64,000 nt of DNA from Candidatus Nomurabacteria bacterium (GTDB taxonomy: Bacteria > Patescibacteriota > Minisyncoccia > Phycocordibacterales > UBA918): positions 496,594 through 560,593 of the forward strand of contig CP060228.1 in the NCBI GenBank assembly GCA_023898565.1, read 5' to 3'. The notes beneath the pieces are model-generated. The model had not been told where the DNA came from and searched no databases. It saw only the letters and a program-made list of their open reading frames with translations. Both the position numbers and the translations under genes were made by a program. Shown here in pieces: positions 1 to 64,000 of this stretch. Within the stretch, counting starts at the first letter, position 1, and every line of letters starts with the position of its first letter.

Positions 1-25
1 TGACGCGACAATCAGGGCGTATCGC

Positions 26-967
26 TTGCCGGCCGGACTATATGTCGGTGTGCATCACGATATGCCAGCTGCCAGTGTGCAACGGCGGTTTGTGCCTGTT
101 GGCATAGAATTGGGTGGCGAATCACATATCATGTGGCTCACGATTGTCAATTTTTTCGACTCGATGAGCGAAAGTTATCAGGTGCATGGAGCAGCTTGGG
201 CGAAATTTGGCCGAGGCGATTTGTTCAAAGGGGCCAAGGTGGATCACTTGTTTGACAAGCGAGTACGTACGCTTTCTATCAAAGAGCTCCAAGCTTTGTT
301 TAGACAAATCGGCTTTTCGTTTCCTGGTGATCGTGCAAAACGGTTTAAAGGGTTCGTGCAAGATTTGTACGGACCGGTTATTCAAGGAGATCCGCGACGT
401 ATTTTTACGGAGTTGGGCGGAAGTATAGATGAGATTTACAAGCGGATAACACGTGGTAAATCAAAAATGCTTCCGGGGTACGGACAAAAATTGCTTTCGC
501 TGTTGGCGCTTTACTTCTATGAGTTTGGTGTGCATGCAGAGATGTTTCCGGGTGCCTACCCGGCCGATCGACATGTACAACGACAGCTCATCCAAAGCGG
601 TGTGATAACCATTGATGCCACCAAAGGATCGGTTGATGCAGCACATGTGATTGCCGAGATAATCCGCACCAGACTCATTCCTTTGCTGGCTGAGCTGGGG
701 GTGTCGGTGCTGGAGTTTTCTCACGCCCAGTGGTTTTTGGGAAATCGACTCTGTCGTCACTGTGCTTCGTGGGTAGCCGAGAAGCGGACGGGAAAGATTG
801 ATCACGCGTGTCCGCTTTGGAAGGATGGTGCGCTTGGTGGCGGATTGTGTGAAGGAGGTAGAGGTACGTCTGACTACCACAGGGTGGGAAGATGGAAAGC
901 GCTATCCCAGCCAAAATCTAATAAAAATGCAAAATATCTGGGTCAAGAAAGACTCTTTGAAGACTAG
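26..967 (+). CDS. HhH-GPD superfamily DNA glycosylase-like protein; start uncertain (TTG at 26 or continues upstream of the window)
   Basis: Helix-hairpin-helix-like LPGYGQKLLSLLAL, followed about 20 aa later by PADRHVQRQL, which resembles the catalytic-Asp loop (xDTHVxRxxxR) of Nth/Ogg/AlkA-type glycosylases. Confidence 0.35.
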   Translation: MPAGLYVGVHHDMPAASVQRRFVPVGIELGGESHIMWLTIVNFFDSMSESYQVHGAAWAKFGRGDLFKGAKVDHLFDKRVRTLSIKELQALFRQIGFSFPGDRAKRFKGFVQDLYGPVIQGDPRRIFTELGGSIDEIYKRITRGKSKMLPGYGQKLLSLLALYFYEFGVHAEMFPGAYPADRHVQRQLIQSGVITIDATKGSVDAAHVIAEIIRTRLIPLLAELGVSVLEFSHAQWFLGNRLCRHCASWVAEKRTGKIDHACPLWKDGALGGGLCEGGRGTSDYHRVGRWKALSQPKSNKNAKYLGQERLFED

Positions 968-1021
968 AGGTTCGCCTCTAGTTTTTTTCTGTCTGTCTAC
1001 ATCAAATGCTTTTTTTACTAT

Positions 1022-1762
1022 GTGTTCTGGTTGGTGGATGGTACAATTTCTGAGATTATGCCTCGTTCAGCGGATGAACTAGATAACTCAGAAGATCGTA
1101 CCTCAAGGAGACGAGCGGCTGCGTCGCGCGTAACCGCACGTCGAGGAGTTGCGCGTAGCACCAATCGCCGAGTGACTCGTGCACGGGCCATTACAAAGCC
1201 AGAAGTGGTTGAAGAAGAAAGAAGCGTTCCTCCAGTCAGTGAAGACGCTGGGTCAGTGTCGCGAAAAGCTCCAACTGGCATCAGCGATGAAAAGGCGCTT
1301 GAACGAAGAAGGCAAACGCGGTTGATTATCATCGGCGTGTTAGTAGCAATTGGGGTAGGTGCGTCGGCTGCAGTCGGGTTTACGGATGAAGGAGAAATCG
1401 ATGTATTAAAAACTATCGAAGCACGTAATGAGCGTATCCGTAATAATCAGGCAACAGAGCAAGATGTTCTTACGACTACTATTGAAGTGCCGGTGCAAAA
1501 TACTAATGAGCGCAAGGTTGATGGCGGACTGAAGGGGCGCGGCACCGGAGGTGCCGCGCCGGAACCACCAGAAGAGGTTGCTAGTACAACTGCCAGTTCC
1601 ACCGACGTAACTGCGTCAAGTACGGATGCAACCGCCAGCTCAACAGATGCTGTCATTGAAGAAGAGGAAGAGGTTGCTGCAGATGAATCAGATGCGCCTA
1701 GTGCTGACACAGCAGCGGCGCGTCCGGAGGACGCGCCGCTCGAGGAGGAAATAGCGCAGTAG
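1022..1762 (+). CDS. Hypothetical membrane-anchored low-complexity protein with an Arg-rich N-terminus, one TM helix and an acidic Ser/Thr/Asp-rich C-terminus with tandem repeats
   Basis: Long ORF with a basic N-terminal segment (RRRAAASRVTARRGVARSTNRRVTRAR), a hydrophobic helix LIIIGVLVAIGVGASAAV and repeated ASSTD(V/A)T units. The start may instead be the internal Met at about 1061. Confidence 0.4.
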   Translation: MFWLVDGTISEIMPRSADELDNSEDRTSRRRAAASRVTARRGVARSTNRRVTRARAITKPEVVEEERSVPPVSEDAGSVSRKAPTGISDEKALERRRQTRLIIIGVLVAIGVGASAAVGFTDEGEIDVLKTIEARNERIRNNQATEQDVLTTTIEVPVQNTNERKVDGGLKGRGTGGAAPEPPEEVASTTASSTDVTASSTDATASSTDAVIEEEEEVAADESDAPSADTAAARPEDAPLEEEIAQ

Positions 1763-1764
1763 CG

Positions 1765-2175
1765 CTATTTTTTATTATCTGCGCTGCATTTCTCGCAACG
1801 GCAGCCCATCGGCTTAATGATTTGCTTGAAGTAGTCTTTGCCGTAGTGGTAGGTTAATTCTTCGCCAGGCGCAATTTTGCGTTTGGTATGAATAAATACT
1901 TGCTTCTCGTCGTCTGAGAGCTCGGCTTCGCAGTTTGGTTTGCAGCTGTGGTTTAGGTAGCGGGCGGTATTTTCGCGACCTTTACCATCAATGGTCCGCG
2001 CATCGTTAAGTTCAAAGAGATACTTGCCACCGCGTCGCTGCGCTTCCTCGTCAGTGATAATTTCCCCGGTGTACTCAATCACGAGTTCGCCTTTTTCATA
2101 CGCTTCGGTTGCAAAGAGTCCGAGTCCAGCACTGCTCCTACCAACGCGAAATTTTTTGCTGCCAGTTTTTTTCAT
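1765..2175 (-). CDS. SET-domain protein (putative protein-lysine methyltransferase)
   Basis: 136 aa with a GxG-like N-terminus, ELxY-type and NHSCKPNC motifs and a Cys-rich post-SET tail (CRCEKC). Confidence 0.75.
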   Translation of the reverse strand: MKKTGSKKFRVGRSSAGLGLFATEAYEKGELVIEYTGEIITDEEAQRRGGKYLFELNDARTIDGKGRENTARYLNHSCKPNCEAELSDDEKQVFIHTKRKIAPGEELTYHYGKDYFKQIIKPMGCRCEKCSADNKK

Positions 2176-2243
2176 GTCGCGGGTAGTATACCAGAGTCAT
2201 CTTTGCACAGGAGTGGAAAACTCAAATCGTAAAAGCTGCTAGA

Positions 2244-4607
2244 ATGTGGGCAATGAGTGATGTTCTTGAAAAGTTCGTTCGCGCTGCCAATTATTTGTCA
2301 GCTGCGCAAATTTATTTAAAAGATAATGCATTATTAGCCGAGCCACTTCAGTCTGAGCATATTAAGCCGCGACTCTTGGGGCACTGGGGTACCTGTCCAG
2401 GTATCAACTTTACCTACGCTCATCTCAATCGGGCGATAATTGCGCACGATGTCGAGATGATGTTCGTGCTTGGTCCGGGGCACGGCTTCCCGGCGGTACA
2501 GGCCAATCTCTTCCTCGAGGGGACGTTATCGAAGTATTTCAAAGACATCACGCACAACTCAGCGGGCATTGCGCACATGGCGCGCATGTTCTCGTGGCCA
2601 TATGGCTACCCAAGTCACAGCAACCCAGAGGCGCCGGGCGTTATCCTTGAAGGTGGGGAGCTTGGCTACTCACTCTCTACCTCATACGGTGCCATTCTCG
2701 ATAATCCAGATTTGGTCGTGGCGTGTCTCGTTGGTGACGGTGAAGCTGAGACTGGTCCAACGGCCACGGCGTGGCATTTAAATAAATTAATCGACCCGGG
2801 CAAGAATGGCGCGGTGTTGCCAATCTTGCACCTCAATGGCTACAAGATTTCTGGCCCAACATTTTACGGACGCATGAGCGATGAAGAGCTCAAGGCGCTC
2901 TTCTGGGGTTACGGGTATGAACCACACTTTGTGGATGCGTATGTTGAAGAAGACGTACATGGTCGCATGATGGAGGTGATGGACGAGGCGATTGAAGCGA
3001 TTCGTTTTACGCAGCACTGCGCGCGTGAGGGGACGCTGCATGAGAATCCTCGTTTTCCAATGATTGTTTTGCGTACACCAAAGGGCTGGGGCAGTATCGA
3101 TTATATTGGTGAAAATAAAATTGAAGACAACTGTCTCTCACATCAAGTGATTGCTGACCAGGCAAAGACTGACGAAGGGCAGCGCAAGCAGCTCGAAGAC
3201 TGGCTTCGTTCGTATCGATTCCATGAGCTATGGGATGGCGAGAAGTTCGATGATGACATCATGAGCCTGATTCCGCGCGAAGGTCGTCGTATGGGTGATA
3301 CGCCACATGCTCGTGGCGGTGACCCAGTCTACAAGCCGCTCGTTTTGCCGAAGGTAGAAGACTACGACAAAGAGCAGATTTGTAATCTTGACGAACCAAT
3401 TTGTGGTACCGAAAGCGGTATGGAAAAGATTGGGTCGTACTTGCGTGATGCTATGAAGCTCAACGCTGACAATCGTAATCTTCGTCTCATGTCGCCAGAT
3501 GAGACCTACTCGAATAAGCTAAGTGCTGTTTTTGAAGTGACTAAACGTGCCTTTGTGTGGCCACATAAGGAATGGGATCGTGATATGGCGTGGGATGGTC
3601 GCGTGCTTGAGATGCTGTCTGAGCACTCACTCCAGGGGCTTTTACAGGGTTATGTGCTCACGGGTCGTCATGGCGTGTTTGTGTCATATGAAGCCTTCGT
3701 GCAGATTGTGGCGAGTATGACCGATCAATATTCAAAGTTTCTCAAAATTGCCCGTGATGTGAAATGGCGTGAAGCCTTCCCGTCACTCAACTACATCCTT
3801 ACCTCAGGTGCGTGGCGTCAAGAGCATAACGGCTTCTCACACCAAAACCCTGGCTTTATCGATGGGGTCTTGCAGCGACAGGGATGCTACACCAATGTGT
3901 ACTTTCCAGCCGACGCCAACTCAGCACTAGTGGCATTTGAGCGCATGATGAAGTCAACTAAGGAGATTAATGTGCTGGTGTGTGAAAAACGACCGCTCCC
4001 AGTCTGGCGTACCATTGATGAAGCCAAGCGTGACATGGAAGACGGTGTGGCAATTTGGGATTTTGCCAGTGATGAAGATCCACACATGGTCTTTGCGGCG
4101 GCAGGGGACTACCCAACACTCGAGGCGCTTGCAGCTATTAGTTTGGTCCGTCAGATGGTGCCGGCGATGCGCATGCGCTTTGTAAATATTTCTTCACTGT
4201 CAGCGCTTGGTATTGGCAACTCAAGTTGTCGCGTACTTCGTCATGACTTCAAACACTATTTCACCGAAGAGCAGCCAGTCTTGGTTAATTTCCACGGTTA
4301 CCCACAGACGATGAAACAGGTGCTCTTTGATTACGCTCAGAACCCAGATCGTTTCATTGTGCATGGGTACGAAGAAAGCGGCTCAACTACTACACCATTT
4401 GACATGATGGTGCGAAACCGCGTCGATCGTTACCACCTAGCGATGGAAGCCTTTGCAAAAGCTGCCGAGCAAAATGTGATTACTGAGACTGAAGCACAAA
4501 AGCTCATCTCAAGTTTCCAAGAGAAGTTGGCTGAACATCGTGCCTACGTAATTGAACACGGAGAAGATCTAGAAGAAATTACAAACTGGGTATGGCAACA
4601 ACGTTAG
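2244..4607 (+). CDS. xfp: Xylulose-5-phosphate/fructose-6-phosphate phosphoketolase
   Basis: 787 aa with a characteristic N-terminus (KFVRAANYLSAAQIYL), a GHWGTCPG motif and a TPP-enzyme-like length and composition. Confidence 0.92.
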   Translation: MWAMSDVLEKFVRAANYLSAAQIYLKDNALLAEPLQSEHIKPRLLGHWGTCPGINFTYAHLNRAIIAHDVEMMFVLGPGHGFPAVQANLFLEGTLSKYFKDITHNSAGIAHMARMFSWPYGYPSHSNPEAPGVILEGGELGYSLSTSYGAILDNPDLVVACLVGDGEAETGPTATAWHLNKLIDPGKNGAVLPILHLNGYKISGPTFYGRMSDEELKALFWGYGYEPHFVDAYVEEDVHGRMMEVMDEAIEAIRFTQHCAREGTLHENPRFPMIVLRTPKGWGSIDYIGENKIEDNCLSHQVIADQAKTDEGQRKQLEDWLRSYRFHELWDGEKFDDDIMSLIPREGRRMGDTPHARGGDPVYKPLVLPKVEDYDKEQICNLDEPICGTESGMEKIGSYLRDAMKLNADNRNLRLMSPDETYSNKLSAVFEVTKRAFVWPHKEWDRDMAWDGRVLEMLSEHSLQGLLQGYVLTGRHGVFVSYEAFVQIVASMTDQYSKFLKIARDVKWREAFPSLNYILTSGAWRQEHNGFSHQNPGFIDGVLQRQGCYTNVYFPADANSALVAFERMMKSTKEINVLVCEKRPLPVWRTIDEAKRDMEDGVAIWDFASDEDPHMVFAAAGDYPTLEALAAISLVRQMVPAMRMRFVNISSLSALGIGNSSCRVLRHDFKHYFTEEQPVLVNFHGYPQTMKQVLFDYAQNPDRFIVHGYEESGSTTTPFDMMVRNRVDRYHLAMEAFAKAAEQNVITETEAQKLISSFQEKLAEHRAYVIEHGEDLEEITNWVWQQR

Positions 4608-5779
4608 TTGTTAATCCGGGTAGCTCATCTAGAAAATATGCGCTGTACGAGCGCGGGCAAGTGGTGTTGGAGCTTCGGTTTGAAGATACTAATTCTGGCT
4701 TTGAAATGTGTTCACAGGTGTCGGGGACACAGCAGATTTGTGAAGCGGTTTCAAAAGATGATTTTACTGAAGCGTTTGCACGAGTAGAAGATGCAGTGAA
4801 CAGCTATCTGTTTCGTGAAGGGCGGGGGAGACGTCTTGATAACGTTGTGGTACGAGTTGTGGCGCCGGGAACTTTTTTCCAGCGACATGCGGTGATTGAT
4901 GACGCGTATGTTGCTGAGCTCAAAAAGAAAGTCACGGTAGCACCACTACACGTACCACACATTCTGCGTGAAATCGAAAGTGCGCAAAAGCATTTTAAGC
5001 AGGCGCGCTTGATTGCTGCATCTGATAGTGCGTTTCATAGCGAGATTCCACTGGTAGCACGTGAATACAGTATTCTTCGAGAAGATGCCAATGAGTTTGA
5101 TATTCATCGCTTTGGGTATCATGGACTGTCAGTTGCTTCTGTGGTGCGTCGTATTCATGCGCTTATTGGTCTTGATCCTGAGCGACTGGTGGTTTGTCAT
5201 ATTGGTAGCGGTACGAGTGTAACGGCGGTGAAAAATGGCAAGAGTGTTGAGACCTCTATGGGCTTTGCCCCTGCCACTGGACTTCCGATGGGGAGTCGGG
5301 CGGGAGATGTAGATACAGCAGCGCTCTTGGAATTGATGCGAGCAAAGCACTGGCGGCCGAGCGAAGCTGAGATGTATATCAATACCAATGGTGGCTTTGC
5401 TGGTATGGCTGGCGAGTCTGATATCCGACGCTTGCTCGATCGTCGCTCAAAGAATGATGCCGTGGCGGCACAGGCACTTAACGTGTTTGCCTATAATATG
5501 CAAAAAATGATTGCAGCTCAGACGGTCGCGCTTGGCGGCCTTGATGCGATAGTGCTCACGGCCACTGCGGCCGTGCGCAGCTCTGAGCTTCGTGCGCTTA
5601 TTTTACAAGGACTTTCGCATCTAGGTGTTCAGATGAGCAAAGATCGCAACGATCTCTTAGTGAGTAAGGAAGGAGTGATTAGTGTCCGCAACAGCACCGT
5701 GAAGGTGGTGGTAATGCGAACTGATGAAATGGGAGAGATGGCTCAGGTGGCTGAGCAAATTCTGCTTGGGGTTGTGTAA
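4592..5779 (+). CDS. ackA: Acetate kinase
   Basis: N-terminal LVVNPGSSSRKYALY (acetate/propionate kinase ATP motif) at about 395 aa. It overlaps the xfp stop by 16 nt, so the two genes form an operon. Confidence 0.88.
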   Translation: MATTLVVNPGSSSRKYALYERGQVVLELRFEDTNSGFEMCSQVSGTQQICEAVSKDDFTEAFARVEDAVNSYLFREGRGRRLDNVVVRVVAPGTFFQRHAVIDDAYVAELKKKVTVAPLHVPHILREIESAQKHFKQARLIAASDSAFHSEIPLVAREYSILREDANEFDIHRFGYHGLSVASVVRRIHALIGLDPERLVVCHIGSGTSVTAVKNGKSVETSMGFAPATGLPMGSRAGDVDTAALLELMRAKHWRPSEAEMYINTNGGFAGMAGESDIRRLLDRRSKNDAVAAQALNVFAYNMQKMIAAQTVALGGLDAIVLTATAAVRSSELRALILQGLSHLGVQMSKDRNDLLVSKEGVISVRNSTVKVVVMRTDEMGEMAQVAEQILLGVV

Positions 5780-5842
5780 ATCCTAAATCTTCTTGGTTTG
5801 GATGATAGTATACTAGTAAGCTTCTGAGCGATTGATAATTTT

Positions 5843-7153
5843 ATGTCTTGGTATCAAAAAAATCGTAAGCCACTCTTTCAGGCAATTCTTATATTTGTCC
5901 TGCTTTTTGGTTCAGTGGTGTTACTGACGCTTTACTATGATTTCACCAATATAGATCTTGGGGGATTATTGTTTCTGATGTCTTTCTTGTGTTGTGTTTT
6001 CGTGGCAAAAAATATCTATGACGTGACTCAGAATAGTGTAACCTCGGAAGAGCTTAAAAAAAGTGTTGCGCTCGATATGGCGGCTACGTCCGAAGAACTC
6101 TATGTACAGTTATATAAAAATAGTCCAGTTCCGTATCTTATCATCGATTTTGAGGGGAACATTAAATCTGCCAATATTTCTGCGGTACGCATGCTGGGAG
6201 TGGCGCAGCTTAAGGTAAAGGGTATTAATATTTTTAGTCGTTTGCAAAGTACTGAGCCCGAACATCTCGATTTACTGGTTGAAAAATACCGCAATGGTAT
6301 CGCGGTGAGCGATGAAATGGTTCGAGTGAGGCGTCCCGATCACCGCGAGGTTTGGTCACTTTTGTCACTTTTTGGTTTTACCAATGTTAGTGGCGAACGG
6401 GTTGGCCTCATGACGCTGGTTGATATCACCAAACAAAAAAAAGCTGAGGATGCAAAATCAGAATTTGTTTCGTTGGCCTCACACCAATTGCGCACACCAA
6501 TTGCTGGCATGAAGTGGAGCGCGGAGCTGCTTCTTATGGACGACTCAAATGCGCTCACAGAGCGTCAGCATAAGTACATTGATCGATTGCTTATCAGTAT
6601 CATGCGTATGTCTCGACTGGTTGACGACTTCCTTCGTGTTTCGCGCTTTGAATTAGGTACTTTTAAGGCGGAATACACCACGGTGTCTTTGTCAGAACTG
6701 TTTGATGACATCATATCAGAATTGGCTGTTAAAGTTGATCAGAAAAAACTCATCGTGAAAAAGTTTTACGATGAGACCGTTGACGCAGTAGTTACTGATC
6801 AAAATCTTATCCGGATGATCGTCACCAACTTATATTCAAACGCAACCAAATACACCCGTGAGGAGGGAACTATCCATTTAGGATTTGGACGCAAGGATGA
6901 CAGTCTGGTGATTACTGTGGCTGACAATGGTATGGGAATTCCGGCAGAAGACCAAGAAGAGATTTTCAGTAAATTATTCCGTGCATCCAACGCGGTTCGC
7001 AACGTGCCGGATGGGACAGGACTGGGGCTGTACATTGTTCGTGAAGCAGTTGCGGTACTAAAGGGTCAGGTTACCTTTACTACTACTGAAAATATTGGCA
7101 CTACGTTTGAAGTTACTTTGCCGCTAGAGCTCTCGGCTGAAACAAAAAAGTAA
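5843..7153 (+). CDS. Sensor histidine kinase (N-terminal TM, PAS-like domain, HisKA/HATPase_c)
   Basis: H-box SHQLRTPIAGMKW, N-box NLYSNATKYT and G-box GTGLGLYIVRE, with two N-terminal hydrophobic helices. Confidence 0.85.
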   Translation: MSWYQKNRKPLFQAILIFVLLFGSVVLLTLYYDFTNIDLGGLLFLMSFLCCVFVAKNIYDVTQNSVTSEELKKSVALDMAATSEELYVQLYKNSPVPYLIIDFEGNIKSANISAVRMLGVAQLKVKGINIFSRLQSTEPEHLDLLVEKYRNGIAVSDEMVRVRRPDHREVWSLLSLFGFTNVSGERVGLMTLVDITKQKKAEDAKSEFVSLASHQLRTPIAGMKWSAELLLMDDSNALTERQHKYIDRLLISIMRMSRLVDDFLRVSRFELGTFKAEYTTVSLSELFDDIISELAVKVDQKKLIVKKFYDETVDAVVTDQNLIRMIVTNLYSNATKYTREEGTIHLGFGRKDDSLVITVADNGMGIPAEDQEEIFSKLFRASNAVRNVPDGTGLGLYIVREAVAVLKGQVTFTTTENIGTTFEVTLPLELSAETKK

Positions 7154-7190
7154 GGGAAGAAGTAGTCGAGCCTAGTAAAAGAGCGCCTCT

Positions 7191-7562
7191 CTATGAGAGG
7201 CGCTCTTCGATTCGGGCGAGTAAATCCATGACGCTCCAGTTTGGTTTAAACAAAACATCCTCCAAAGGTAAATCAATATTTTTTGAAATGTTATCTACCG
7301 ATTCAGAAGCGGTAAGCACCATGATTTTTGCTTTCGCACCCCAGTCGGTTTCGCGGATGCGTCGATATACTTCGTAACCATCAATATCAGGTAGACGAAT
7401 GTCGAGCAGAATGAGGTCTGGTTTTTGCTCAATTGCCATAGCGACCCCCTCTCGTCCAGTTGGCGCTAACACTGCCTCGTAGCCTTTGATGCTTAGCATA
7501 TCGAATAATGATTCTGCTAGGTACGGAGAGTCTTCAATGACAAGTATCTTTTTCTTTTCCAT
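7191..7562 (-). CDS. Response regulator, receiver domain only (CheY-like)
   Basis: KILVIEDSP...LILLDIRLPDIDGYEV...K; 123 aa with no output domain. Confidence 0.85.
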   Translation of the reverse strand: MEKKKILVIEDSPYLAESLFDMLSIKGYEAVLAPTGREGVAMAIEQKPDLILLDIRLPDIDGYEVYRRIRETDWGAKAKIMVLTASESVDNISKNIDLPLEDVLFKPNWSVMDLLARIEERLS

Positions 7563-7659
7563 ACGTATTAGTGTAACTCATTTTTAAGGTTTTTGGGTTT
7601 TTGGCTGTGGTCGCGCCCGGGTAGCAGCTGTCATTCACTACTGTTTTTGGTAAGAAAAT

Positions 7660-8301
7660 GTGAGACAATACGTCAAAACTAATATGAAAAAACAATTTAT
7701 TCTTTTGCTGATTATTGTACTGGCTCTTGTCGGTTTTTTTCTGTACAAGCAAGTAGTAAAACCACAGCTTGATAACCGTACTGTTGCTACGGTTGTTCCG
7801 GCTACTATTACTAATGAAACGCTTGGTTTTGGATTCACATTTCCAAGTGGTGAAGCGGGCTTTTCAATGATTGAGCCGCCGCTTCCAGAAGGGAGTGTCG
7901 ATGGGTTGCAGAAGATTTATCTCATTATGGATACGCAGAGTTATCTGATGTACCAGCAAGGTGACGATGCTGAAACTCCGCCAGCAGTGAGCGTGTTTGT
8001 GTTCACGATGCCCGATATGGAAAGCGCTGACGGACTTGATAGACTTGGTAAGTTAAAATTGTGGGCAGAGACATACAGTCGATATTCATCGTACGCGCTC
8101 AAGACATCAGACATTGAGACGGTTGAGATGGATGGAATTAAGGCGATTCGCTACACTGCTGAAGGAGCGCTGTATAAACAACAGGTATATTTAGTGTCAT
8201 ATCAAGGCAATATCTACATGTTTGCGGGTCAGTACATCAATGATACAGACACAATTAGAGACATGTATCTTCAGTTAGTTGCTTCTGCGACATTCGATTA
8301 G
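7660..8301 (+). CDS. Hypothetical membrane-anchored protein
   Basis: N-terminal hydrophobic helix FILLLIIVLALVGFFLY. The likely start is the MKKQF Met at about 7684. No motif was recognised. Confidence 0.4.
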   Translation: MRQYVKTNMKKQFILLLIIVLALVGFFLYKQVVKPQLDNRTVATVVPATITNETLGFGFTFPSGEAGFSMIEPPLPEGSVDGLQKIYLIMDTQSYLMYQQGDDAETPPAVSVFVFTMPDMESADGLDRLGKLKLWAETYSRYSSYALKTSDIETVEMDGIKAIRYTAEGALYKQQVYLVSYQGNIYMFAGQYINDTDTIRDMYLQLVASATFD

Positions 8302-8374
8302 TCTGCGACAGTTATGTGAAATATAAAGAAAGCGCGTGTCACAGGACACGCGCTTTTAAATATGGAGAACTGCA

Positions 8375-9067
8375 TTATGCAACCCTCCGAAGGACTTCAA
8401 GTTCAGGTGCAGTATATTCCTGCGCCTGGGCTCGGCCGGTAATTTTGACCGTTTTGAACTGGTCTTTACCATGCTTTACCGTGATGCTGTACGGCAGTGC
8501 TTCGAACTGCACCCCAATTTTCTCCAGATGATTTGCCAGCAGCTCGCGAAGAACTGCGTAGGCTTCCTGGTAGTTGTGCTCATCAGCGTAGATGTGAATC
8601 GCGTCGGTGAGTACATTGAGGTAGCGGTTAATGCGACGCCGCTTCAGCAGGAACGGAATCACACGCATGGCGCGTCTGACCGTCTTGAAACGGCGAAGCG
8701 GCCCAAGCCACGTCGGCAGCTCCAGGCGATCAACCCGGATACCGAACCGACTAATCTCGATTGCGCCAGCTGGGATTTGATTGGTCGGCAGACCGTTTTC
8801 CCGTAGCACTTCTTTGACGGGCACTTCAATCAGCTCGTCTTCGATGATGATGCGGCAGCCGGCGACAACAACGCCACCTTCGACCAAAATGACAAACACG
8901 CTGTGCGCGTCGTATTGGTCGAAGCCTCCTTTGGGTTCCCACTTGTGCTTGTGCACATAGTGGTCGTCTCTGATTGTGATGTACTGGTGAATGAAATGCT
9001 CACCCTCCTCGTCACCGAGGCTGGTAAGCCAGACTTCGATGTTGCCATGGTTGTGGAGCATTTTCAT
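8375..9067 (-). CDS. LuxI/autoinducer-synthase-family acyltransferase-like protein (AHL synthase, N-acyl amino acid synthase or exosortase-associated acyltransferase type)
   Basis: Matches to LuxI-family signature positions: R..YV.K.KW (compare R..VFKERKGW), GGFDQYD (compare EIDQYD), VAGCRII (compare FGCWRIL) and AIEISRFGI (compare IWELSRFAI). Start chosen at MKMLHNHG because it has the SD GAAGGGG; the track's alternative GTG start at 9175 would add 36 aa. Confidence 0.55.
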   Translation of the reverse strand: MKMLHNHGNIEVWLTSLGDEEGEHFIHQYITIRDDHYVHKHKWEPKGGFDQYDAHSVFVILVEGGVVVAGCRIIIEDELIEVPVKEVLRENGLPTNQIPAGAIEISRFGIRVDRLELPTWLGPLRRFKTVRRAMRVIPFLLKRRRINRYLNVLTDAIHIYADEHNYQEAYAVLRELLANHLEKIGVQFEALPYSITVKHGKDQFKTVKITGRAQAQEYTAPELEVLRRVA

Positions 9068-9198
9068 GCGGTCACCCCTTCGGTGAAAATTTTTGTACTC
9101 GATTGATGGGAGAACCTCCCACCGCGAGAAAAGGGGAGGTTCCGCCTTTCCAAGAATGACAATAACAAATGTCACCTCAGAGCTGAAGCGACCCTATC

Positions 9199-9226
9199 AT
9201 ATATGTTGACAAATGTCAACATATAT
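9199..9226. promoter_or_regulatory. 28-bp perfect palindrome ATATATGTTGACA-AA-TGTCAACATATAT upstream of the LuxI-like gene; putative operator overlapping a -35 (TTGACA on both strands)
   Basis: Read directly: 13-bp arms with a 2-bp centre, located about 130 nt upstream of the 9067 start, in the intergenic region between two minus-strand genes. Confidence 0.45.
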
Positions 9227-9342
9227 TTTGCATAAAAAAGAAACTGAGTAATTTTCTGTTGAAAATAAAGACTGTTTTTGTGTCCTGATTAGGTAACTGT
9301 TATGCGCTCTAGTCAATATGGGGGAAACTTATGTGGTCTAAT

Positions 9343-10560
9343 TTAGTTCATATCGATAATCAAGCCGCCCCAGGTAAATTCTTGAGCTCCTTGTCCAATG
9401 CCTGTTTCTGGGTGGTAGTTTTCCCGAAAGCCGCTCTGTGTAATAAGTTTTTTACTCTGCTGCTTTAGTTCATTCGCCAAATCAGTAAAGCCGTTTCGCT
9501 TAAGTCCGTGGTATACGCACCAGTTACTCGCCATCCAGATTGAGCCGCGCCAGTCTGGATGTTGCCATGGTTGACCCCAAGCTGGTTCTGCAGGGTTGTA
9601 TGTTGGGTCTGTGCTGCTTACTGTAGGGAGTCGAAATGGAGTCGAAAAGCCAGGTGAGAGATAGTGGGTTTCAACGATTCGTTTTGCCTCAGCTTTAGTA
9701 TATTGGCCGGTCAGAAGTGGTGCAAAGTGTGACCAAGAATCAACGGTAGTTACCTTCTGTTCTTTCGCTCCATACAAACTACGATACACGGTACCGTCAA
9801 ACATATGTTCGCGCATAGCAGTAGCGATTTGATGACGATTGACTGCTAGTTGTTTGGCAATTGGCCGATCATTTAGTTCGGTGGCGATATGTTCCAATGC
9901 TTCAGTGTTAAGTATCATAAAGACATTGAACGGCACATCCTCTACCCAGAAGGACGTGGCGGTGCAGCCTACGGCGTCAAATCTACATTCTCGATGAACA
10001 TCAAATAACGCAACACGTTTTTCTCGGTGCACTGCGACGTCATGCTGCGAAGGAAGGTTCAGAGCCTCATCAAAGCGCGGTGAGTTGTCTTCACCAGATT
10101 CGTCAGGATTGATAATTCCAAGTAAGGAGCGCCCTGGTTGTTGTCGATTAATCAGATAATGGTGAAATCGGAGCAGGTGCGGGTAAAGCTGTTCCAGCCA
10201 ATCGCGATTTTTAGATGTCTGGTAGACACGCCAAGCGGCGTACGCTATAAGCGGTGGCTGTGTATGACTGCTGGTTTCTTGTACTCCCCAGTTGATTCGC
10301 ATCACGTCAAGGTTTGATTCCCAGTACAATATGTGTGGAATCATCCCGTCATCCCACTGTTTGGTAATTAGTGATGATAGTTCCGCTTCAGCAGCAGCCG
10401 GCTCAAGATGGGTGAGTATAATTGCATGAAAGCAAGAATCCCAGAGCCACTGATACGGGTAAGAGTCTGGGCTCGGGGTGGTGTATTGGTTCCCGTTTTT
10501 CTGACGTCGATTCCGTTGTAGCAGTTGATGTATGGCTTGTTGTTGCACCAAGGAAAGCAT
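9343..10560 (-). CDS. Glycoside hydrolase of the (alpha/alpha)6-barrel type (GH63 / mannosylglycerate-hydrolase-like or GH37-like)
   Basis: YPYQWLWDSCFHA motif and a second acidic region typical of GH63/trehalase-like six-hairpin glycosidases; 405 aa. Confidence 0.55.
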   Translation of the reverse strand: MLSLVQQQAIHQLLQRNRRQKNGNQYTTPSPDSYPYQWLWDSCFHAIILTHLEPAAAEAELSSLITKQWDDGMIPHILYWESNLDVMRINWGVQETSSHTQPPLIAYAAWRVYQTSKNRDWLEQLYPHLLRFHHYLINRQQPGRSLLGIINPDESGEDNSPRFDEALNLPSQHDVAVHREKRVALFDVHRECRFDAVGCTATSFWVEDVPFNVFMILNTEALEHIATELNDRPIAKQLAVNRHQIATAMREHMFDGTVYRSLYGAKEQKVTTVDSWSHFAPLLTGQYTKAEAKRIVETHYLSPGFSTPFRLPTVSSTDPTYNPAEPAWGQPWQHPDWRGSIWMASNWCVYHGLKRNGFTDLANELKQQSKKLITQSGFRENYHPETGIGQGAQEFTWGGLIIDMN

Positions 10561-10678
10561 TAGAAAAAGTATACCAACCCCGCTGTGATTACAGAGGAGT
10601 CTTGTCCGCAGGTATTGACAGGTTTATTTTTTAAGGTAAATATTTATACAGCTTTACGTTGTCAATCAGGAGGTTGCA

Positions 10679-11059
10679 ATGACTATACGCAAGTCCCTGT
10701 GGTTGCCACGAGACTGGATATTTCCGTTTCTGTTCTTTCTGATTTCGTCTGCGTTTATTGGTGGAATCGTCGTGGGTGAGCGGTTGAGTCCGCTTTTTCA
10801 CCTCAATCGCATCACGCAATATGGCTCGACTGAGTTTGGTCTTGCGTACGAAGATGAGTCGACTGCTCAATTGGATTGCACAAATGCTCAGGTAAGCATT
10901 CGCATCGTCCACAGAGTGAGCTCAGGCGATATGCTGTGTAGCAGCGCTCACGATTATTGCCTGTCAGTAACTTTGCTGAAATTTGTGAATTGTATTCCTG
11001 AGGATAACCGCATTTTTCTGGATAAACCACTTTTAATTCCAGAAGATGTTCCCGTGTAA
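10679..11059 (+). CDS. Hypothetical small membrane protein
   Basis: Good SD (AGGAGG, 6 nt) before ATG; N-terminal hydrophobic helix; no motif recognised. Confidence 0.35.
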   Translation: MTIRKSLWLPRDWIFPFLFFLISSAFIGGIVVGERLSPLFHLNRITQYGSTEFGLAYEDESTAQLDCTNAQVSIRIVHRVSSGDMLCSSAHDYCLSVTLLKFVNCIPEDNRIFLDKPLLIPEDVPV

Positions 11060-11119
11060 CGTACAAGTCTTCCGTCAAGACAGAGGACTTTGCTGCAAAG
11101 GCTATAACTGGAGGTACGC

Positions 11120-11449
11120 ATGAAGCCGGAAATGATGTCGTGGGACGATGTCGATCGTTATTCGCTTATCGGTTGTGAGCTGGCGCATAAAAAAGGCGCT
11201 CAGAATCGGTGCGGTCAAATCAGTGCGGTGAACACAGCGGCGACAGATTTATTTGTAATTACGGTGGACTGGGACGCCGTGACCAGGGAGGAGTTTGAGG
11301 TGGTGCCGATGGAGAATCAGGTATTCAATGCCGGGTGCGGATGTATTACGTTTTATCACTCGGCACTCGGAACGGTCATTATCCGTCCACCAGCTTGCGC
11401 AAAAACGCCTCGTCTATGTGGTAGAGAAGCGCAGTCGTCGTTGTTTTAA
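11120..11449 (+). CDS. Hypothetical protein
   Basis: SD GGAGG precedes ATG and the ORF is followed by a tandem terminator; no motif recognised. Confidence 0.35.
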   Translation: MKPEMMSWDDVDRYSLIGCELAHKKGAQNRCGQISAVNTAATDLFVITVDWDAVTREEFEVVPMENQVFNAGCGCITFYHSALGTVIIRPPACAKTPRLCGREAQSSLF

Positions 11450-11514
11450 AAAGCCCGGCAGTCAAAGACTGCCGGGCTTTAAAAAATGAAAGCCCGCCAT
11501 AAATGGCGGGCGTG
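11449..11514. terminator. Two adjacent GC-rich hairpins with flanking A/T runs; bidirectional intrinsic terminator pair
   Basis: GCCCGGCAGTCAAAGACTGCCGGGC followed by TTT, and GCCCGCCATAAATGGCGGGC. Confidence 0.6.
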
Positions 11515-11534
11515 TACTGTGCAGCCTGATACGT

Positions 11535-11822
11535 TTAGTGGCCAAACATCGCTTTGGTGAAGCGGTCCGCTTCGGCGGCAGTCAGTTGTTTGCAGCTGCG
11601 CAGCTTGCCATCGAAGACAAGCATGTGGCAGTCCGGCTCGAAGATGACCTTGAAGGTGTTGTGTGCGTGTGACCGTTGAATGTACTGCTTGCAGCGGCTT
11701 GCTGCCGCTTCAATTCCCGTGACAGACGTAATCGATCCTTCCAGGTCAGACCATTCGATCTTATAAGACACATTGTTTCTACCGTGTTCGGTTCGGTACA
11801 CCCTGATGTGAACGACAGACAT
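11535..11822 (-). CDS. Hypothetical protein (GC-rich block)
   Basis: 95-aa ORF in a region that looks locally GC-richer; no motif recognised. Confidence 0.35.
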   Translation of the reverse strand: MSVVHIRVYRTEHGRNNVSYKIEWSDLEGSITSVTGIEAAASRCKQYIQRSHAHNTFKVIFEPDCHMLVFDGKLRSCKQLTAAEADRFTKAMFGH

Positions 11823-11997
11823 TGCTGCTCCTTGTGGCGTTTACGTAACAATACCCATTGAAATAATAAAATATTTTTTTAAAATGTCAATATAAACCCA
11901 TTCGTCACATAGACAAAAGGTGATTTAGCTATATATTTGTAAACGGCGACACCATGTCCCACTTGTTCTTATCAAAATTCAAAGAAGGAGAGTCTCA

Positions 11998-12534
11998 ATG
12001 AAGACAGCAACGCAGTACTACCAAGCCATGCGTGAGTTCGATCACTCAGCTGCTGTGGCACTCATGCAGCGTGAGCATCCGGAGTTGTCCGCCGCTCAAG
12101 TTGACGAAGCATTTGATGCTTGGCTGCAGTGGATGGCCGGTCATGCCGTCAATCCGCATCAAGAACATACGTACGTCATGTTGCTCGGTCCGGTCGACGA
12201 AGCATTTCATGCGGCGGTGCTTTGCACTCGCTCGTACATGCAATTCTGCCAGTTTGAAGTTGGTTTTTTCGTGCATCATACGCCGGTTGCAGCTGAAGAA
12301 GCGCAGGCCCTGATTGACGAGGGGGCGGTGCACTACACCATTCAGTTTCTGCGTGAGCAATTCGGTCTCGATTTGTCGCCCGCGCTGGTGCGCTGGGAAA
12401 AAGACTTCGATGCTGGCAAGATTGGTCCGTCGGCAGTGTCTTGCAAGTTCGGCATGAATTCGTCGGCGGATGCAGAATTTCTGAGGCATTTCGGCCTGAC
12501 CAGCTACACTGAACGTTGGCAACGGGCTGCATAG
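11998..12534 (+). CDS. Hypothetical protein (GC-rich block)
   Basis: Strong SD AAGGAG 7 nt before ATG; 178 aa; no motif recognised. Confidence 0.45.
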   Translation: MKTATQYYQAMREFDHSAAVALMQREHPELSAAQVDEAFDAWLQWMAGHAVNPHQEHTYVMLLGPVDEAFHAAVLCTRSYMQFCQFEVGFFVHHTPVAAEEAQALIDEGAVHYTIQFLREQFGLDLSPALVRWEKDFDAGKIGPSAVSCKFGMNSSADAEFLRHFGLTSYTERWQRAA

Positions 12535-12597
12535 CAGTACTTTCTAGAACATCTCACCTACACAAAAGCCCCCTAGGGGGCTTTTACATTGCTCAGT

Positions 12598-13410
12598 TTA
12601 CCGAGCGTTCTGTGCAGCGAGGAGTTGCAGTAAGACTGCAATCAGTTGCTGGAGCTGCTCAATTTGTTTAAGCATAACTGCCCGAGTTTTGTCGTCAGTA
12701 GACGAATCATCCTTTGTTGATTCATGCTCCTCTTCATCTTCTTCAGACTCGTCTTCGTCGTCATGCTCTTCCTCCATTTCTTCTGCTTCACTTTCGTCTT
12801 CTAGGTAATCCTCAATATCAAGTTTCAATTCGTCAAAGACTTCTTCGGCTAGTTCAGCTGCGTCATCCGCGAGATTTTCTGCTTCAGCGTAGTCTTTATC
12901 GTCATAGGCGTCTTCAGCATCATCAAAAAGATCGGCAGCCTGATCGTATAGTTCAGCTGCTTCGTCGTAGTGCAAGTTGTCACGGTCGGTGTCGTCAAGC
13001 ACATCATCGGCGAGGTCTACCAATAGTTCCGCGTGCTTGATTGCTGCCTTAGCGTCTTGTTTCACTTCATCGTCAAGGTCATCGTAGGCCTCTTCGAGTA
13101 GTTCGTAGGCCTGTTCTGCAAACTCAAGTGCCTCATCCCAATCTTCATCTGCATCTTGTTTTTCTGCATCCTCTAGAAAATCATCAGCATCATCAAGTGA
13201 ATCTTCTGCGTAGCCAATATAAAAACCTTCTTCATCGGCATATTCCATGAGGCTGATAAGGTCTGCTCGCAGTTCCTTAACGTCCTTAATCATGTCATTG
13301 GCTTCGTTCTCAAATTCCTCAGAACCAGCGAATGCAGTGCCAGCAAAAAGAGTAAGGGTGAGGAGTGCGACCAGCGCTCCAGAAAATGTGTGGGTACGTG
13401 TTATTTCCAT
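12598..13410 (-). CDS. Secreted highly acidic (Asp/Glu-rich) helical protein
   Basis: N-terminal signal-like LVALLTLTLFAGTAFAG, then long D/E-rich repeats such as DDAEDAYDD and EEHDDEDESEEDEEEH. Confidence 0.5.
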   Translation of the reverse strand: MEITRTHTFSGALVALLTLTLFAGTAFAGSEEFENEANDMIKDVKELRADLISLMEYADEEGFYIGYAEDSLDDADDFLEDAEKQDADEDWDEALEFAEQAYELLEEAYDDLDDEVKQDAKAAIKHAELLVDLADDVLDDTDRDNLHYDEAAELYDQAADLFDDAEDAYDDKDYAEAENLADDAAELAEEVFDELKLDIEDYLEDESEAEEMEEEHDDEDESEEDEEEHESTKDDSSTDDKTRAVMLKQIEQLQQLIAVLLQLLAAQNAR

Positions 13411-13728
13411 ACAAGTTAATTTAACTATTATTGTGAATTACATAATACAAAGTATTTTAGATTTATGAAGTCTTTAAATCCCGAGTTTGTTTTTTCGTTT
13501 CGCTCAGTTTCAAGGTATTATTTTGCAATCTGTACTTGAGACTCAAAATAAAACCACCGTATGGTGGTTTTATTTTGTTATGTGGAATACTTTGCACCAA
13601 GTTAAAACCTCTTTGATTGAAATGGAGTGTCCGAATTTTTTGAAGGTGGTGGATTTGTGGTGAGATAAAAGAAAACCGCCCGACCTTGTGAGCCGAGCGG
13701 TTCTCGGTCTCACCTTGGTCAGGCGGTG

Positions 13729-14524
13729 TCAGGCAGCAATGCCGTAGCGTTCAGCGATTATGGGAACGTGTTGCGCGTAGAAGTCGACGACTTCCGTGGC
13801 ACGCTTGATGTACGCGACCTGGTTCGCGGCCAGTTCTTCCTCGGTCAGCGGCTCGACAACACCTTCACGGATTTGCTCTGCCAGTTCGGCAGGAAGCAGG
13901 TTGGCGAAGGCCTCGTCCTCGTGCTGTGCAAGCATGCGGCGCAGTCCGTAGAAGTCCGAACGCTTGAAGAGGGTGTTCTGGTCGGTCGTGCGGAAGTAAT
14001 GACCGCCGTTGCTGCCGCCGTGTGTCCACGGCGCATTTGAATGGCAGTGCATCACCCAATCCCAGCCAGGACACAGCATCTTCGCCGAAATCCAGTCGTA
14101 TTCGACGGCCTTGCGGTCGTCCGTCGCTCCGCCGACGTAAATCATGATTTCGTCGCCGATTTCGAAGTGCTTGACGCCGCGGAATTGCGGCAGAACGAAC
14201 TTGATTTCGGTCGCGTCTGCACGGAGTTGGTCAAGCAAACCGATGAGCGCCGTCATGTTCCGTTGGATGAGTCCGCTCCGAGCGCCTTCAGCCCGAACTT
14301 CTTCGGTCAGCAGGCCTGACTTCGTTTTCTTCTTGCCGAGCTTGTCGATGGATTTCTGAACCTTGCCGAGATATTCGACCGCTTCAGCAACCTGGTCGGA
14401 AGCAGAAGACGAAATCGCGTCGATATTGGCAGAGCCGAGGGTCTTGCTGACGGCCTGGATACGCAGGGAAGGGAGTGAGAAAACAGCCGTAGCGTAATCC
14501 CACAAGTCTTGTTGGTTGGACATG
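13729..14524 (-). CDS. Hypothetical protein (GC-rich block); the track ORF extends to 14595 and the internal Met at 14524 is the more likely start
   Basis: 288-aa ORF with contains-Cys/His/Trp motif CPGWDWVMHCHSNAPWTHGGSNGGHYF; no family recognised. Confidence 0.4.
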
Positions 14525-14659
14525 TCATCGTCTCCTGTTGTGATGCCAAAATGGCGGGAACAAGTAGGCCAAATGGCCAGTTGCTGGTCGAACAATATAA
14601 TGAAAGTGGTGTTTTGTAAATAGAGGTTCTAATTTCCAAACATCTCTCCAAAATAAAGC

Positions 14660-14690
14660 AAAACGAGCCTTATAATATAAGGCTCGTTTT
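14660..14690. terminator. Intrinsic terminator hairpin with A-run and T-run, immediately 3' of tmRNA on the minus strand
   Basis: AAAACGAGCC-TTATAATATAA-GGCTCGTTTT. Confidence 0.6.
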
Positions 14691-14700
14691 GCTTCAGATT

Positions 14701-15096
14701 TGGTGGAGATGGGGGGAGTTGAACCCCCGTCCGAATTAGGGCGCGATTGCGAGTCTACAGTGCGTAGTTAACCTTTTAGTTTAAGGGTGATAGCTAGAAG
14801 ATTAACCAAACACTATCACCTCGAGTTCATACAATTTAGACGTGCCTACGTGAACGGCGTAGGAATATCGAGCCTCATGGCTATTCTACCCGGGCAGTCG
14901 TATGAGACGTTTGACTTCCGAGCATCGCACCGGCGAGCGTTTATTTACGCAAAAGCGGGTGTGAATCCGAACGCGCGAGCGTAAGGACTTGGTACTGCTT
15001 TGTTTGCACGTACAGAGTGATCCGTCTTTACGAATTAGAATCATTTTCGACACTGCACACAACCGACACGACTAACCGTCGATGCCTAGCATCCCC
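14701..15096 (-). ncRNA. ssrA: tmRNA (SsrA, transfer-messenger RNA)
   Basis: Minus-strand 5' end GGGGATGCTAGGCATCGACGG and 3' end GGACGGGGGTTCAACTCCCCCCATCTCCACCA: a tRNA-Ala-like acceptor with the G3·U70 wobble and an encoded CCA. The internal tag reading frame ends ...FGFTPAFA-TAA; the resume codon was not determined. Lies next to smpB. Confidence 0.85.
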
Positions 15097-15224
15097 TGAG
15101 TGATCGCGGGCGGGAATTTTCCGGAGGAAAATTCCCGCCGTGATCGTGAGCACTCAGGGAAGAATGTACAAATTTTGCTTAGCTACAAAGCAGTGGGCCG
15201 GACGACTTCGTCGTCCGGCAAAGA

Positions 15225-15443
15225 TCAGTGAATCGTAGGCTGTTTGGCCGGCGGTTCTGGAACGTAATCGGGGTCGACCAAAGTGTCGACCGGAAGGGAA
15301 GCGGGTCGCTCTTGTGGCACTTCCTGCAGGTTTTCAGACGGAATCTCCGGTACTGATTCCACGCTATCAGTGTAGTCCTGACTCGTCTCTTCGTGGTCGA
15401 TTCGTTCCATCGGACCACCAATGTCTCCAATATAGACACTCAT
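15225..15443 (-). CDS. Hypothetical small acidic Pro-rich protein between smpB and ssrA
   Basis: SD GGGAGG 7 nt before ATG (MSVYIGD...); about 72 aa; no motif recognised. Confidence 0.3.
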   Translation of the reverse strand: MSVYIGDIGGPMERIDHEETSQDYTDSVESVPEIPSENLQEVPQERPASLPVDTLVDPDYVPEPPAKQPTIH

Positions 15444-15491
15444 GATGAGTCCTCCCAAAATGTGTGAGCACCATTGCTCACTGCTTTGTAG

Positions 15492-15941
15492 CTAATACTG
15501 ATTTTTCAAAGTGCGGGCGATATCGCGTTTGCTGTCTCGCTCCTTCAAGCTCTCGCGCTTATCGTGTTTCTTTTTACCACGAGCCACGCCAATTTCGAGC
15601 TTGATATGCCTGTTATTATTATACAATTTAATAGGCACTATTGTCAAACGGTCCGTTTCGGACTGGCGCTTGAGTTCGGCAATCTGTTTCCTCGATAGGA
15701 GCAGTTTGCGTGGCCGGTCGGTTTCGTAGCTTTTGGGAGTATTGGGTGCTTGGTAAGGGCTGATAGTTGCTCCCACGAGAAAAGCTTCATCGCCACGAAT
15801 AATCACATACGAGCCTTCGAGTTTTACCTTGCCAGTGCGGATAGATTTGGCTTCAAAACCGAAGAGCACTAAGCCCGCTTCGACAGTTTCTAAAATGTCG
15901 AAGTCGAAGCGGGCTTTGCGGTTTTGAATATATGTGGTCAT
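15492..15941 (-). CDS. smpB: SsrA-binding protein SmpB
   Basis: KARFDFDILETVEAGLVLFGFEAKSIR...KLLLSRKQI... with a basic C-terminal tail; adjacent to the tmRNA. Confidence 0.9.
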   Translation of the reverse strand: MTTYIQNRKARFDFDILETVEAGLVLFGFEAKSIRTGKVKLEGSYVIIRGDEAFLVGATISPYQAPNTPKSYETDRPRKLLLSRKQIAELKRQSETDRLTIVPIKLYNNNRHIKLEIGVARGKKKHDKRESLKERDSKRDIARTLKNQY

Positions 15942-16058
15942 AGAATTTGTCTTGCTACTCTAGCATGGCATCATTTGTATTCAAGCCACTGCTTTCTGTG
16001 GCGTGATTTATTTTTTGCGTAGCGTTTGCAGTCTATTTCTGTATAATAACCTGCACAT

Positions 16059-18167
16059 ATGAATAAGCCTGAAAATACTGAGAATAACAAAGAAAAAGAG
16101 CTGCAAACACCAGAAGAGTCACAAAAAAATGGTGTAGTGAAGCCTGATTCAAGTCGCAACGAGCCGCGTCCGATTCCTAAAGCTGATGACCCGAAAAGTC
16201 CGGCACGGTTGCGACAAGGGGGCAAAAAGTTACCGGTTGGTCCGGGAAACTTTTGGAACAACATGCTGTCGACATTGTTGCTACTTATCTTTATTACCGC
16301 CTTGTTTTCGTATTTAACAGAAAATAAAGCGACGGAACCAGATCAGCTGACTATCACTGACGTGGTAGAGCAGGTGAGGGCTGGGGAGGTGAAGGAGATT
16401 GTGGTGCGCGGCACTGAGCTTGAAGTGACATACGTCGATGAGACCAAAACACACGGTATTGCCAAGCGTGAAGTCGACGCGTCTATTTCTGAATCACTCA
16501 CCAATCTCGGGGTTACTTCTGATGAGTTGGCGAACATTTCTATTGACGTGCAGCGTGAGACAGGCTTCTTGTATTGGTTTGGCCAGTTTGCGCCATTCAT
16601 GTTTCCGCTCATTTTACTTGGTGTGATTATTTGGTTTTTCACACGCAGTGTAAAGGGGGCGGGTATGCAGGCGATGAGTTTTGGTTCTTCGAAAGCGCGC
16701 ATGATTGATCCAAACGATCAAAATCAAAAAGTTACCTTCAAAGATGTGGCTGGGGCTAAAGAGGCCAAGCAGGAACTCGAAGAAATTGTTGATTTTCTCC
16801 GTAATCCAAAAAAGTTTCTCGATATTGGTGCGGAGATTCCAAAGGGAGTGATGATGATGGGTTCTCCGGGAACAGGTAAGACGCTCTTGGCGCGTGCAGT
16901 AGCCGGGGAAGCAGGTGTGCCCTTCTTCTCAATTTCTGGTTCAGAGTTCGTGGAAATGTTTGTGGGCGTAGGTGCGTCACGAGTACGCGACCTTTTCCAG
17001 ATGGCAAAGAAAGCTGCTCCAGCAATTATTTTCGTAGACGAAATCGACGCGGTCGGCCGCGTGCGTGGTACGGGGGTAGGTGGTGGAAACGACGAACGTG
17101 AACAAACGCTCAATCAAATCTTGGTTGAAATGGATGGCTTTGAGCCAAATGCCAAGGTGATTGTGATGGCAGCCACCAATCGCCCGGATGTGCTCGATCC
17201 TGCGCTACTTCGTCCTGGACGGTTCGATCGTCGCGTAACGATTGATCTACCAGACCGCAAAGACCGCGAAGCAATTCTTGCGGTACATGCCCGCAAGAAG
17301 CCGCTGCAGGAAGATGTGAATCTAGAAATTATTGCACAACGTACTCCTGGCTTCTCGGGTGCTGATCTCTATTCACTCATGAATGAAGCAGCGATTCTTG
17401 CTGCGCGAGAAAAGCGCAAGCAAGTGGGACAATTTGATATCATCCGTTCAATCGAGAAGGTGATGCTTGGTCCGGAACGCAAAACACATGTGCTTTCGAA
17501 GTACGAGAAATTGGTGACGGCGTATCATGAAGTTGGACATGCGCTGGTCGCATCTGTTTTGCCGTACGCGGATCCGGTGCAAAAAATCTCTATTATTTCT
17601 CGCGGACGAGCCGCAGGCTATACACTTAAGCTTCCAGACCAGGATCGTCGCATGCATACCCGCAAGGAATTTCTTGATGATATCGCAATGACGCTCGGTG
17701 GATATGTGACGGAAGAAATGGTCTTTGATGATCTTTCAACCGGTCCGTCAAACGATTTGCAGGTAGTCGCTGCGATGGCGCGTGATATGGTAGCGAAGTA
17801 CGGCATGAGTGAGAAGCTTGGTCCGGTAGCCTACGATGGTATGGGTGGTCGCCTCATTGGCGGCGGTATGTCAGAAGACCGTGCCTACGGTGCGCAGGTA
17901 GCCAAGACGATTGATGAAGAAGTGACACGTATCATCGAAGAAGGAAAAAATACTGCACGTGAAATTCTTACAAAGTATCGTACCGCGCTCGATGAAATAT
18001 CTAAGAAGCTTGTTGAAGTAGAAACGCTTGAGCGTGAAGAATACGAGGCGCTTTTGAAGCAATACAATGTACCGATTAAGGATGCGTATGCTGAGATGTA
18101 TAAAGAAGAAGAGAAGATTGGTGATCCGAGTCGGGGTCTAGAGATATTGCCAGAGACAAAAGAGTAG
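16059..18167 (+). CDS. ftsH: ATP-dependent zinc metalloprotease FtsH, with an unusually long low-complexity N-terminal extension
   Basis: Walker [27 protein letters not shown] region, zinc motif HEVGHAL and TM helices; 702 aa. Confidence 0.95.
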
Positions 18168-18181
18168 GCAAATAAATACAT

Positions 18182-18214
18182 AAAACAGCGGGCCCGAAGG
18201 GCCCGCTGTTTTAT
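18182..18214. terminator. Bidirectional intrinsic terminator between ftsH and the convergent ABC operon
   Basis: AACAGCGGGCCCGAAGGGCCCGCTGTT followed by TTATT. Confidence 0.65.
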
Positions 18215-18904
18215 TTACTGCAGCTGTTCCTCAGTGGTCACCTGGCCGTCTTCCATGTGAATGATGCGGTGGCAGTTCATGGCATACTCACGCTCATGTG
18301 TAACCATGACGATGGTTTGGTTGTGGTCGCGGTTTAGAGCGGTAATGAGATCAATTACTTGTTGACCAGAGACACTGTCGAGGTTTGCGGTAGGTTCATC
18401 AGCAAATAAAATCTTTGGTTTACCAGCTACTGCTCGTGCGATTGAAACACGTTGTTGTTCGCCACCGGAGAGCTCAGCTGGGAGGTTGGTGTATTTGCCG
18501 GTGAGTCCCACGCTATCGATTACCGCGCGCGCAATTTGCCTTGCTTCTTGCCAAGCGGTGCCGCGCATAAGTACAGGAAGCATAACGTTCTCTTCAGCGG
18601 TGAGATCTGGTACCAGCGCGTAATTTTGAAAAATATAACCAAGAGTGTTGAGTCGAAATGAAGTTTTTCCGCGTTCGTCAAGTTGTAGTACGTTAGTGCC
18701 GTTAATCAAAACGCTTCCTTCGGTTGGCTCATCTAATACAGAAAGCTGGTACATCAACGTCGACTTACCAGCGCCTGATTTGCCCATAATGGCAACAAAT
18801 TCTCCCTCATGCACGGTAACATCAATACCTTTTAAAACATGTGTGGTAAGGTCGCCGCTGCCAAATGATCGGTGAATGTTATTTGCTTGAATAATAGGTT
18901 TCAT
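18215..18904 (-). CDS. ABC transporter ATP-binding protein (MacB/LolD-like)
   Basis: Walker A GKSGAGKST, signature LSGGEQQRVSIARA and Walker B ILFADEPT. Confidence 0.9.
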   Translation of the reverse strand: MKPIIQANNIHRSFGSGDLTTHVLKGIDVTVHEGEFVAIMGKSGAGKSTLMYQLSVLDEPTEGSVLINGTNVLQLDERGKTSFRLNTLGYIFQNYALVPDLTAEENVMLPVLMRGTAWQEARQIARAVIDSVGLTGKYTNLPAELSGGEQQRVSIARAVAGKPKILFADEPTANLDSVSGQQVIDLITALNRDHNQTIVMVTHEREYAMNCHRIIHMEDGQVTTEEQLQ

Positions 18905-18905
18905 A

Positions 18906-20153
18906 TTATTTGCGACCTAAAATAGAATTAAGGGTGTTCTGACGAACAATCATCCAGGCTGGTAAGAGTCCGGCAAACAGGGTCACAATAAACAGTACCG
19001 TAAAACGTAAGAATGTTTCATCGGGAGGAGCGACCAGCACGCCGTCACTAAACGGAAATTTGATTGGGTTGCGCTCAAAGTATCCAATCAAGAAGCCGTA
19101 GGTGAGCAGGGCACCAAGACCTGAGCCGAGAATGGCGTAAAAGGCTGCTTGCAGAACGTAGGCGATTTCAATAGCGCGACGCTCAATGCCAATGCCTTTG
19201 AGAATCCCGATTTGCTGGCGACGGGAGAGTGCATTGATAAAGATGATGATAAAGATGGTGATTGAAGCCACCACAATGCCAATGGAGCCGATAAAGGTGC
19301 CGAGGAGATTCATGGTGTTTTTAATGTCGGTAATGAACTTCGGTTTTCCTTCATCAAAAGTTTGAATTTTGGCGTAGTTGCTTAATCCACCTGTAACAAG
19401 CGCGTCCTTTACTTGTGTGTCGGTAAACTCTGGTCGGGCTCGGACTACAATAATATCGGCATTTTGGTCAACGCGCCCAAAAAGGCGGCGAAACTCTCGC
19501 TCGGGAATGTAGGTGTTGAGTGATACTTCGTCCACCTTTGATTCAATGATGCCTTTGACGATAAATTCTTTCGATACATCACCGACGGTCAGACGAACGG
19601 TTTCTCCTGGATTGGCTATATTGAGTGTGTCAAAAATGTCACCAAATTTATCTGACGATTCCTGCAGGTAGTAATAGCCTACAAGTATATATCCCTCTTC
19701 GTTAGGGTTGAGATACTCACCGCGTACGACATTTTGACTGAGGTGTGACATATTGTCTTCAAGGAGTGGGTCGATGCCAGTGACGGTTACATTGGCAATA
19801 TCTCGCTCGGCGCTTAAGTCTCGGCGCTCCTTGTAGTTTGCCTCTAAGGTGGCTCCAGCTTGGTAACGCACCGAATATGACTCAATTTCAGGGTAGCTGG
19901 CGAGCTCGCGCAAAACGGTCGGTGTTTCTAAAATATGATCTTCACCCTCTGGTTCTTTGAGAATAATATCGCCAAGTGACTCAGCGCGTACGGCACGTTC
20001 AGCACCAGTGATGAGTCCTACAAGCACACCTGAGACAGCGATCAGATTGAGAAAGGTGAGCATCATCACGAAGATAATAAGCAGCGTTGTCCATTTGTTG
20101 GCTCGCTGGATTTGTCGCCAAGCAAGTAGTGCACCGATGCGAAAGAGCTGCAT
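18906..20153 (-). CDS. ABC transporter permease, FtsX/MacB-type, with a large periplasmic domain
   Basis: N-terminal TM, a periplasmic domain of about 250 aa and a C-terminal 3-TM FtsX-like domain; translationally coupled to the ATPase gene. Confidence 0.8.
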   Translation of the reverse strand: MQLFRIGALLAWRQIQRANKWTTLLIIFVMMLTFLNLIAVSGVLVGLITGAERAVRAESLGDIILKEPEGEDHILETPTVLRELASYPEIESYSVRYQAGATLEANYKERRDLSAERDIANVTVTGIDPLLEDNMSHLSQNVVRGEYLNPNEEGYILVGYYYLQESSDKFGDIFDTLNIANPGETVRLTVGDVSKEFIVKGIIESKVDEVSLNTYIPEREFRRLFGRVDQNADIIVVRARPEFTDTQVKDALVTGGLSNYAKIQTFDEGKPKFITDIKNTMNLLGTFIGSIGIVVASITIFIIIFINALSRRQQIGILKGIGIERRAIEIAYVLQAAFYAILGSGLGALLTYGFLIGYFERNPIKFPFSDGVLVAPPDETFLRFTVLFIVTLFAGLLPAWMIVRQNTLNSILGRK

Positions 20154-20156
20154 AAG

Positions 20157-21662
20157 CTATGGAGCGAGGAGCGTATCTCCTGCAGTTAGGCCAGTAATTG
20201 CCACAAAGCCATCATTGCCTTCTAAAAGAACCTCGATAGTGGTAGAAGCGGTGGTATTGCCGCGCTTGACGAGCACTTCATAGCCAGTAGCTGTTTGGTT
20301 TAAGAAGCGTTTAGGAATACGAAGCACATCGCTTGACTGCGCGGTGATAATTTCAATGTCGGCGTTGAGGCCGCTGCGCATCCATGACGGCAGGTCTGCA
20401 AACTGAATTTTTGCTTCATAGTATGCAACGCCATCTATTTCAGTGGCCTGGGGAGAAATGAAAGTGACGGTGCCGGTTACGATGGTTGCGGGTTGGGCAT
20501 CGAAACGCATCTCGGCAGTTTGACTAGCTACAATCTTACTAATGTCAATTTCTGGCACTCGGGCGGTTACTTCAAACGCATTATCGCCAAGGAGTGTTAC
20601 GATTGGTAGCGTAGAGACGGTCTCTCCCTTGAGAATGTCAATTTCTGTGATCACGCCGTTAAATGGTGCGCGCAGCGAGCGGTCGGAAATAGAAGCGTCG
20701 ATGCGTGCAAGTTGTGCTTCGGCTTGTGTTACCGCTGCTTCAGCGCGGATGACCGCCTCGCTGCGCGCCGGTGCATTTTGGTTGTTTGCGTCAGCCTTAA
20801 CTAGCGCAACTGCTTGTGTCGCCAGTTCAATTGCACTGTTTGCCTGAGTAATCGCTAGACTGTGCGCGTTGCGGTACGTTGTGTATTGCGCTGATTTTTT
20901 ATTGGGAATATCAATGTGCCAGACTGAGTTATTGTAGAAGGATGATGCATTAAATTGAATACGGAGACCGCAAGTACCGAGTGCGATTGGCTGTTCAACA
21001 GATGCGATATATGTGCCCGTTTCTAAGCCAGAGAGACGGTAAGAAAAACCGGAGTCAGCTTTTGAATTGAACACCTCTAATGTATATACACCTTCTGTAT
21101 CACAGACGTAGGTGCCGCGTACCGTCGGGGGCAGCGCGTCTTCGTTTGGGTCATCTGAGTACGCAGATAAATCAGCCGATAGCAGTGCATGGTACGCATT
21201 GCTTACTTTCTGCGCCTCGGTTTCTTTGGTGGTTGCAAGCGCTGCTTCCTTGGAAGCTACTGTTTCAGAGGTCACTTCTCTTGCTGAGCCAGTTGGGCCT
21301 TCAAGCAGTTCGGCCAAATCAGCTCGTGCACGATCAAGTGCAGCGAGAGCGTTTTGGCGATCAGCGTAAAGCGTGCGTGCATCAAGGGTTACGAGCACAT
21401 CGCCGGCTGTTACGATACTGCCGGTCTCGACGAGAACGTTAGTGACAATACCGCCGGCAGGAAACGCAAGCTCAGCGGATTGCTTGGCGGAGGTGACACC
21501 AGAGATAGATACGAGCTGGCGTACGGAGCCTGTTTCCACCGTTGTGGTAATAAGGGTGCTGTCTGTACGTGTGCTTACACTGTGAATCATGTACGCTACA
21601 AAAATAATCACAGCGATAGCTATCACAGTGTATGTAGATTTGGTGTGGAGGAATCGAATCAT
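20157..21662 (-). CDS. HlyD/MacA-family periplasmic adaptor (membrane fusion protein)
   Basis: N-terminal TM helix, a long coiled-coil with Ala/Glu heptads, then a beta-barrel-like C-terminus; operon with the ABC genes. Confidence 0.7.
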   Translation of the reverse strand: MIRFLHTKSTYTVIAIAVIIFVAYMIHSVSTRTDSTLITTTVETGSVRQLVSISGVTSAKQSAELAFPAGGIVTNVLVETGSIVTAGDVLVTLDARTLYADRQNALAALDRARADLAELLEGPTGSAREVTSETVASKEAALATTKETEAQKVSNAYHALLSADLSAYSDDPNEDALPPTVRGTYVCDTEGVYTLEVFNSKADSGFSYRLSGLETGTYIASVEQPIALGTCGLRIQFNASSFYNNSVWHIDIPNKKSAQYTTYRNAHSLAITQANSAIELATQAVALVKADANNQNAPARSEAVIRAEAAVTQAEAQLARIDASISDRSLRAPFNGVITEIDILKGETVSTLPIVTLLGDNAFEVTARVPEIDISKIVASQTAEMRFDAQPATIVTGTVTFISPQATEIDGVAYYEAKIQFADLPSWMRSGLNADIEIITAQSSDVLRIPKRFLNQTATGYEVLVKRGNTTASTTIEVLLEGNDGFVAITGLTAGDTLLAP

Positions 21663-21790
21663 GCTTTCTCCATTGTAGCATTGTTTGTCCGCCCACTTGG
21701 ACTGACCTAGTTATTAAGGAGTGGAACGACTGTAATAACGGAAATACTCTTGTGGTGCGAACCAAGTGTATTGATACGAAAAAAACCCTG

Positions 21791-21863
21791 TCCGCCCACT
21801 TGGACTCGAACCAAGGACCACAGAGGTATAAGCTCTGCGCTCTACCAACTGAGCTATAGGCGG
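21791..21863 (-). tRNA. tRNA with anticodon UAU (predicted tRNA-Ile reading AUA)
   Basis: The minus strand folds as CCGCCUA-UA-GCUC-AGUUGGUA-GAGC-G-CAGAG-CUUAUAC-CUCUG-UGGUC-CUUGG-UUCGAGU-CCAAG-UGGGCGG-A: an Ile-like D-arm, U33, A37 and anticodon UAU in a 7-nt loop. Confidence 0.7.
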
Positions 21864-21891
21864 ACAGGATTTTTTTCTACGTTTGACTTTG

Positions 21892-21912
21892 TACCAACTG
21901 AGCTATAGGCGG
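21892..21912 (-). repeat. 21-nt exact duplicate of the tRNA 5' half (acceptor 5' strand plus D-arm), 29 nt upstream of the tRNA gene
   Basis: TACCAACTGAGCTATAGGCGG occurs at 21843-21863 inside the tRNA and again at 21892-21912. Confidence 0.6.
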
Positions 21913-22176
21913 GTTGGTGTCCCACACTATAGCGCAATCTGGGTAGTCAAACAAACAAGCAAGGCTTTACTTTTGCTCAAGTTTTTTGTTTACTAATAAG
22001 CGGACGATCCTGTCCTAAACATTAAGGGGATTCCCATGAGTACGCAAAAAGGTGGCTGCAGCTGTGCCCAGTTCAACACCAAACTCATGTGAAAGGAGGT
22101 GATCCATATCTTAGGGGCGCCTTGCTCATACTGTGAGCATGAGATGCTACCAAGTGAGGTTTACCGCCTCAGGACT

Positions 22177-22202
22177 GCCGCGCAATAGCGCGGCTTTTTT
22201 TT
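22177..22202 (+). terminator. Orphan plus-strand intrinsic terminator (no annotated upstream plus-strand CDS)
   Basis: GCCGCGCAATAGCGCGGC followed by TTTTTTTT. Confidence 0.65.
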
Positions 22203-22279
22203 AACATTTTCACCTGCAACTGTTGCGTCACTGGTATAATTTTGCTTTGATGGAGGCAGATTTTGTGGAGGGTGTGATC

Positions 22280-22561
22280 ATGAATAAGTATCTTCCTCAG
22301 TACACCAGTGCCCAGTTGGCCGCAGCAAAAGCGTGGGTAGCATCACAAGGTCATTTATTCTGGCCGCTGCCTAATTCTGGTTATATCAGACAAATCACGT
22401 ATGAGCTCGATGGTTCTGTCTTTGGTACACACGTGCTCGGTTGGTATGCGTTATTTAATTCATACGGAGGGTTTATCTGTGTGATGGAAGATGAGTCAGA
22501 CGTTACGGCCAGTGCAAAACAGGAAGGGTTTGACGAGTTGATCTATGAAGATCATGAATAA
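22280..22561 (+). CDS. Hypothetical protein
   Basis: SD GGAGGG 7 nt before ATG (MNKYLPQY); a -10 TATAAT lies upstream and a terminator hairpin downstream. Confidence 0.4.
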   Translation: MNKYLPQYTSAQLAAAKAWVASQGHLFWPLPNSGYIRQITYELDGSVFGTHVLGWYALFNSYGGFICVMEDESDVTASAKQEGFDELIYEDHE

Positions 22562-22564
22562 GAC

Positions 22565-22590
22565 AAGACGGCGCGTACGCGCCGTCTTTT
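22565..22590 (+). terminator. Intrinsic terminator
   Basis: AAGACGGCGCGTACGCGCCGTCTT followed by TT. Confidence 0.55.
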
Positions 22591-22706
22591 AATTATTCCA
22601 TATGGAGCACTTCGCCTAAGCGCGCGACTTTTTCTTGCGCGACCAATTTTTAAGGAGAGTTTACTCGACTATAAAAATGGAAGTACTCTTGGGGTAATGA
22701 GCGGAA

Positions 22707-24914
22707 CTATTCGAGGTGTAGTGAGTCTTGTAACCTGCTTAATTTTTCATGTATCAGAGGGAAATTCTTAGCGATGTCGGCATGTGTCTCCACAAGGTGC
22801 TGCGCTTCTTTGCGGGCCGCTTCTACGAGCTTGAGGTTGCGAATTGCTTCCATGCCGAGGTCGGAGAGGCCGCTTTGCTTACCGCCATAGAGTTCGCCCG
22901 AGCCACGGAACTGCAGGTCGTGCTCGGCAAGCTCAAAGCCGTTTTTGGCGGTCGCGAGCGCTTTGAGTCGGTCGCGGGTCTTGTCGCTTTTTGAGTCGGT
23001 CACCGCAAAACAGTATGGCTGGTGCGTACCGCGCACCACACGGCCACGGAGCTGGTGAAGTTGCGCCAAGCCAAAACGCTCAGCACCTTCAATGATAATG
23101 TTGGTGGCGTTTGGTACATTGACACCCACTTCCACTACGCTTGTTGCTACCAAGATATCTATCTTATGTTCTGAGAAGTCTTTCATGACCGCATCTTTTT
23201 CAGCCGGGGTCATCTTGCCGTGGAGCGGTTTGATGCGCCAGTTTTTAAACACGTCTTTCTTCAGGCGTTTTGCTTCTGCAATAACGCTTTTCATATTGAT
23301 AGCGCGCTCTTCGTCGGGATCTGGTTCGTCGATGCGGGGGCAGATGACGTAGGCTTGCCGGCCGGCCGCCAGCTCGCTTTCGATGTGGTCGTACATTTCG
23401 GTGCTTTGCCCTGGGCCGACGATAGTTGTAATAACTGGCTTGCGGCCGGCCGGCATTTGGTCGAGGAGCGAAATATCTAGATCGCCGTAAATAGTGAGGG
23501 CGAGGGTGCGGGGAATCGGGGTGGCCGTCATCGAGAGGAGGTGTGGTAGACGTGCGTCTTTCTTGGCGAGCTTCTTGCGCTGATTGGTGCCGAAGCGGTG
23601 TTGCTCGTCGATGATGACGTACGCGAGGTGTTTAAACTCGACGCTTTTATAAATCAGCGCGTGCGTACCAATGAGAATTGGTATTTCGCCATTGTGTACC
23701 CACTTCAGGAGCTGTGCTTTGCTGATTTTGGTCGGCTTAGTAGGGTCGCTCTTTGAAGGGAACTTCATGCAGCCAGAACCAGTAATGAGGCCGATTTGAA
23801 TTGGCAGGTGTTTGAAGTATTCGATAAAACTCTCAAAGTGTTGCTTGGCGAGGATTTCGGTAGGAGCCATGTACGCCACTTGGAGATTGCCGTATTCGAT
23901 TTTTTTATCCATGCCTTCTGGTGGGCGCGAAGTGGCGACGGCGTAGGCGGTCGTGGCAGCTACAGCAGTTTTGCCTGAACCTACATCACCTTCAAGGAGG
24001 CGGCTCATCGCGTGATTGCCGACAAAGTCTTGCAGCACTGTGTCGATGGCATCACTTTGGGCGGCAGTGAGTGCAAACGGGAAGCGTGAGGTAAAGGCTT
24101 CAAGGTGCGGACGAGAGGTCTTGATGGTATAGGTCTGCGCGGCGCTCACTGCCGCCCGCTCCTCGGCTTTCTGTACCTGAATATAAAATACCTCTTCAAA
24201 TGCAAAACGCTTCCGGGCGCTTTCGGCGTGTTCGGCTTTCTTGGGGGAGTGTACCCAGACGAGGGCGGTCTTGAGTTCAGGGAGATTGTACTTCTTGAGG
24301 ATGGCGCTTGGAATTGGGTCGAGAATAGTGTCGAGCGCGCCTTTTTCAAAAAGCTTTAGAGCGGTGTGATACAGCCAGCGACTGGTGAGACCCTTCGTCT
24401 CTCGGTAGATAGGGTAGAGGGTGTCGTCTTGCTCGGTAGTGCCGGCAAAGATGCTGTCGTGGCGGTCGATCGGGAGTGAGTCGAGCGGCTCAACCTCCGG
24501 GTTGCTGAGATACAGCTTGCCAGCACTCCCCGCAACTTTGCCGGCTAGCTTCACAAACATGCCATCTTGATACATTTTGGCAATGTATGGCTGGTTGAAC
24601 CACATAATTTTCATTTTGGCCGAGCTGTCCTCTACATAACCCTCCGCGATTGGCTTACGGCTCTTCCAAGCTTTGCGGGTCTTAAGGCCTGAGAGTTGCC
24701 CAAAGACAACGGCGTCTTGACCTTTCTCGAGTCCGCCGACTGACTGCACGTCTGAAATATTTTCGTATCTCGCGGGTAGGTAATAGAGCAGGTCACCGAC
24801 AGTTGCAATGCCAACCCGCTTGAGGGCTTTTTGGTGATTGATGTCTATTCGAACGTGGGTCTGTAGTGGGTCAGAGATACGCATAAAAACCAATTGTACC
24901 GCACCAAAACGCAC
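22707..24914 (-). CDS. recG: ATP-dependent DNA helicase RecG
   Basis: N-terminal wedge-region signature (GIATVGDLLYYLPARYEN), helicase motif I GDVGSGKTAVA, motif II IIDEQHRFG and C-terminal helicase motifs; 735 aa. Confidence 0.85.
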   Translation of the reverse strand: MRFGAVQLVFMRISDPLQTHVRIDINHQKALKRVGIATVGDLLYYLPARYENISDVQSVGGLEKGQDAVVFGQLSGLKTRKAWKSRKPIAEGYVEDSSAKMKIMWFNQPYIAKMYQDGMFVKLAGKVAGSAGKLYLSNPEVEPLDSLPIDRHDSIFAGTTEQDDTLYPIYRETKGLTSRWLYHTALKLFEKGALDTILDPIPSAILKKYNLPELKTALVWVHSPKKAEHAESARKRFAFEEVFYIQVQKAEERAAVSAAQTYTIKTSRPHLEAFTSRFPFALTAAQSDAIDTVLQDFVGNHAMSRLLEGDVGSGKTAVAATTAYAVATSRPPEGMDKKIEYGNLQVAYMAPTEILAKQHFESFIEYFKHLPIQIGLITGSGCMKFPSKSDPTKPTKISKAQLLKWVHNGEIPILIGTHALIYKSVEFKHLAYVIIDEQHRFGTNQRKKLAKKDARLPHLLSMTATPIPRTLALTIYGDLDISLLDQMPAGRKPVITTIVGPGQSTEMYDHIESELAAGRQAYVICPRIDEPDPDEERAINMKSVIAEAKRLKKDVFKNWRIKPLHGKMTPAEKDAVMKDFSEHKIDILVATSVVEVGVNVPNATNIIIEGAERFGLAQLHQLRGRVVRGTHQPYCFAVTDSKSDKTRDRLKALATAKNGFELAEHDLQFRGSGELYGGKQSGLSDLGMEAIRNLKLVEAARKEAQHLVETHADIAKNFPLIHEKLSRLQDSLHLE

Positions 24915-25025
24915 CAGACCATCACAAGGTATTGATTTATTTTGACTTTTGTGTTACTATCTTAGTCGGATGTGGATGGCCAGTCGGCTGTCTTTTTTTG
25001 TGGGCAACTTTACGGAGGATATCCA

Positions 25026-25616
25026 ATGAAGCTCATGAAGCAAATGCTGGCCCTCCTGGCCGGACTCTCGTTCATCAACATGGCGCATGCGCTTCCGGTT
25101 CTGGAAGTGCACAATGGCGACACCTTTGATTACGTTCAAGGGACTAGCTATAACTTCGTGGCAAATCTCACGCAGGAAGACTACAAGTTCTCCTTCGGGG
25201 TTCGGAATTTTTGTCTGGAAGGAGCGATTCCGTCGCCGGCAACGTGCGGAGAGCTTGACGTCACCATCTCGGCACCGGAAGGCATGGACCTTTTCGTGGC
25301 TTACACCACAGGCCTCGACTTCGGTGGTACATACCTCGGTTATCCGATCGAGTATGGTGCGCCGGGCTTGCTCCCCGGGGGTGAGACCTACGTGTTCACC
25401 ATCGGTGGCACGCTTCGTCCGTCGGAGCTCCACGCAGTCGGTCTTTGGGTGCTTGATCCGAGCGTCTTGCCGGAAGGTGGTTATCCGGTCGGCTCGATCT
25501 ATCAAGGCAACATCGACTTGCCGCCCGTTTCTTCGGTGCCGGAACCCGGTTCGCTGGCGCTCATGCTGACTGGCCTCGGCCTGCTCGGTGTGACGGCGCG
25601 TCGCCGCAAAGTCTGA
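25026..25616 (+). CDS. PEP-CTERM-domain secreted protein (putative exosortase substrate)
   Basis: Signal peptide MKLMKQMLALLAGLSFINMAHA and C-terminal VPEPGSLALMLTGLGLLGVTARRRKV (PEP motif, TM helix, Arg-rich tail). SD GGAGGA 7 nt before ATG. Confidence 0.7.
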   Translation: MKLMKQMLALLAGLSFINMAHALPVLEVHNGDTFDYVQGTSYNFVANLTQEDYKFSFGVRNFCLEGAIPSPATCGELDVTISAPEGMDLFVAYTTGLDFGGTYLGYPIEYGAPGLLPGGETYVFTIGGTLRPSELHAVGLWVLDPSVLPEGGYPVGSIYQGNIDLPPVSSVPEPGSLALMLTGLGLLGVTARRRKV

Positions 25617-25621
25617 CCGTC

Positions 25622-25676
25622 CAGCGGCTCTAGCCGCTGTTTCAACAGCAAGGATTCGTCCTTGCTGTTTTTTTGT
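25622..25676 (+). terminator. Tandem hairpins plus T-run
   Basis: CAGCGGCTCTAGCCGCTG, and CAGCAAGGATTCGTCCTTGCTG followed by TTTTTTT. Confidence 0.6.
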
Positions 25677-25758
25677 TTCAATAATTTGCTGCTTTAATTG
25701 AGTGGCGTATACTACTCATTACGCTTCAGTTTTAATAATTCACAAAGTAAACTTACAC

Positions 25759-26916
25759 ATGCCTACCAAAAAACCAGACTACAACAAACTCGCACTCGCC
25801 TTACATAAAAAGTTGAAGGGAAAGATTGAAGTAGTGACTAAAGGTCCGCTAAAGACCAAAACTGATTGGAGTACGATGTATTCCCCTGGGGTAGGGGCGG
25901 TATCTTCGCATCTGGCTAAGAAGCCGCAAGAGGCACGTGACTATACCATGAAGCGTAACACCGTCGCGGTGGTGAGTGATGGTTCGGCGGTCTTGGGTCT
26001 TGGTAATCTTGGTGCGATTCCTGCGCTGCCGGTGATGGAAGGGAAGGCGGCAATTTTTAAAGCAATGGCTAATATTGATGCAGTACCGATTGTGCTCGAT
26101 ACGCAAGAACCAGAAGAAATTATTCGAATTGTAAAAGCGATTGCGCCTGGGTTTGGAGGGATTAATCTCGAAGATATTGCGGCGCCGAAGTGTTTTGAAA
26201 TTGAAACAAGGCTTAAGGCGGAACTTCAGATTCCAGTGATGCATGATGACCAACACGGGACAGCGATTGTGGTATTGGCCGGCCTTATCAATGCAGCGAA
26301 GGTGGTAGAGAAAAAGTTTGATGCGCTGAAGGTGGTGGTGGTTGGTGCTGGTGCGGCCGGCCGGGCAATTTCGCTTCTTTTGTCTCAGGCGGGAGTAGGT
26401 GAGGTAATTGTGGTTGATTCGAAAGGGGCGATTTACGAAGGTCGCCCAGGACTTGAAGGGTACAAAAAAGATCTCGCGAAGGTAACGAATCAAAGTAAGC
26501 TTAGTGGCGATGTGATGCAGGTGGTAGATGGGGCTGATGTGATTGTGGGAGTGTCGGGGCCGGGGACGATTGCAAAGGCACACATTGAAGCTATGTCACA
26601 CCAGCCGATTGTGTTTGCACTCGCCAATCCGATTCCAGAAATTATGCCCGAAGATGCCAAGCGGGCTGGGGCAGCGGTGGTGGCGACTGGTCGCTCAGAT
26701 TATCCTAATCAAATCAATAACTCGCTCGCATTCCCAGGGGTGTTCCGTGGTGCGCTCGATAAAGGTGTGACTGGTATTACTGACGAAATGAAAATGGCTG
26801 CTGCCAAGAAGATTGCTGGACTGATTAAGAAGCCAACGGCTGAAATGGTGATTCCGCCAGTGATGACCCCAGGGCTGGTTAAGACAGTGGCGAGTGCAAT
26901 TAAGAAAGAGAAGTAA
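25759..26916 (+). CDS. NAD(P)-dependent malic enzyme (short, MaeB N-terminal-like form)
   Basis: Malic-enzyme N-terminal and NAD-binding regions: VYSPGVG..., GAIPALPVMEGKAAIFK, VVVVGAGAAGRAI. Confidence 0.85.
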   Translation: MPTKKPDYNKLALALHKKLKGKIEVVTKGPLKTKTDWSTMYSPGVGAVSSHLAKKPQEARDYTMKRNTVAVVSDGSAVLGLGNLGAIPALPVMEGKAAIFKAMANIDAVPIVLDTQEPEEIIRIVKAIAPGFGGINLEDIAAPKCFEIETRLKAELQIPVMHDDQHGTAIVVLAGLINAAKVVEKKFDALKVVVVGAGAAGRAISLLLSQAGVGEVIVVDSKGAIYEGRPGLEGYKKDLAKVTNQSKLSGDVMQVVDGADVIVGVSGPGTIAKAHIEAMSHQPIVFALANPIPEIMPEDAKRAGAAVVATGRSDYPNQINNSLAFPGVFRGALDKGVTGITDEMKMAAAKKIAGLIKKPTAEMVIPPVMTPGLVKTVASAIKKEK

Positions 26917-26966
26917 AAAAGCGCAAAAGGCGCGGCGAGCGAAGCTCGCCGCGCCTTTTGCGCTTT
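26915..26966 (+). terminator. Long GC-rich hairpin flanked by A-run and T-run
   Basis: AAAAAAGCGCAAAAGGCGCGGCGAGCGAAGCTCGCCGCGCCTTTTGCGCTTT. Confidence 0.65.
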
Positions 26967-27023
26967 ACGCCCACCCGCTTTCCTGTATGCTGACAGGGGT
27001 TTGTTTTTTTGAGGGAGAAAACC

Positions 27024-27887
27024 ATGCACACCAGAAATATTTCCTGGGCATCGGTGGTTGATGTAGTGGTATTACACACGCTGGGTTTGTGGGGCTTGTG
27101 GTATGCATTTGCGTACGCAAGCGGTTCGATTATTACGCTCGCGGTGGTGTGGTATGTGCTCGGCGGTCTTGGTGTCACGGTAGGGGCACATCGCTACTTC
27201 ACACATCAGGCATTTGTGCCGCGTACGTACCTTGCGTACGCACTGGCGATACTCTTTGCTTCTACCGGACAGGGTACGTTGCGCGACTGGGCAGCCAGGC
27301 ATTTGCAGCATCATGGCAATTCCGATGTGTCGGGGAAAGATCCACACTCGCCGGTAGATGGCTTCTGGCATGCGCATATGGGATGGATTTTGAAGCATGA
27401 CTCATTGCGTATTGAAGAAGTGTACAAGCTAGCGACGTACGGCAGTGATCTCAGGCGTCGAGTAGTCGATTGGGAGGCCCGGCACCATAAAGTGTTGGTG
27501 GTATCGATGGTGTTTGGGTTGCCGCTATTTCTTGGGCTGCTCTGTGGTGATGTGCTTGGCGGCTTCTTGGTGATTGGGTTTGCGCGACTTCTGGTGCTCT
27601 CACACAGCATCTGGTCGGTCAATTCCTTTGGTCATCGCTTTGGCGCCAAGACCAAGGCCGGAAGTCTCTCGCGCAATTACGGTAACCTGTTCCACGTGCC
27701 ATTCTTCGCCATTCTTACCCTTGGTGAGGCGTGGCATAGCAATCATCACGATGCGCCGCGAGATTGGAATCTGGGTAAAAAAATGACGGAGATTGATATC
27801 GGTGCCATGAGTATCTGGCTGCTTCACAAGCTCGGCTGGGTGCAATTTGCCTCTGACATACAGCCTCCGGGGTGTCGCCACGAGTAA
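27024..27887 (+). CDS. Membrane fatty-acid desaturase, Delta9 acyl-CoA/acyl-lipid desaturase family
   Basis: Three His boxes, HRYFTH, HLQHHGNSD and HSNHHDAP, in the Delta9-type order and spacing; four hydrophobic helices. SD GGGAG before the MHTRN Met. Confidence 0.8.
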   Translation: MHTRNISWASVVDVVVLHTLGLWGLWYAFAYASGSIITLAVVWYVLGGLGVTVGAHRYFTHQAFVPRTYLAYALAILFASTGQGTLRDWAARHLQHHGNSDVSGKDPHSPVDGFWHAHMGWILKHDSLRIEEVYKLATYGSDLRRRVVDWEARHHKVLVVSMVFGLPLFLGLLCGDVLGGFLVIGFARLLVLSHSIWSVNSFGHRFGAKTKAGSLSRNYGNLFHVPFFAILTLGEAWHSNHHDAPRDWNLGKKMTEIDIGAMSIWLLHKLGWVQFASDIQPPGCRHE

Positions 27888-27909
27888 CTTCGTGCGGTCT
27901 CACTTCGCT

Positions 27910-27943
27910 GCGGCGCCCATTTCATGGGCGCCGCTTTTCTTTG
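27910..27943 (+). terminator. Intrinsic terminator
   Basis: GCGGCGCCCATTTCATGGGCGCCGC followed by TTTTCTTTG. Confidence 0.65.
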
Positions 27944-28063
27944 CCTCACCCCCAAGATGTGGTATCCTAGCAGGCACAAAATTACATAATTTTGAACGAA
28001 GAACAGTGGTCGAAAGCATTTCTGATTACTTACGTAGAGAACAATAGAAGTGTAAAAAGAGTA

Positions 28064-28085
28064 AAAACGGAGACGTGGCTGAGTG
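28064..28085 (+). repeat. Duplicate of the first roughly 20 nt of tRNA-Ser (plus 2-3 upstream nt), 118 nt upstream of the intact gene
   Basis: AAAAACGGAGACGTGGCTGAGTG at 28064-28085 versus AAATACGGAGACGTGGCTGAGTG at 28182-28203. No matching 3' acceptor strand follows, so it is not a tRNA. Confidence 0.6.
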
Positions 28086-28186
28086 CTCAATGAGTAAAGG
28101 AGTCGCAAGACGACTATTACGAATTAGTGTTTAATAGTCCAATGCTCTACAGGTAAAGAAAGAGCTTAGAAGAACAATACAAATAC

Positions 28187-28273
28187 GGAGACGTGGCTGA
28201 GTGGTCGAAAGCACCTCACTGCTAACGAGGCAGGGTCTAAAAGCCCTCGAAGGTTCGAATCCTTTCGTCTCCG
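28187..28273 (+). tRNA. tRNA-Ser (anticodon GCU)
   Basis: GGAGACG...CGTCTCC acceptor, anticodon loop CUGCUAA, long variable arm CAGGGTCTAAAAGCCCTCG and T-loop GGTTCGAATCC. Confidence 0.85.
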
Positions 28274-28384
28274 CACCGAATTTTTAGTATCGGCAAGACC
28301 CGTACGCCTTTATTTTGAGCCGTATTTTCATTGCCAAAGTTCGAATCCCATACCCTCTAAGCAGGTCAAACAATAACCTGCTCA

Positions 28385-28528
28385 TCATAAAGAGAGCAGG
28401 TTATCGAAGATGATAATTGCCGAGCTGACGACACACCCAAGTTGGAGTTACGGTTGTCATCCCAGTAGTTGTTGACGTTCAGACCATCGGAGTCGAAGTT
28501 GCCAACGTTGACGCGGTTGCCGTCTGCG
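28385..28528 (-). pseudogene. 3' remnant of a paralog of the 28897..29739 gene (C-terminal roughly 45 codons only; an upstream in-frame stop precedes it)
   Basis: 28419-28528 is about 80% identical over 110 nt to 28902-29010. The minus-frame translation ...ADGNRVNVGNFDSDGLNVNNYWDDNRNSNLGVSSARQ parallels ...ADGDRVFVGYFASAGLHVGDYWDDLRRSGLGVSSARE. Confidence 0.45.
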
Positions 28529-28896
28529 AACTTTGTCTGTTTCCGTCCGTATCACCAAGACTTGAGAGTCATCTATGTTGGAAACATAGCACTTCTTGTC
28601 TTTGTATTTTATGTAAGAGCACGAGTATTGAGATACTCGATCTCTATAGAAACAGACAAGGAATTATCTCTGTGTGATATACACTCTACATGCACCCAGT
28701 AGGTGCATGTACTCTGGTATAGACTTCAAACAAAGCACTTGTGAGATGAAACCAATAGTCGCACCTACACTAACAAGTACTTACAGTATACAAGAAAATG
28801 CCCCCAGCATGAAAGCCGGGGGCAAAATTTGCATCGAGCTGCTTCGCAACAAGATCAAAGATTCAAGAAGGTCAAGCCTTCAAGTAATCAAGGTTC

Positions 28897-29739
28897 TTAT
28901 TCCCGAGCCGACGACACACCCAAGCCGGAGCGACGGAGGTCATCCCAGTAGTCGCCGACGTGCAGACCAGCGGACGCGAAGTAGCCAACGAAGACGCGGT
29001 CGCCGTCTGCGTCAACCGAGGATGTCCTGACGTAAACGCCACGAAGCAGGTAGACGCCACGCACCTTGTAGTAGGCAGTAACGGCGTAGCTGACTTCGGG
29101 AGTGTTCGGAACACGCTCGTTTTCGGCTAGGAGCTTTTCCTGATCAGCCCACGTTTTGTTGCGGGAATCAGGATACGGCTCCTTACGGATTGCGAGCCAC
29201 ACGCCTGCCTTGACCACGTCCTCACGAGAGAACGTGTGTTGGCTCTCGGCATACCAACCCTCCGACTTGGAGTAGAACAGCTGGTTGTCGAGATCACGAA
29301 CCTGCAAGAGGTTCATGTCGGTCGGTGCTGTCGCCACGAGCATGTAGCCACTGGAGCGGAGCCACATCAGCTCTTCGAAATCGGGCAACGTATTGGCGAA
29401 ATTTGCCAGTTGCTCGTCGCTGTAGCTCCAGCCGTATGCCTTGGCCACATCTTCGGGAGACAGGTAGTCGTCACCGAGAATGAGGCGGGCGAGTTCTTCG
29501 CCATCGGGCAGGGTTGGGTTGATGGTTTCGCCGTTGTTGTTCACTTTCGGACAACCCATTTTGAGGTAGGCGGCCAGATTGCGACGAGCGGTTGTGTTGT
29601 CGATCGGCTTTTGCCAGTCGGCGAGGGTGACCCCTTCGTTTTCGAGAGTGCCAGTCAGCAAACCAAATTTTCTGAAAATTTTGGAAAGCGTGAGTTCTGT
29701 GGATGTCGATTTGGTCATCGGATACCACTCCTTCTTCAC
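28897..29739 (-). CDS. Hypothetical protein (GC-rich; the C-terminal GxYWDDxRxSxLGVSSAR motif is shared with the upstream remnant)
   Basis: 280-aa ORF. A hairpin (GCCCCCAGC...GCCGGGGGC) followed by a T-rich tract lies downstream on the minus strand. No family recognised. Confidence 0.45.
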   Translation of the reverse strand: MKKEWYPMTKSTSTELTLSKIFRKFGLLTGTLENEGVTLADWQKPIDNTTARRNLAAYLKMGCPKVNNNGETINPTLPDGEELARLILGDDYLSPEDVAKAYGWSYSDEQLANFANTLPDFEELMWLRSSGYMLVATAPTDMNLLQVRDLDNQLFYSKSEGWYAESQHTFSREDVVKAGVWLAIRKEPYPDSRNKTWADQEKLLAENERVPNTPEVSYAVTAYYKVRGVYLLRGVYVRTSSVDADGDRVFVGYFASAGLHVGDYWDDLRRSGLGVSSARE

Positions 29740-29775
29740 TAGAAATACCAGAACACCTGGTCATGGATCGCTCGG

Positions 29776-29831
29776 TAATGAGACGAACATTTTGCATATC
29801 AGTCATGACATACAAAATGTTCGTCTCATTA
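29776..29831. repeat. 19-bp perfect inverted repeat TAATGAGACGAACATTTTG / CAAAATGTTCGTCTCATTA with an 18-nt spacer that itself contains GTCATGAC
   Basis: Read directly; it sits between the 497-aa gene stop and the 280-aa gene start, at the GC/AT composition boundary. Confidence 0.6.
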
Positions 29832-29887
29832 AACCTTGAATGTGTAAAAGAACAAGTAATCTATGATAACACGGATTTAGGTAAAAG

Positions 29888-31381
29888 TCAATCTGAAGCA
29901 GTCGTCTTCCACTCAGTCAGTTTGCTTGCTTCTTCTTCAAACCGCTCTAAACTTTTAAACTGTTTTGGTTCTAAATTATGCAGTTCGATACCAGGATCAG
30001 GCAAGAATATCTGCAAGGGATATTTATCCCTGTTGTCATACACCATCTGATTGATATGGTCATCAAGATGACGAAAGCTGAAGTTGAGTAGCTCTACCGA
30101 TTTATCTATTTCAGCTAATTGAGCGTTGATTTTGTATGTCACATCAACCCCAATCATCTCTGACATCCGCTCTGCCACTTCCTTGAAAGCAAGGAGGTAT
30201 TGATAGTTCTCATAGACATGAGACTGATGGAGTAGGTAGTTAGGAAAAGCGAAAAGTATCAGGTCATCAACCTGCTTTTCATACTCAGTCACAAACGCTG
30301 ACTGTGACTTGGACTTCACTAAACTTTTGCCTGAGATGTACGACTTGTTGAGACTCACTTCAAAGAACCGAGTCGGACATTGTTCGGTCTGTATCTTTCC
30401 GTTTTTGATCAGCGTCTTTAGTTTTCGTTCACTTTTGTCTTTCGCCTTGATCCACAACTGCATCAGTTCGTTATGTGGTAGTTTCGTCTCACCTTCATAT
30501 GTTGTATGTCCAGTACAATGACACAGTGGTATGTACTCACTAAAGAATAAGCCGTCACGCACCGTATCACGCACTACCTGCTCCAGCTTGTATCGAAGAT
30601 CACTCAGCACACCAAGCTTGGTGCGTAGATCATCCTCATCTTCGTAGGTTATGTTGTCTCTTGATGCTAGTCGTTTGCCGAACTCAAGCATTGAGTAACC
30701 AGCAAAGTGGGTGTTAAACAACACTTGCTTAATACTAATTTTCGTATCATGCAACGACAGCTCGTGTCCCCACGGAATCTTTTCGATAATGATCTTGGTC
30801 AATGTGTGTACGTCTTCATCAGTTAGAGATTTTTTGCCGTGTACTATTCGAGCTAGTTGTTCTTCAGCTAGGAGGTAGCTATGGTCAGTATCAGCAATTG
30901 AATCAAGGAGTAAGATGTCTGACCGAATGTCTTTTGGTAATGAGTGTAGAGCTATGAGATGTGCTAGTCGGTCATATTCATACCCAGAGTATTGTAAGAA
31001 AAACTGATGCAGTTCTTCTCGCTGATCATCGGGAATAATCCGATCAAGATAATACTTCCATTGTCGCTCGTCGTTCTTTTTAAGATCAAATAAAGTCGCC
31101 GTATGTTCTAGGCGAGATAATGCCAGCATAGTGGTGAGGTAATTAGTTTGCATATCAAACTCCAGTCGCTGGAACATCTCCCAGAGATTGATGTATTGAT
31201 TGTATTTTTCCGCTTCACGATAGTCTTGTGGTTTCCAGTTTATGGTCAGTGCCACCATATCTGCTTCACTAATCAGCTCTTTGCCAGTCTTTTGGAAATG
31301 AGCATCATTGCGGATCACTAAAAGCACTCGCTCTTTCGGCGCTAGGTTTCCTTTGCGTAGCATTTTAGTGATGTCTTTCAT
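29888..31381 (-). CDS. Hypothetical 497-aa protein, last gene of the MTase operon (candidate effector or nuclease of an RM-like system)
   Basis: Long AT-rich ORF with a 3-nt gap to the upstream gene; contains the Cys/His cluster CHCTGH...C. No Walker A or confident nuclease motif was recognised by eye. Confidence 0.5.
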   Translation of the reverse strand: MKDITKMLRKGNLAPKERVLLVIRNDAHFQKTGKELISEADMVALTINWKPQDYREAEKYNQYINLWEMFQRLEFDMQTNYLTTMLALSRLEHTATLFDLKKNDERQWKYYLDRIIPDDQREELHQFFLQYSGYEYDRLAHLIALHSLPKDIRSDILLLDSIADTDHSYLLAEEQLARIVHGKKSLTDEDVHTLTKIIIEKIPWGHELSLHDTKISIKQVLFNTHFAGYSMLEFGKRLASRDNITYEDEDDLRTKLGVLSDLRYKLEQVVRDTVRDGLFFSEYIPLCHCTGHTTYEGETKLPHNELMQLWIKAKDKSERKLKTLIKNGKIQTEQCPTRFFEVSLNKSYISGKSLVKSKSQSAFVTEYEKQVDDLILFAFPNYLLHQSHVYENYQYLLAFKEVAERMSEMIGVDVTYKINAQLAEIDKSVELLNFSFRHLDDHINQMVYDNRDKYPLQIFLPDPGIELHNLEPKQFKSLERFEEEASKLTEWKTTASD

Positions 31382-31383
31382 AG

Positions 31384-31590
31384 TTATCTTCGTTCGCTTA
31401 AGAGTTGCTCCAATACGTCAATACGCTGTTTCAGTTCGAGATTGGAAATGTTCTTCGATAGAGCCAGTGCAAGTCGAGAAATGATCTGCGCTCGCTTGGG
31501 TGAAATTTTGCGAGCGGCCACCTGAAGCAAAGCCTCCGAGAGGATTTCATTAACTTCTTCTAGCGTGAGTGATTTCTTTATGTCGTTCAT
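31384..31590 (-). CDS. Hypothetical 68-aa helical protein
   Basis: Tightly packed (3-nt gaps) inside the operon; coiled-coil-like with a possible HTH. Confidence 0.35.
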   Translation of the reverse strand: MNDIKKSLTLEEVNEILSEALLQVAARKISPKRAQIISRLALALSKNISNLELKQRIDVLEQLLSERR

Positions 31591-31593
31591 ATT

Positions 31594-31986
31594 TTAATAA
31601 TTCTCAATTAGCTCAAACCACGTCTTCACTTCTTTGGACTTTCCGTGCTTGGTGACGTTCTTATATAAAGCCAACACGACATTTGGAGTGAGTTTCCTAG
31701 CCCAAGCACAGGTGTGTTCTACCAAGCCCTCTTCCTCGATAATTTTGTTCCAGTCGGTGAGCGTACCGAGGTCTTTGATGTCATACTGCGCCGCAAAATC
31801 TTTCTGGGTCTTAAGGCGAAGTAGATCAATGACAACTTCGTCTTCGATACCCATCTTGCGTATCACGGCTTCAGGCTGACCACGCAGAAAGGTCGGTAAC
31901 GATTTCCACGTTACGTAGGTGGCGAAGTCCTGCTTACGGTACACACCATCACTTTTCTTCGGTTGTTCATCGTGGGGTGTGCTCAT
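31594..31986 (-). CDS. Hypothetical 130-aa protein
   Basis: Overlaps the upstream MTase gene by 20 nt; no motif recognised. Confidence 0.4.
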   Translation of the reverse strand: MSTPHDEQPKKSDGVYRKQDFATYVTWKSLPTFLRGQPEAVIRKMGIEDEVVIDLLRLKTQKDFAAQYDIKDLGTLTDWNKIIEEEGLVEHTCAWARKLTPNVVLALYKNVTKHGKSKEVKTWFELIENY

Positions 31987-32743
31987 AATTCGTTACCAAT
32001 TTTCGTTTCTGACCAGTCAGTTTCTCAAGTCGCTTGAGTGCAATCTGTACATATTCAGCATCTTGTTCAATTCCAACACACCGTCGACCCAACTGTTCAC
32101 AAGCCAGAGCAGTACTCCCGCTACCCAAGAACCCATCAAATACCACGTCATCAATCTTCGTCACATTCCGAATTAGTTTACGAAGTAGCCCAATTGGTTT
32201 TTGGGTTGGGTGGAGTTTCGATTTTTGTGGTCGTGGGTGGTAGAGCGCACTTCGCATTTGTGAGGCTGGCTTCTTATGCTTGCCGTACCAGCCGTAGGCG
32301 ATGAGTTCTTGCTGGGGTAGATAGTCCATGCGACCCATGACTGGCTGGTTCTTCAGCCATACCAACATCTGACTGAAATGAAACTCAGCCGTGTATATGC
32401 CAGTGCGTAGTGACAAAAACATCGTGTCGCAGTTAAAGACATGGAAGGTGTTGTATGTATCAAGATGGGGCTTGATAGCACCAAGCCATGACTCGGTAAA
32501 GCGAGCGTATTCGTACTCACTTTGCAGATGGTCACCTTTGATATCTTTAGCGTTAGATACACCAAGCTCAGCTACTCCTTCTTTATTCTGAACGTACGCC
32601 ACACCATACGGCGGATCAGTCACAATCGCTTGTACTTTCTGTCCCTGCAGTACTTCAGATACAAAGGAAGCATTACAACTATCACCACAACCAATCAGAT
32701 GTGTGCCGACCAGGTAGATGTCTCCGTGTTGTACCTTTTTCAT
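31967..32743 (-). CDS. DNA methyltransferase, amino-MTase beta class (N6-adenine or N4-cytosine)
   Basis: Motif IV DPPYG near the N-terminus and motif I FDGFLGSGSTALAC near the C-terminus (the beta-class order). Confidence 0.85.
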   Translation of the reverse strand: MKKVQHGDIYLVGTHLIGCGDSCNASFVSEVLQGQKVQAIVTDPPYGVAYVQNKEGVAELGVSNAKDIKGDHLQSEYEYARFTESWLGAIKPHLDTYNTFHVFNCDTMFLSLRTGIYTAEFHFSQMLVWLKNQPVMGRMDYLPQQELIAYGWYGKHKKPASQMRSALYHPRPQKSKLHPTQKPIGLLRKLIRNVTKIDDVVFDGFLGSGSTALACEQLGRRCVGIEQDAEYVQIALKRLEKLTGQKRKLVTNYEHTPR

Positions 32744-34023
32744 ACGCGCTTGGCTGTTTGTTTGGTAAATTTCTCCCAGCGATCGATGATGGCACTGGCA
32801 AACACGGGATCAAGTTCGACGCCATACCACTTGCGATGCAATTGTTCGCAAGCGATAAGATCACTGCCACTGCCGCCAAAACCAGAGAACACTACGTGAC
32901 CAGGAGCGGTACAACGCTTGAGTGGTTTTTCACTTAAGCCAACCGGCTTCTGAGTCGGGTGCAAATACTCTTGCACGTTGTCCCGCTTCACAATCCAGAG
33001 GTCGATCATGTCGAGTAGCTCGTCATGAAGTTGGTTGCCGCTGGTTATTTTTTGATTAAGAATCTCGTTGGTGTTTTTGAGATTTTGATTTAGGTACGGC
33101 TTTCCACTTGTACCGTATACACACGGTTCATGTACTCGGTTAAAGGCAGTCTGCGGAGTTGGGTTTTGATTATTCTTCACCCACGAGCATAACCGCTTAA
33201 AAGTGATCTTGTGTTCCTTATACAGTGACTGAATATCACCAATGTATTTAGCATCACACCAGAAGAAATAGTGGGATTTGGGTAGAGCTATCTTGTGTGA
33301 GGTAGCAATACTGTTTGCAAGAAACTTTTGGTATTCAGCATCAGTCTTCGAGTCATCTTTAGCTGAGTACTTGCCTCCATAATTCTTGCCACTACCGATA
33401 CCTTTGTCATATGAGAGACCGATATTATAGGGCGGGTCTAGATAAATGAGGTGCGCTTTTGCTTCACCCATGAGTTTGGTAACCAGCTTTTCATTGGTAG
33501 AATCTCCGACCAAGAGGCGATGATCACCTAACTGCCAAATCTCTCCAAGCTTGGCTCGTGGCTCATCCATTTCTTCAATCGCTTTTTCAACATCATAGTC
33601 ATCTTCAGCGAGTTCGACATCATCGAAGAAACCTTGTAATTCTTCATCAGCAAATCCAACATCAAGTAAGACGTCGAGATCAAATGCTTTTAGCAATTCT
33701 TCATCCCACGAACCAGTGTTATGGTTCAAGCGAAGGTTTAACTCTCGCTCTTCTTCGAGCGTGAGTTCCCGAGAGGGAATCATACACTCGACTTCCTTGT
33801 ATCCAAGGTCAGCGTATATCTTTACTCGCTGTTCACCCCCGATCAGCACATCTGCTCGTGAGCCGATGTTTAGTACGACTGGTACAACTGCACCAAACTC
33901 CTCGATTGATTTTTGGAGATTGTGTCGTTCTTCTCCCTCCATCTTGCGTGGATTGTATCCATTGGGCGTGAGGTCTTGCACCTTACGCTTCGTGGATGAC
34001 CACGTTATCTTTTTTGACTTCAT
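32740..34023 (-). CDS. ParB-like nuclease domain fused to a DNA methyltransferase (beta-class amino-MTase)
   Basis: N-terminal ParB/Srx-like LTPNGYNPRKM...VLIGGEQRV, then DPPYN (motif IV) and C-terminal FSGFGGSGSDLIAC (motif I). Overlaps the downstream MTase by 4 nt. Confidence 0.85.
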   Translation of the reverse strand: MKSKKITWSSTKRKVQDLTPNGYNPRKMEGEERHNLQKSIEEFGAVVPVVLNIGSRADVLIGGEQRVKIYADLGYKEVECMIPSRELTLEEERELNLRLNHNTGSWDEELLKAFDLDVLLDVGFADEELQGFFDDVELAEDDYDVEKAIEEMDEPRAKLGEIWQLGDHRLLVGDSTNEKLVTKLMGEAKAHLIYLDPPYNIGLSYDKGIGSGKNYGGKYSAKDDSKTDAEYQKFLANSIATSHKIALPKSHYFFWCDAKYIGDIQSLYKEHKITFKRLCSWVKNNQNPTPQTAFNRVHEPCVYGTSGKPYLNQNLKNTNEILNQKITSGNQLHDELLDMIDLWIVKRDNVQEYLHPTQKPVGLSEKPLKRCTAPGHVVFSGFGGSGSDLIACEQLHRKWYGVELDPVFASAIIDRWEKFTKQTAKRV

Positions 34024-34185
34024 ACATAATGTTGCTTAGGCACACTGTTCGTGTGTTATGTATGATTATCGAAGGAATCAGAGCTTTAAAATAGGTCGAG
34101 CAAATCCGAGCAAACGCAAAAAACGCCTTGTGTTACCAAGACGTTTTTTGTTAATCCACAGACTTGTTTACGCTGGTTTGCTCAG

Positions 34186-35340
34186 CTACAGGTTATTTCT
34201 AAAAGTGATGTAGTCGTCAGTGGCTTCGAGCACCATCTCTCTAGTGTCGGGTCGCAGATTATCGACCCCATTATCCTTTAAGAAGTTATGAAATGACTTA
34301 GCACTCTTGCCGACATTAGATCGATACTTGTCAGATGATCGTTCGTCAGGCGGTAGTAGCTCTTTGAACTTTTTAATTGATATCTTCTCTTGATTTGCTG
34401 GCATGTACTTGAGAATGTTTTTAAACAGTTTGATGTACATTGGGTCACCTTCGCCTCGTAGTTTGTATGTGAGTTTTTCTGATTTGCTGTGATGATAAAT
34501 GTTGCCATCCTTAAGATAAAAGATACTGTTCGCAACAGTCTCTTTGGTGTCATCCTCGTCATTATTCATAATGATTGAGTTGTGAATGCGCTCCAAATCA
34601 CTATGGAATCGTCGACGACCAAAGTAATCACTAGATCGAATATCGCCTGACATGAGTTTTGCGTATTCCTTATGCCGACTATTCTCAAGTAATTTACCCA
34701 TAAAATTTTTCGTCGTTGCATCGAAACTGATACTGTTATTGCTGAAATAGATCATTTCTTGATACCCCTCTGTTAAACGAGTGAGTGCTCCAGCATAGTC
34801 ACTGATATCTTGACGCATGAAGACTTCCTCAGCTCCCAGGTACGCTTTTATATTTTTCGTTACGGTAATTTTCTTATCGCTTAGTTGGTTTGTCGATTCT
34901 ATCTTTTGATCAAGAAATTCATTAGCCTCATCATAATATTCTAGTTCGATCAGCCTTCTTACAAAATCAAAGATCTCACTTTGCATCGTATCAAAACGAT
35001 TACCGCCAATGACTGTGGTAGAGCCATCTAGTAAACTATCAAGATCTTCTATGCTCGATGCAATTACAGGATCTTCCTTAACATCTAGTTTGTCTGCAAT
35101 CTTGTTGAACTTACTTTGAATTTTGATGATTTCTTTCAGTAGCTCATCCCGTTGTTTTTCTAAGGTTTCCAGCCTTTGCTTGCGTGCAATGATATCGGTA
35201 CCTAAGTGGAGAAGTAGGTCTGTGCCATGTTCAGCTAAAAAGCCAATATAGTCCTGAAAAGCAATCACGAAACTCCGATCTAAAACCTTACTGTATAGAG
35301 TGTCGAACAGTAGTTTCTCCTTATTTAACAAGCTATTCAT
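34186..35340 (-). CDS. Hypothetical 384-aa protein (AT-rich; its own transcription unit)
   Basis: Long ORF followed by an A/T-flanked hairpin at about 34118-34150 on the minus strand; no motif recognised. Confidence 0.45.
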   Translation of the reverse strand: MNSLLNKEKLLFDTLYSKVLDRSFVIAFQDYIGFLAEHGTDLLLHLGTDIIARKQRLETLEKQRDELLKEIIKIQSKFNKIADKLDVKEDPVIASSIEDLDSLLDGSTTVIGGNRFDTMQSEIFDFVRRLIELEYYDEANEFLDQKIESTNQLSDKKITVTKNIKAYLGAEEVFMRQDISDYAGALTRLTEGYQEMIYFSNNSISFDATTKNFMGKLLENSRHKEYAKLMSGDIRSSDYFGRRRFHSDLERIHNSIIMNNDEDDTKETVANSIFYLKDGNIYHHSKSEKLTYKLRGEGDPMYIKLFKNILKYMPANQEKISIKKFKELLPPDERSSDKYRSNVGKSAKSFHNFLKDNGVDNLRPDTREMVLEATDDYITFRNNL

Positions 35341-35532
35341 AAAGAGATGATAGCATTTTTCAGTATTCTAATGTGAAAAGCGAAAGTGCTCTATAATTGG
35401 CATTGTTTGGCATTTGGAGACCCCGACCCGTAGACATCAGAAAATCTGACGACCAGTCGCTAAAATACCCTTATGGGGTCTACAGCGTGGGGTACTTAAC
35501 CCGAGTGGCCCGCCGTTTAGAGCTGGCACGAA

Positions 35533-36207
35533 GTGCTTATGTTGAAGAAATTTTGGGAACAAAACAAACATCAACTCCAGTTAGTTGGAATACTTATTGG
35601 TGTGGGAGCACTTTTTCTTTCGATACCAATTCCTGAGATTGAGGAGGCTGCAGAGGCATTGAAAAAGATTCAACTAATTTGGCTACTGATAGTAACAATT
35701 TCAACAGGGTTACTATTTGTAAACTTGCATAAGTTATCAAGACTCTACGAAATTGATAGTACGAAGGATAAGGATAGTTTTAATTTTGATGAAACAATAT
35801 CAATTGTAATTGGACTAACAATTGCATATTTCATTAGTAATATGTGGATATATGCCTATTCACTATATCGGGAAGTAATTTTTGATTTCATTGAAACTGT
35901 ACAATTTGGAATCACTGCATTTTTAGTGGCAGTCACATACCACTGTTGGAGAAAAATAGTTCTAAAGTTTGAAAATCACAATCCGAAACTTAGAGTCTGT
36001 ATAGCAATTACAGGTCACGCTATTAATGCGTTGCTACTCGGTGCTTGGCTACATGTTTCAATTAATAGTTGGGAATTCGTTTTGAATGAATGGCTGTATT
36101 GGTCAGTTGGAACTTTTGTGGTCATGATGGCCATGGGTTTGATGATTGATTGGAAAAGAAAAAGCGAAAGCGCTCGAGACACTATCGAACCTGAAACTGA
36201 AAAGTAG
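35533..36207 (+). CDS. Hypothetical integral membrane protein (about 6 TM)
   Basis: Multiple hydrophobic helices; AT-rich. Confidence 0.45.
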   Translation: MLMLKKFWEQNKHQLQLVGILIGVGALFLSIPIPEIEEAAEALKKIQLIWLLIVTISTGLLFVNLHKLSRLYEIDSTKDKDSFNFDETISIVIGLTIAYFISNMWIYAYSLYREVIFDFIETVQFGITAFLVAVTYHCWRKIVLKFENHNPKLRVCIAITGHAINALLLGAWLHVSINSWEFVLNEWLYWSVGTFVVMMAMGLMIDWKRKSESARDTIEPETEK

Positions 36208-36301
36208 TTAATCGGTCAAGCAGGGCTCGGTACCATACGGTTCTTGCTCGAGACCAACACGAGACAGATGTCTCGTGCTGGTTTTGCGTTATAATTACAC
36301 T

Positions 36302-37426
36302 ATGAAAAAGATTCTTTTAATAATGTCAGTGGCCTGTGCCGTTGTAGTGTTATTCATTGCTCTGGCAGGTATGTATAAGTTTAACTACTTAGCTTCTTTG
36401 CCTGGGTATGATGTTGATGGTAATCAGATTGAAACAACTGATGCTTTTGAAGTGGTTGAAGTGTTAGGTCAAAGTTGTCAATCTGATAACGATTGCGAAA
36501 CTCCAGCAGCCTATGCAATACAGTCGAATTGTCCATACGACTCGGTATGTATTGCAAATAGTTGTGCTGTTGTTTGTCCGCACCCGTTTTCAGGGTCGTC
36601 AATTGATGTTGCTGGCCCGAAGAACGCCGCCTACACGCTAGATGGTGAAACGGTGACTCTGGTTGATGGTGTATCTGAAGCAGAAGTAGCACCTGATTCG
36701 ACAACTAAAATCATCACGCGGTATTTTGGTAACGAAGTACAAACTGATCTCAACAACGATGGTCGTACAGATGCTGTATTTTTACTCACTCAAGAAACAG
36801 GTGGTACGGGAACATTTTTCTACGTTGTTGCGGCGCTCAATACTAAAGACGGGTGGGTCGGATCTCGTGGATACTTTTTGGGGGATCGAATAGCGCCGCA
36901 GTCCACTGAAGTAAGCAGAAACATAAATCATAAGAATGTGATAGTGGTTAATTATGCCGACAGAGAAGACGGCCGGCCGATGTCTGAACAACCGTCTGTT
37001 GGTAAAAGTGTTTGGTTGAAACTAGATATAGACTCAATGACTTTTGGTGAGGTTGTACAAGATTTCGAAGGAGATGCTGATCCAAATGTGATGACGCTTA
37101 ATATGCAGATATGGACATGGGTTAAAACTCAGTACAACAATGATACTGAGTTTACTCCAAACCAAGCAGAAGCGTTTACTCTTGCTTTTACAGAAGAGGG
37201 GACAATTTCAGCTACAACTGATTGTAATTCTATGCATGGTACCTACGAACTCCATGAGAATGAAATTACGTTTGGTCCAATGGCGATGACCAGAATGTTT
37301 TGTGCAGAATCGCAAGAGCAGGAATTTGCAGAAATGTTATCAAAAACTCAATCATATTTTTTTACATCAAGAGGAGAGCTCGTTTTTGAACTGAAGGACG
37401 ACGCTGGCTCGGCGATATTTCGTTAA
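36302..37426 (+). CDS. Secreted/membrane-anchored protein with a Cys-rich segment and a C-terminal META (HslJ-like) domain
   Basis: Signal/TM MKKILLIMSVACAVVVLFIALAG; CQSDNDCETP...CPYDSVCIANSCAVVCP; C-terminal TTDCNSMHGTYELHENEITFGPMAMTRMFC, which is META-domain-like. Confidence 0.5.
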   Translation: MKKILLIMSVACAVVVLFIALAGMYKFNYLASLPGYDVDGNQIETTDAFEVVEVLGQSCQSDNDCETPAAYAIQSNCPYDSVCIANSCAVVCPHPFSGSSIDVAGPKNAAYTLDGETVTLVDGVSEAEVAPDSTTKIITRYFGNEVQTDLNNDGRTDAVFLLTQETGGTGTFFYVVAALNTKDGWVGSRGYFLGDRIAPQSTEVSRNINHKNVIVVNYADREDGRPMSEQPSVGKSVWLKLDIDSMTFGEVVQDFEGDADPNVMTLNMQIWTWVKTQYNNDTEFTPNQAEAFTLAFTEEGTISATTDCNSMHGTYELHENEITFGPMAMTRMFCAESQEQEFAEMLSKTQSYFFTSRGELVFELKDDAGSAIFR

Positions 37427-37463
37427 AACTAACGTGCACTAAATACCTAACAACAGACGATGG

Positions 37464-38402
37464 ATGGTTTGTTATACTGCGGTAATGAATAAACAGGAAA
37501 TGATTGCTGAATTTGCAATTCGGTCGTCATTAGTGAAAGATCCGAAGGTATCATTTTTGGCTGGAGGCTTTGGGAATGAAAACTATCTGATACAAGAGGG
37601 TGATTTACAGTACGTGCTTCGTCTTAAGAAGAGTGATGAACCGCAATTCCGTGATTCGCTAGAGCGTGAATACATATTTTTAAAGTACTACAATGAGTGT
37701 GGTGTAGTATTTTGTCCCAAGGCACTGTATTTTGATTCGAGAGACAACTATCTCATTGAGAGTTTTCTGCCCGGAAAGCTTACTCTGTTAAAAGATTTTA
37801 CCAATGAGCAAGTCGATCAATTTGCTAGGCAGTTGGCCAGTCTGTTTCATCTTAGCGTGCCAGACTTCTATGTCTTTTGTACAAAAAACAATCTAAGAAA
37901 ATATAAGCAAGAAGACCCAATCTCTCTCCTGCAAAAATATGGGTTTGAGCGCTTAGCTGAAGCTAAGCGGTATGGGTTTTCGGGAGAGTCTGCGGCTTGG
38001 CTAGAAGGCTCTTTAAACGAAAATTTGGAATATTTTGAAAATCAAAGTGTAACTGCTGAGCTGGGATTTTCCTGGGGCGATGTGCAGTCAAGTCTGATTA
38101 TTGGCCCAGGCGACGAAATGTACTTTTACGATTTTGAACATACGGTAATTTCTGACTTTAATGATCTGGCATATATTAAAATTCACAGCGGTTTTGATTC
38201 AAGGCAGTTGGAATATTTTGTTGAAAGATGTGCGAAGTATCTCAATAGAAGTACGGATTCTTTAATTTTTAGTATGAATGCTAGTGAGAAAGCAATTCGA
38301 ACCAATGATGCAATTTGGGCCGCGTGGCAGTGGTCTCAAACTGGTGATGCTAGCTTTGAACAAATGTTACATGAGCGGATTGCTTTAGTGAAAGGTTTGT
38401 AG
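37464..38402 (+). CDS. Phosphotransferase-family (APH/choline-kinase-like) protein kinase-fold enzyme, possibly degenerate
   Basis: N-terminal GFGNENYLI...VLRLKK (nucleotide-binding loop and Lys) and a DFE (cation-binding) motif; the catalytic loop is atypical. Confidence 0.4.
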   Translation: MVCYTAVMNKQEMIAEFAIRSSLVKDPKVSFLAGGFGNENYLIQEGDLQYVLRLKKSDEPQFRDSLEREYIFLKYYNECGVVFCPKALYFDSRDNYLIESFLPGKLTLLKDFTNEQVDQFARQLASLFHLSVPDFYVFCTKNNLRKYKQEDPISLLQKYGFERLAEAKRYGFSGESAAWLEGSLNENLEYFENQSVTAELGFSWGDVQSSLIIGPGDEMYFYDFEHTVISDFNDLAYIKIHSGFDSRQLEYFVERCAKYLNRSTDSLIFSMNASEKAIRTNDAIWAAWQWSQTGDASFEQMLHERIALVKGL

Positions 38403-38442
38403 GGAAGGTATGGTGAAGAGTAGGGCAGAGAGTAACGAAACC

Positions 38443-38521
38443 GCCCGGAAAGCGAAGCTTTCCGGGCTTTTTCATTGCCAGTGCCCAAATAAAAAGTGCC
38501 TGGACGTAAGCGTCCAGGCAC
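38443..38521. terminator. Two hairpins forming a convergent terminator pair
   Basis: GCCCGGAAAGCGAAGCTTTCCGGGC followed by TTTTT (plus strand) and AAAAAGTGCCTGGACGTAAGCGTCCAGGCAC (serves the minus strand). Confidence 0.65.
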
Positions 38522-38536
38522 TGATGCTACTTCTCC

Positions 38537-40441
38537 TTACAGGTTAGGCTGCGAACGAATTTCGGGCACGGCACCCCGATAGATCACTGTGGTGTAATCA
38601 TCGGGGTCTGTTTCCGATACGAAATTGTAGCGGTCAAAGAGTGAGCGCATGCGTGGGTTTTTGCTGGCAAAGGTAATCGCGTGCAGTTCCTTCACACCCT
38701 TAGCGCGTGCCCAGTCCACCAGGGCTTCCATGAGGTGCGTACCGATGCCCAGGCCTTGCAGTTCGCTGTGGCGCGAGAATGACACTTCGTATGAGCCCTC
38801 ACTGGTCTGGAAGGCGTGAGCGATGCCGATGATGTAACCTCCTTGCTCCATGACGAATACGCCGTGATGGTTGTAATCCAAGGTGCTGTCGTACAACTTA
38901 ATCAGCCGACTTGAGGCTGTCAGGGTTTCGACAGGCATACACGAAAAGTATCGCGTTTCACGATCTCCTTTAGAAAGATGCGGAATGTACTCCCGGATGA
39001 GCTCGATATCTTCGTGGGTGGCTGGACGCACGATTGCTTCGCTGTCGTTGCGCAGCGTGACCAAGCGGGGAGTGATGGAATCAACTCCTTGCATAGCCGG
39101 CAGCGTTCTGACGTGTTTGGCAATTTGCGTGCGCAAATCAGGGTGCACAATCTGCAACATTCGCGACACCCGAGTTCGATCATCGACCATGCGCAGATCG
39201 GCCAGGCCATACTCCGTAACGATGACGACCGGCAAATCGGCACTGATGGTGTGATGCGCTCCTTCAGGGAGAGTTGGCACAATCTTGCTGATCACCGCGT
39301 CGCCACTTTTTGCAGTGCTCGGCAGTGCAATGAATGACAGACCGCCTTCGGCCCAGGTAGCACCAAGCGCAAAGTCGTTCTGTCCGCCGACGTCTGAGTA
39401 GTAGTGTCGCTGCCGGGTGGCAGCTGCTACTTCACCAGCCAGACTGACTGCCAGTGTGGTGTTTACACTGACCATGTGCCGGTTCTGTTTGATGAGTCCA
39501 GGATCATTGACGAATTGCTGTGGCAAGACCAGGAAGTGCGGATTTTCGTGCATGGTGTCGTAGAGATCTCGACTGCCAAGCACAAAGCCGACAACAGCAT
39601 GGTCGCGCAGATTGGTGCCGCCAGCGCGTTTGATGAGTCCTTTTCGGTACAGGTCCAAAACTCCGTCAGAGAACATCTCTGACCACACGCCTTCGATGCA
39701 CCGATTTTGTGCCGCCAACTGAGCGGCAATGGCATTTGGAATTGCACCAATGCCAAGCTGCAGTATGTGGGGAAGCGTACCGTTTGGAAGAATGTCTTTT
39801 TCGAGCTCTCCCATGATATGTTCAGCAATTTTCTGAGCTGACAAAGCTGCCTCAGCTTTGGGTATCATGGTATGTTCGAGAAGGGGTTGGTCAATGTGAA
39901 CAACAACATCAAAGTCACGTAGATACATTGGGCAGCCGCTCTCGTAGTGCTGGTTTGTTTCGGGATCAAAGTACTGCCCGATATGCCAGCGCGGCATTTG
40001 CGCATTGACGACGGCAATCTTGAATCGAGCAGCTTTGACAGCTGCGTCGTCGAGTCCAGCGTTGAGACCGAGAGTAACTCGCCCCGCTTCGTCCGGCAGA
40101 GATACATGTGCAAAGGCGACATCGGGTCGCCAGGCACCGTCATACAGTCGATGTACCTGCGAGAGGTTGCAGCGGATATTCTTGGCGAGTCCAGCGTTCA
40201 CCAGAGCGCGGACGCCCGGGCCGATAAAAGCGGTGACTGGTGTTACGCCACCAGCAACTGCTTTAGCCCAGTCGTTTGCCTTGCCGAGCGAGAGAAGTTG
40301 AAAGACTTGTGTGCCCTTGATTTGTTGAGCATTGTCGAAAATCCAGCGCTCGACGTCAGTGATGACGGCGGTGTTGCCCGGCAGGTAGCAAACTGACTGT
40401 TTTGAGCCATTCTTTTGCAGCTTGGCTGCGGCTACTGCCAT
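38537..40441 (-). CDS. Fusion protein: acetyl-CoA hydrolase/transferase family domain (about 440 aa) plus a C-terminal GNAT acyltransferase domain
   Basis: SDVGGQNDFALGA, matching the SGVGGQxDF motif of 4-hydroxybutyrate/acetyl-CoA transferases, then a GNAT-like C-terminus (HGVFVMEQGGYIIGIAHA...LQGLGIGTHLMEALVDWARAKG). Confidence 0.6.
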   Translation of the reverse strand: MAVAAAKLQKNGSKQSVCYLPGNTAVITDVERWIFDNAQQIKGTQVFQLLSLGKANDWAKAVAGGVTPVTAFIGPGVRALVNAGLAKNIRCNLSQVHRLYDGAWRPDVAFAHVSLPDEAGRVTLGLNAGLDDAAVKAARFKIAVVNAQMPRWHIGQYFDPETNQHYESGCPMYLRDFDVVVHIDQPLLEHTMIPKAEAALSAQKIAEHIMGELEKDILPNGTLPHILQLGIGAIPNAIAAQLAAQNRCIEGVWSEMFSDGVLDLYRKGLIKRAGGTNLRDHAVVGFVLGSRDLYDTMHENPHFLVLPQQFVNDPGLIKQNRHMVSVNTTLAVSLAGEVAAATRQRHYYSDVGGQNDFALGATWAEGGLSFIALPSTAKSGDAVISKIVPTLPEGAHHTISADLPVVIVTEYGLADLRMVDDRTRVSRMLQIVHPDLRTQIAKHVRTLPAMQGVDSITPRLVTLRNDSEAIVRPATHEDIELIREYIPHLSKGDRETRYFSCMPVETLTASSRLIKLYDSTLDYNHHGVFVMEQGGYIIGIAHAFQTSEGSYEVSFSRHSELQGLGIGTHLMEALVDWARAKGVKELHAITFASKNPRMRSLFDRYNFVSETDPDDYTTVIYRGAVPEIRSQPNL

Positions 40442-40580
40442 GACTTCAGCAATGGTATTGAGGATGCGTTACGACATGGTGCTTCTCCTTGTAGAAAAAG
40501 TAGTGTGACAAAAAACTATAAATCCGCCAGATAGTCTACTCGCGAAAAGGGTGTTGTCAATTTGAGGTGGCGGTGGCAAT

Positions 40581-40621
40581 AAAATCAGCCGGCGCGGACG
40601 AAGTCCGCGCCGGCTGATTTT
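40581..40621. terminator. Long A/T-flanked hairpin downstream of the nitroreductase gene
   Basis: AAAATCAGCCGGCGCGGACGAAGTCCGCGCCGGCTGATTTT. Confidence 0.65.
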
Positions 40622-40637
40622 ATTAAGTGTTACACCG

Positions 40638-41267
40638 CTAGATTTTTTTTACAATATCCTCCAAATCTTTGCGCACTTTCGGATAGTGTTGCCAAGCGTC
40701 ATCGGGTGCACGGTAGCCAAGTGCGAGGATTACCGTGGCGTGAAGGTTGTATTCCTTCAGGCCAAGAATCTCATCATATTGGTCTGGATCGAAGCCGAGC
40801 ATGGCATGGTTGTCTACCTCCGCCTCAGACGCAGCGGCCATCACGGTACCAAGTGCAATAAAAGCTTGATTGGCTGCCCAGTGGGCACGGTTTTCTGGAG
40901 TGCGATTACCCAAATCGCCATTCATGGTGTTTTTAATACCTTCTGCTACATCAGCTGGGAGCTGACGAGCGTCAGCAAGACGGTCGACGTATTCACCAAT
41001 AAACGCTTCATCTATATCGGTACGAGTTGCAAACACAATAAGAGCACTGTTGTATCCTGCGTGCTCCTGTCCGTAGCTGGCGGGGATGAGTCTTTCTTTT
41101 ATGACTCGGTCTTTCACCACCATCATTTCAAACGGCTGGAGACCGTAGGCAGTAGCCGCAAGATTGCCTGCGGTGAGAATCTCGGTAAGTGTCTCTTCTG
41201 GAATGTCTTTGTTGGTATCAAACTTCTGGGTGGCGTAGCGCCACTTGAGCGCATCAATAATGTGCAT
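40638..41267 (-). CDS. Nitroreductase-family NAD(P)H-dependent oxidoreductase
   Basis: N-terminal RYATQKF motif, and the length and pattern of NfsB-like nitroreductases. Confidence 0.75.
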   Translation of the reverse strand: MHIIDALKWRYATQKFDTNKDIPEETLTEILTAGNLAATAYGLQPFEMMVVKDRVIKERLIPASYGQEHAGYNSALIVFATRTDIDEAFIGEYVDRLADARQLPADVAEGIKNTMNGDLGNRTPENRAHWAANQAFIALGTVMAAASEAEVDNHAMLGFDPDQYDEILGLKEYNLHATVILALGYRAPDDAWQHYPKVRKDLEDIVKKI

Positions 41268-41366
41268 AATGATTTTAATAATTTACAAAATAAACCATTA
41301 GAGTGTAGCAATGAAAGTATACAAAGTAAACCTTTAAAAATGTGTAAAAGGTGGTAGTATGTCGTC

Positions 41367-41678
41367 ATGAAGAAAAAGCCACAGATTTGTAGCGAGTGCC
41401 CCGTTAGCAATACGGCCAAAATCGTTGGAGATTTTTGGTTATTACTTATAGTCCGCTCACTTCTCGACGGACCAAAGCGTTTCAATGAATTGGCGGAATC
41501 ACTCCATGGCATTAGTCGTCGAACGCTTACGCAGAAACTTCACAAAGCAGAGGATGAAGAGCTGGTTGTACGTCATGAGTACGCCGAAGCGCCACCGCGA
41601 GTGGAATACAAACTAACTCCGCGCGGCAAGAAGATGCGCGCCATCATTAAGGCGGTAGAAACATTCACCAAGGGGTAG
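41367..41678 (+). CDS. HxlR-family winged-helix transcriptional regulator
   Basis: CPV...IGDFWLLLIVRSLLDGPKRFNEL...ISRRTL...L...GLV.R; divergent from the nitroreductase gene. Confidence 0.75.
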   Translation: MKKKPQICSECPVSNTAKIVGDFWLLLIVRSLLDGPKRFNELAESLHGISRRTLTQKLHKAEDEELVVRHEYAEAPPRVEYKLTPRGKKMRAIIKAVETFTKG

Positions 41679-41689
41679 TGTAAGAAACA

Positions 41690-42301
41690 GTGCTTTCTCG
41701 TGTAGTAATAAGTGAGCAGGCAAGAGTCCTGCTTCGCACTTTGCAAAGGCAACCTTATTACGTAGTTGAAATAGAAAACCGAATGATAAAACAGATAGTG
41801 ATTCCAGCAGCAGCCTTTTTGGTGACTGCAACTGCGGTGAGTGCCTATAGTAATCCAGATTGGTTACATAACCTTGATATCGACCTCACCGATGATCAGG
41901 TATCAGCGCTCGAAGAAGCACACGAAATTAGACAGGCGGCCGATGAAGAAGCCCGCCAAGTGCTTGAGAATGCTGGACTTGATGAAGACAAGATGCACGA
42001 AATCCGCGATGCGATGCATGAGGAGCGAAAAGCTCATCACGAAGCAGTCGAGGCGGCACTTGAAGCTGGAGACTATGACGCTTTTACAGAGGCAATCGCC
42101 GATTCTCCATTTGCTGACGCAATCACATCAGAAGCTGACTTTGAGAAATTCAAAGAAGCTCATGATTTGCGTGAAGCAGGGGATGATGAAGCAGCAGCAG
42201 CCATCATGTCAGAACTTGGGATTGAACGCCCAGAACGCGGCATGAAAGGTGGTCATCGTGGCGACCGCGGCGAAGGAAACTTTGATGAACCTAGTTTTTA
42301 A
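41690..42301 (+). CDS. Periplasmic acidic helical protein, LTXXQ (CpxP/Spy-like) candidate; the likely start is the internal MIKQIV Met at about 41784
   Basis: Signal-like AAAFLVTATAVSA, an LTDDQ motif and repeated acidic helical segments. Confidence 0.4.
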   Translation: MLSRVVISEQARVLLRTLQRQPYYVVEIENRMIKQIVIPAAAFLVTATAVSAYSNPDWLHNLDIDLTDDQVSALEEAHEIRQAADEEARQVLENAGLDEDKMHEIRDAMHEERKAHHEAVEAALEAGDYDAFTEAIADSPFADAITSEADFEKFKEAHDLREAGDDEAAAAIMSELGIERPERGMKGGHRGDRGEGNFDEPSF

Positions 42302-42423
42302 GGAGAGCTTCGCTCGACTATAAAAACGGAAATGCTCCTGTGGCGGTCCTGACCAAGAGAGCTAGGTCGGCAGTCAGTCAGAGTGAGTCACGAAGGATTT
42401 GCTCAAAACCTATACCAGAAAAA

Positions 42424-42449
42424 GCGCGGCCCGAAGGGCCGCGCTTTTT
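42424..42449 (+). terminator. Intrinsic terminator
   Basis: GCGCGGCCCGAAGGGCCGCGC followed by TTTTT. Confidence 0.65.
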
Positions 42450-42489
42450 GTAATACGAATCGGTTTTCAGTGTAATATACAAAGAGCGT

Positions 42490-43044
42490 ATGAATGAAAT
42501 ATTGAGTGATGAAGCAATTGCCGAAGCTGTACAAAATGGTAAGGTTTCCGCTTTTGGTGAGCTTGTTTCGCGCTATGAAGCAAAATTAAAACGATACGCT
42601 CGCAAGTTTCTCTCTCGCGAAGAGGATATTGAAGACTTGGTGCAAGACGTTTTTATAAAGGCCTACGAGCATATTCAATCGTTTAATACTGAACTGCGTT
42701 TTTCGCCGTGGATATATCGCATTGCACACAACGCGTTTGTGAATGAGCTCAGACGAAAAAGTCGCTACGGATTTGGCCTCTTTGATGCTGATGCAATTTT
42801 GCCGCTCATTGCTGCGCCAGAAACTGCGGACCAGGATGCACTTGATGGTGAAGTCCGCGCTGAGCTTGAAAAGTATCTCGCGACACTGGCACCCAAGTAT
42901 CGTGAAGTAATTGTGTTGCATTACTTCGAAGATCTATCGTATCAAGAGATAAGTGACGTGTTACAGGTGCCGGTAAATACCGTGGGAGTGCGCATGACAA
43001 GAGCAAGAGCACAACTAAAGAAGATTATAAGTAATGCTGCATAA
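42490..43044 (+). CDS. ECF-type RNA polymerase sigma factor (sigma-70 regions 2 and 4)
   Basis: Region 2 DLVQDVFIKAY...PWIYRIAHNAFVNELRRK and region 4 LSYQEISDVLQVPVNTVGVRMTRARAQLKK. Confidence 0.85.
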   Translation: MNEILSDEAIAEAVQNGKVSAFGELVSRYEAKLKRYARKFLSREEDIEDLVQDVFIKAYEHIQSFNTELRFSPWIYRIAHNAFVNELRRKSRYGFGLFDADAILPLIAAPETADQDALDGEVRAELEKYLATLAPKYREVIVLHYFEDLSYQEISDVLQVPVNTVGVRMTRARAQLKKIISNAA

Positions 43045-43047
43045 CGT

Positions 43048-44004
43048 ATGAATGATATTAAAGACAACATCATAAAGAAGATCAGGGCCGGTGAAGTTCA
43101 TATGGTGCCACGCTGGCAGTTTGTGCTTAAAGCAGTGCTGTTTGGGGTGAGTGTGCTTATTGTGGCACTTATTGCTGTGTACTTATTGAGTTTTGTGCTG
43201 TTCGTGTTACACGAAACAGGTATCTGGTTCGCGCCAGGCTTCGGCTTGCCTGGAATATTCTTTTTTGTAATTGCCTCGCCGTGGATGCTAATTTCATTGG
43301 TCGGTATCTTTTTGCTCATCTTATATTTTTTGGTCGCACACTATTCATTCAGTTACCGCAAGCCATTGGTTTATTCGCTCATCGGAGTGGTGCTGTTTGT
43401 TATTGCGGTGTCGTCGCTTATTCAGTACACCACCGTACATAAGCGCATTAATGCGTTTGTGGAACGTCACGAAATTCCCGGTCTAGCGCCGCTGTATCGT
43501 GGCCTCACGAAGGAACGTCCGGGTAGTATGGTGGTTGGTACAGTAGAGGCGATTGATAAAACGGAAATTAAAGTAGTGACCGAACGAGCTGGAGTGGTGG
43601 AGGTTGAACTGTCGTCTCGTACTAAGCTTCCGCCAAACAAGTCTATTGAAATTGGCGATGAGGTGATGGTGTTCGGTAACTTCCAAGGAGACGATCTAAT
43701 CGCGTTTGGAGTACGACATGTCAGTGATGGCCTGCCGCCGCCTCCCAAAGATGCTTTTGCTCCAGGTGGGCAACCGCCACGCGTGGAGAATGTTACTACT
43801 CATCAAGAAGCAGAGCGTGAAGATCAGGTTGTTCCACTGGTAGATACGCGGATTGATCTAAAGACCAACAGTAATGACGAACATGTGGTTTGGGACGATG
43901 ATGGAGAAGCAGAAGATATTGAGGATGATGAAGAGGGAGAGGAGCATGACGACGAACATGAGCGTAATGAGCGTGAAAGAGAAGATGAGTTTGAGGATGA
44001 CTAA
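43048..44004 (+). CDS. Membrane protein downstream of the ECF sigma factor (candidate anti-sigma factor) with an acidic C-terminus
   Basis: 3-nt gap from the sigma gene; four hydrophobic helices; C-terminal EEGEEHDDEHERNEREREDEFEDD. Confidence 0.45.
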   Translation: MNDIKDNIIKKIRAGEVHMVPRWQFVLKAVLFGVSVLIVALIAVYLLSFVLFVLHETGIWFAPGFGLPGIFFFVIASPWMLISLVGIFLLILYFLVAHYSFSYRKPLVYSLIGVVLFVIAVSSLIQYTTVHKRINAFVERHEIPGLAPLYRGLTKERPGSMVVGTVEAIDKTEIKVVTERAGVVEVELSSRTKLPPNKSIEIGDEVMVFGNFQGDDLIAFGVRHVSDGLPPPPKDAFAPGGQPPRVENVTTHQEAEREDQVVPLVDTRIDLKTNSNDEHVVWDDDGEAEDIEDDEEGEEHDDEHERNEREREDEFEDD

Positions 44005-44090
44005 TGGCTAGCTATCCTTTACGAATTAATTAATTTTTTGTAAGGTACAAGATGGCCACTATCGGTCGATGACTGAAAAAGGAGTTCTTT

Positions 44091-44324
44091 GTGTCTACAC
44101 GCAAATCTTCCAGCAAGAAACAAGCTTCTGGTCAACAAAAAAAGACTTCGGTCGTTAAGCAGGCGCGTGTCAATCGTCGGCTGAGAGCTGCAGCGAAGCG
44201 TCTGGCACGTGAAAAAAGTCGGCAGGGTCACCAGCAGGCGACACTCAATGGCTTCGTGCATCACCAGCGGACAAAGGGGAAGAAAGTCTCCAAGCGGGAG
44301 GCGGCTAAGCAGTTACTGGCTTAG
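44091..44324 (+). CDS. Small Lys/Arg-rich basic protein (77 aa)
   Basis: SD AAAAAGGAG precedes a GTG start and the ORF is followed by a terminator hairpin; the sequence is K/R/Q/A-rich throughout. Confidence 0.45.
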   Translation: MSTRKSSSKKQASGQQKKTSVVKQARVNRRLRAAAKRLAREKSRQGHQQATLNGFVHHQRTKGKKVSKREAAKQLLA

Positions 44325-44344
44325 TTCCAGGCTCACGAGAGCAA

Positions 44345-44371
44345 ACAAAAGCGGCCTATGGCCGCTTTTTG
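44345..44371 (+). terminator. Intrinsic terminator
   Basis: AAGCGGCCTATGGCCGCTT followed by TTT. Confidence 0.6.
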
Positions 44372-44457
44372 ATGTACCAGACATGCCTGATTCATTGACA
44401 AAAAGCTTATTTACATACATAATATTCACAATAAAACGTTCTTTTTAGGAGGAAATA

Positions 44458-45126
44458 ATGAACTTGCCAATTGAGGTGTGGCAAAGCGCTGCGATTGGTC
44501 TTGGTGTCGTGTCAGTGATTTTGGCTGGCGCGTATCTCATGTGTCGTCGTGAGTGCGTGTTGCTGCGGGCAGAAAATGAAGTGTTACTTCAGCTCGCTAA
44601 CACGGATCAGTTGACTGGCCTAGGTAATCGTCGGCTGTTCTCAGCGCGGGCGGAGTATCTCATGAAGTTGTTACCAACTCCGTCGACAAATCAGGCACGT
44701 TATCGCGAGCGGCAGGCGCATATTCCAGCGTTGACTGCAATCTACATCGATATCGACCATTTCAAGCAGATTAATGACACCTACGGGCATCCTGCCGGCG
44801 ATGTAGTGTTGCGCACACTTGCGGTGCAATTGCGTAAGCTGTTGCGGGACAGCGATCTCATCTGTCGCTTTGGCGGTGAAGAGTTTGTGGTCTTGTTGCC
44901 CGACGATGCAACTGACGCTTTGCGAGTGGCAGAAAAAATCCGTACGGCTATTGCCAACGTTGATTTCGGAATTAAGGATTTGCTGGGTATCACGATTAGC
45001 ATTGGTCTGTGCTCGGTAGCTTGTCAGGTGCCGCTTGACCAGTTGTTGTCCCGAGCGGACGCTGCACTTTATGCCGCCAAACAGAGCGGTCGGAATCGAG
45101 TGGTGGTGTTTCCTTTCTCCGATTGA
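44458..45126 (+). CDS. Membrane-anchored GGDEF diguanylate cyclase
   Basis: N-terminal TM, then RFGGEEFVVLLPD (GGEEF active site) and RNRVVVF. Confidence 0.8.
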   Translation: MNLPIEVWQSAAIGLGVVSVILAGAYLMCRRECVLLRAENEVLLQLANTDQLTGLGNRRLFSARAEYLMKLLPTPSTNQARYRERQAHIPALTAIYIDIDHFKQINDTYGHPAGDVVLRTLAVQLRKLLRDSDLICRFGGEEFVVLLPDDATDALRVAEKIRTAIANVDFGIKDLLGITISIGLCSVACQVPLDQLLSRADAALYAAKQSGRNRVVVFPFSD

Positions 45127-45134
45127 TGATTGTA

Positions 45135-45169
45135 AGACCCGATGTTGCAGCGCAACATCGGGTCTTTTT
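45135..45169 (+). terminator. Intrinsic terminator
   Basis: AGACCCGATGTTGCAGCGCAACATCGGGTCT followed by TTTT. Confidence 0.65.
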
Positions 45170-45195
45170 AATAAAAACACGCCTACAAGCAGTGC

Positions 45196-45804
45196 TTAAT
45201 GCGCCAATGCAAGCAGGGTTAGTTTGGTTTGGGTAGGTACATGTGGCAGAAGTGCCTGCTTGGCGGCGAGGAGTGTGGCGCCTGTGGTTGCCACGTCATC
45301 AATAACGACAATATTCTTTGTTTGCAGCGCGGCGAGTTCCCTTGTCTGCACTGCAAACGCGTTATGCACATTTTTCAAGCGCGCGTTGCGGTCGAGAGTC
45401 GATTGGGCGCTGGTGTGTGATGTGCGCCTAAGTACAGAAGAATAGGTGACAGACTGTAGCTGGGCCGCTTTTAGTATCTCAGTGACTTGATTGTAGCCGC
45501 GGGCGCGTTCTCGCTGTCGACTGAGTGGGATGGGTAGGTACACAGTGTCTGCTGGTTGAATCTTGTGCCACGCGTACAGCAGTGCGCCCAAATGCGCCGC
45601 TGCATTCTTATCGTGATGAAACTTATTCTGTGTGATGGCCGCTCGAATGAGTGGGGTGTGGTAGTGGCAGAGACATATTGTGTGAAGAAATGGCGACGGT
45701 CTGTATTCGGCGAGAATGCTCTCAGGACTAGCATTGCGAACCAGCAGCTCTGCCTGACTTGGAGGGAAGAGTAAATCAAGCAGAGCTGTGAGTAACTGTT
45801 CCAT
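45196..45804 (-). CDS. comFC: ComF-family phosphoribosyltransferase-domain protein (competence protein ComFC)
   Basis: PRTase motif IVVIDDVATTGATL and the preceding ComFC-like region (YLPIPLSRQRERARGYNQ). Confidence 0.75.
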   Translation of the reverse strand: MEQLLTALLDLLFPPSQAELLVRNASPESILAEYRPSPFLHTICLCHYHTPLIRAAITQNKFHHDKNAAAHLGALLYAWHKIQPADTVYLPIPLSRQRERARGYNQVTEILKAAQLQSVTYSSVLRRTSHTSAQSTLDRNARLKNVHNAFAVQTRELAALQTKNIVVIDDVATTGATLLAAKQALLPHVPTQTKLTLLALAH

Positions 45805-45854
45805 AATCTAGCAGTATAGCGTACTCGGCGTGATAGAATATCCATACATACTAT

Positions 45855-46946
45855 ATGAGCTTTATTACCAACATTCTTTCATCGCTTCAGTCCAAAGATG
45901 GTTCTGGGAGCAGTGTTGTAGGTATTGATGTCGGGTCTGCGTCAATGAAGGTGGTTGAGCTTGAGGAGCGCAAGGGAGTGGTAACGCTCGTAACATACGG
46001 TGAAGTACAACTTGGTCCATATGCTGGAAAACAACTTGGGGATTCAGTCACGCTTGACGCAAAGCAAGAGCAAGAGGCTTTGGTTGACGTCATTCGCGAG
46101 TCTGCCGTTAAGGCTCGCAACGCAGTTTTTGCCATGCCATTGTCTTCAAGTTTTGTAACCAATGTCAGTATTGACGCAGACGCAGACGCAGATTTAAGTT
46201 CTATGGTTCGTGTCGAAGCACGCAAAGTCATTCCCGCGTCTCTTAGTGAAGTGACACTTGATTGGGCTGAAGTTGAAGTGACCAAGAAAGAGGCCGAGAA
46301 TCATGAGACAGATCGCCGCAATGTTTTAATTGCTGCAATTCAAAATTCTGCCCTTGAGCGTTTTAAAGTGCTCATGCAGTTCGTCGGAATTCAAAACCCA
46401 CCAACAGAGATTGAGTGCTTTAGTTCAATCCGCAGTTTGTATAGTTCGGATGAGTCCGATTTTGCAATCATTGATATTGGTGCCACCTCTGCCAAGTTGT
46501 ACATCACGCGCAAAGGGTTGCTAATGCGCATGTACCGTATTCGCGCTGGTGGGGCTATAGCTACCAAAAAAATCTCAGAAACACTTAACATCAATTTTGA
46601 AACCGCCGAGGAGTTAAAATACATAGCCGACAAACAAGCGAGTAATTTTACCGACATGAAGCGCGCACATAACAGTAGTTACGATCGGGCTTTCCGGGAG
46701 TTCAATCAGGTGTTGCGCGAGTATGAGCAACGTACTGGTGTAAAAATTAGTACCGTCTATCTTTCTGGCGGGGGAGCACTTTTCCCTGGTATTGATGCTC
46801 ACCTCAAGGACGCGCTTAGTCGAGAGGTAATCCTGTCAAATCCATTTGCGCGTGTCGCGTATCCAGCCTTTATGGAAGATACTATGAAAGAGATTGGTCC
46901 ATCGTTTACTGTTGCGGTTGGCGCTGCGCTGCGATCATTTGAGTAG
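45855..46946 (+). CDS. pilM: Type IV pilus assembly protein PilM (actin-like ATPase)
   Basis: VVGIDVGSASMKVVEL... and the FtsA/PilM fold pattern; first gene of the pilus operon. Confidence 0.85.
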   Translation: MSFITNILSSLQSKDGSGSSVVGIDVGSASMKVVELEERKGVVTLVTYGEVQLGPYAGKQLGDSVTLDAKQEQEALVDVIRESAVKARNAVFAMPLSSSFVTNVSIDADADADLSSMVRVEARKVIPASLSEVTLDWAEVEVTKKEAENHETDRRNVLIAAIQNSALERFKVLMQFVGIQNPPTEIECFSSIRSLYSSDESDFAIIDIGATSAKLYITRKGLLMRMYRIRAGGAIATKKISETLNINFETAEELKYIADKQASNFTDMKRAHNSSYDRAFREFNQVLREYEQRTGVKISTVYLSGGGALFPGIDAHLKDALSREVILSNPFARVAYPAFMEDTMKEIGPSFTVAVGAALRSFE

Positions 46947-46999
46947 TGTTTCCACAGCTCTGAACTCTTTTTCTTCTATTTGTACGTATAATTAAAGGT

Positions 47000-47758
47000 A
47001 TGCCAGGTTCTTCTTCCAATAATTCGTTCATTCCTAAGCGTGGTTCCGCGCTTGGTTCCAAGCGTAAGTCTGTCTCTCGGCAGGTGTATGTCTTCACGAT
47101 TATTAGTTACGTCGTGCTTTTTGCTACTTTACTTGCGACTGGGGGTGTCTTTTTGTATGAGAATTATCTTAAGTCTGAACGTGATGCTGTTATCTCGCAA
47201 TTACATAGCGACATAACATCGTTTAGTCGCGCCGATATGGAAGCGTTGCAGCAGTTTGATCGTTATTTGGATCAAGCGTATGGTCGGCTCGACATGAGCG
47301 TCTCGGTATCTTCCATCTTTTCAGCAATTGAAGCGGCAACTATTGATACGGTACGACTCGAAACGCTTGGCTTTGAGAGGGAAAATGACATGGCCTACTT
47401 ACTTACGGCCAGTGTTAAGACTGATTCATTTGACTCAACTATTTTCCAAAGAAAAGTTTTTGAAAACAACGCAATTGTCTCCTCAGTTGTTGTGCGCGAT
47501 GTGCAGGCGGCTTCGGCGAAATCTGATGAATCAGATAATTCTTCAAATGGAGGCGGTAGCAACCCGCGCAGTGAGCGTTTGAGTTTTACTGCTGAGCTCG
47601 GAGTGCCGCTCAGTGCGGTGCCGTATGTCCCAGGCGCCGTGCAGTCGAGTTTTACACCAGCGCCACCAACTGTAGAGCAAACAAAAATTGAAAGCGAGCC
47701 AGCGGGAGTTGAGGTGGGTGACATCTTACAAGGAAATGCTAATGAAACAGAGATATGA
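47000..47758 (+). CDS. PilN-like bitopic membrane protein
   Basis: Single N-terminal TM (YVFTIISYVVLFATLLATGGVFLY) then a periplasmic domain; position and coupling (ATGA overlap with the next gene). Confidence 0.5.
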   Translation: MPGSSSNNSFIPKRGSALGSKRKSVSRQVYVFTIISYVVLFATLLATGGVFLYENYLKSERDAVISQLHSDITSFSRADMEALQQFDRYLDQAYGRLDMSVSVSSIFSAIEAATIDTVRLETLGFERENDMAYLLTASVKTDSFDSTIFQRKVFENNAIVSSVVVRDVQAASAKSDESDNSSNGGGSNPRSERLSFTAELGVPLSAVPYVPGAVQSSFTPAPPTVEQTKIESEPAGVEVGDILQGNANETEI

Positions 47759-48327
47759 TTCCTAAAGGGCTATTTATGCAGATTGGGATGGTGATCGTTT
47801 CAGTTGCGATTGTGTTCACCTATGTTAAACCCCAGTTTACCACCATCGCTGCAATTCAAGATGATATCGCACTTTACCAGCAAAAGCGCGATGAAGTTTT
47901 ATTGGTGAATTCACGTCTTACTGAACTTACTGATCAGGTCGATAGCGTTTCTGAGGTAGACAAAAAGCGTCTACAGACATATCTGCCAGAAACACTAGAT
48001 CCACTCAAAGTTTCGCGCGATTTGCTTTTGGCTACCATTCAGGCTGGGGTTTTATACAAAGACGTTACTTTTGATGGTGAAGAGAGACAGAATAACAAGC
48101 GCCAGTCCACATCAAAATCAGCAGACGAAAACAAGCCAGCTCCGCATTCGTTCACACTACAAGTCGAAGGAACGTACGCTCAAATCAAGGAGCTCTTCCG
48201 TCTGCTAGAGCAGAATAATTACCCGCTCGAAGTACAGACTGCCGATGTAGCACGAGTGGACGGTGGTTTTTTAGGAGCAAATATAACACTAGTAACTTAT
48301 TCATTCGATAATGGGCTAGATATTTAG
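47755..48327 (+). CDS. PilO-like bitopic membrane protein
   Basis: N-terminal TM then a coiled-coil (DDIALYQQKRDEVLLVNSRLTELTDQVD); position in the operon. Confidence 0.5.
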   Translation: MIPKGLFMQIGMVIVSVAIVFTYVKPQFTTIAAIQDDIALYQQKRDEVLLVNSRLTELTDQVDSVSEVDKKRLQTYLPETLDPLKVSRDLLLATIQAGVLYKDVTFDGEERQNNKRQSTSKSADENKPAPHSFTLQVEGTYAQIKELFRLLEQNNYPLEVQTADVARVDGGFLGANITLVTYSFDNGLDI

Positions 48328-48328
48328 T

Positions 48329-48658
48329 ATGGGAAAGACTGCTACAAATTTAGTGATAGTGCTTGGCTTGATTACGGTTGCCTTTGCTGGATTTTATCTG
48401 TATATGCAGCAAGAGAATGCAGATGTTTCGTTTGGTGGCAACAACACGCAAGATGTGCAGGCTATGCTCCGTGATGCACAAGAATATATTAGCTATGGTG
48501 ATACGTTAAAAGCGATTGATTTGAAAGTGGAGTTTTTTGATGATCCACGCCTGCTGTCGTATAAAAGCTTCAGTACACAAGTACAGGACCGTCCGATTGG
48601 TCGACCAAATCCTTTTGCTGATACTACTGTAATTAATCCGGCTGCTATTGATTTCTAA
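48329..48658 (+). CDS. Small single-TM protein in the pilus operon (PilP-like role possible)
   Basis: N-terminal TM LVIVLGLITVAFAGFYLYM; sits between the pilO-like gene and pilB. Confidence 0.35.
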   Translation: MGKTATNLVIVLGLITVAFAGFYLYMQQENADVSFGGNNTQDVQAMLRDAQEYISYGDTLKAIDLKVEFFDDPRLLSYKSFSTQVQDRPIGRPNPFADTTVINPAAIDF

Positions 48659-50519
48659 GCGTATGGATCCACTACAAACACTCAAAGATCAGGGTGCGGT
48701 GGATGCGGAGTTGATAGCTCAAGCTGAACGCATAATTGGTGAAACAGGTAGGCCGTACGACACGGTACTTATTGAACTCGGTCTCGATCGGGCGTTTGTG
48801 CGGAATGCTTTGGCTGAGTTTTATCAGGTGCCGGCGTTTGTGATACCAGAAGGTTTTTCGGTGACACAGCAGGTGCTTGATTACGTATCTGATTCTTCAG
48901 CTGAACACTATCGTGTGGTGCCGCTCATGGTTGAGGATGAAGTGTTGGTGGTAGGAGTCAATGACCCAGACAATCTGCAGATGCGCGAAGCGCTCAACTT
49001 CATTAGTACCAAGAACAATTTGCCATATCGCTTGGTGTACATGCTTGATGAAGACATCACACGTGTGTTGTCTTTTTACTCGAACCTAGAAGGCGACGTT
49101 GGAGATGCACTCGAAACTTTAGAGAGTGAGCTTGATAAAGAAATTGCCGCTAGTCTTGAAGAGTCAGGCGAACAAAGTAAGCAGTCTTTCGAACACATCG
49201 AAGAAGATGCTCCTGTGACCAAAATTGTGGCCACTATTTTGCGCTACGCGGTAGACGGAAGTGCGTCCGATATTCATATTGAGCCAAGCCAAAAGGAGGT
49301 AGGTGTTCGTTTTCGTGTTGATGGTGATTTGGCAAAAAGCCTCACTTTGCCGAAAAACGTACATATGGCAGTGGTGGCACGAGTAAAAATCTTGTCGTCC
49401 ATGCGGCTTGATGAACGTCGCAAACCACAGGACGGTCGTTTCTCAGCCACCTTTGATGACCGCAAGATTGATTTTCGCGTTTCAGTCTTACCAACCAACC
49501 ACGGCGAGAAAGTGGTGATGCGTATTCTCGACACAAGCAAAGGAGTCCGCTCTTTGGCGGAGAGTGGTATTTCTGAAGCCAATCGCGAAATTATCAAACG
49601 AATTGTGCAGGAGCCGTACGGTATTATTCTTATTTCTGGTCCAACAGGTTCTGGTAAGTCAACGACCTTGCGCGGCATGATTCAGGAGCTCGACACACTA
49701 TCAAAAAACGTCATGTCACTGGAAGATCCGGTGGAATACAACATGGACGGTGTGAGTCAGTCACAGGTGCGGCCAGAAATTGGCTACACCTTCGCTAAAG
49801 GTTTGCGTGCTGCACTGCGTCAAGACCCAGACATTATTATGGTGGGTGAGATTCGTGATAAAGAAACGGCGCAGCTGGCCATTCAGGCTGCGCTTACGGG
49901 TCACCTGGTGCTTTCAACCATTCACACCAACAACGCTATAGGTGTGGTGCCGCGTCTTATTGATATGGGGGTTGATCCGTACTTGATCGCACCAACGCTC
50001 AAAATGGCCATCGCGCAAAGGCTTGCACGTACACTGTGTAATGGCACTGGTCGAGAAGAGTCTATAGACGCGGGTACGAAGGGACGAATTGAAAAAGCAT
50101 TTAAAACGTTGCCAACCAAATTCCGCAGTCGCATTCCCGAAAAGCAAACCATGTTACACCCTGAGTCTACAGCAAGTTGTGCCACCGGCTATCGTGGGCG
50201 TACGGCCATTACTGAGGTGCTCGAAATCAACGAAGAGATGCAAGAGCTCATTTTACGCAATGCTTCAGAAGAGGAATTCTTCCAAACTGCGCGTAAGAAT
50301 GGTTTTGTTACGCTGCAAGAAGATGCCATCATCAAAGCGCTCAATCATGAGATTCCCTACGAAGAAATGAATGTCTTCAGTACCAAAATCGGCATGGACA
50401 TTGAGATTGATGAACCATCTGACGCTGTGTACGAAACCTATGACACTGTCGATAACCTGACAGACATTGAGGTGTCAGAAGCTATAATGAGTGATGATGA
50501 AGCTGCTTCTAGTAGATGA
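48648..50519 (+). CDS. pilB: Type IV pilus assembly ATPase PilB (GspE family)
   Basis: N-terminal GSPII_E_N-like domain, Walker A GPTGSGKSTTL, Asp and His boxes. The start may be the track's TTG at 48648 or the ATG at 48663. Confidence 0.9.
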   Translation: MISKRMDPLQTLKDQGAVDAELIAQAERIIGETGRPYDTVLIELGLDRAFVRNALAEFYQVPAFVIPEGFSVTQQVLDYVSDSSAEHYRVVPLMVEDEVLVVGVNDPDNLQMREALNFISTKNNLPYRLVYMLDEDITRVLSFYSNLEGDVGDALETLESELDKEIAASLEESGEQSKQSFEHIEEDAPVTKIVATILRYAVDGSASDIHIEPSQKEVGVRFRVDGDLAKSLTLPKNVHMAVVARVKILSSMRLDERRKPQDGRFSATFDDRKIDFRVSVLPTNHGEKVVMRILDTSKGVRSLAESGISEANREIIKRIVQEPYGIILISGPTGSGKSTTLRGMIQELDTLSKNVMSLEDPVEYNMDGVSQSQVRPEIGYTFAKGLRAALRQDPDIIMVGEIRDKETAQLAIQAALTGHLVLSTIHTNNAIGVVPRLIDMGVDPYLIAPTLKMAIAQRLARTLCNGTGREESIDAGTKGRIEKAFKTLPTKFRSRIPEKQTMLHPESTASCATGYRGRTAITEVLEINEEMQELILRNASEEEFFQTARKNGFVTLQEDAIIKALNHEIPYEEMNVFSTKIGMDIEIDEPSDAVYETYDTVDNLTDIEVSEAIMSDDEAASSR

Positions 50520-50862
50520 TGACGCTTTTTTGCGTGATATGTACGCAAAGAAATTTGCTGACAGTGGGTACGAAGTCGAAGTGGCCGACAGTGGCGCTGC
50601 CGGTCTTTCGAAAATCCGACAACATCCCGATTTTGATATGGTCATTTTAGACATGGTCATGCCAGGCATGTCTGGCGTTGAGTTGATTGAAAATATCAAA
50701 CGAGACTTTCCAGACTTTAAGGCAAAATGCGTCGTGTTATCAAACCAGGGGCAGCCTGAGGATATTAAGGAGGCGGAAGTAGCGGGGGCTGACGGATACA
50801 TTATCAAAGCGGAGGTGGTACCAAGTGATGTGGTGAAAAAAGCGGAGGTACTTTTTAAGTAA
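50491..50862 (+). CDS. Single-domain response regulator (receiver) embedded between pilB and pilT (PilH/PilG-like)
   Basis: KLLLVDDDAFLRDMY...MVILDMVMPGMSGVEL...K; overlaps the pilB 3' end. Confidence 0.8.
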   Translation: MMMKLLLVDDDAFLRDMYAKKFADSGYEVEVADSGAAGLSKIRQHPDFDMVILDMVMPGMSGVELIENIKRDFPDFKAKCVVLSNQGQPEDIKEAEVAGADGYIIKAEVVPSDVVKKAEVLFK

Positions 50863-50868
50863 ATTGTT

Positions 50869-51936
50869 ATGGCTGTAGACTACAAACGAGAACTAAGTGC
50901 ACTCATTGAACTCATTTTGCAAGAACAGGCATCTGACCTGCATCTTTCCGTTGGCTCTCATCCGCTGATTCGTGTGTCGGGCACACTCATTCCGCTACTT
51001 AAGAAGCCAATTCTGACCGACGCAGATGTAAACGCGTTTGCAAAAGTATTGATGCGTGAAGATCAATACAAGCGGTACCTTGAATTTAATGAAATTGACT
51101 TTTCATACGAAAATACTGAAGGCGTTCGTTTTCGTGGCAATGCCTTCTACCAACGTGGGCATATGGGAGTCGCGCTTCGTCTCATTCCTAATGTTATTCG
51201 CGACTTTGATGAGCTTAATTTGCCGCCCATTCTTGAAAGTTTTACACAGCGCTCGCAGGGATTTTTCTTGTGTGTAGGGCCGGTTGGTCAAGGTAAATCG
51301 ACTACGCTAGCAGCGATGGTAAATCGGATTAACAAAGGCCGCGCCGAACACATAGTAACCATTGAAGACCCGATTGAGTATGTGTACCAGGAAGAAAAGT
51401 CACTGATTGATCAGCGTGAGATTGGTATTGATACCGGTAGTTTTGAAAAAGCACTTAGTGCAGCGCTGCGTCAAGATGTGGATGTTATCTTGGTTGGTGA
51501 GATGCGTAATACTGAAACTATTTCTGCGGCAGTAACTGCAGCGGAAACAGGCCACCTGGTCTATTCGACGCTGCATACCAACGATGCTGCTCAAACGATC
51601 AACCGTATCGTTGACTCATTTCCAGCTGGTCAGCAAGATCAGATTCGTGTGCAGCTCGCGGGGTCACTGATTGCGATTTTCTCGCAGCGACTCATTCCGC
51701 ATATTGCTGGTGGCTTGGTGCCGGCCTACGAGCTTCTGATCAACAATACTGCCGTGAGCAACTTGATTCGTGAAAATCGCATCCATGAAATTCCATCGGT
51801 GATCGAGACAGGTCTTGAGCAGGGGATGATTGACATGAATCGCTCACTTGCACGCTTAGTGCAAAATGGTGACATTACGGTTGAGAATGCCTTTACGTAT
51901 TCAGTAAATCCGAAAGGCTTAGAGCGTTTAATCTAA
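50869..51936 (+). CDS. pilT: Twitching motility (pilus retraction) ATPase PilT
   Basis: Walker A GPVGQGKSTTL, Walker B/Asp box DVILVGEMRN, His box and the AIRNLIRE-like motif NLIRENRIHEI. Confidence 0.9.
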   Translation: MAVDYKRELSALIELILQEQASDLHLSVGSHPLIRVSGTLIPLLKKPILTDADVNAFAKVLMREDQYKRYLEFNEIDFSYENTEGVRFRGNAFYQRGHMGVALRLIPNVIRDFDELNLPPILESFTQRSQGFFLCVGPVGQGKSTTLAAMVNRINKGRAEHIVTIEDPIEYVYQEEKSLIDQREIGIDTGSFEKALSAALRQDVDVILVGEMRNTETISAAVTAAETGHLVYSTLHTNDAAQTINRIVDSFPAGQQDQIRVQLAGSLIAIFSQRLIPHIAGGLVPAYELLINNTAVSNLIRENRIHEIPSVIETGLEQGMIDMNRSLARLVQNGDITVENAFTYSVNPKGLERLI

Positions 51937-51949
51937 TTACTATTTTCGT

Positions 51950-53167
51950 ATGCTATTTAACTACAAAGCAGTTGATGGTGCCAATGTGCAACGCGAGGGG
52001 ACCGTCGAGGCGCCGACTATCGACGCGGCAATTTCAGCTGTGCAGAAGCGTGGCTACACACTGGTGTCAATAGATGAGGCGGCAAGCGCTGGCGGTTTGG
52101 GGAGCTTGCTCAATATTGAATTCTCGTTTTTCCAATCAGTTTCAAATAAAGAGATTGTGATTATGTCGCGGCAGATTGCGACGCTCTTTCAAGCGCAGGT
52201 ATCGCCACTCCGTATTTTTAGACTGCTGTCTGCTGAGGTAGAGAATCCACAATTGCAGCTGATTATGAATCGTATTGTGGAAGATCTCCAGGCTGGTAGT
52301 TCAATTTCTCGAGCACTTTCAGCACACCCAGAAGTATTCTCGTCTTTTTATGTCAACTTAGTGCGGTCTGGAGAAGAGTCTGGTTCGCTTGAAAAATCAT
52401 TTGATTACTTGGCTGACTACCTTGATCGCCAGTATGAAGTTATCTCAAAGGCGCGCAATGCGCTGGTGTATCCGGCGTTTGTGGTGGCGATTTTCTTTGC
52501 GGTGATGGGCTTAATGCTTACGTTGGTGATTCCAAATATTGCGAAAATTTTGACAGATTCTGGACAGGAGCTGCCAATCTACACCAAGATTGTGATCGGC
52601 ATTTCTGATTTTCTGGTTAACAACATCGCTTTAATTTTAATTGCTATTGCAGCGGCTGGAGTAGGGTTGTGGCGTTTCTCTAAAACTGATGTTGGTGAGC
52701 GTACGATTGATGAGTTTATTTTGTCAGTGCCGTATCTGGGTGATCTGCAGCGGAAGCTGCTTCTGACGCGTTTGTGTGACAACATGTCGACGATGCTTGG
52801 TAGTGGTATCTCAATTGTGCAGGCACTTGAGGTGACGGCCGATGTGGTAGATAACACTGTGTACCGAGAGATTATCGAGTCTTCACTCACTGAAGTAAAA
52901 GGCGGACGTTCGTTTGCTGATGCGATTGCTGAGTTCCCGGAAATTCCTGGGGTGTTGGCACAGATGTCGAAAGTGGGTGAGGAGACAGGTAGTTTGGGTT
53001 CTATCTTAACGACGCTTTCACACTTTTATCGACGTGAGGTAAACAATGCTGTTGACACACTCATCGGTCTTATTGAGCCAGCGATGATTGTGATGCTTGG
53101 TCTTGGGGTGGGTGTACTTCTCGCGTCGGTTTTGATGCCAATCTACAATATGACGAGTGCGTTTTAG
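51950..53167 (+). CDS. pilC: Type IV pilus inner-membrane platform protein PilC (GspF family)
   Basis: Two GspF repeats each followed by TM helices; 405 aa. Confidence 0.9.
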   Translation: MLFNYKAVDGANVQREGTVEAPTIDAAISAVQKRGYTLVSIDEAASAGGLGSLLNIEFSFFQSVSNKEIVIMSRQIATLFQAQVSPLRIFRLLSAEVENPQLQLIMNRIVEDLQAGSSISRALSAHPEVFSSFYVNLVRSGEESGSLEKSFDYLADYLDRQYEVISKARNALVYPAFVVAIFFAVMGLMLTLVIPNIAKILTDSGQELPIYTKIVIGISDFLVNNIALILIAIAAAGVGLWRFSKTDVGERTIDEFILSVPYLGDLQRKLLLTRLCDNMSTMLGSGISIVQALEVTADVVDNTVYREIIESSLTEVKGGRSFADAIAEFPEIPGVLAQMSKVGEETGSLGSILTTLSHFYRREVNNAVDTLIGLIEPAMIVMLGLGVGVLLASVLMPIYNMTSAF

Positions 53168-53176
53168 TTACAAAAC

Positions 53177-53212
53177 AAAAGGCGCGGCCCTTCGGGCCGC
53201 GCCTTTTGTTTT
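53177..53212 (+). terminator. Intrinsic terminator
   Basis: AAAAGGCGCGGCCCTTCGGGCCGCGCCTTTTGTTTT. Confidence 0.7.
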
Positions 53213-53343
53213 CCCCACCTTTTTATTTCTATACGTCACTAAGTCGTATAATAAAGACAGCCGCGTACAACGTGGGCAAACCTTTTTCAGATACGCAGCT
53301 GATATCTGAAAAGGGGAATTAATGAATAACTCATAATAGATTT

Positions 53344-53823
53344 ATGAAAAAGACACTACAACGAGGTTTCACCCTTATCGAACTCCTCGTCGTGATCGCA
53401 ATTATCGGTATCTTGGCAGCCGTAGTGCTCGCATCACTTAATGATGCACGTGATGGTGGCCAAGACGCTTCAATCAAACAGTCGATTGGTAACGCTCGTT
53501 CACAGGCTGAGTTGATTTACAACCAGAGTGGCTATTCATACGCTTCTGTTTGTACTGCAGGTAATCAGATTGATACTCTGATGCAGGCAGCAGCCGACAA
53601 TCGCGCTGAAACAAACAATGCAAATGTGTTTGCCATTGCTACAGGCGGTGCAGCTGATACTGTTACTTGTCATAGTAACGATGCGGGATATGCTATTAGC
53701 GCTCCGTTAAATATTCCTGCTCCAGGTGGCGCTGATCAACATTGGTGTATTGATTCTACTGGTTTCGTTGGAACTACTACCCCAGCGTTCCCAAATGCAA
53801 ACGAAGTTGATTGTACTTCATAG
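53344..53823 (+). CDS. pilA: Type IV pilin (major pilin candidate)
   Basis: Prepilin leader MKKTLQRG followed by FTLIELLVVIAIIGILAAV, with a C-terminal Cys pair; the gene has its own terminator. Confidence 0.8.
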   Translation: MKKTLQRGFTLIELLVVIAIIGILAAVVLASLNDARDGGQDASIKQSIGNARSQAELIYNQSGYSYASVCTAGNQIDTLMQAAADNRAETNNANVFAIATGGAADTVTCHSNDAGYAISAPLNIPAPGGADQHWCIDSTGFVGTTTPAFPNANEVDCTS

Positions 53824-53843
53824 TAATTGGAGTGCTGTACAAA

Positions 53844-53873
53844 CAAAAAAACACCTTCAGGGTGTTTTTTTGT
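53844..53873 (+). terminator. Intrinsic terminator
   Basis: AAAAAAACACCTTCAGGGTGTTTTTTTG. Confidence 0.65.
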
Positions 53874-53919
53874 TTGTAACAGAGGTGTCCGGGACTAAAT
53901 GTTATGTATAATATTTTTA

Positions 53920-54303
53920 ATGAAAATACTGACCAAAGGATTCACTATTATTGAGCTACTTACAGTCATTGCCATTATTGGTATTTTGGCAGCGATGATT
54001 TTAGCTTCACTCAACGATGCACGCGAGAGTGCTGTCACTGCAAAAATCCAGACTGAAATGGATGCACTCGCGAAGCGAGCTGGCATAGAAAACAATGCGA
54101 GCTTCACCTACGATACGGTTTGTGGCTCTAACGGCTTTGCTACCTCCTCCACGATTGTTGGCTTGATTGCTTCTATTGAAAGTTTGGCCTCTAGTACCGT
54201 GATGTGCAACAGCTCGCCGAGTGCGTACGCGGCTTCGGTAGCCATAGACACAGGCTACTGGTGTATTGATAGTACCGGAGTGCGCAAAGAGATTGGTGCG
54301 TAG
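53920..54303 (+). CDS. Second type IV pilin
   Basis: MKILTKG followed by FTIIELLTVIAIIGILAAM, with a C-terminal Cys pair. Confidence 0.75.
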   Translation: MKILTKGFTIIELLTVIAIIGILAAMILASLNDARESAVTAKIQTEMDALAKRAGIENNASFTYDTVCGSNGFATSSTIVGLIASIESLASSTVMCNSSPSAYAASVAIDTGYWCIDSTGVRKEIGA

Positions 54304-54429
54304 CTCGGGGTGGGTGATGTGGTGTGTCCTCCGTAGGTTGCACAAAACCAAACTATCCGCCGATAGCGAACCATTCCTCAAACTGCTGCCCGTAAGGGCG
54401 GTGAGTCTTTGGTGGATAGTTTGATTGTC

Positions 54430-54471
54430 GACAGACAAAAGGCGCCCGCGAAGCGGGCGCCTCTTGTCTGT
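54430..54471 (+). terminator. Hairpin, possible attenuator, between the second pilin and pilD
   Basis: GACAGACAAAAGGCGCCCGCGAAGCGGGCGCCTCTTGTCTGT. Confidence 0.5.
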
Positions 54472-54483
54472 TATACTTACTTC

Positions 54484-55317
54484 ATGCTGCTTGATGTCAG
54501 TTTTTTCTCCCCAGCTCTACTTGGTGTAGTGGCCTTTGGGTTTGGGGTAATCATCGGTAGTTTTCTCAACGTGTACATCTACCGGTTTCATACCGGTAAG
54601 TCACTGTCAGGGCATTCGCACTGTTTGTCGTGCGCCAGAAAGCTTACGTGGTACGAGCTCTTCCCGCTGGTGTCATACCTTGGCTTGCGCGGTCGCTGTC
54701 GCACGTGCGGCTGCCGGATTCCGGTGCGATACTTTCTGGTAGAGCTTTTGACTGGACTCCTATTTGCACTTTCGATATCAATAACTATCGATGTGTTGCA
54801 GCTGCTGGTGTGGTGGTACATTTTTTCCGTATTGGTAGTGATTACAGTGTATGACTTGTATCACTTTATTATCCCTGATCGATTAACGATATATCTCACC
54901 ATTGCCACGGTCCTTCTCTATGGCTATCGCTGGTGGCAAGGGGTCTTTATGCTTGAGAATGTCTTTATGTACACACTTTCCGCACTTGGCGGAACGGCTT
55001 TCTTTCTATTGCTCTGGGTGGTTTCAAAAGGGCAGTGGCTCGGCTTTGGTGATGTTAAGTTGGCTTTCCCGCTCGGCCTGCTGGTTGGTCCAGCTCATGT
55101 GTTTTCGTTTGTGGTGCTGTCATTTTGGATTGGTGCTGGTGTGAGTCTGCTGCTCTTAGGCGCCGCTAGATTCAGTAGGGGAAAAGCCGGTTTACATGTA
55201 CTAGGTAAAGCCCTTACAATGAAAAGCGCGGTCCCATTTGCTCCCTTTCTCGTGGCCAGCACAGTTGTTATTCTATTTACACATTTCAATGTCTTGGCGC
55301 TCTTTAGTTTTATGTAA
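54484..55317 (+). CDS. pilD: Prepilin peptidase PilD (A24 family aspartic peptidase / N-methyltransferase)
   Basis: N-terminal CLSC...CRTC tetracysteine and multiple TM helices; conserved Asp-containing loops. Confidence 0.8.
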   Translation: MLLDVSFFSPALLGVVAFGFGVIIGSFLNVYIYRFHTGKSLSGHSHCLSCARKLTWYELFPLVSYLGLRGRCRTCGCRIPVRYFLVELLTGLLFALSISITIDVLQLLVWWYIFSVLVVITVYDLYHFIIPDRLTIYLTIATVLLYGYRWWQGVFMLENVFMYTLSALGGTAFFLLLWVVSKGQWLGFGDVKLAFPLGLLVGPAHVFSFVVLSFWIGAGVSLLLLGAARFSRGKAGLHVLGKALTMKSAVPFAPFLVASTVVILFTHFNVLALFSFM

Positions 55318-55918
55318 AAAAAGTCAGTCGGCGCAGTTTGGCCACGCGGGTTTTGGTTTGGTCGAACTGATGGTGGCGATTAGCGTGATGGTAATTGTGC
55401 TCTCAATTATTTTAAGTCGACAAGACGCGTTTAATGGTGCGGTACTGCTTCGTAATCAAGCGTACGAGATTGCTCTCGCGGCTCGTGAAGTGCAGCTTAG
55501 TGCGGTCAGCGCGAGCGGCGGCGCTGGAGATTTTCGTAACGAATACGGCTTATATTTCAACTCAACATCAGTTTGGGACGGTGAATATCAGATATACCGA
55601 GACGCTACCAGCGGCAGTGATAATGATGGTTTCTATAGTGGTTCAAGTGAAGATTTTGGAGGCCGCAGTAGGCTTGATGAGCGGTTTGAGATTAGAGAAA
55701 TTAGAATTATTGATGGCAGTACTACTGACATCCCCGACGAAGTCTCTGTTGTGTTTGTGCGACCAAATTTTGACGCAGTCATTTATGATGCTGCTAACAG
55801 CCCTGTATCAGGAGCAACAGTTGAAATTGATGTTGCCAGACGTGGGTCGGTTGGCTCTGGTCCGGGTGATATGCGCACGATTGAAATAACCTCAACGGGG
55901 CAGATTGCCGTACAATAA
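55289..55918 (+). CDS. Pseudopilin / minor pilin with an unusually long (about 21 aa) leader
   Basis: Leader ...KKSQSAQFGHAG then FGLVELMVAISVMVIVL; overlaps the pilD 3' end by 29 nt. Confidence 0.6.
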   Translation: MSWRSLVLCKKSQSAQFGHAGFGLVELMVAISVMVIVLSIILSRQDAFNGAVLLRNQAYEIALAAREVQLSAVSASGGAGDFRNEYGLYFNSTSVWDGEYQIYRDATSGSDNDGFYSGSSEDFGGRSRLDERFEIREIRIIDGSTTDIPDEVSVVFVRPNFDAVIYDAANSPVSGATVEIDVARRGSVGSGPGDMRTIEITSTGQIAVQ

Positions 55919-55922
55919 GCTT

Positions 55923-56594
55923 ATGAAAAATAATACGCCCCAAAATGGATTCTCGTTAGTTGAAATGATTGTCTCATTGGCGTTGTTTTCTATTGTGGTA
56001 ACGGTGGCGGTGGGGGCGCTTTTGACGCTCATCGCGACCAATCGACAGCTGCAGGCTGAGCAAAGCGTCATGACTAATCTCTCGTTTGCGCTTGATAGTA
56101 TGACGCGTGAAATTCGTACCGGCACCCACTATTTTTGTGATGCACAAACCAACTACAACTCAGGCTCAGATAAAATTTTTAAAGACGGGGTAAACGCACC
56201 GCCATCAGCCACCGACCTTGATACGTTAGCTGATCGGACTCAGGATTGTGCTACTGGCAATACTGGTGGCTTGCGCCTACAAGGAATTGCTTTCAAAGAA
56301 TCTGGTGACAGTATTACTGGTGCAGCAGAGCGGATTTTATACTTCTTTGATGAAACTGAAGGGAAGATTTATCGCCGAGTCGGCAGTGGCTTGGCACAAT
56401 CAATCGTTTCAAGTGGCATTTTCATTGAGAACGCAGAGTTTTTTGTGACCGGTTCAGCTCCGCAAAATGGTGGTAGCACTGATGACAACCAAGCGATAGT
56501 TACTATTTACCTTGAGGCAAAAGAGGTTAATGATCCGGCAGCCAAACCGTATAAGATTCAGACCACTATAACGCAGCGAACTTTGGATATATGA
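55923..56594 (+). CDS. Pseudopilin / minor pilin
   Basis: MKNNTPQNG followed by FSLVEMIVSLALFSIVV. Confidence 0.7.
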   Translation: MKNNTPQNGFSLVEMIVSLALFSIVVTVAVGALLTLIATNRQLQAEQSVMTNLSFALDSMTREIRTGTHYFCDAQTNYNSGSDKIFKDGVNAPPSATDLDTLADRTQDCATGNTGGLRLQGIAFKESGDSITGAAERILYFFDETEGKIYRRVGSGLAQSIVSSGIFIENAEFFVTGSAPQNGGSTDDNQAIVTIYLEAKEVNDPAAKPYKIQTTITQRTLDI

Positions 56595-57211
56595 CGTATC
56601 ATCATTCACATCACGAGCAGGATGGATTCTCACTGGTAGAAACGCTGGTGGCAATTAGTATTTTACTGGTAGTTATGATTGGTCCAATGACCATCAGTAT
56701 GTCGACTGCGCGCAGTACGAGTTTTTCGAGCGAACAGGTGGTGGCATTTTTCTTGGCTCAGGAAGGAGCAGAGTTGGCGCAGCGCGCGCGTGATCAGTTT
56801 TTATTAGACTTTTTTGATGATCCGGTTGCAAACCCAACTCCCTGGGGAGATTTTTTGGACGAAACAGCGGCGGGTCAGTATGGCTTATGCTATCAAACTG
56901 CTGGCTGCGGACTAGAGCTGGTTGATGGTAGTGCGGTCGGGGCGCTTGCTGCACCAAAGAGCTGCGCAAGTTTGGGATGCAAAGTGTATTTTGATGCAGC
57001 CGGTGGCCGTGCTCGATATACATATGCTGTGTCAGGTAATGAACAGACCGATTACACACGAACTATCAGATTTACTAAAGTACCAGTTGGTGCTTCGGCC
57101 GACGATGATGTTCGTGTGGTGTCTGAGGTGACATGGCGATCTGGATCGTTCCGGCAACTTCAGTCAGTTAAAGTAGAGACTCACTTGTTTAATGTATATG
57201 AAACACCATAA
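56591..57211 (+). CDS. Pseudopilin / minor pilin
   Basis: ...HHEQDG followed by FSLVETLVAISILLVV; ATGA overlap with the previous gene. Confidence 0.7.
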   Translation: MTYHHSHHEQDGFSLVETLVAISILLVVMIGPMTISMSTARSTSFSSEQVVAFFLAQEGAELAQRARDQFLLDFFDDPVANPTPWGDFLDETAAGQYGLCYQTAGCGLELVDGSAVGALAAPKSCASLGCKVYFDAAGGRARYTYAVSGNEQTDYTRTIRFTKVPVGASADDDVRVVSEVTWRSGSFRQLQSVKVETHLFNVYETP

Positions 57212-57824
57212 CGTACACAGAAAAATATCCGAGCAAGGGTTTGCACTACTCATCACTCTGGTAGTGGTTGGTGTAGTGTTGTCTGTCGGGTTGTCTATTC
57301 TAGATTTGTCAATTAAACAAGTGCGTCTTTCAAGTAATGCAAAAGATTCGGAAGTGTCATTCCATGCAGCCAACGCAGGTATGGAATGTGCTCGGTATGT
57401 GCGACAAGTAAACGCAGGTGATATGGAGGTAGGAAGCGGGATTACCCCGGCTTGCTTCAGTGGTACAGTGTCAAATAATACAGACGGCTCGGTGCCAAGT
57501 ATTGATCCTAATCCGGGTATGTATATCGACAGTGGAACGGGAGAGGCTTTTATCTATGAATACGACATCTCCTGGGGTACGCCAGCTGATCGTTGTACTA
57601 AAGTGACCACGCTCGTGGCTTCAACAAGCATAACGAGTGTGGGAAATTTAGTAATTGAAGATGTGTCTGAAGATATGCCTGGGTATCCTCTTGCGACTAA
57701 AGAATGTGAGCCTGGTGCGCGTTGTACAGTGATTTCGGTAAAAGGCTACAACAAAAACTGTGCGGCGGTAAATGCAGGAAGTACGTACGGTATCGTAGAA
57801 CGCGAAGTGCTGCTACAATTCTAG
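57192..57824 (+). CDS. Pseudopilin (PilX-like)
   Basis: ...ISEQG followed by FALLITLVVVGVVLSV; the start may be the Met at 57198. Confidence 0.6.
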   Translation: MYMKHHNVHRKISEQGFALLITLVVVGVVLSVGLSILDLSIKQVRLSSNAKDSEVSFHAANAGMECARYVRQVNAGDMEVGSGITPACFSGTVSNNTDGSVPSIDPNPGMYIDSGTGEAFIYEYDISWGTPADRCTKVTTLVASTSITSVGNLVIEDVSEDMPGYPLATKECEPGARCTVISVKGYNKNCAAVNAGSTYGIVEREVLLQF

Positions 57825-59843
<2,019 letters not shown>

Positions 59844-59930
59844 ATCGACCAGATGTAGGTCAACAGAAGCTAAGTGCTACTAAGGAAGGATTTGTTTTTA
59901 CATTTATCGCACAAATGCTATGCTAGCCTC

Positions 59931-60227
59931 ATGAAACGTGATGATATTGTCCACCTGGCAAACCTTGCCCGCATTAGGCTTTCTGATGCAGAAATTACTA
60001 ATTTTGAAGGGGAATTAAACTCTATTATGGCGTATGTTGGCGCAGTGAGTTCAATCGCTGCCGACGACGCTGACGCAGCGCCTGTGGTGGGCGTACGTCA
60101 TAATATTTTCCGCAAAGACGAGGTGACCAACGAGCCTGATCAATACACGGCAGATATTATTGCTGAAATGCCGCACTCAGAAGGTCGCTTTATGTCGGTT
60201 AAGAAAATTCTTGATACTGAAAACTAA
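59931..60227 (+). CDS. gatC: Glu-tRNA(Gln)/Asp-tRNA(Asn) amidotransferase subunit C
   Basis: MKRDDIVHLANLARIRLSDAEI...; about 98 aa; immediately followed by gatA with no gap. Confidence 0.8.
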   Translation: MKRDDIVHLANLARIRLSDAEITNFEGELNSIMAYVGAVSSIAADDADAAPVVGVRHNIFRKDEVTNEPDQYTADIIAEMPHSEGRFMSVKKILDTEN

Positions 60228-60228
60228 T

Positions 60229-61644
60229 ATGACAATTTCTGAACTACGAGCCAAATATATTTCTGGCGAACTTTCTCCGGTTGCTGTGGTCAAGGATACT
60301 TTGGCGGTGATTAAAGAAAAGGATGGCGAAATCCATGCGTTTCTTGAGGTGTATGAAGAAGACGCGCTTAAGGCAGCCGAAGCAGCAGCAGCTACATACA
60401 AAGAAAAGGGGGCTGATACACCGGAGCTTCTTGGTGTACCAATTGCGCTGAAGAACAATATTTTGATGAAGGGTAAGAAGGCGACCGCAGCTTCTAAGAT
60501 GCTCGAAAATTACACTGCAGTGTATGACGCAACAATTGTAGAACGTCTCTTAGCTGCTGGAGCGATTGTGGTAGGGGCTACCAATATGGATGAATTTGCA
60601 ATGGGCGGCTCAACCGAAAACTCTGCCTTTGGTCTAACCAAGAATCCGGTAGACACGACCCGTGTGCCAGGTGGTTCTTCTGGCGGCTCAGCTGCGGCGG
60701 TGGCAATGGGAGCTGTGCCGGTAGCGATTGGTACTGATACCGGCGGTTCAATTCGTCAGCCAGCGAGCTACTGTGGTTTGGTCGGCTTTAAGCCGACGTA
60801 CGGCGCGGTGTCGCGTTATGGTCTCATTGCGATGGGTTCCTCGCTCGATCAAGCGGGTCCCCTTGCTACTTCCGTGGCTGACGCCGAGCAAATTCACAAT
60901 GTGATGGCTGGGCTCGACCCGATGGACGCGACCACAATTGCGCCAGATACTTACCCAGTACTTAAGTCAAAAGAAAAGTATACGTTTGGTGTGCCACGTC
61001 ATTTCTTGGCGGATGGTGTTGATGAGGGTGTGCTCGCGGCCTTTGATGCTCATGTAGCTGCACTTAAAGCGGCTGGACATGAAGTGATAGACATCGAGTT
61101 GCCACTCTTTGAGCAAGGTTTGGCTGCATACTATATTGTAATGCCAGCTGAAGTGTCTTCTAATCTCGCACGCTTTGATGGTATTCGCTACGGTATGTCG
61201 GTTGATGGTGACAATCTTCTTGATGTGTACGAAAAGACTCGCGCGGAAGGATTTGGCAAGGAAGTGAAGCGACGTATCTTACTTGGTACCCACGTGTTGT
61301 CTTCTGGCTACTATGACGCGTACTACGGAAAGGCTGAGCTTGTGCGCAAGAAGATGCGCGCTGAACTCGCTGAAACTTTCAAACGAGTAGATGTGATTCT
61401 TACCCCAACTGCACCAACTCCAGCATTTAAGATTGGCGAGAAGGAAGACCCGTTGGCGATGTATCGTCAGGATATTTTCACGGTGCCGGTAAATCTTACT
61501 GGTGTGCCGACACTGACGTTCCCAATGGGAACCGTGGAAGACGGCGGAAAGCAGTTGCCGGTTGGTATACAATATATAGGACCACACGGTGGTGACGCTC
61601 GTCTTTTTACGATAGGAAAAATGATCTACGACGAGCAAAAATAG
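60229..61644 (+). CDS. gatA: Glu-tRNA(Gln)/Asp-tRNA(Asn) amidotransferase subunit A (amidase)
   Basis: Amidase signature GGSSGGSAAAVA, Ser-cisSer-Lys triad context and N-terminus MTISELRAKYISGELSP. Confidence 0.9.
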   Translation: MTISELRAKYISGELSPVAVVKDTLAVIKEKDGEIHAFLEVYEEDALKAAEAAAATYKEKGADTPELLGVPIALKNNILMKGKKATAASKMLENYTAVYDATIVERLLAAGAIVVGATNMDEFAMGGSTENSAFGLTKNPVDTTRVPGGSSGGSAAAVAMGAVPVAIGTDTGGSIRQPASYCGLVGFKPTYGAVSRYGLIAMGSSLDQAGPLATSVADAEQIHNVMAGLDPMDATTIAPDTYPVLKSKEKYTFGVPRHFLADGVDEGVLAAFDAHVAALKAAGHEVIDIELPLFEQGLAAYYIVMPAEVSSNLARFDGIRYGMSVDGDNLLDVYEKTRAEGFGKEVKRRILLGTHVLSSGYYDAYYGKAELVRKKMRAELAETFKRVDVILTPTAPTPAFKIGEKEDPLAMYRQDIFTVPVNLTGVPTLTFPMGTVEDGGKQLPVGIQYIGPHGGDARLFTIGKMIYDEQK

Positions 61645-61650
61645 CTCGAC

Positions 61651-62268
61651 ATGGAACCAAACATTATCCCAGGACCAACAGCCACTAGCGGCCCGACTAT
61701 TCCTAGTGTTGGAATTGATAACGCGTTTGGCGGCTTGAATGTACCAGAATTAGCAGGCTTATTTTCGTTGGGTGGTGTTTTGGCGTTTCTTGATACGCTT
61801 TGGTCAGTGTATACGATTTTGGCGTACATAGTCTCGATTATCTTATTGGTTTTGTACGTGTACGCGTCAGTGAAGAAAAATCTGTATGTTGATTTGCAAA
61901 CGCAGGCACTTCGCGATGCAGAGCGGCTCTGGGATGAGCAGTATCGCGGTGTGGCAAAGAGTAGTCGACTGCAAGACATCTTTACGCACATTGAAAGCGA
62001 CAATCCAAACGATTGGAAACTAGCTATTATTGAGGCAGACATTGTCATGGATGACACGCTTAAGCAAAAGGGTTACCCTGGCGCTACGCTGGGAGAACGT
62101 TTAAAGAGCGCAGCTTCCAACATGAATACACTGCAAGATGCCTGGGAGGCACACAAGATTCGTAATCGGATCGCGCATGACGGGGCAGATTTTGTGCTCA
62201 CTAAGAAAATCGCACAGGAAACGATTGGTCGCTATCAACGAGTTTTCAATGAGCTTGGGGTAAGCTAG
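61651..62268 (+). CDS. Hypothetical membrane protein
   Basis: Two hydrophobic helices; no motif recognised. Confidence 0.4.
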   Translation: MEPNIIPGPTATSGPTIPSVGIDNAFGGLNVPELAGLFSLGGVLAFLDTLWSVYTILAYIVSIILLVLYVYASVKKNLYVDLQTQALRDAERLWDEQYRGVAKSSRLQDIFTHIESDNPNDWKLAIIEADIVMDDTLKQKGYPGATLGERLKSAASNMNTLQDAWEAHKIRNRIAHDGADFVLTKKIAQETIGRYQRVFNELGVS

Positions 62269-62313
62269 GTTGCCAAGTTTAGCTAAATGGGGTATGGTGT
62301 ATCCCACCTACAT

Positions 62314-62384
62314 AGCGGGGTAGAGGAGAGGTACCTCGGGAGGCTCATAACCTCCAGACCCCGGTTCGATTCCGGGCCCCGCAA
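62314..62384 (+). tRNA. tRNA-Met (CAU), initiator-like acceptor
   Basis: (A)GCGGGG-UA-GAGG...GGAGG-CUCAUAA-CCUCC...CCCGG-UUCGAUU-CCGGG-CCCCGCA-A. Strongly resembles tRNA-fMet: an unpaired 1:72 and a CCCCGCAA 3' end. Confidence 0.7.
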
Positions 62385-62388
62385 CAAG

Positions 62389-62429
62389 AATCACAAAGGC
62401 CGCGAGCGAAGCTCGCGGCCTTTGTGATT
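62389..62429. terminator. Long perfect hairpin (bidirectional terminator)
   Basis: AATCACAAAGGCCGCGAGCGAAGCTCGCGGCCTTTGTGATT. Confidence 0.65.
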
Positions 62430-62434
62430 CCTCT

Positions 62435-63016
62435 TTAGAGCACCCGTCTTGGTAAAAAGTAGATATAAGCCGCAGCACTAATTGAAAGGGTACCCATAAT
62501 GATAAAGAGCGGGTCAAAGCCATATCGTGACGCGATAAAACCTCCCACGGTAGCTCCAGCGGTAATCATGAAATAGTTCATAGCTTCCCAGGCGCCCCAA
62601 CCACTGCCGGTTTTGCCATCGGTAAGGTGGCGAGTATAGACAGCGTCAAAGGCTGGAGAGTAAATCGCCTCTCCAAGACCTAGAAGTATTTGCACAAATA
62701 ATAGGTCGGCTACCGTTTCTACGGTTAGGAAAAGAAAAAAAGCGATGCCGATGAGTGTATAGCCGGCTACGATAATTAGCTCATTTTCTTTTACGCGGTC
62801 AGTCCATCGTCCGATGAGTAGAGTGGTGATGCCAGCCACTACTGCAAAGGTGGCAGCAGCAAAGCTAGCATCCAGGAGATCGCCGCCAATTTCCGTAACA
62901 AAGAGCGCTTGAATTGGTCCCAGCATGGCGGCGGACATGAGAATGAGAGCATTGGTGGCCAACAGTATGCGAAGGCTGCGATTGAGGTACGTATGAGGAG
63001 TGAATATGAATTTCAT
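62435..63016 (-). CDS. MFS-like membrane transporter (six-TM half-size protein)
   Basis: Six hydrophobic helices and the motif-A-like GRWTDR(V)K; 193 aa. Confidence 0.45.
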   Translation of the reverse strand: MKFIFTPHTYLNRSLRILLATNALILMSAAMLGPIQALFVTEIGGDLLDASFAAATFAVVAGITTLLIGRWTDRVKENELIIVAGYTLIGIAFFLFLTVETVADLLFVQILLGLGEAIYSPAFDAVYTRHLTDGKTGSGWGAWEAMNYFMITAGATVGGFIASRYGFDPLFIIMGTLSISAAAYIYFLPRRVL

Positions 63017-63094
63017 ATCAACAGTATAGCAATTGAGTTGTGCATACTATGCTTATTTCCAAAAAAAGTGGGGTATCTGTTATACTACCGCCGT

Positions 63095-63799
63095 ATGCAA
63101 TGTGTAATCTTGGCGGCCGGAAAAGGCACGCGACTTCGACCACTTACTGAAAATACACCTAAGCCTCTAGTAAAAGTGGCAGGAAAGACGCTGCTGGATC
63201 ATATTGTTGAAGCACTACCGAGCGCGGTTGATGAGCTTATCTTGGTGACGGGTTACCTAGAAGAACAGATTAAAGAGCACTGTGGCGAAGAATTCCATGG
63301 TCGCAAAGTAACGTATGTGCACCAAGCTGAACAAAAAGGCACCGGCCACGCACTGTGGCTTTGCAAGGATTTAATCAAGGGTCGTTTCCTTTTTATGTTT
63401 GCTGACGATCTTCATGGTGCGCAGGATATTGCTCGAGCGACTTCTTTTACGCGCTCCATGCTCACCCTTACGACTGACACGCCAGAGCGCTTTGGGATCG
63501 TGGTTCGTCATCCTGATGGCACATTGGCACAGATGATTGAAAAACCAGATCATCCACCGTCAAACTTGGCCTCGACCGGAGTGATGGTGCTCGACGAACA
63601 CATTTTTGGGTATGAGCTCAAGGTAGAGCGAAAGGGAGAATTCTATCTCACAGACGTGATTGAAGAGTATGCGAAGGACTACCCAATAGCAGTGGTGGAA
63701 CAAAACCTTTGGATACCGATTGGGTACCCCGAAGATATTGACAAAGCTGAACGTATTCTTGGTTCGCTCATTCAAGACCGTCGGGCAAAAGCCTGTTGA
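63095..63799 (+). CDS. Sugar-phosphate nucleotidyltransferase (NTP_transferase family)
   Basis: N-terminal ILAAGKGTRLRPLTENTPKPLVKVAGK and the nucleotide-binding fold pattern. Confidence 0.8.
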   Translation: MQCVILAAGKGTRLRPLTENTPKPLVKVAGKTLLDHIVEALPSAVDELILVTGYLEEQIKEHCGEEFHGRKVTYVHQAEQKGTGHALWLCKDLIKGRFLFMFADDLHGAQDIARATSFTRSMLTLTTDTPERFGIVVRHPDGTLAQMIEKPDHPPSNLASTGVMVLDEHIFGYELKVERKGEFYLTDVIEEYAKDYPIAVVEQNLWIPIGYPEDIDKAERILGSLIQDRRAKAC

Positions 63800-63851
63800 A
63801 CCTAACGAAAAAATAGTGTACTCTAGCGCCACTAGTAATCTAGTGGCACAT

Positions 63852-63925
63852 GTCGGCGTAGCTCAGTTGGTTAGAGCACAGCACTCATAAAGCTGGGGTC
63901 GGAGGTTCAAATCCTCCCGTCGACA
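63852..63925 (+). tRNA. tRNA-Met (CAU), elongator-like
   Basis: GUCGGCG-UA-GCUC-AGUUGGUUA-GAGC-A-CAGCA-CUCAUAA-AGCUG-GGGUC-GGAGG-UUCAAAU-CCUCC-CGUCGAC-A; close to bacterial elongator tRNA-Met. Confidence 0.8.
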
Positions 63926-63930
63926 CAAAT

Positions 63931-63951
63931 AACCGCCCTGGGGGCGGTTTT
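63931..63951 (+). terminator. Intrinsic terminator after the tRNA
   Basis: AACCGCCCTGGGGGCGGTT followed by TT. Confidence 0.55.
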
Positions 63952-64000
63952 GTGTTGACGGAAAGCTGTCTGGGAGACAGCTTGTGAGGATTTGAAAAGG

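What the first reader, a model, noticed from the sequence alone, without database searches (positions are those of the whole stretch)
38537..40441. Acetyl-CoA hydrolase/transferase domain fused to a GNAT domain: candidate self-contained acid-activating acyltransferase
The N-terminal roughly 440 aa carry the SxVGGQxDF motif and overall pattern of 4-hydroxybutyrate/acetyl-CoA:acceptor CoA-transferases. The C-terminal roughly 190 aa are a GNAT fold. The fusion could generate an acyl-CoA from a free acid and channel it to N-acylation of a protein or small molecule. This is analogous in logic to Pat (an acyl-CoA-synthetase-like domain plus GNAT), but with different chemistry. The gene is bounded by its own terminators.
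Basis: inference. Interest (0 to 1): 0.55.

Follow-up and report, generated by a model that had tools for sequence, protein, structure and literature searches.

The report
CoA-transferase fused to Pat-type acyltransferase
This gene from a tiny-genome (CPR) bacterium fuses an apparently active CoA-transferase to a protein-lysine acetyltransferase domain of the Pat type, an unstudied architecture that arose at least twice and may link organic-acid levels to protein acylation.

Summary
ORF 38537-40441 (-) encodes 634 aa. Residues ~1-445 are a 4-hydroxybutyrate-CoA-transferase-family domain with an intact nucleophile (E255 = AbfT E238) and the SDVGGQNDF loop. Residues ~459-630 are a GNAT whose closest sequence and fold relatives are Pat-type lysine acetyltransferases; it keeps E552 (= PatZ E809), R497/F499 (= R754/F756) and the P-loop. 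Strong terminators lie on both sides. More than 100 full-length homolog clusters exist in CPR bacteria and Proteobacteria, all with generic names. A second, more distant fusion clade arose independently, and 6 of its 20 loci have an HDAC-family deacetylase gene adjacent or nearby (0 of 56 single-domain loci), which suggests reversible N-acylation. The gene is under purifying selection (dN/dS 0.086) despite an in-frame stop at codon 3 of its ancestral start. The most likely function is a Pat-like protein acyltransferase whose fused CoA-transferase makes or exchanges the acyl-CoA donor. A sensor role for that domain is the main rival. "Self-contained acid activation" is overstated, because a CoA-transferase needs a CoA-thioester donor. 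The architecture lies outside the accepted types I-V, and I found no publication on it. No activity has been tested.

The parts
38537..40441 (-). Whole ORF, 634 aa plus stop; deposited as USN88400.1 'GNAT family N-acetyltransferase', Candidatus Nomurabacteria MAG
39107..40441 (-). CoA-transferase domain, res 1-445 (PF02550 + PF13336; 4-hydroxybutyrate-CoA-transferase/AbfT branch)
39677..39685 (-). W253-S254-E255. E255 is the predicted nucleophile and aligns with AbfT E238. All three residues are invariant in the clade; canonical enzymes have H-[ST]-E here
39371..39397 (-).
39926..39979 (-). Subfamily-specific insertion, res 155-172 (GQYFDPETNQHYESGCPM; D159, G169 and C170 invariant). It is absent from solved 4HB-CoA-transferases and shared with single-domain relatives P0115-P0117
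39068..39106 (-). Interdomain linker, res 446-458 (TLPAMQGVDSITP; Q451 and G452 invariant)
38552..39067 (-). Pat-type GNAT domain, res 459-630
38945..38953 (-). R497-Y498-F499, equivalent to the PatZ gating-motif residues R754/F756 whose Ala mutants lose activity
38786..38788 (-). E552, equivalent to the catalytic Glu of PatZ (E809) and M. tuberculosis Pat (E235); invariant
38741..38758 (-). Q562-GLGIG-567, the acyl-CoA pyrophosphate-binding P-loop (= PatZ G822-G824)
38495..38522 (-). Intrinsic terminator of the gene (12-bp stem, TTTTTATTT tail)
40577..40625 (-). Intrinsic terminator of the upstream nitroreductase gene (23-bp stem), which insulates the fusion gene
40533..40560 (-). Promoter-like site, TTGACA-16-TAGACT (consensus match only)
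40469..40490 (-). Shine-Dalgarno AAGGAG (40485-40490) plus the ancestral start ATG-TCG-TAA (40469-40477). Codon 3 is TAA here and CAA in a sister strain. Translation now starts at ATG 40441, 27 nt after the stop

Best explanation
The gene encodes a bifunctional enzyme. Its C-terminal module is a Pat-type GNAT that transfers an acyl group from acyl-CoA to an amine, most probably the epsilon-amino group of lysines on target proteins. It would use E552 as general base, with R497/F499 in the gating motif. Its N-terminal module is a catalytically competent family-I CoA-transferase. Through a glutamyl (E255) anhydride/thioester ping-pong cycle it exchanges CoA between a thioester donor, most simply acetyl-CoA, and a free carboxylic acid: acetyl-CoA + R-COO(-) <-> R-CO-CoA + acetate. 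Fusing the two makes the supply or composition of the GNAT's acyl donor depend on the local concentration of that acid. Protein acylation, possibly non-acetyl, would then report an organic-acid pool. Shown here: the architecture, intact catalytic residues in both domains, purifying selection, stand-alone transcription unit, independent recurrence of the fusion, and linkage to an HDAC-type deacylase in the second clade. Inferred: CoA-transferase activity, the identity of the acid, a protein rather than small-molecule acceptor, and any direct hand-over of acyl-CoA between the two sites.
For: Both domains are above Pfam thresholds. E255 aligns with AbfT E238, and N312 and G352-G353-Q354-x-D356-F357 are invariant across 31 homologs at 50-63% identity. 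This contrasts with what is established for Pat/PatZ, whose N-terminal synthetase-like domain acts as a regulator. The GNAT's nearest sequence and fold relatives are protein lysine acetyltransferases: PatZ 9isq/9it0 at 1.2e-8, Rv0998 4ava at 4.6e-7, and S. lividans PAT GNAT bound to Acs (4u5y) at TMt 0.90 and rmsd 1.6 A. E552, R497, F499 and the P-loop map onto PatZ E809, R754, F756 and G822-824, residues shown by mutagenesis to matter, and are conserved in both fusion clades. The confident model with pTM 0.84 and an invariant linker motif suggests a fixed domain arrangement. The fusion arose at least twice. In the CoA-transferase tree the window clade groups with single-domain P0115-7 (85.5% bootstrap), and an exclusive grouping with the other fusion clade gets 0% in both domain trees. 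HDAC-family genes (PF00850, E 1e-69 to 1e-94) lie adjacent or nearby in 6 of 20 distant-clade loci against 0 of 56 single-domain loci (Fisher p = 1.8e-4), in three different arrangements and lineages. dN/dS is 0.086 and 0.076. An unfused precedent exists in E. coli: YdiF (CoA-transferase) makes lactyl-CoA, which YiaC (GNAT) uses, with CobB as eraser (PMC9636275). The host encodes phosphoketolase plus acetate kinase (2244-5779), so acetate and acetyl-phosphate metabolism is present.
Against: No activity has been measured for any member. Conserved catalytic residues are also compatible with a ligand-sensing role. The window's own clade has no conserved neighbour in nine contexts, and there is no HDAC in the 64-kb window; no sirtuin or Acs turned up among the ORFs and called genes that were Pfam-scanned, roughly 40 of 63. 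The HDAC evidence therefore comes only from the independently derived clade. HDAC-family enzymes also include acetylpolyamine amidohydrolases, so the acceptor could be a small amine. The protein scores far below every NCBIfam equivalog cutoff (147 bits against 674.8 for butyryl-CoA:acetate CoA-transferase; 54 against 460 for Pat), so no substrate can be transferred by orthology.
Confidence: 0.45

Rival explanations
1. Sensor model. The CoA-transferase domain does not supply the donor. It acts like the regulatory domain of PatZ, binding an acyl-CoA (possibly forming the covalent Glu-CoA intermediate) and allosterically switching the GNAT on or off, while also providing oligomerisation and substrate docking. 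The protein would then be an acetyl-CoA-dependent lysine acetyltransferase with a new kind of regulatory domain.
For: In PatZ, acetyl-CoA binding to the N-terminal regulatory domain activates the GNAT, and the GNAT alone is inactive (PMC12184503). All known multi-domain bacterial GNAT lysine acetyltransferases use the extra domain for regulation (same paper). The model shows a fixed interdomain arrangement (pTM 0.84).
Against: The full catalytic set (E255, N312, GGQxDF) is invariant in the window clade, and the nucleophile motif is kept in the independently fused clade. That degree of retention is not required for mere binding. Pure regulatory domains derived from enzymes commonly lose catalytic residues (established knowledge for Pat).
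Confidence: 0.28
2. Small-molecule model. The GNAT N-acylates a low-molecular-weight amine (a polyamine, amino acid or amino sugar) with the acyl-CoA made by the transferase, forming a two-step metabolic or detoxification enzyme. The HDAC-family neighbour in the other clade would be an acyl-polyamine amidohydrolase.
For: The HDAC family (PF00850) includes acetylpolyamine amidohydrolases, and the neighbours match no specific NCBIfam model. Weak GNAT hits to small-molecule acetyltransferases exist: ArsN1 at 2.7e-4 and amino-acid N-acetyltransferase at 2.8e-3.
Against: The best sequence and fold matches are consistently protein acetyltransferases of the Pat type, by several orders of magnitude. 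The Pat-specific N-terminal extension and gating motif (RP..., R-[YF]-F) are present.
Confidence: 0.13
3. Cis-regulation model. The GNAT's target is the fused CoA-transferase itself (in cis, or in trans within an oligomer), switching it off by lysine acylation as Pat/AcuA switch off acetyl-CoA synthetase. The HDAC neighbour would reactivate it.
For: In the distant clade the only recurrent neighbour is the eraser, and no separate target gene is linked. This resembles acsA-acuABC logic with target and writer in one polypeptide (established knowledge for Bacillus).
Against: No lysine is invariant in the CoA-transferase domain of the window clade. Only K141 reaches 90% or more, and it is not conserved in the distant clade.
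Confidence: 0.09
4. Decaying gene. The in-frame TAA at codon 3 of the Shine-Dalgarno-served start means the gene is a pseudogene.
For: ATG-TCG-TAA lies 7 nt after AAGGAG. A sister strain has CAA at that codon and a protein 12 residues longer at the N-terminus, 644 aa in all.
Against: The remaining 634 codons are open. Two lineages that both carry the TAA differ by 52 synonymous and 15 non-synonymous changes (dN/dS 0.086). The same allele occurs in several independent metagenome assemblies (L085-L090). An ATG lies 27 nt downstream, and other homologs (P0031, P0092) also lack the first residues.
Confidence: 0.03

Closest known systems
Pat / PatZ (YfiQ) and other multi-domain bacterial GNAT lysine acetyltransferases (types I-III; PDB 9it0, 4ava, 4u5y)
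   Same: The GNAT domain is homologous, with the same general-base Glu, gating-motif Arg/Phe, P-loop and 'RP' N-terminal extension. The GNAT sits C-terminal to a large CoA-ligand-binding domain, and the overall logic links acyl-CoA metabolism to lysine acylation.
   Different: The N-terminal domain is not the NDP-forming acyl-CoA-synthetase-like, cAMP-, ACT- or NADP-binding module of types I-III. It is a family-I CoA-transferase with an unrelated fold and retained catalytic residues. The protein scores far below the NCBIfam Pat cutoff.
4-hydroxybutyrate CoA-transferase AbfT (3gk7) and relatives (2oas, 3eh7, 9vag, RipA)
   Same: Same fold (TMt 0.83-0.90), same nucleophile Glu and GGQxDF loop, with 25-30% structure-based identity.
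   Different: The protein carries a C-terminal GNAT, an ~15-residue insertion at res 155-172, Trp instead of His before the nucleophile and a YLPGN motif. It belongs to a separate subfamily with single-domain members P0115-P0117. Substrate is unknown.
E. coli YdiF (CoA-transferase) + YiaC (GNAT) + CobB lysine lactylation system (PMC9636275)
   Same: The proposed logic is the same: a CoA-transferase makes a non-acetyl acyl-CoA from the free acid, and a GNAT then puts it on lysines, with an eraser present.
   Different: Those are three separate, unlinked proteins. YdiF belongs to a different branch of family-I CoA-transferases, YiaC is a single-domain GNAT, and the eraser is a sirtuin rather than an HDAC-type enzyme.
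Bacillus AcuA-AcuC writer/eraser pair
   Same: A GNAT writer gene lies adjacent to an HDAC-family eraser gene, as in 6 of 20 loci of the distant fusion clade.
   Different: AcuA is a stand-alone GNAT of another subfamily. No HDAC gene lies near the window's gene or its close relatives.

Membership tests
Family-I CoA-transferase, acetyl-CoA hydrolase/transferase (AbfT/4HB-CoA-transferase) branch | PF02550 + PF13336 domains above the gathering score | tested here: met
   38.0 bits against a cutoff of 24, and 152.7 bits against 23.7
Family-I CoA-transferase, acetyl-CoA hydrolase/transferase (AbfT/4HB-CoA-transferase) branch | Catalytic glutamate nucleophile (AbfT E238) | tested here: met
   E255 aligns with residue 238 of chain 3gk7_A, counted from the alignment. 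It is invariant in 31 homologs. The identity of E238 as the nucleophile is from my own knowledge (Macieira et al. 2009); I found no searchable paper
Family-I CoA-transferase, acetyl-CoA hydrolase/transferase (AbfT/4HB-CoA-transferase) branch | GxGG(Q) oxyanion/CoA loop and the two-lobed fold | tested here: met
   G352-G353-Q354-x-D356-F357 are invariant. TMt is 0.90 to 2oas and 0.86 to 3gk7
Family-I CoA-transferase, acetyl-CoA hydrolase/transferase (AbfT/4HB-CoA-transferase) branch | Orthology to a characterised enzyme (NCBIfam equivalog cutoffs) | tested here: not met
   TIGR03948 scores 147 bits against 674.8. The succinate CoA-transferase subfamily scores 91 against 659. Substrate cannot be inferred
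Family-I CoA-transferase, acetyl-CoA hydrolase/transferase (AbfT/4HB-CoA-transferase) branch | Measured CoA-transfer activity | not testable with these tools
   Needs an enzyme assay
Pat-type GNAT protein lysine acetyltransferases | GNAT fold whose closest relatives are Pat GNAT domains | tested here: met
   4u5y TMt 0.90 with rmsd 1.6 A, 4avb E 8e-15, and PatZ the best sequence hit
Pat-type GNAT protein lysine acetyltransferases | General-base Glu (PatZ E809 / MtPat E235) | tested here: met
   E552 aligns with both by chain numbering. It is invariant
Pat-type GNAT protein lysine acetyltransferases | Gating-motif Arg/Phe (PatZ R754, F756) and P-loop (G822-G824) | tested here: met
   R497, F499 and G565-G567. 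F499 is Met in most clade members
Pat-type GNAT protein lysine acetyltransferases | Type I/II regulatory domain homologous to NDP-forming acyl-CoA synthetase, or a type III cAMP/ACT/NADP domain | tested here: not met
   No such Pfam domain is found. The N-terminal 445 residues are a CoA-transferase. Typology is from PMC12184503. The protein is therefore not a member of any defined type
Pat-type GNAT protein lysine acetyltransferases | NCBIfam Pat equivalog cutoff | tested here: not met
   NF058543 scores 54 bits against a cutoff of 460
Pat-type GNAT protein lysine acetyltransferases | Acylation of a protein lysine (e.g. Acs) | not testable with these tools
   No Acs gene was found among the window ORFs that were scanned. 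Needs biochemistry or proteomics
Writer-eraser gene pair (AcuA/AcuC-like) | Deacylase gene adjacent to the acyltransferase gene | tested here: not met
   No HDAC homolog is in the 64-kb window or in the six close loci then held (window, L001-L003, L080, L083), and none is among the Pfam-annotated genes of the four contexts fetched later (L092-L095). The feature is met only in 6 of 20 loci of the independently fused clade

The most novel reading that the evidence does not exclude
These fusions are a new, convergently evolved class of bacterial lysine acyltransferase (outside types I-V) that makes its own non-acetyl acyl-CoA donor on site from acetyl-CoA plus a free organic acid such as lactate, succinate, butyrate or 4-hydroxybutyrate. 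This would give an enzymatic, acid-specific route to lysine acylation. In the second clade it would be paired with a dedicated HDAC-type deacylase. In genome-reduced CPR bacteria it could be a principal writer of protein acylation.
Probability: 0.3. Interest if true: 0.75.

Novelty: new variant of a known kind. Interest (0 to 1): 0.57.

Why it matters
How cells obtain the specific acyl-CoA donors for enzymatic non-acetyl lysine acylations (lactyl, succinyl, butyryl and others), and how those marks are tied to metabolite levels, is an active question. A single polypeptide that joins an acyl-CoA-exchanging enzyme to a Pat-type writer would be a compact, directly testable model for that coupling. 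It arose at least twice, and in one clade it sits beside an eraser gene. It would also add a sixth architecture to the current typology of bacterial protein acetyltransferases. In addition, it would be a rare lead on post-translational regulation in CPR/Patescibacteria, whose physiology is almost unknown. A cultured carrier exists for experiments: Burkholderiales bacterium JOSHI_001 (P0101).

Tried and rejected
- **First genome scan.** Single-sequence peptide patterns found no relative. The alignment-based scan worked.
- **Neighbours in the window's clade.** ORF clustering over six loci and Pfam-annotated contexts found nothing recurrent. HxlR/nitroreductase is not linked, because a sister strain has a copper-resistance cassette inserted between them.
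- **HDAC search.** tblastn against the whole window and all loci found HDAC genes only in distant-clade loci.
- **HDAC subtype.** NCBIfam gave no hit at 1e-10, so protein deacetylase versus acetylpolyamine amidohydrolase is unresolved.
- **Single origin of all fusions.** Rejected by reciprocal BLAST and bootstrapped NJ trees. A first Biopython bootstrap run timed out.
- **Recent horizontal transfer.** Gene GC is 0.543 against a window mean of 0.477, rank 5 of 63 ORFs, z = 1.5, so it is not an outlier.
- **Pseudogene hypothesis.** Rejected by dN/dS.
- **Literature.** Five searches for this architecture found no description of it. One mis-framed PDB query failed.
- **afdb50 fold library.** Unavailable.
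- **Interdomain geometry.** The distance between active sites could not be measured because model coordinates are not exposed.
Full report
**Observation**

The ORF at 38537-40441 on the minus strand is real and encodes 634 aa. Pfam finds the two halves of the acetyl-CoA hydrolase/transferase family: PF02550 at res 45-153 and PF13336 at res 289-443 (E 9e-45). It also finds a GNAT domain, PF00583, at res 513-607 (E 5.5e-13). All three are above their gathering scores.

Sequence searches of the PDB hit 4-hydroxybutyrate CoA-transferases (9vag, 3eh7, 3d3u, 2oas, 3gk7) at E 1e-57 to 1e-42 over residues 19-445. They hit Pat-type acetyltransferases over residues 456-613.

An AlphaFold2 model built on 31 homologs is confident, with mean pLDDT 89.3 and pTM 0.84. 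Its C-terminal third shows the canonical GNAT strand/helix order. Foldseek against the PDB puts the N-domain on 2oas (TMt 0.90) and AbfT 3gk7 (0.86). It puts the C-domain on Rv0998 (E 8e-15), PatZ, and the S. lividans PAT GNAT domain crystallised with Acs (4u5y, TMt 0.90, rmsd 1.6 A).

**Transcription unit**

A 12-bp hairpin with a T-run follows the stop codon at 38495-38522 (z = -6.3 against shuffles). A 23-bp hairpin at 40577-40625 follows the upstream nitroreductase gene (z = -9.95). The consensus scan missed the second one because its T-run pairs with an upstream A-run. A promoter-like TTGACA-16-TAGACT lies between that terminator and the gene.

**Catalytic residues**

By the chain numbering in the HMMER alignments, E255 aligns with residue 238 of AbfT (3gk7), the nucleophilic glutamate of that enzyme. 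The assignment of E238 as nucleophile is my own knowledge; the searchable library held no paper on it. W253-S254-E255, N312 and G352-G353-Q354-x-D356-F357 are invariant in 31 full-length homologs that are only 50-63% identical.

In the GNAT, E552 aligns with E809 of the 886-residue PatZ chain and with E235 of M. tuberculosis Pat. R497 and F499 align with PatZ R754 and F756, I589 with I846, and G565-G567 with the P-loop G822-G824. The PatZ structure paper reports that Ala substitutions of R754, F756, E809 and I846 strongly reduce activity (PMC12184503). These positions are conserved in both fusion clades, in classical Pat proteins and in related stand-alone GNATs. Neither domain looks degenerate.

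**Source and integrity of the gene**

The exact protein is deposited as USN88400.1, 'GNAT family N-acetyltransferase', from a Candidatus Nomurabacteria MAG on a 951,832-bp contig. The window's other genes fit a CPR chromosome: phosphoketolase plus acetate kinase, FtsH, RecG, LigA, GatA, a type IV pilus cluster and tmRNA.

The only good Shine-Dalgarno sequence (AAGGAG, 40485-40490) serves an ATG at 40477 that is followed by TCG and then TAA, in frame with the main ORF. The codons after the stop (RILNTIAEV) align with homolog N-termini. A sister strain (P0278/L091) has CAA at that codon, and its protein extends 12 residues further at the N-terminus. The TAA allele is present in several independent assemblies (L085-L090). 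Two TAA-bearing lineages differ by 52 synonymous and 15 non-synonymous substitutions, giving dN/dS = 0.086. The gene is therefore maintained by selection and is evidently translated from ATG 40441, 27 nt after the stop.

**Distribution**

The word-indexed protein search returned more than 110 clusters (at 90% identity) of full-length fusion proteins at 50-63% identity. They come from Kaiserbacteria and Paceibacterota and from Proteobacteria (Aquabacterium, Rubrivivax, Burkholderiales JOSHI_001, Magnetospiraceae). All carry generic names such as 'GNAT family N-acetyltransferase' or 'acyl-CoA hydrolase/RimJ...'.

A scan of GTDB species representatives found three close loci. It also found 20 loci of a more distant set (29-34% identity) with the same Pfam architecture, in Planctomycetota, Phycisphaerae, Acidobacteriota, Verrucomicrobiota, Omnitrophota, Myxococcota, Glaciecola and Kangiellaceae.

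**Two origins**

The window's CoA-transferase domain is closest to single-domain proteins P0115-P0117 (41-42% identity). They share its ~15-residue insertion (res 155-172) and its YLPGN motif. The distant fusion clade is about 54% identical to ordinary single-domain enzymes P0119/P0120.

The window's GNAT is closer to ~185-aa stand-alone GNATs that share its YE[VL]S[FY]SRRSD signature (35-45% identity), and to classical 800-900-aa Pat proteins, than to the GNAT of the distant clade.

In NJ trees with 200 bootstraps, the window clade is monophyletic (97.5%) and groups with P0115-P0117 (85.5%). An exclusive grouping of the two fusion clades has 0% support for either domain. The distant fusions are interleaved with single-domain enzymes. 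The same pairing of a 4HB-CoA-transferase-family domain with a Pat-type GNAT therefore arose at least twice, which argues that the two activities are functionally coupled.

**Genomic context**

The window's clade has no recurrent neighbour in nine different contexts. A sister strain even has a copper-resistance cassette inserted between the nitroreductase and the fusion gene.

In the distant clade, 6 of 20 loci carry an HDAC-family gene (PF00850, E 1e-69 to 1e-94) next to or near the fusion gene:
- Four lie immediately downstream on the same strand: L026 (4-bp overlap), L033 (abutting), L063 (15-bp gap) and L028 (106-bp gap).
- One is divergent and adjacent (L013).
- One lies 2.7 kb upstream (L010).

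None of the 56 single-domain CoA-transferase loci has one (Fisher p = 1.8e-4). This is the writer-eraser arrangement known from acuA-acuC. It indicates that the GNAT performs a reversible N-acylation. It does not by itself distinguish protein lysines from polyamines, and the HDAC genes match no specific NCBIfam model.

**Interpretation**

The best-supported reading is a Pat-like protein acyltransferase whose fused, catalytically competent CoA-transferase exchanges CoA between a thioester donor and a free acid. That exchange would set the acyl donor available to the GNAT. E. coli offers an unfused precedent: YdiF makes lactyl-CoA, YiaC writes lysine lactylation and CobB erases it (PMC9636275).

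The main rival is that the transferase domain is a regulatory acyl-CoA sensor, as the N-terminal domain of PatZ is. Full retention of the catalytic set in two independent fusions tips the balance towards catalysis but does not prove it. A small-molecule acceptor and cis-acylation of the transferase domain remain possible. The latter is weakened by the absence of an invariant lysine.

**Relation to known families**

The N-domain meets the defining features of the AbfT branch of family-I CoA-transferases but falls far below every equivalog cutoff, so no substrate can be assigned. The GNAT meets the catalytic and structural hallmarks of Pat-type enzymes. It lacks the regulatory domains that define types I-III and is not a stand-alone type IV/V enzyme.

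The five-type typology in the 2025 PatZ paper has no CoA-transferase class, and five text searches found no paper on the architecture. I rate it a new variant of a known kind. It is present in databases under generic names, uncharacterised, and of moderate to good interest.

Noticed in passing
window 40469-40490 (-): The Shine-Dalgarno-served ancestral start ATG is followed by TCG and then an in-frame TAA at codon 3. A sister strain has CAA there. The allele recurs in several independent assemblies (L085-L090), and the gene is still under purifying selection, which implies re-initiation at ATG 40441, 27 nt downstream of the stop.
   Followed up: yes
L026:2026-2949, L033:7528-8445, L028:4588-5511, L063:9774-10742, L013:6689-7732, L010:4174-5145: HDAC-family (PF00850) genes lie adjacent to or near the distant-clade CoA-transferase-GNAT fusions in Glaciecola, Kangiellaceae, Omnitrophota and Phycisphaerae. 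They are absent from 56 single-domain loci.
   Followed up: yes
window 39677-39685 and 39926-39979 (-): The fusion clade has an invariant Trp (W253) where canonical enzymes have His two residues before the nucleophile. It also has an ~15-residue insertion with invariant D159, G169 and C170. These may define the unknown acid specificity.
   Followed up: partly
window 2244-5779 (+): Phosphoketolase (XFP) is immediately followed by acetate kinase, with a 16-bp overlap. This is an acetyl-phosphate/acetate-producing module in the same CPR genome, relevant to acetate and acetyl-CoA availability.
   Followed up: partly
window 30000-38000: A low-GC stretch (0.38-0.43 against a window mean of 0.48) holds two adjacent N6/N4 DNA methyltransferase genes (31967-32743 and 32740-34023, -) and several ORFs without Pfam hits. 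It could be a restriction-modification or mobile island.
   Followed up: no
L091:1863-5819: A sister strain carries a copper-resistance cassette (CsoR-like repressor, HMA P-type ATPase, DsbD_2) inserted between the nitroreductase and the fusion gene. The cassette is absent from the window.
   Followed up: partly
window 45855-55317 (+): A type IV pilus gene cluster is present: PilM-like 45855-46946, PilB 48648-50519, PilT 50869-51936, PilC 51950-53167 and prepilin peptidase 54409-55317.
   Followed up: no
window 14701-15096 (-): There is a full-length tmRNA (101.7 bits) and four tRNA genes (21791-21863, 28187-28273, 62314-62384, 63852-63925).
   Followed up: no
window 41367-41678 (+) and L080:10025-10312: An HxlR-family regulator lies near the fusion gene both here (divergent from the nitroreductase) and in a Kaiserbacteria genome (paired with DoxX). 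Each is probably a separate HxlR/redox-enzyme pair and not a link to the fusion gene.
   Followed up: partly
(P0004, P0109, P0020, P0050, P0101, P0008): The window's clade is shared at 52-60% identity between CPR bacteria (Nomura-, Kaiser- and Paceibacteria) and Beta-/Alphaproteobacteria, which implies cross-phylum transfer. The gene's GC (0.543, rank 5 of 63) is not an outlier in the window.
   Followed up: partly
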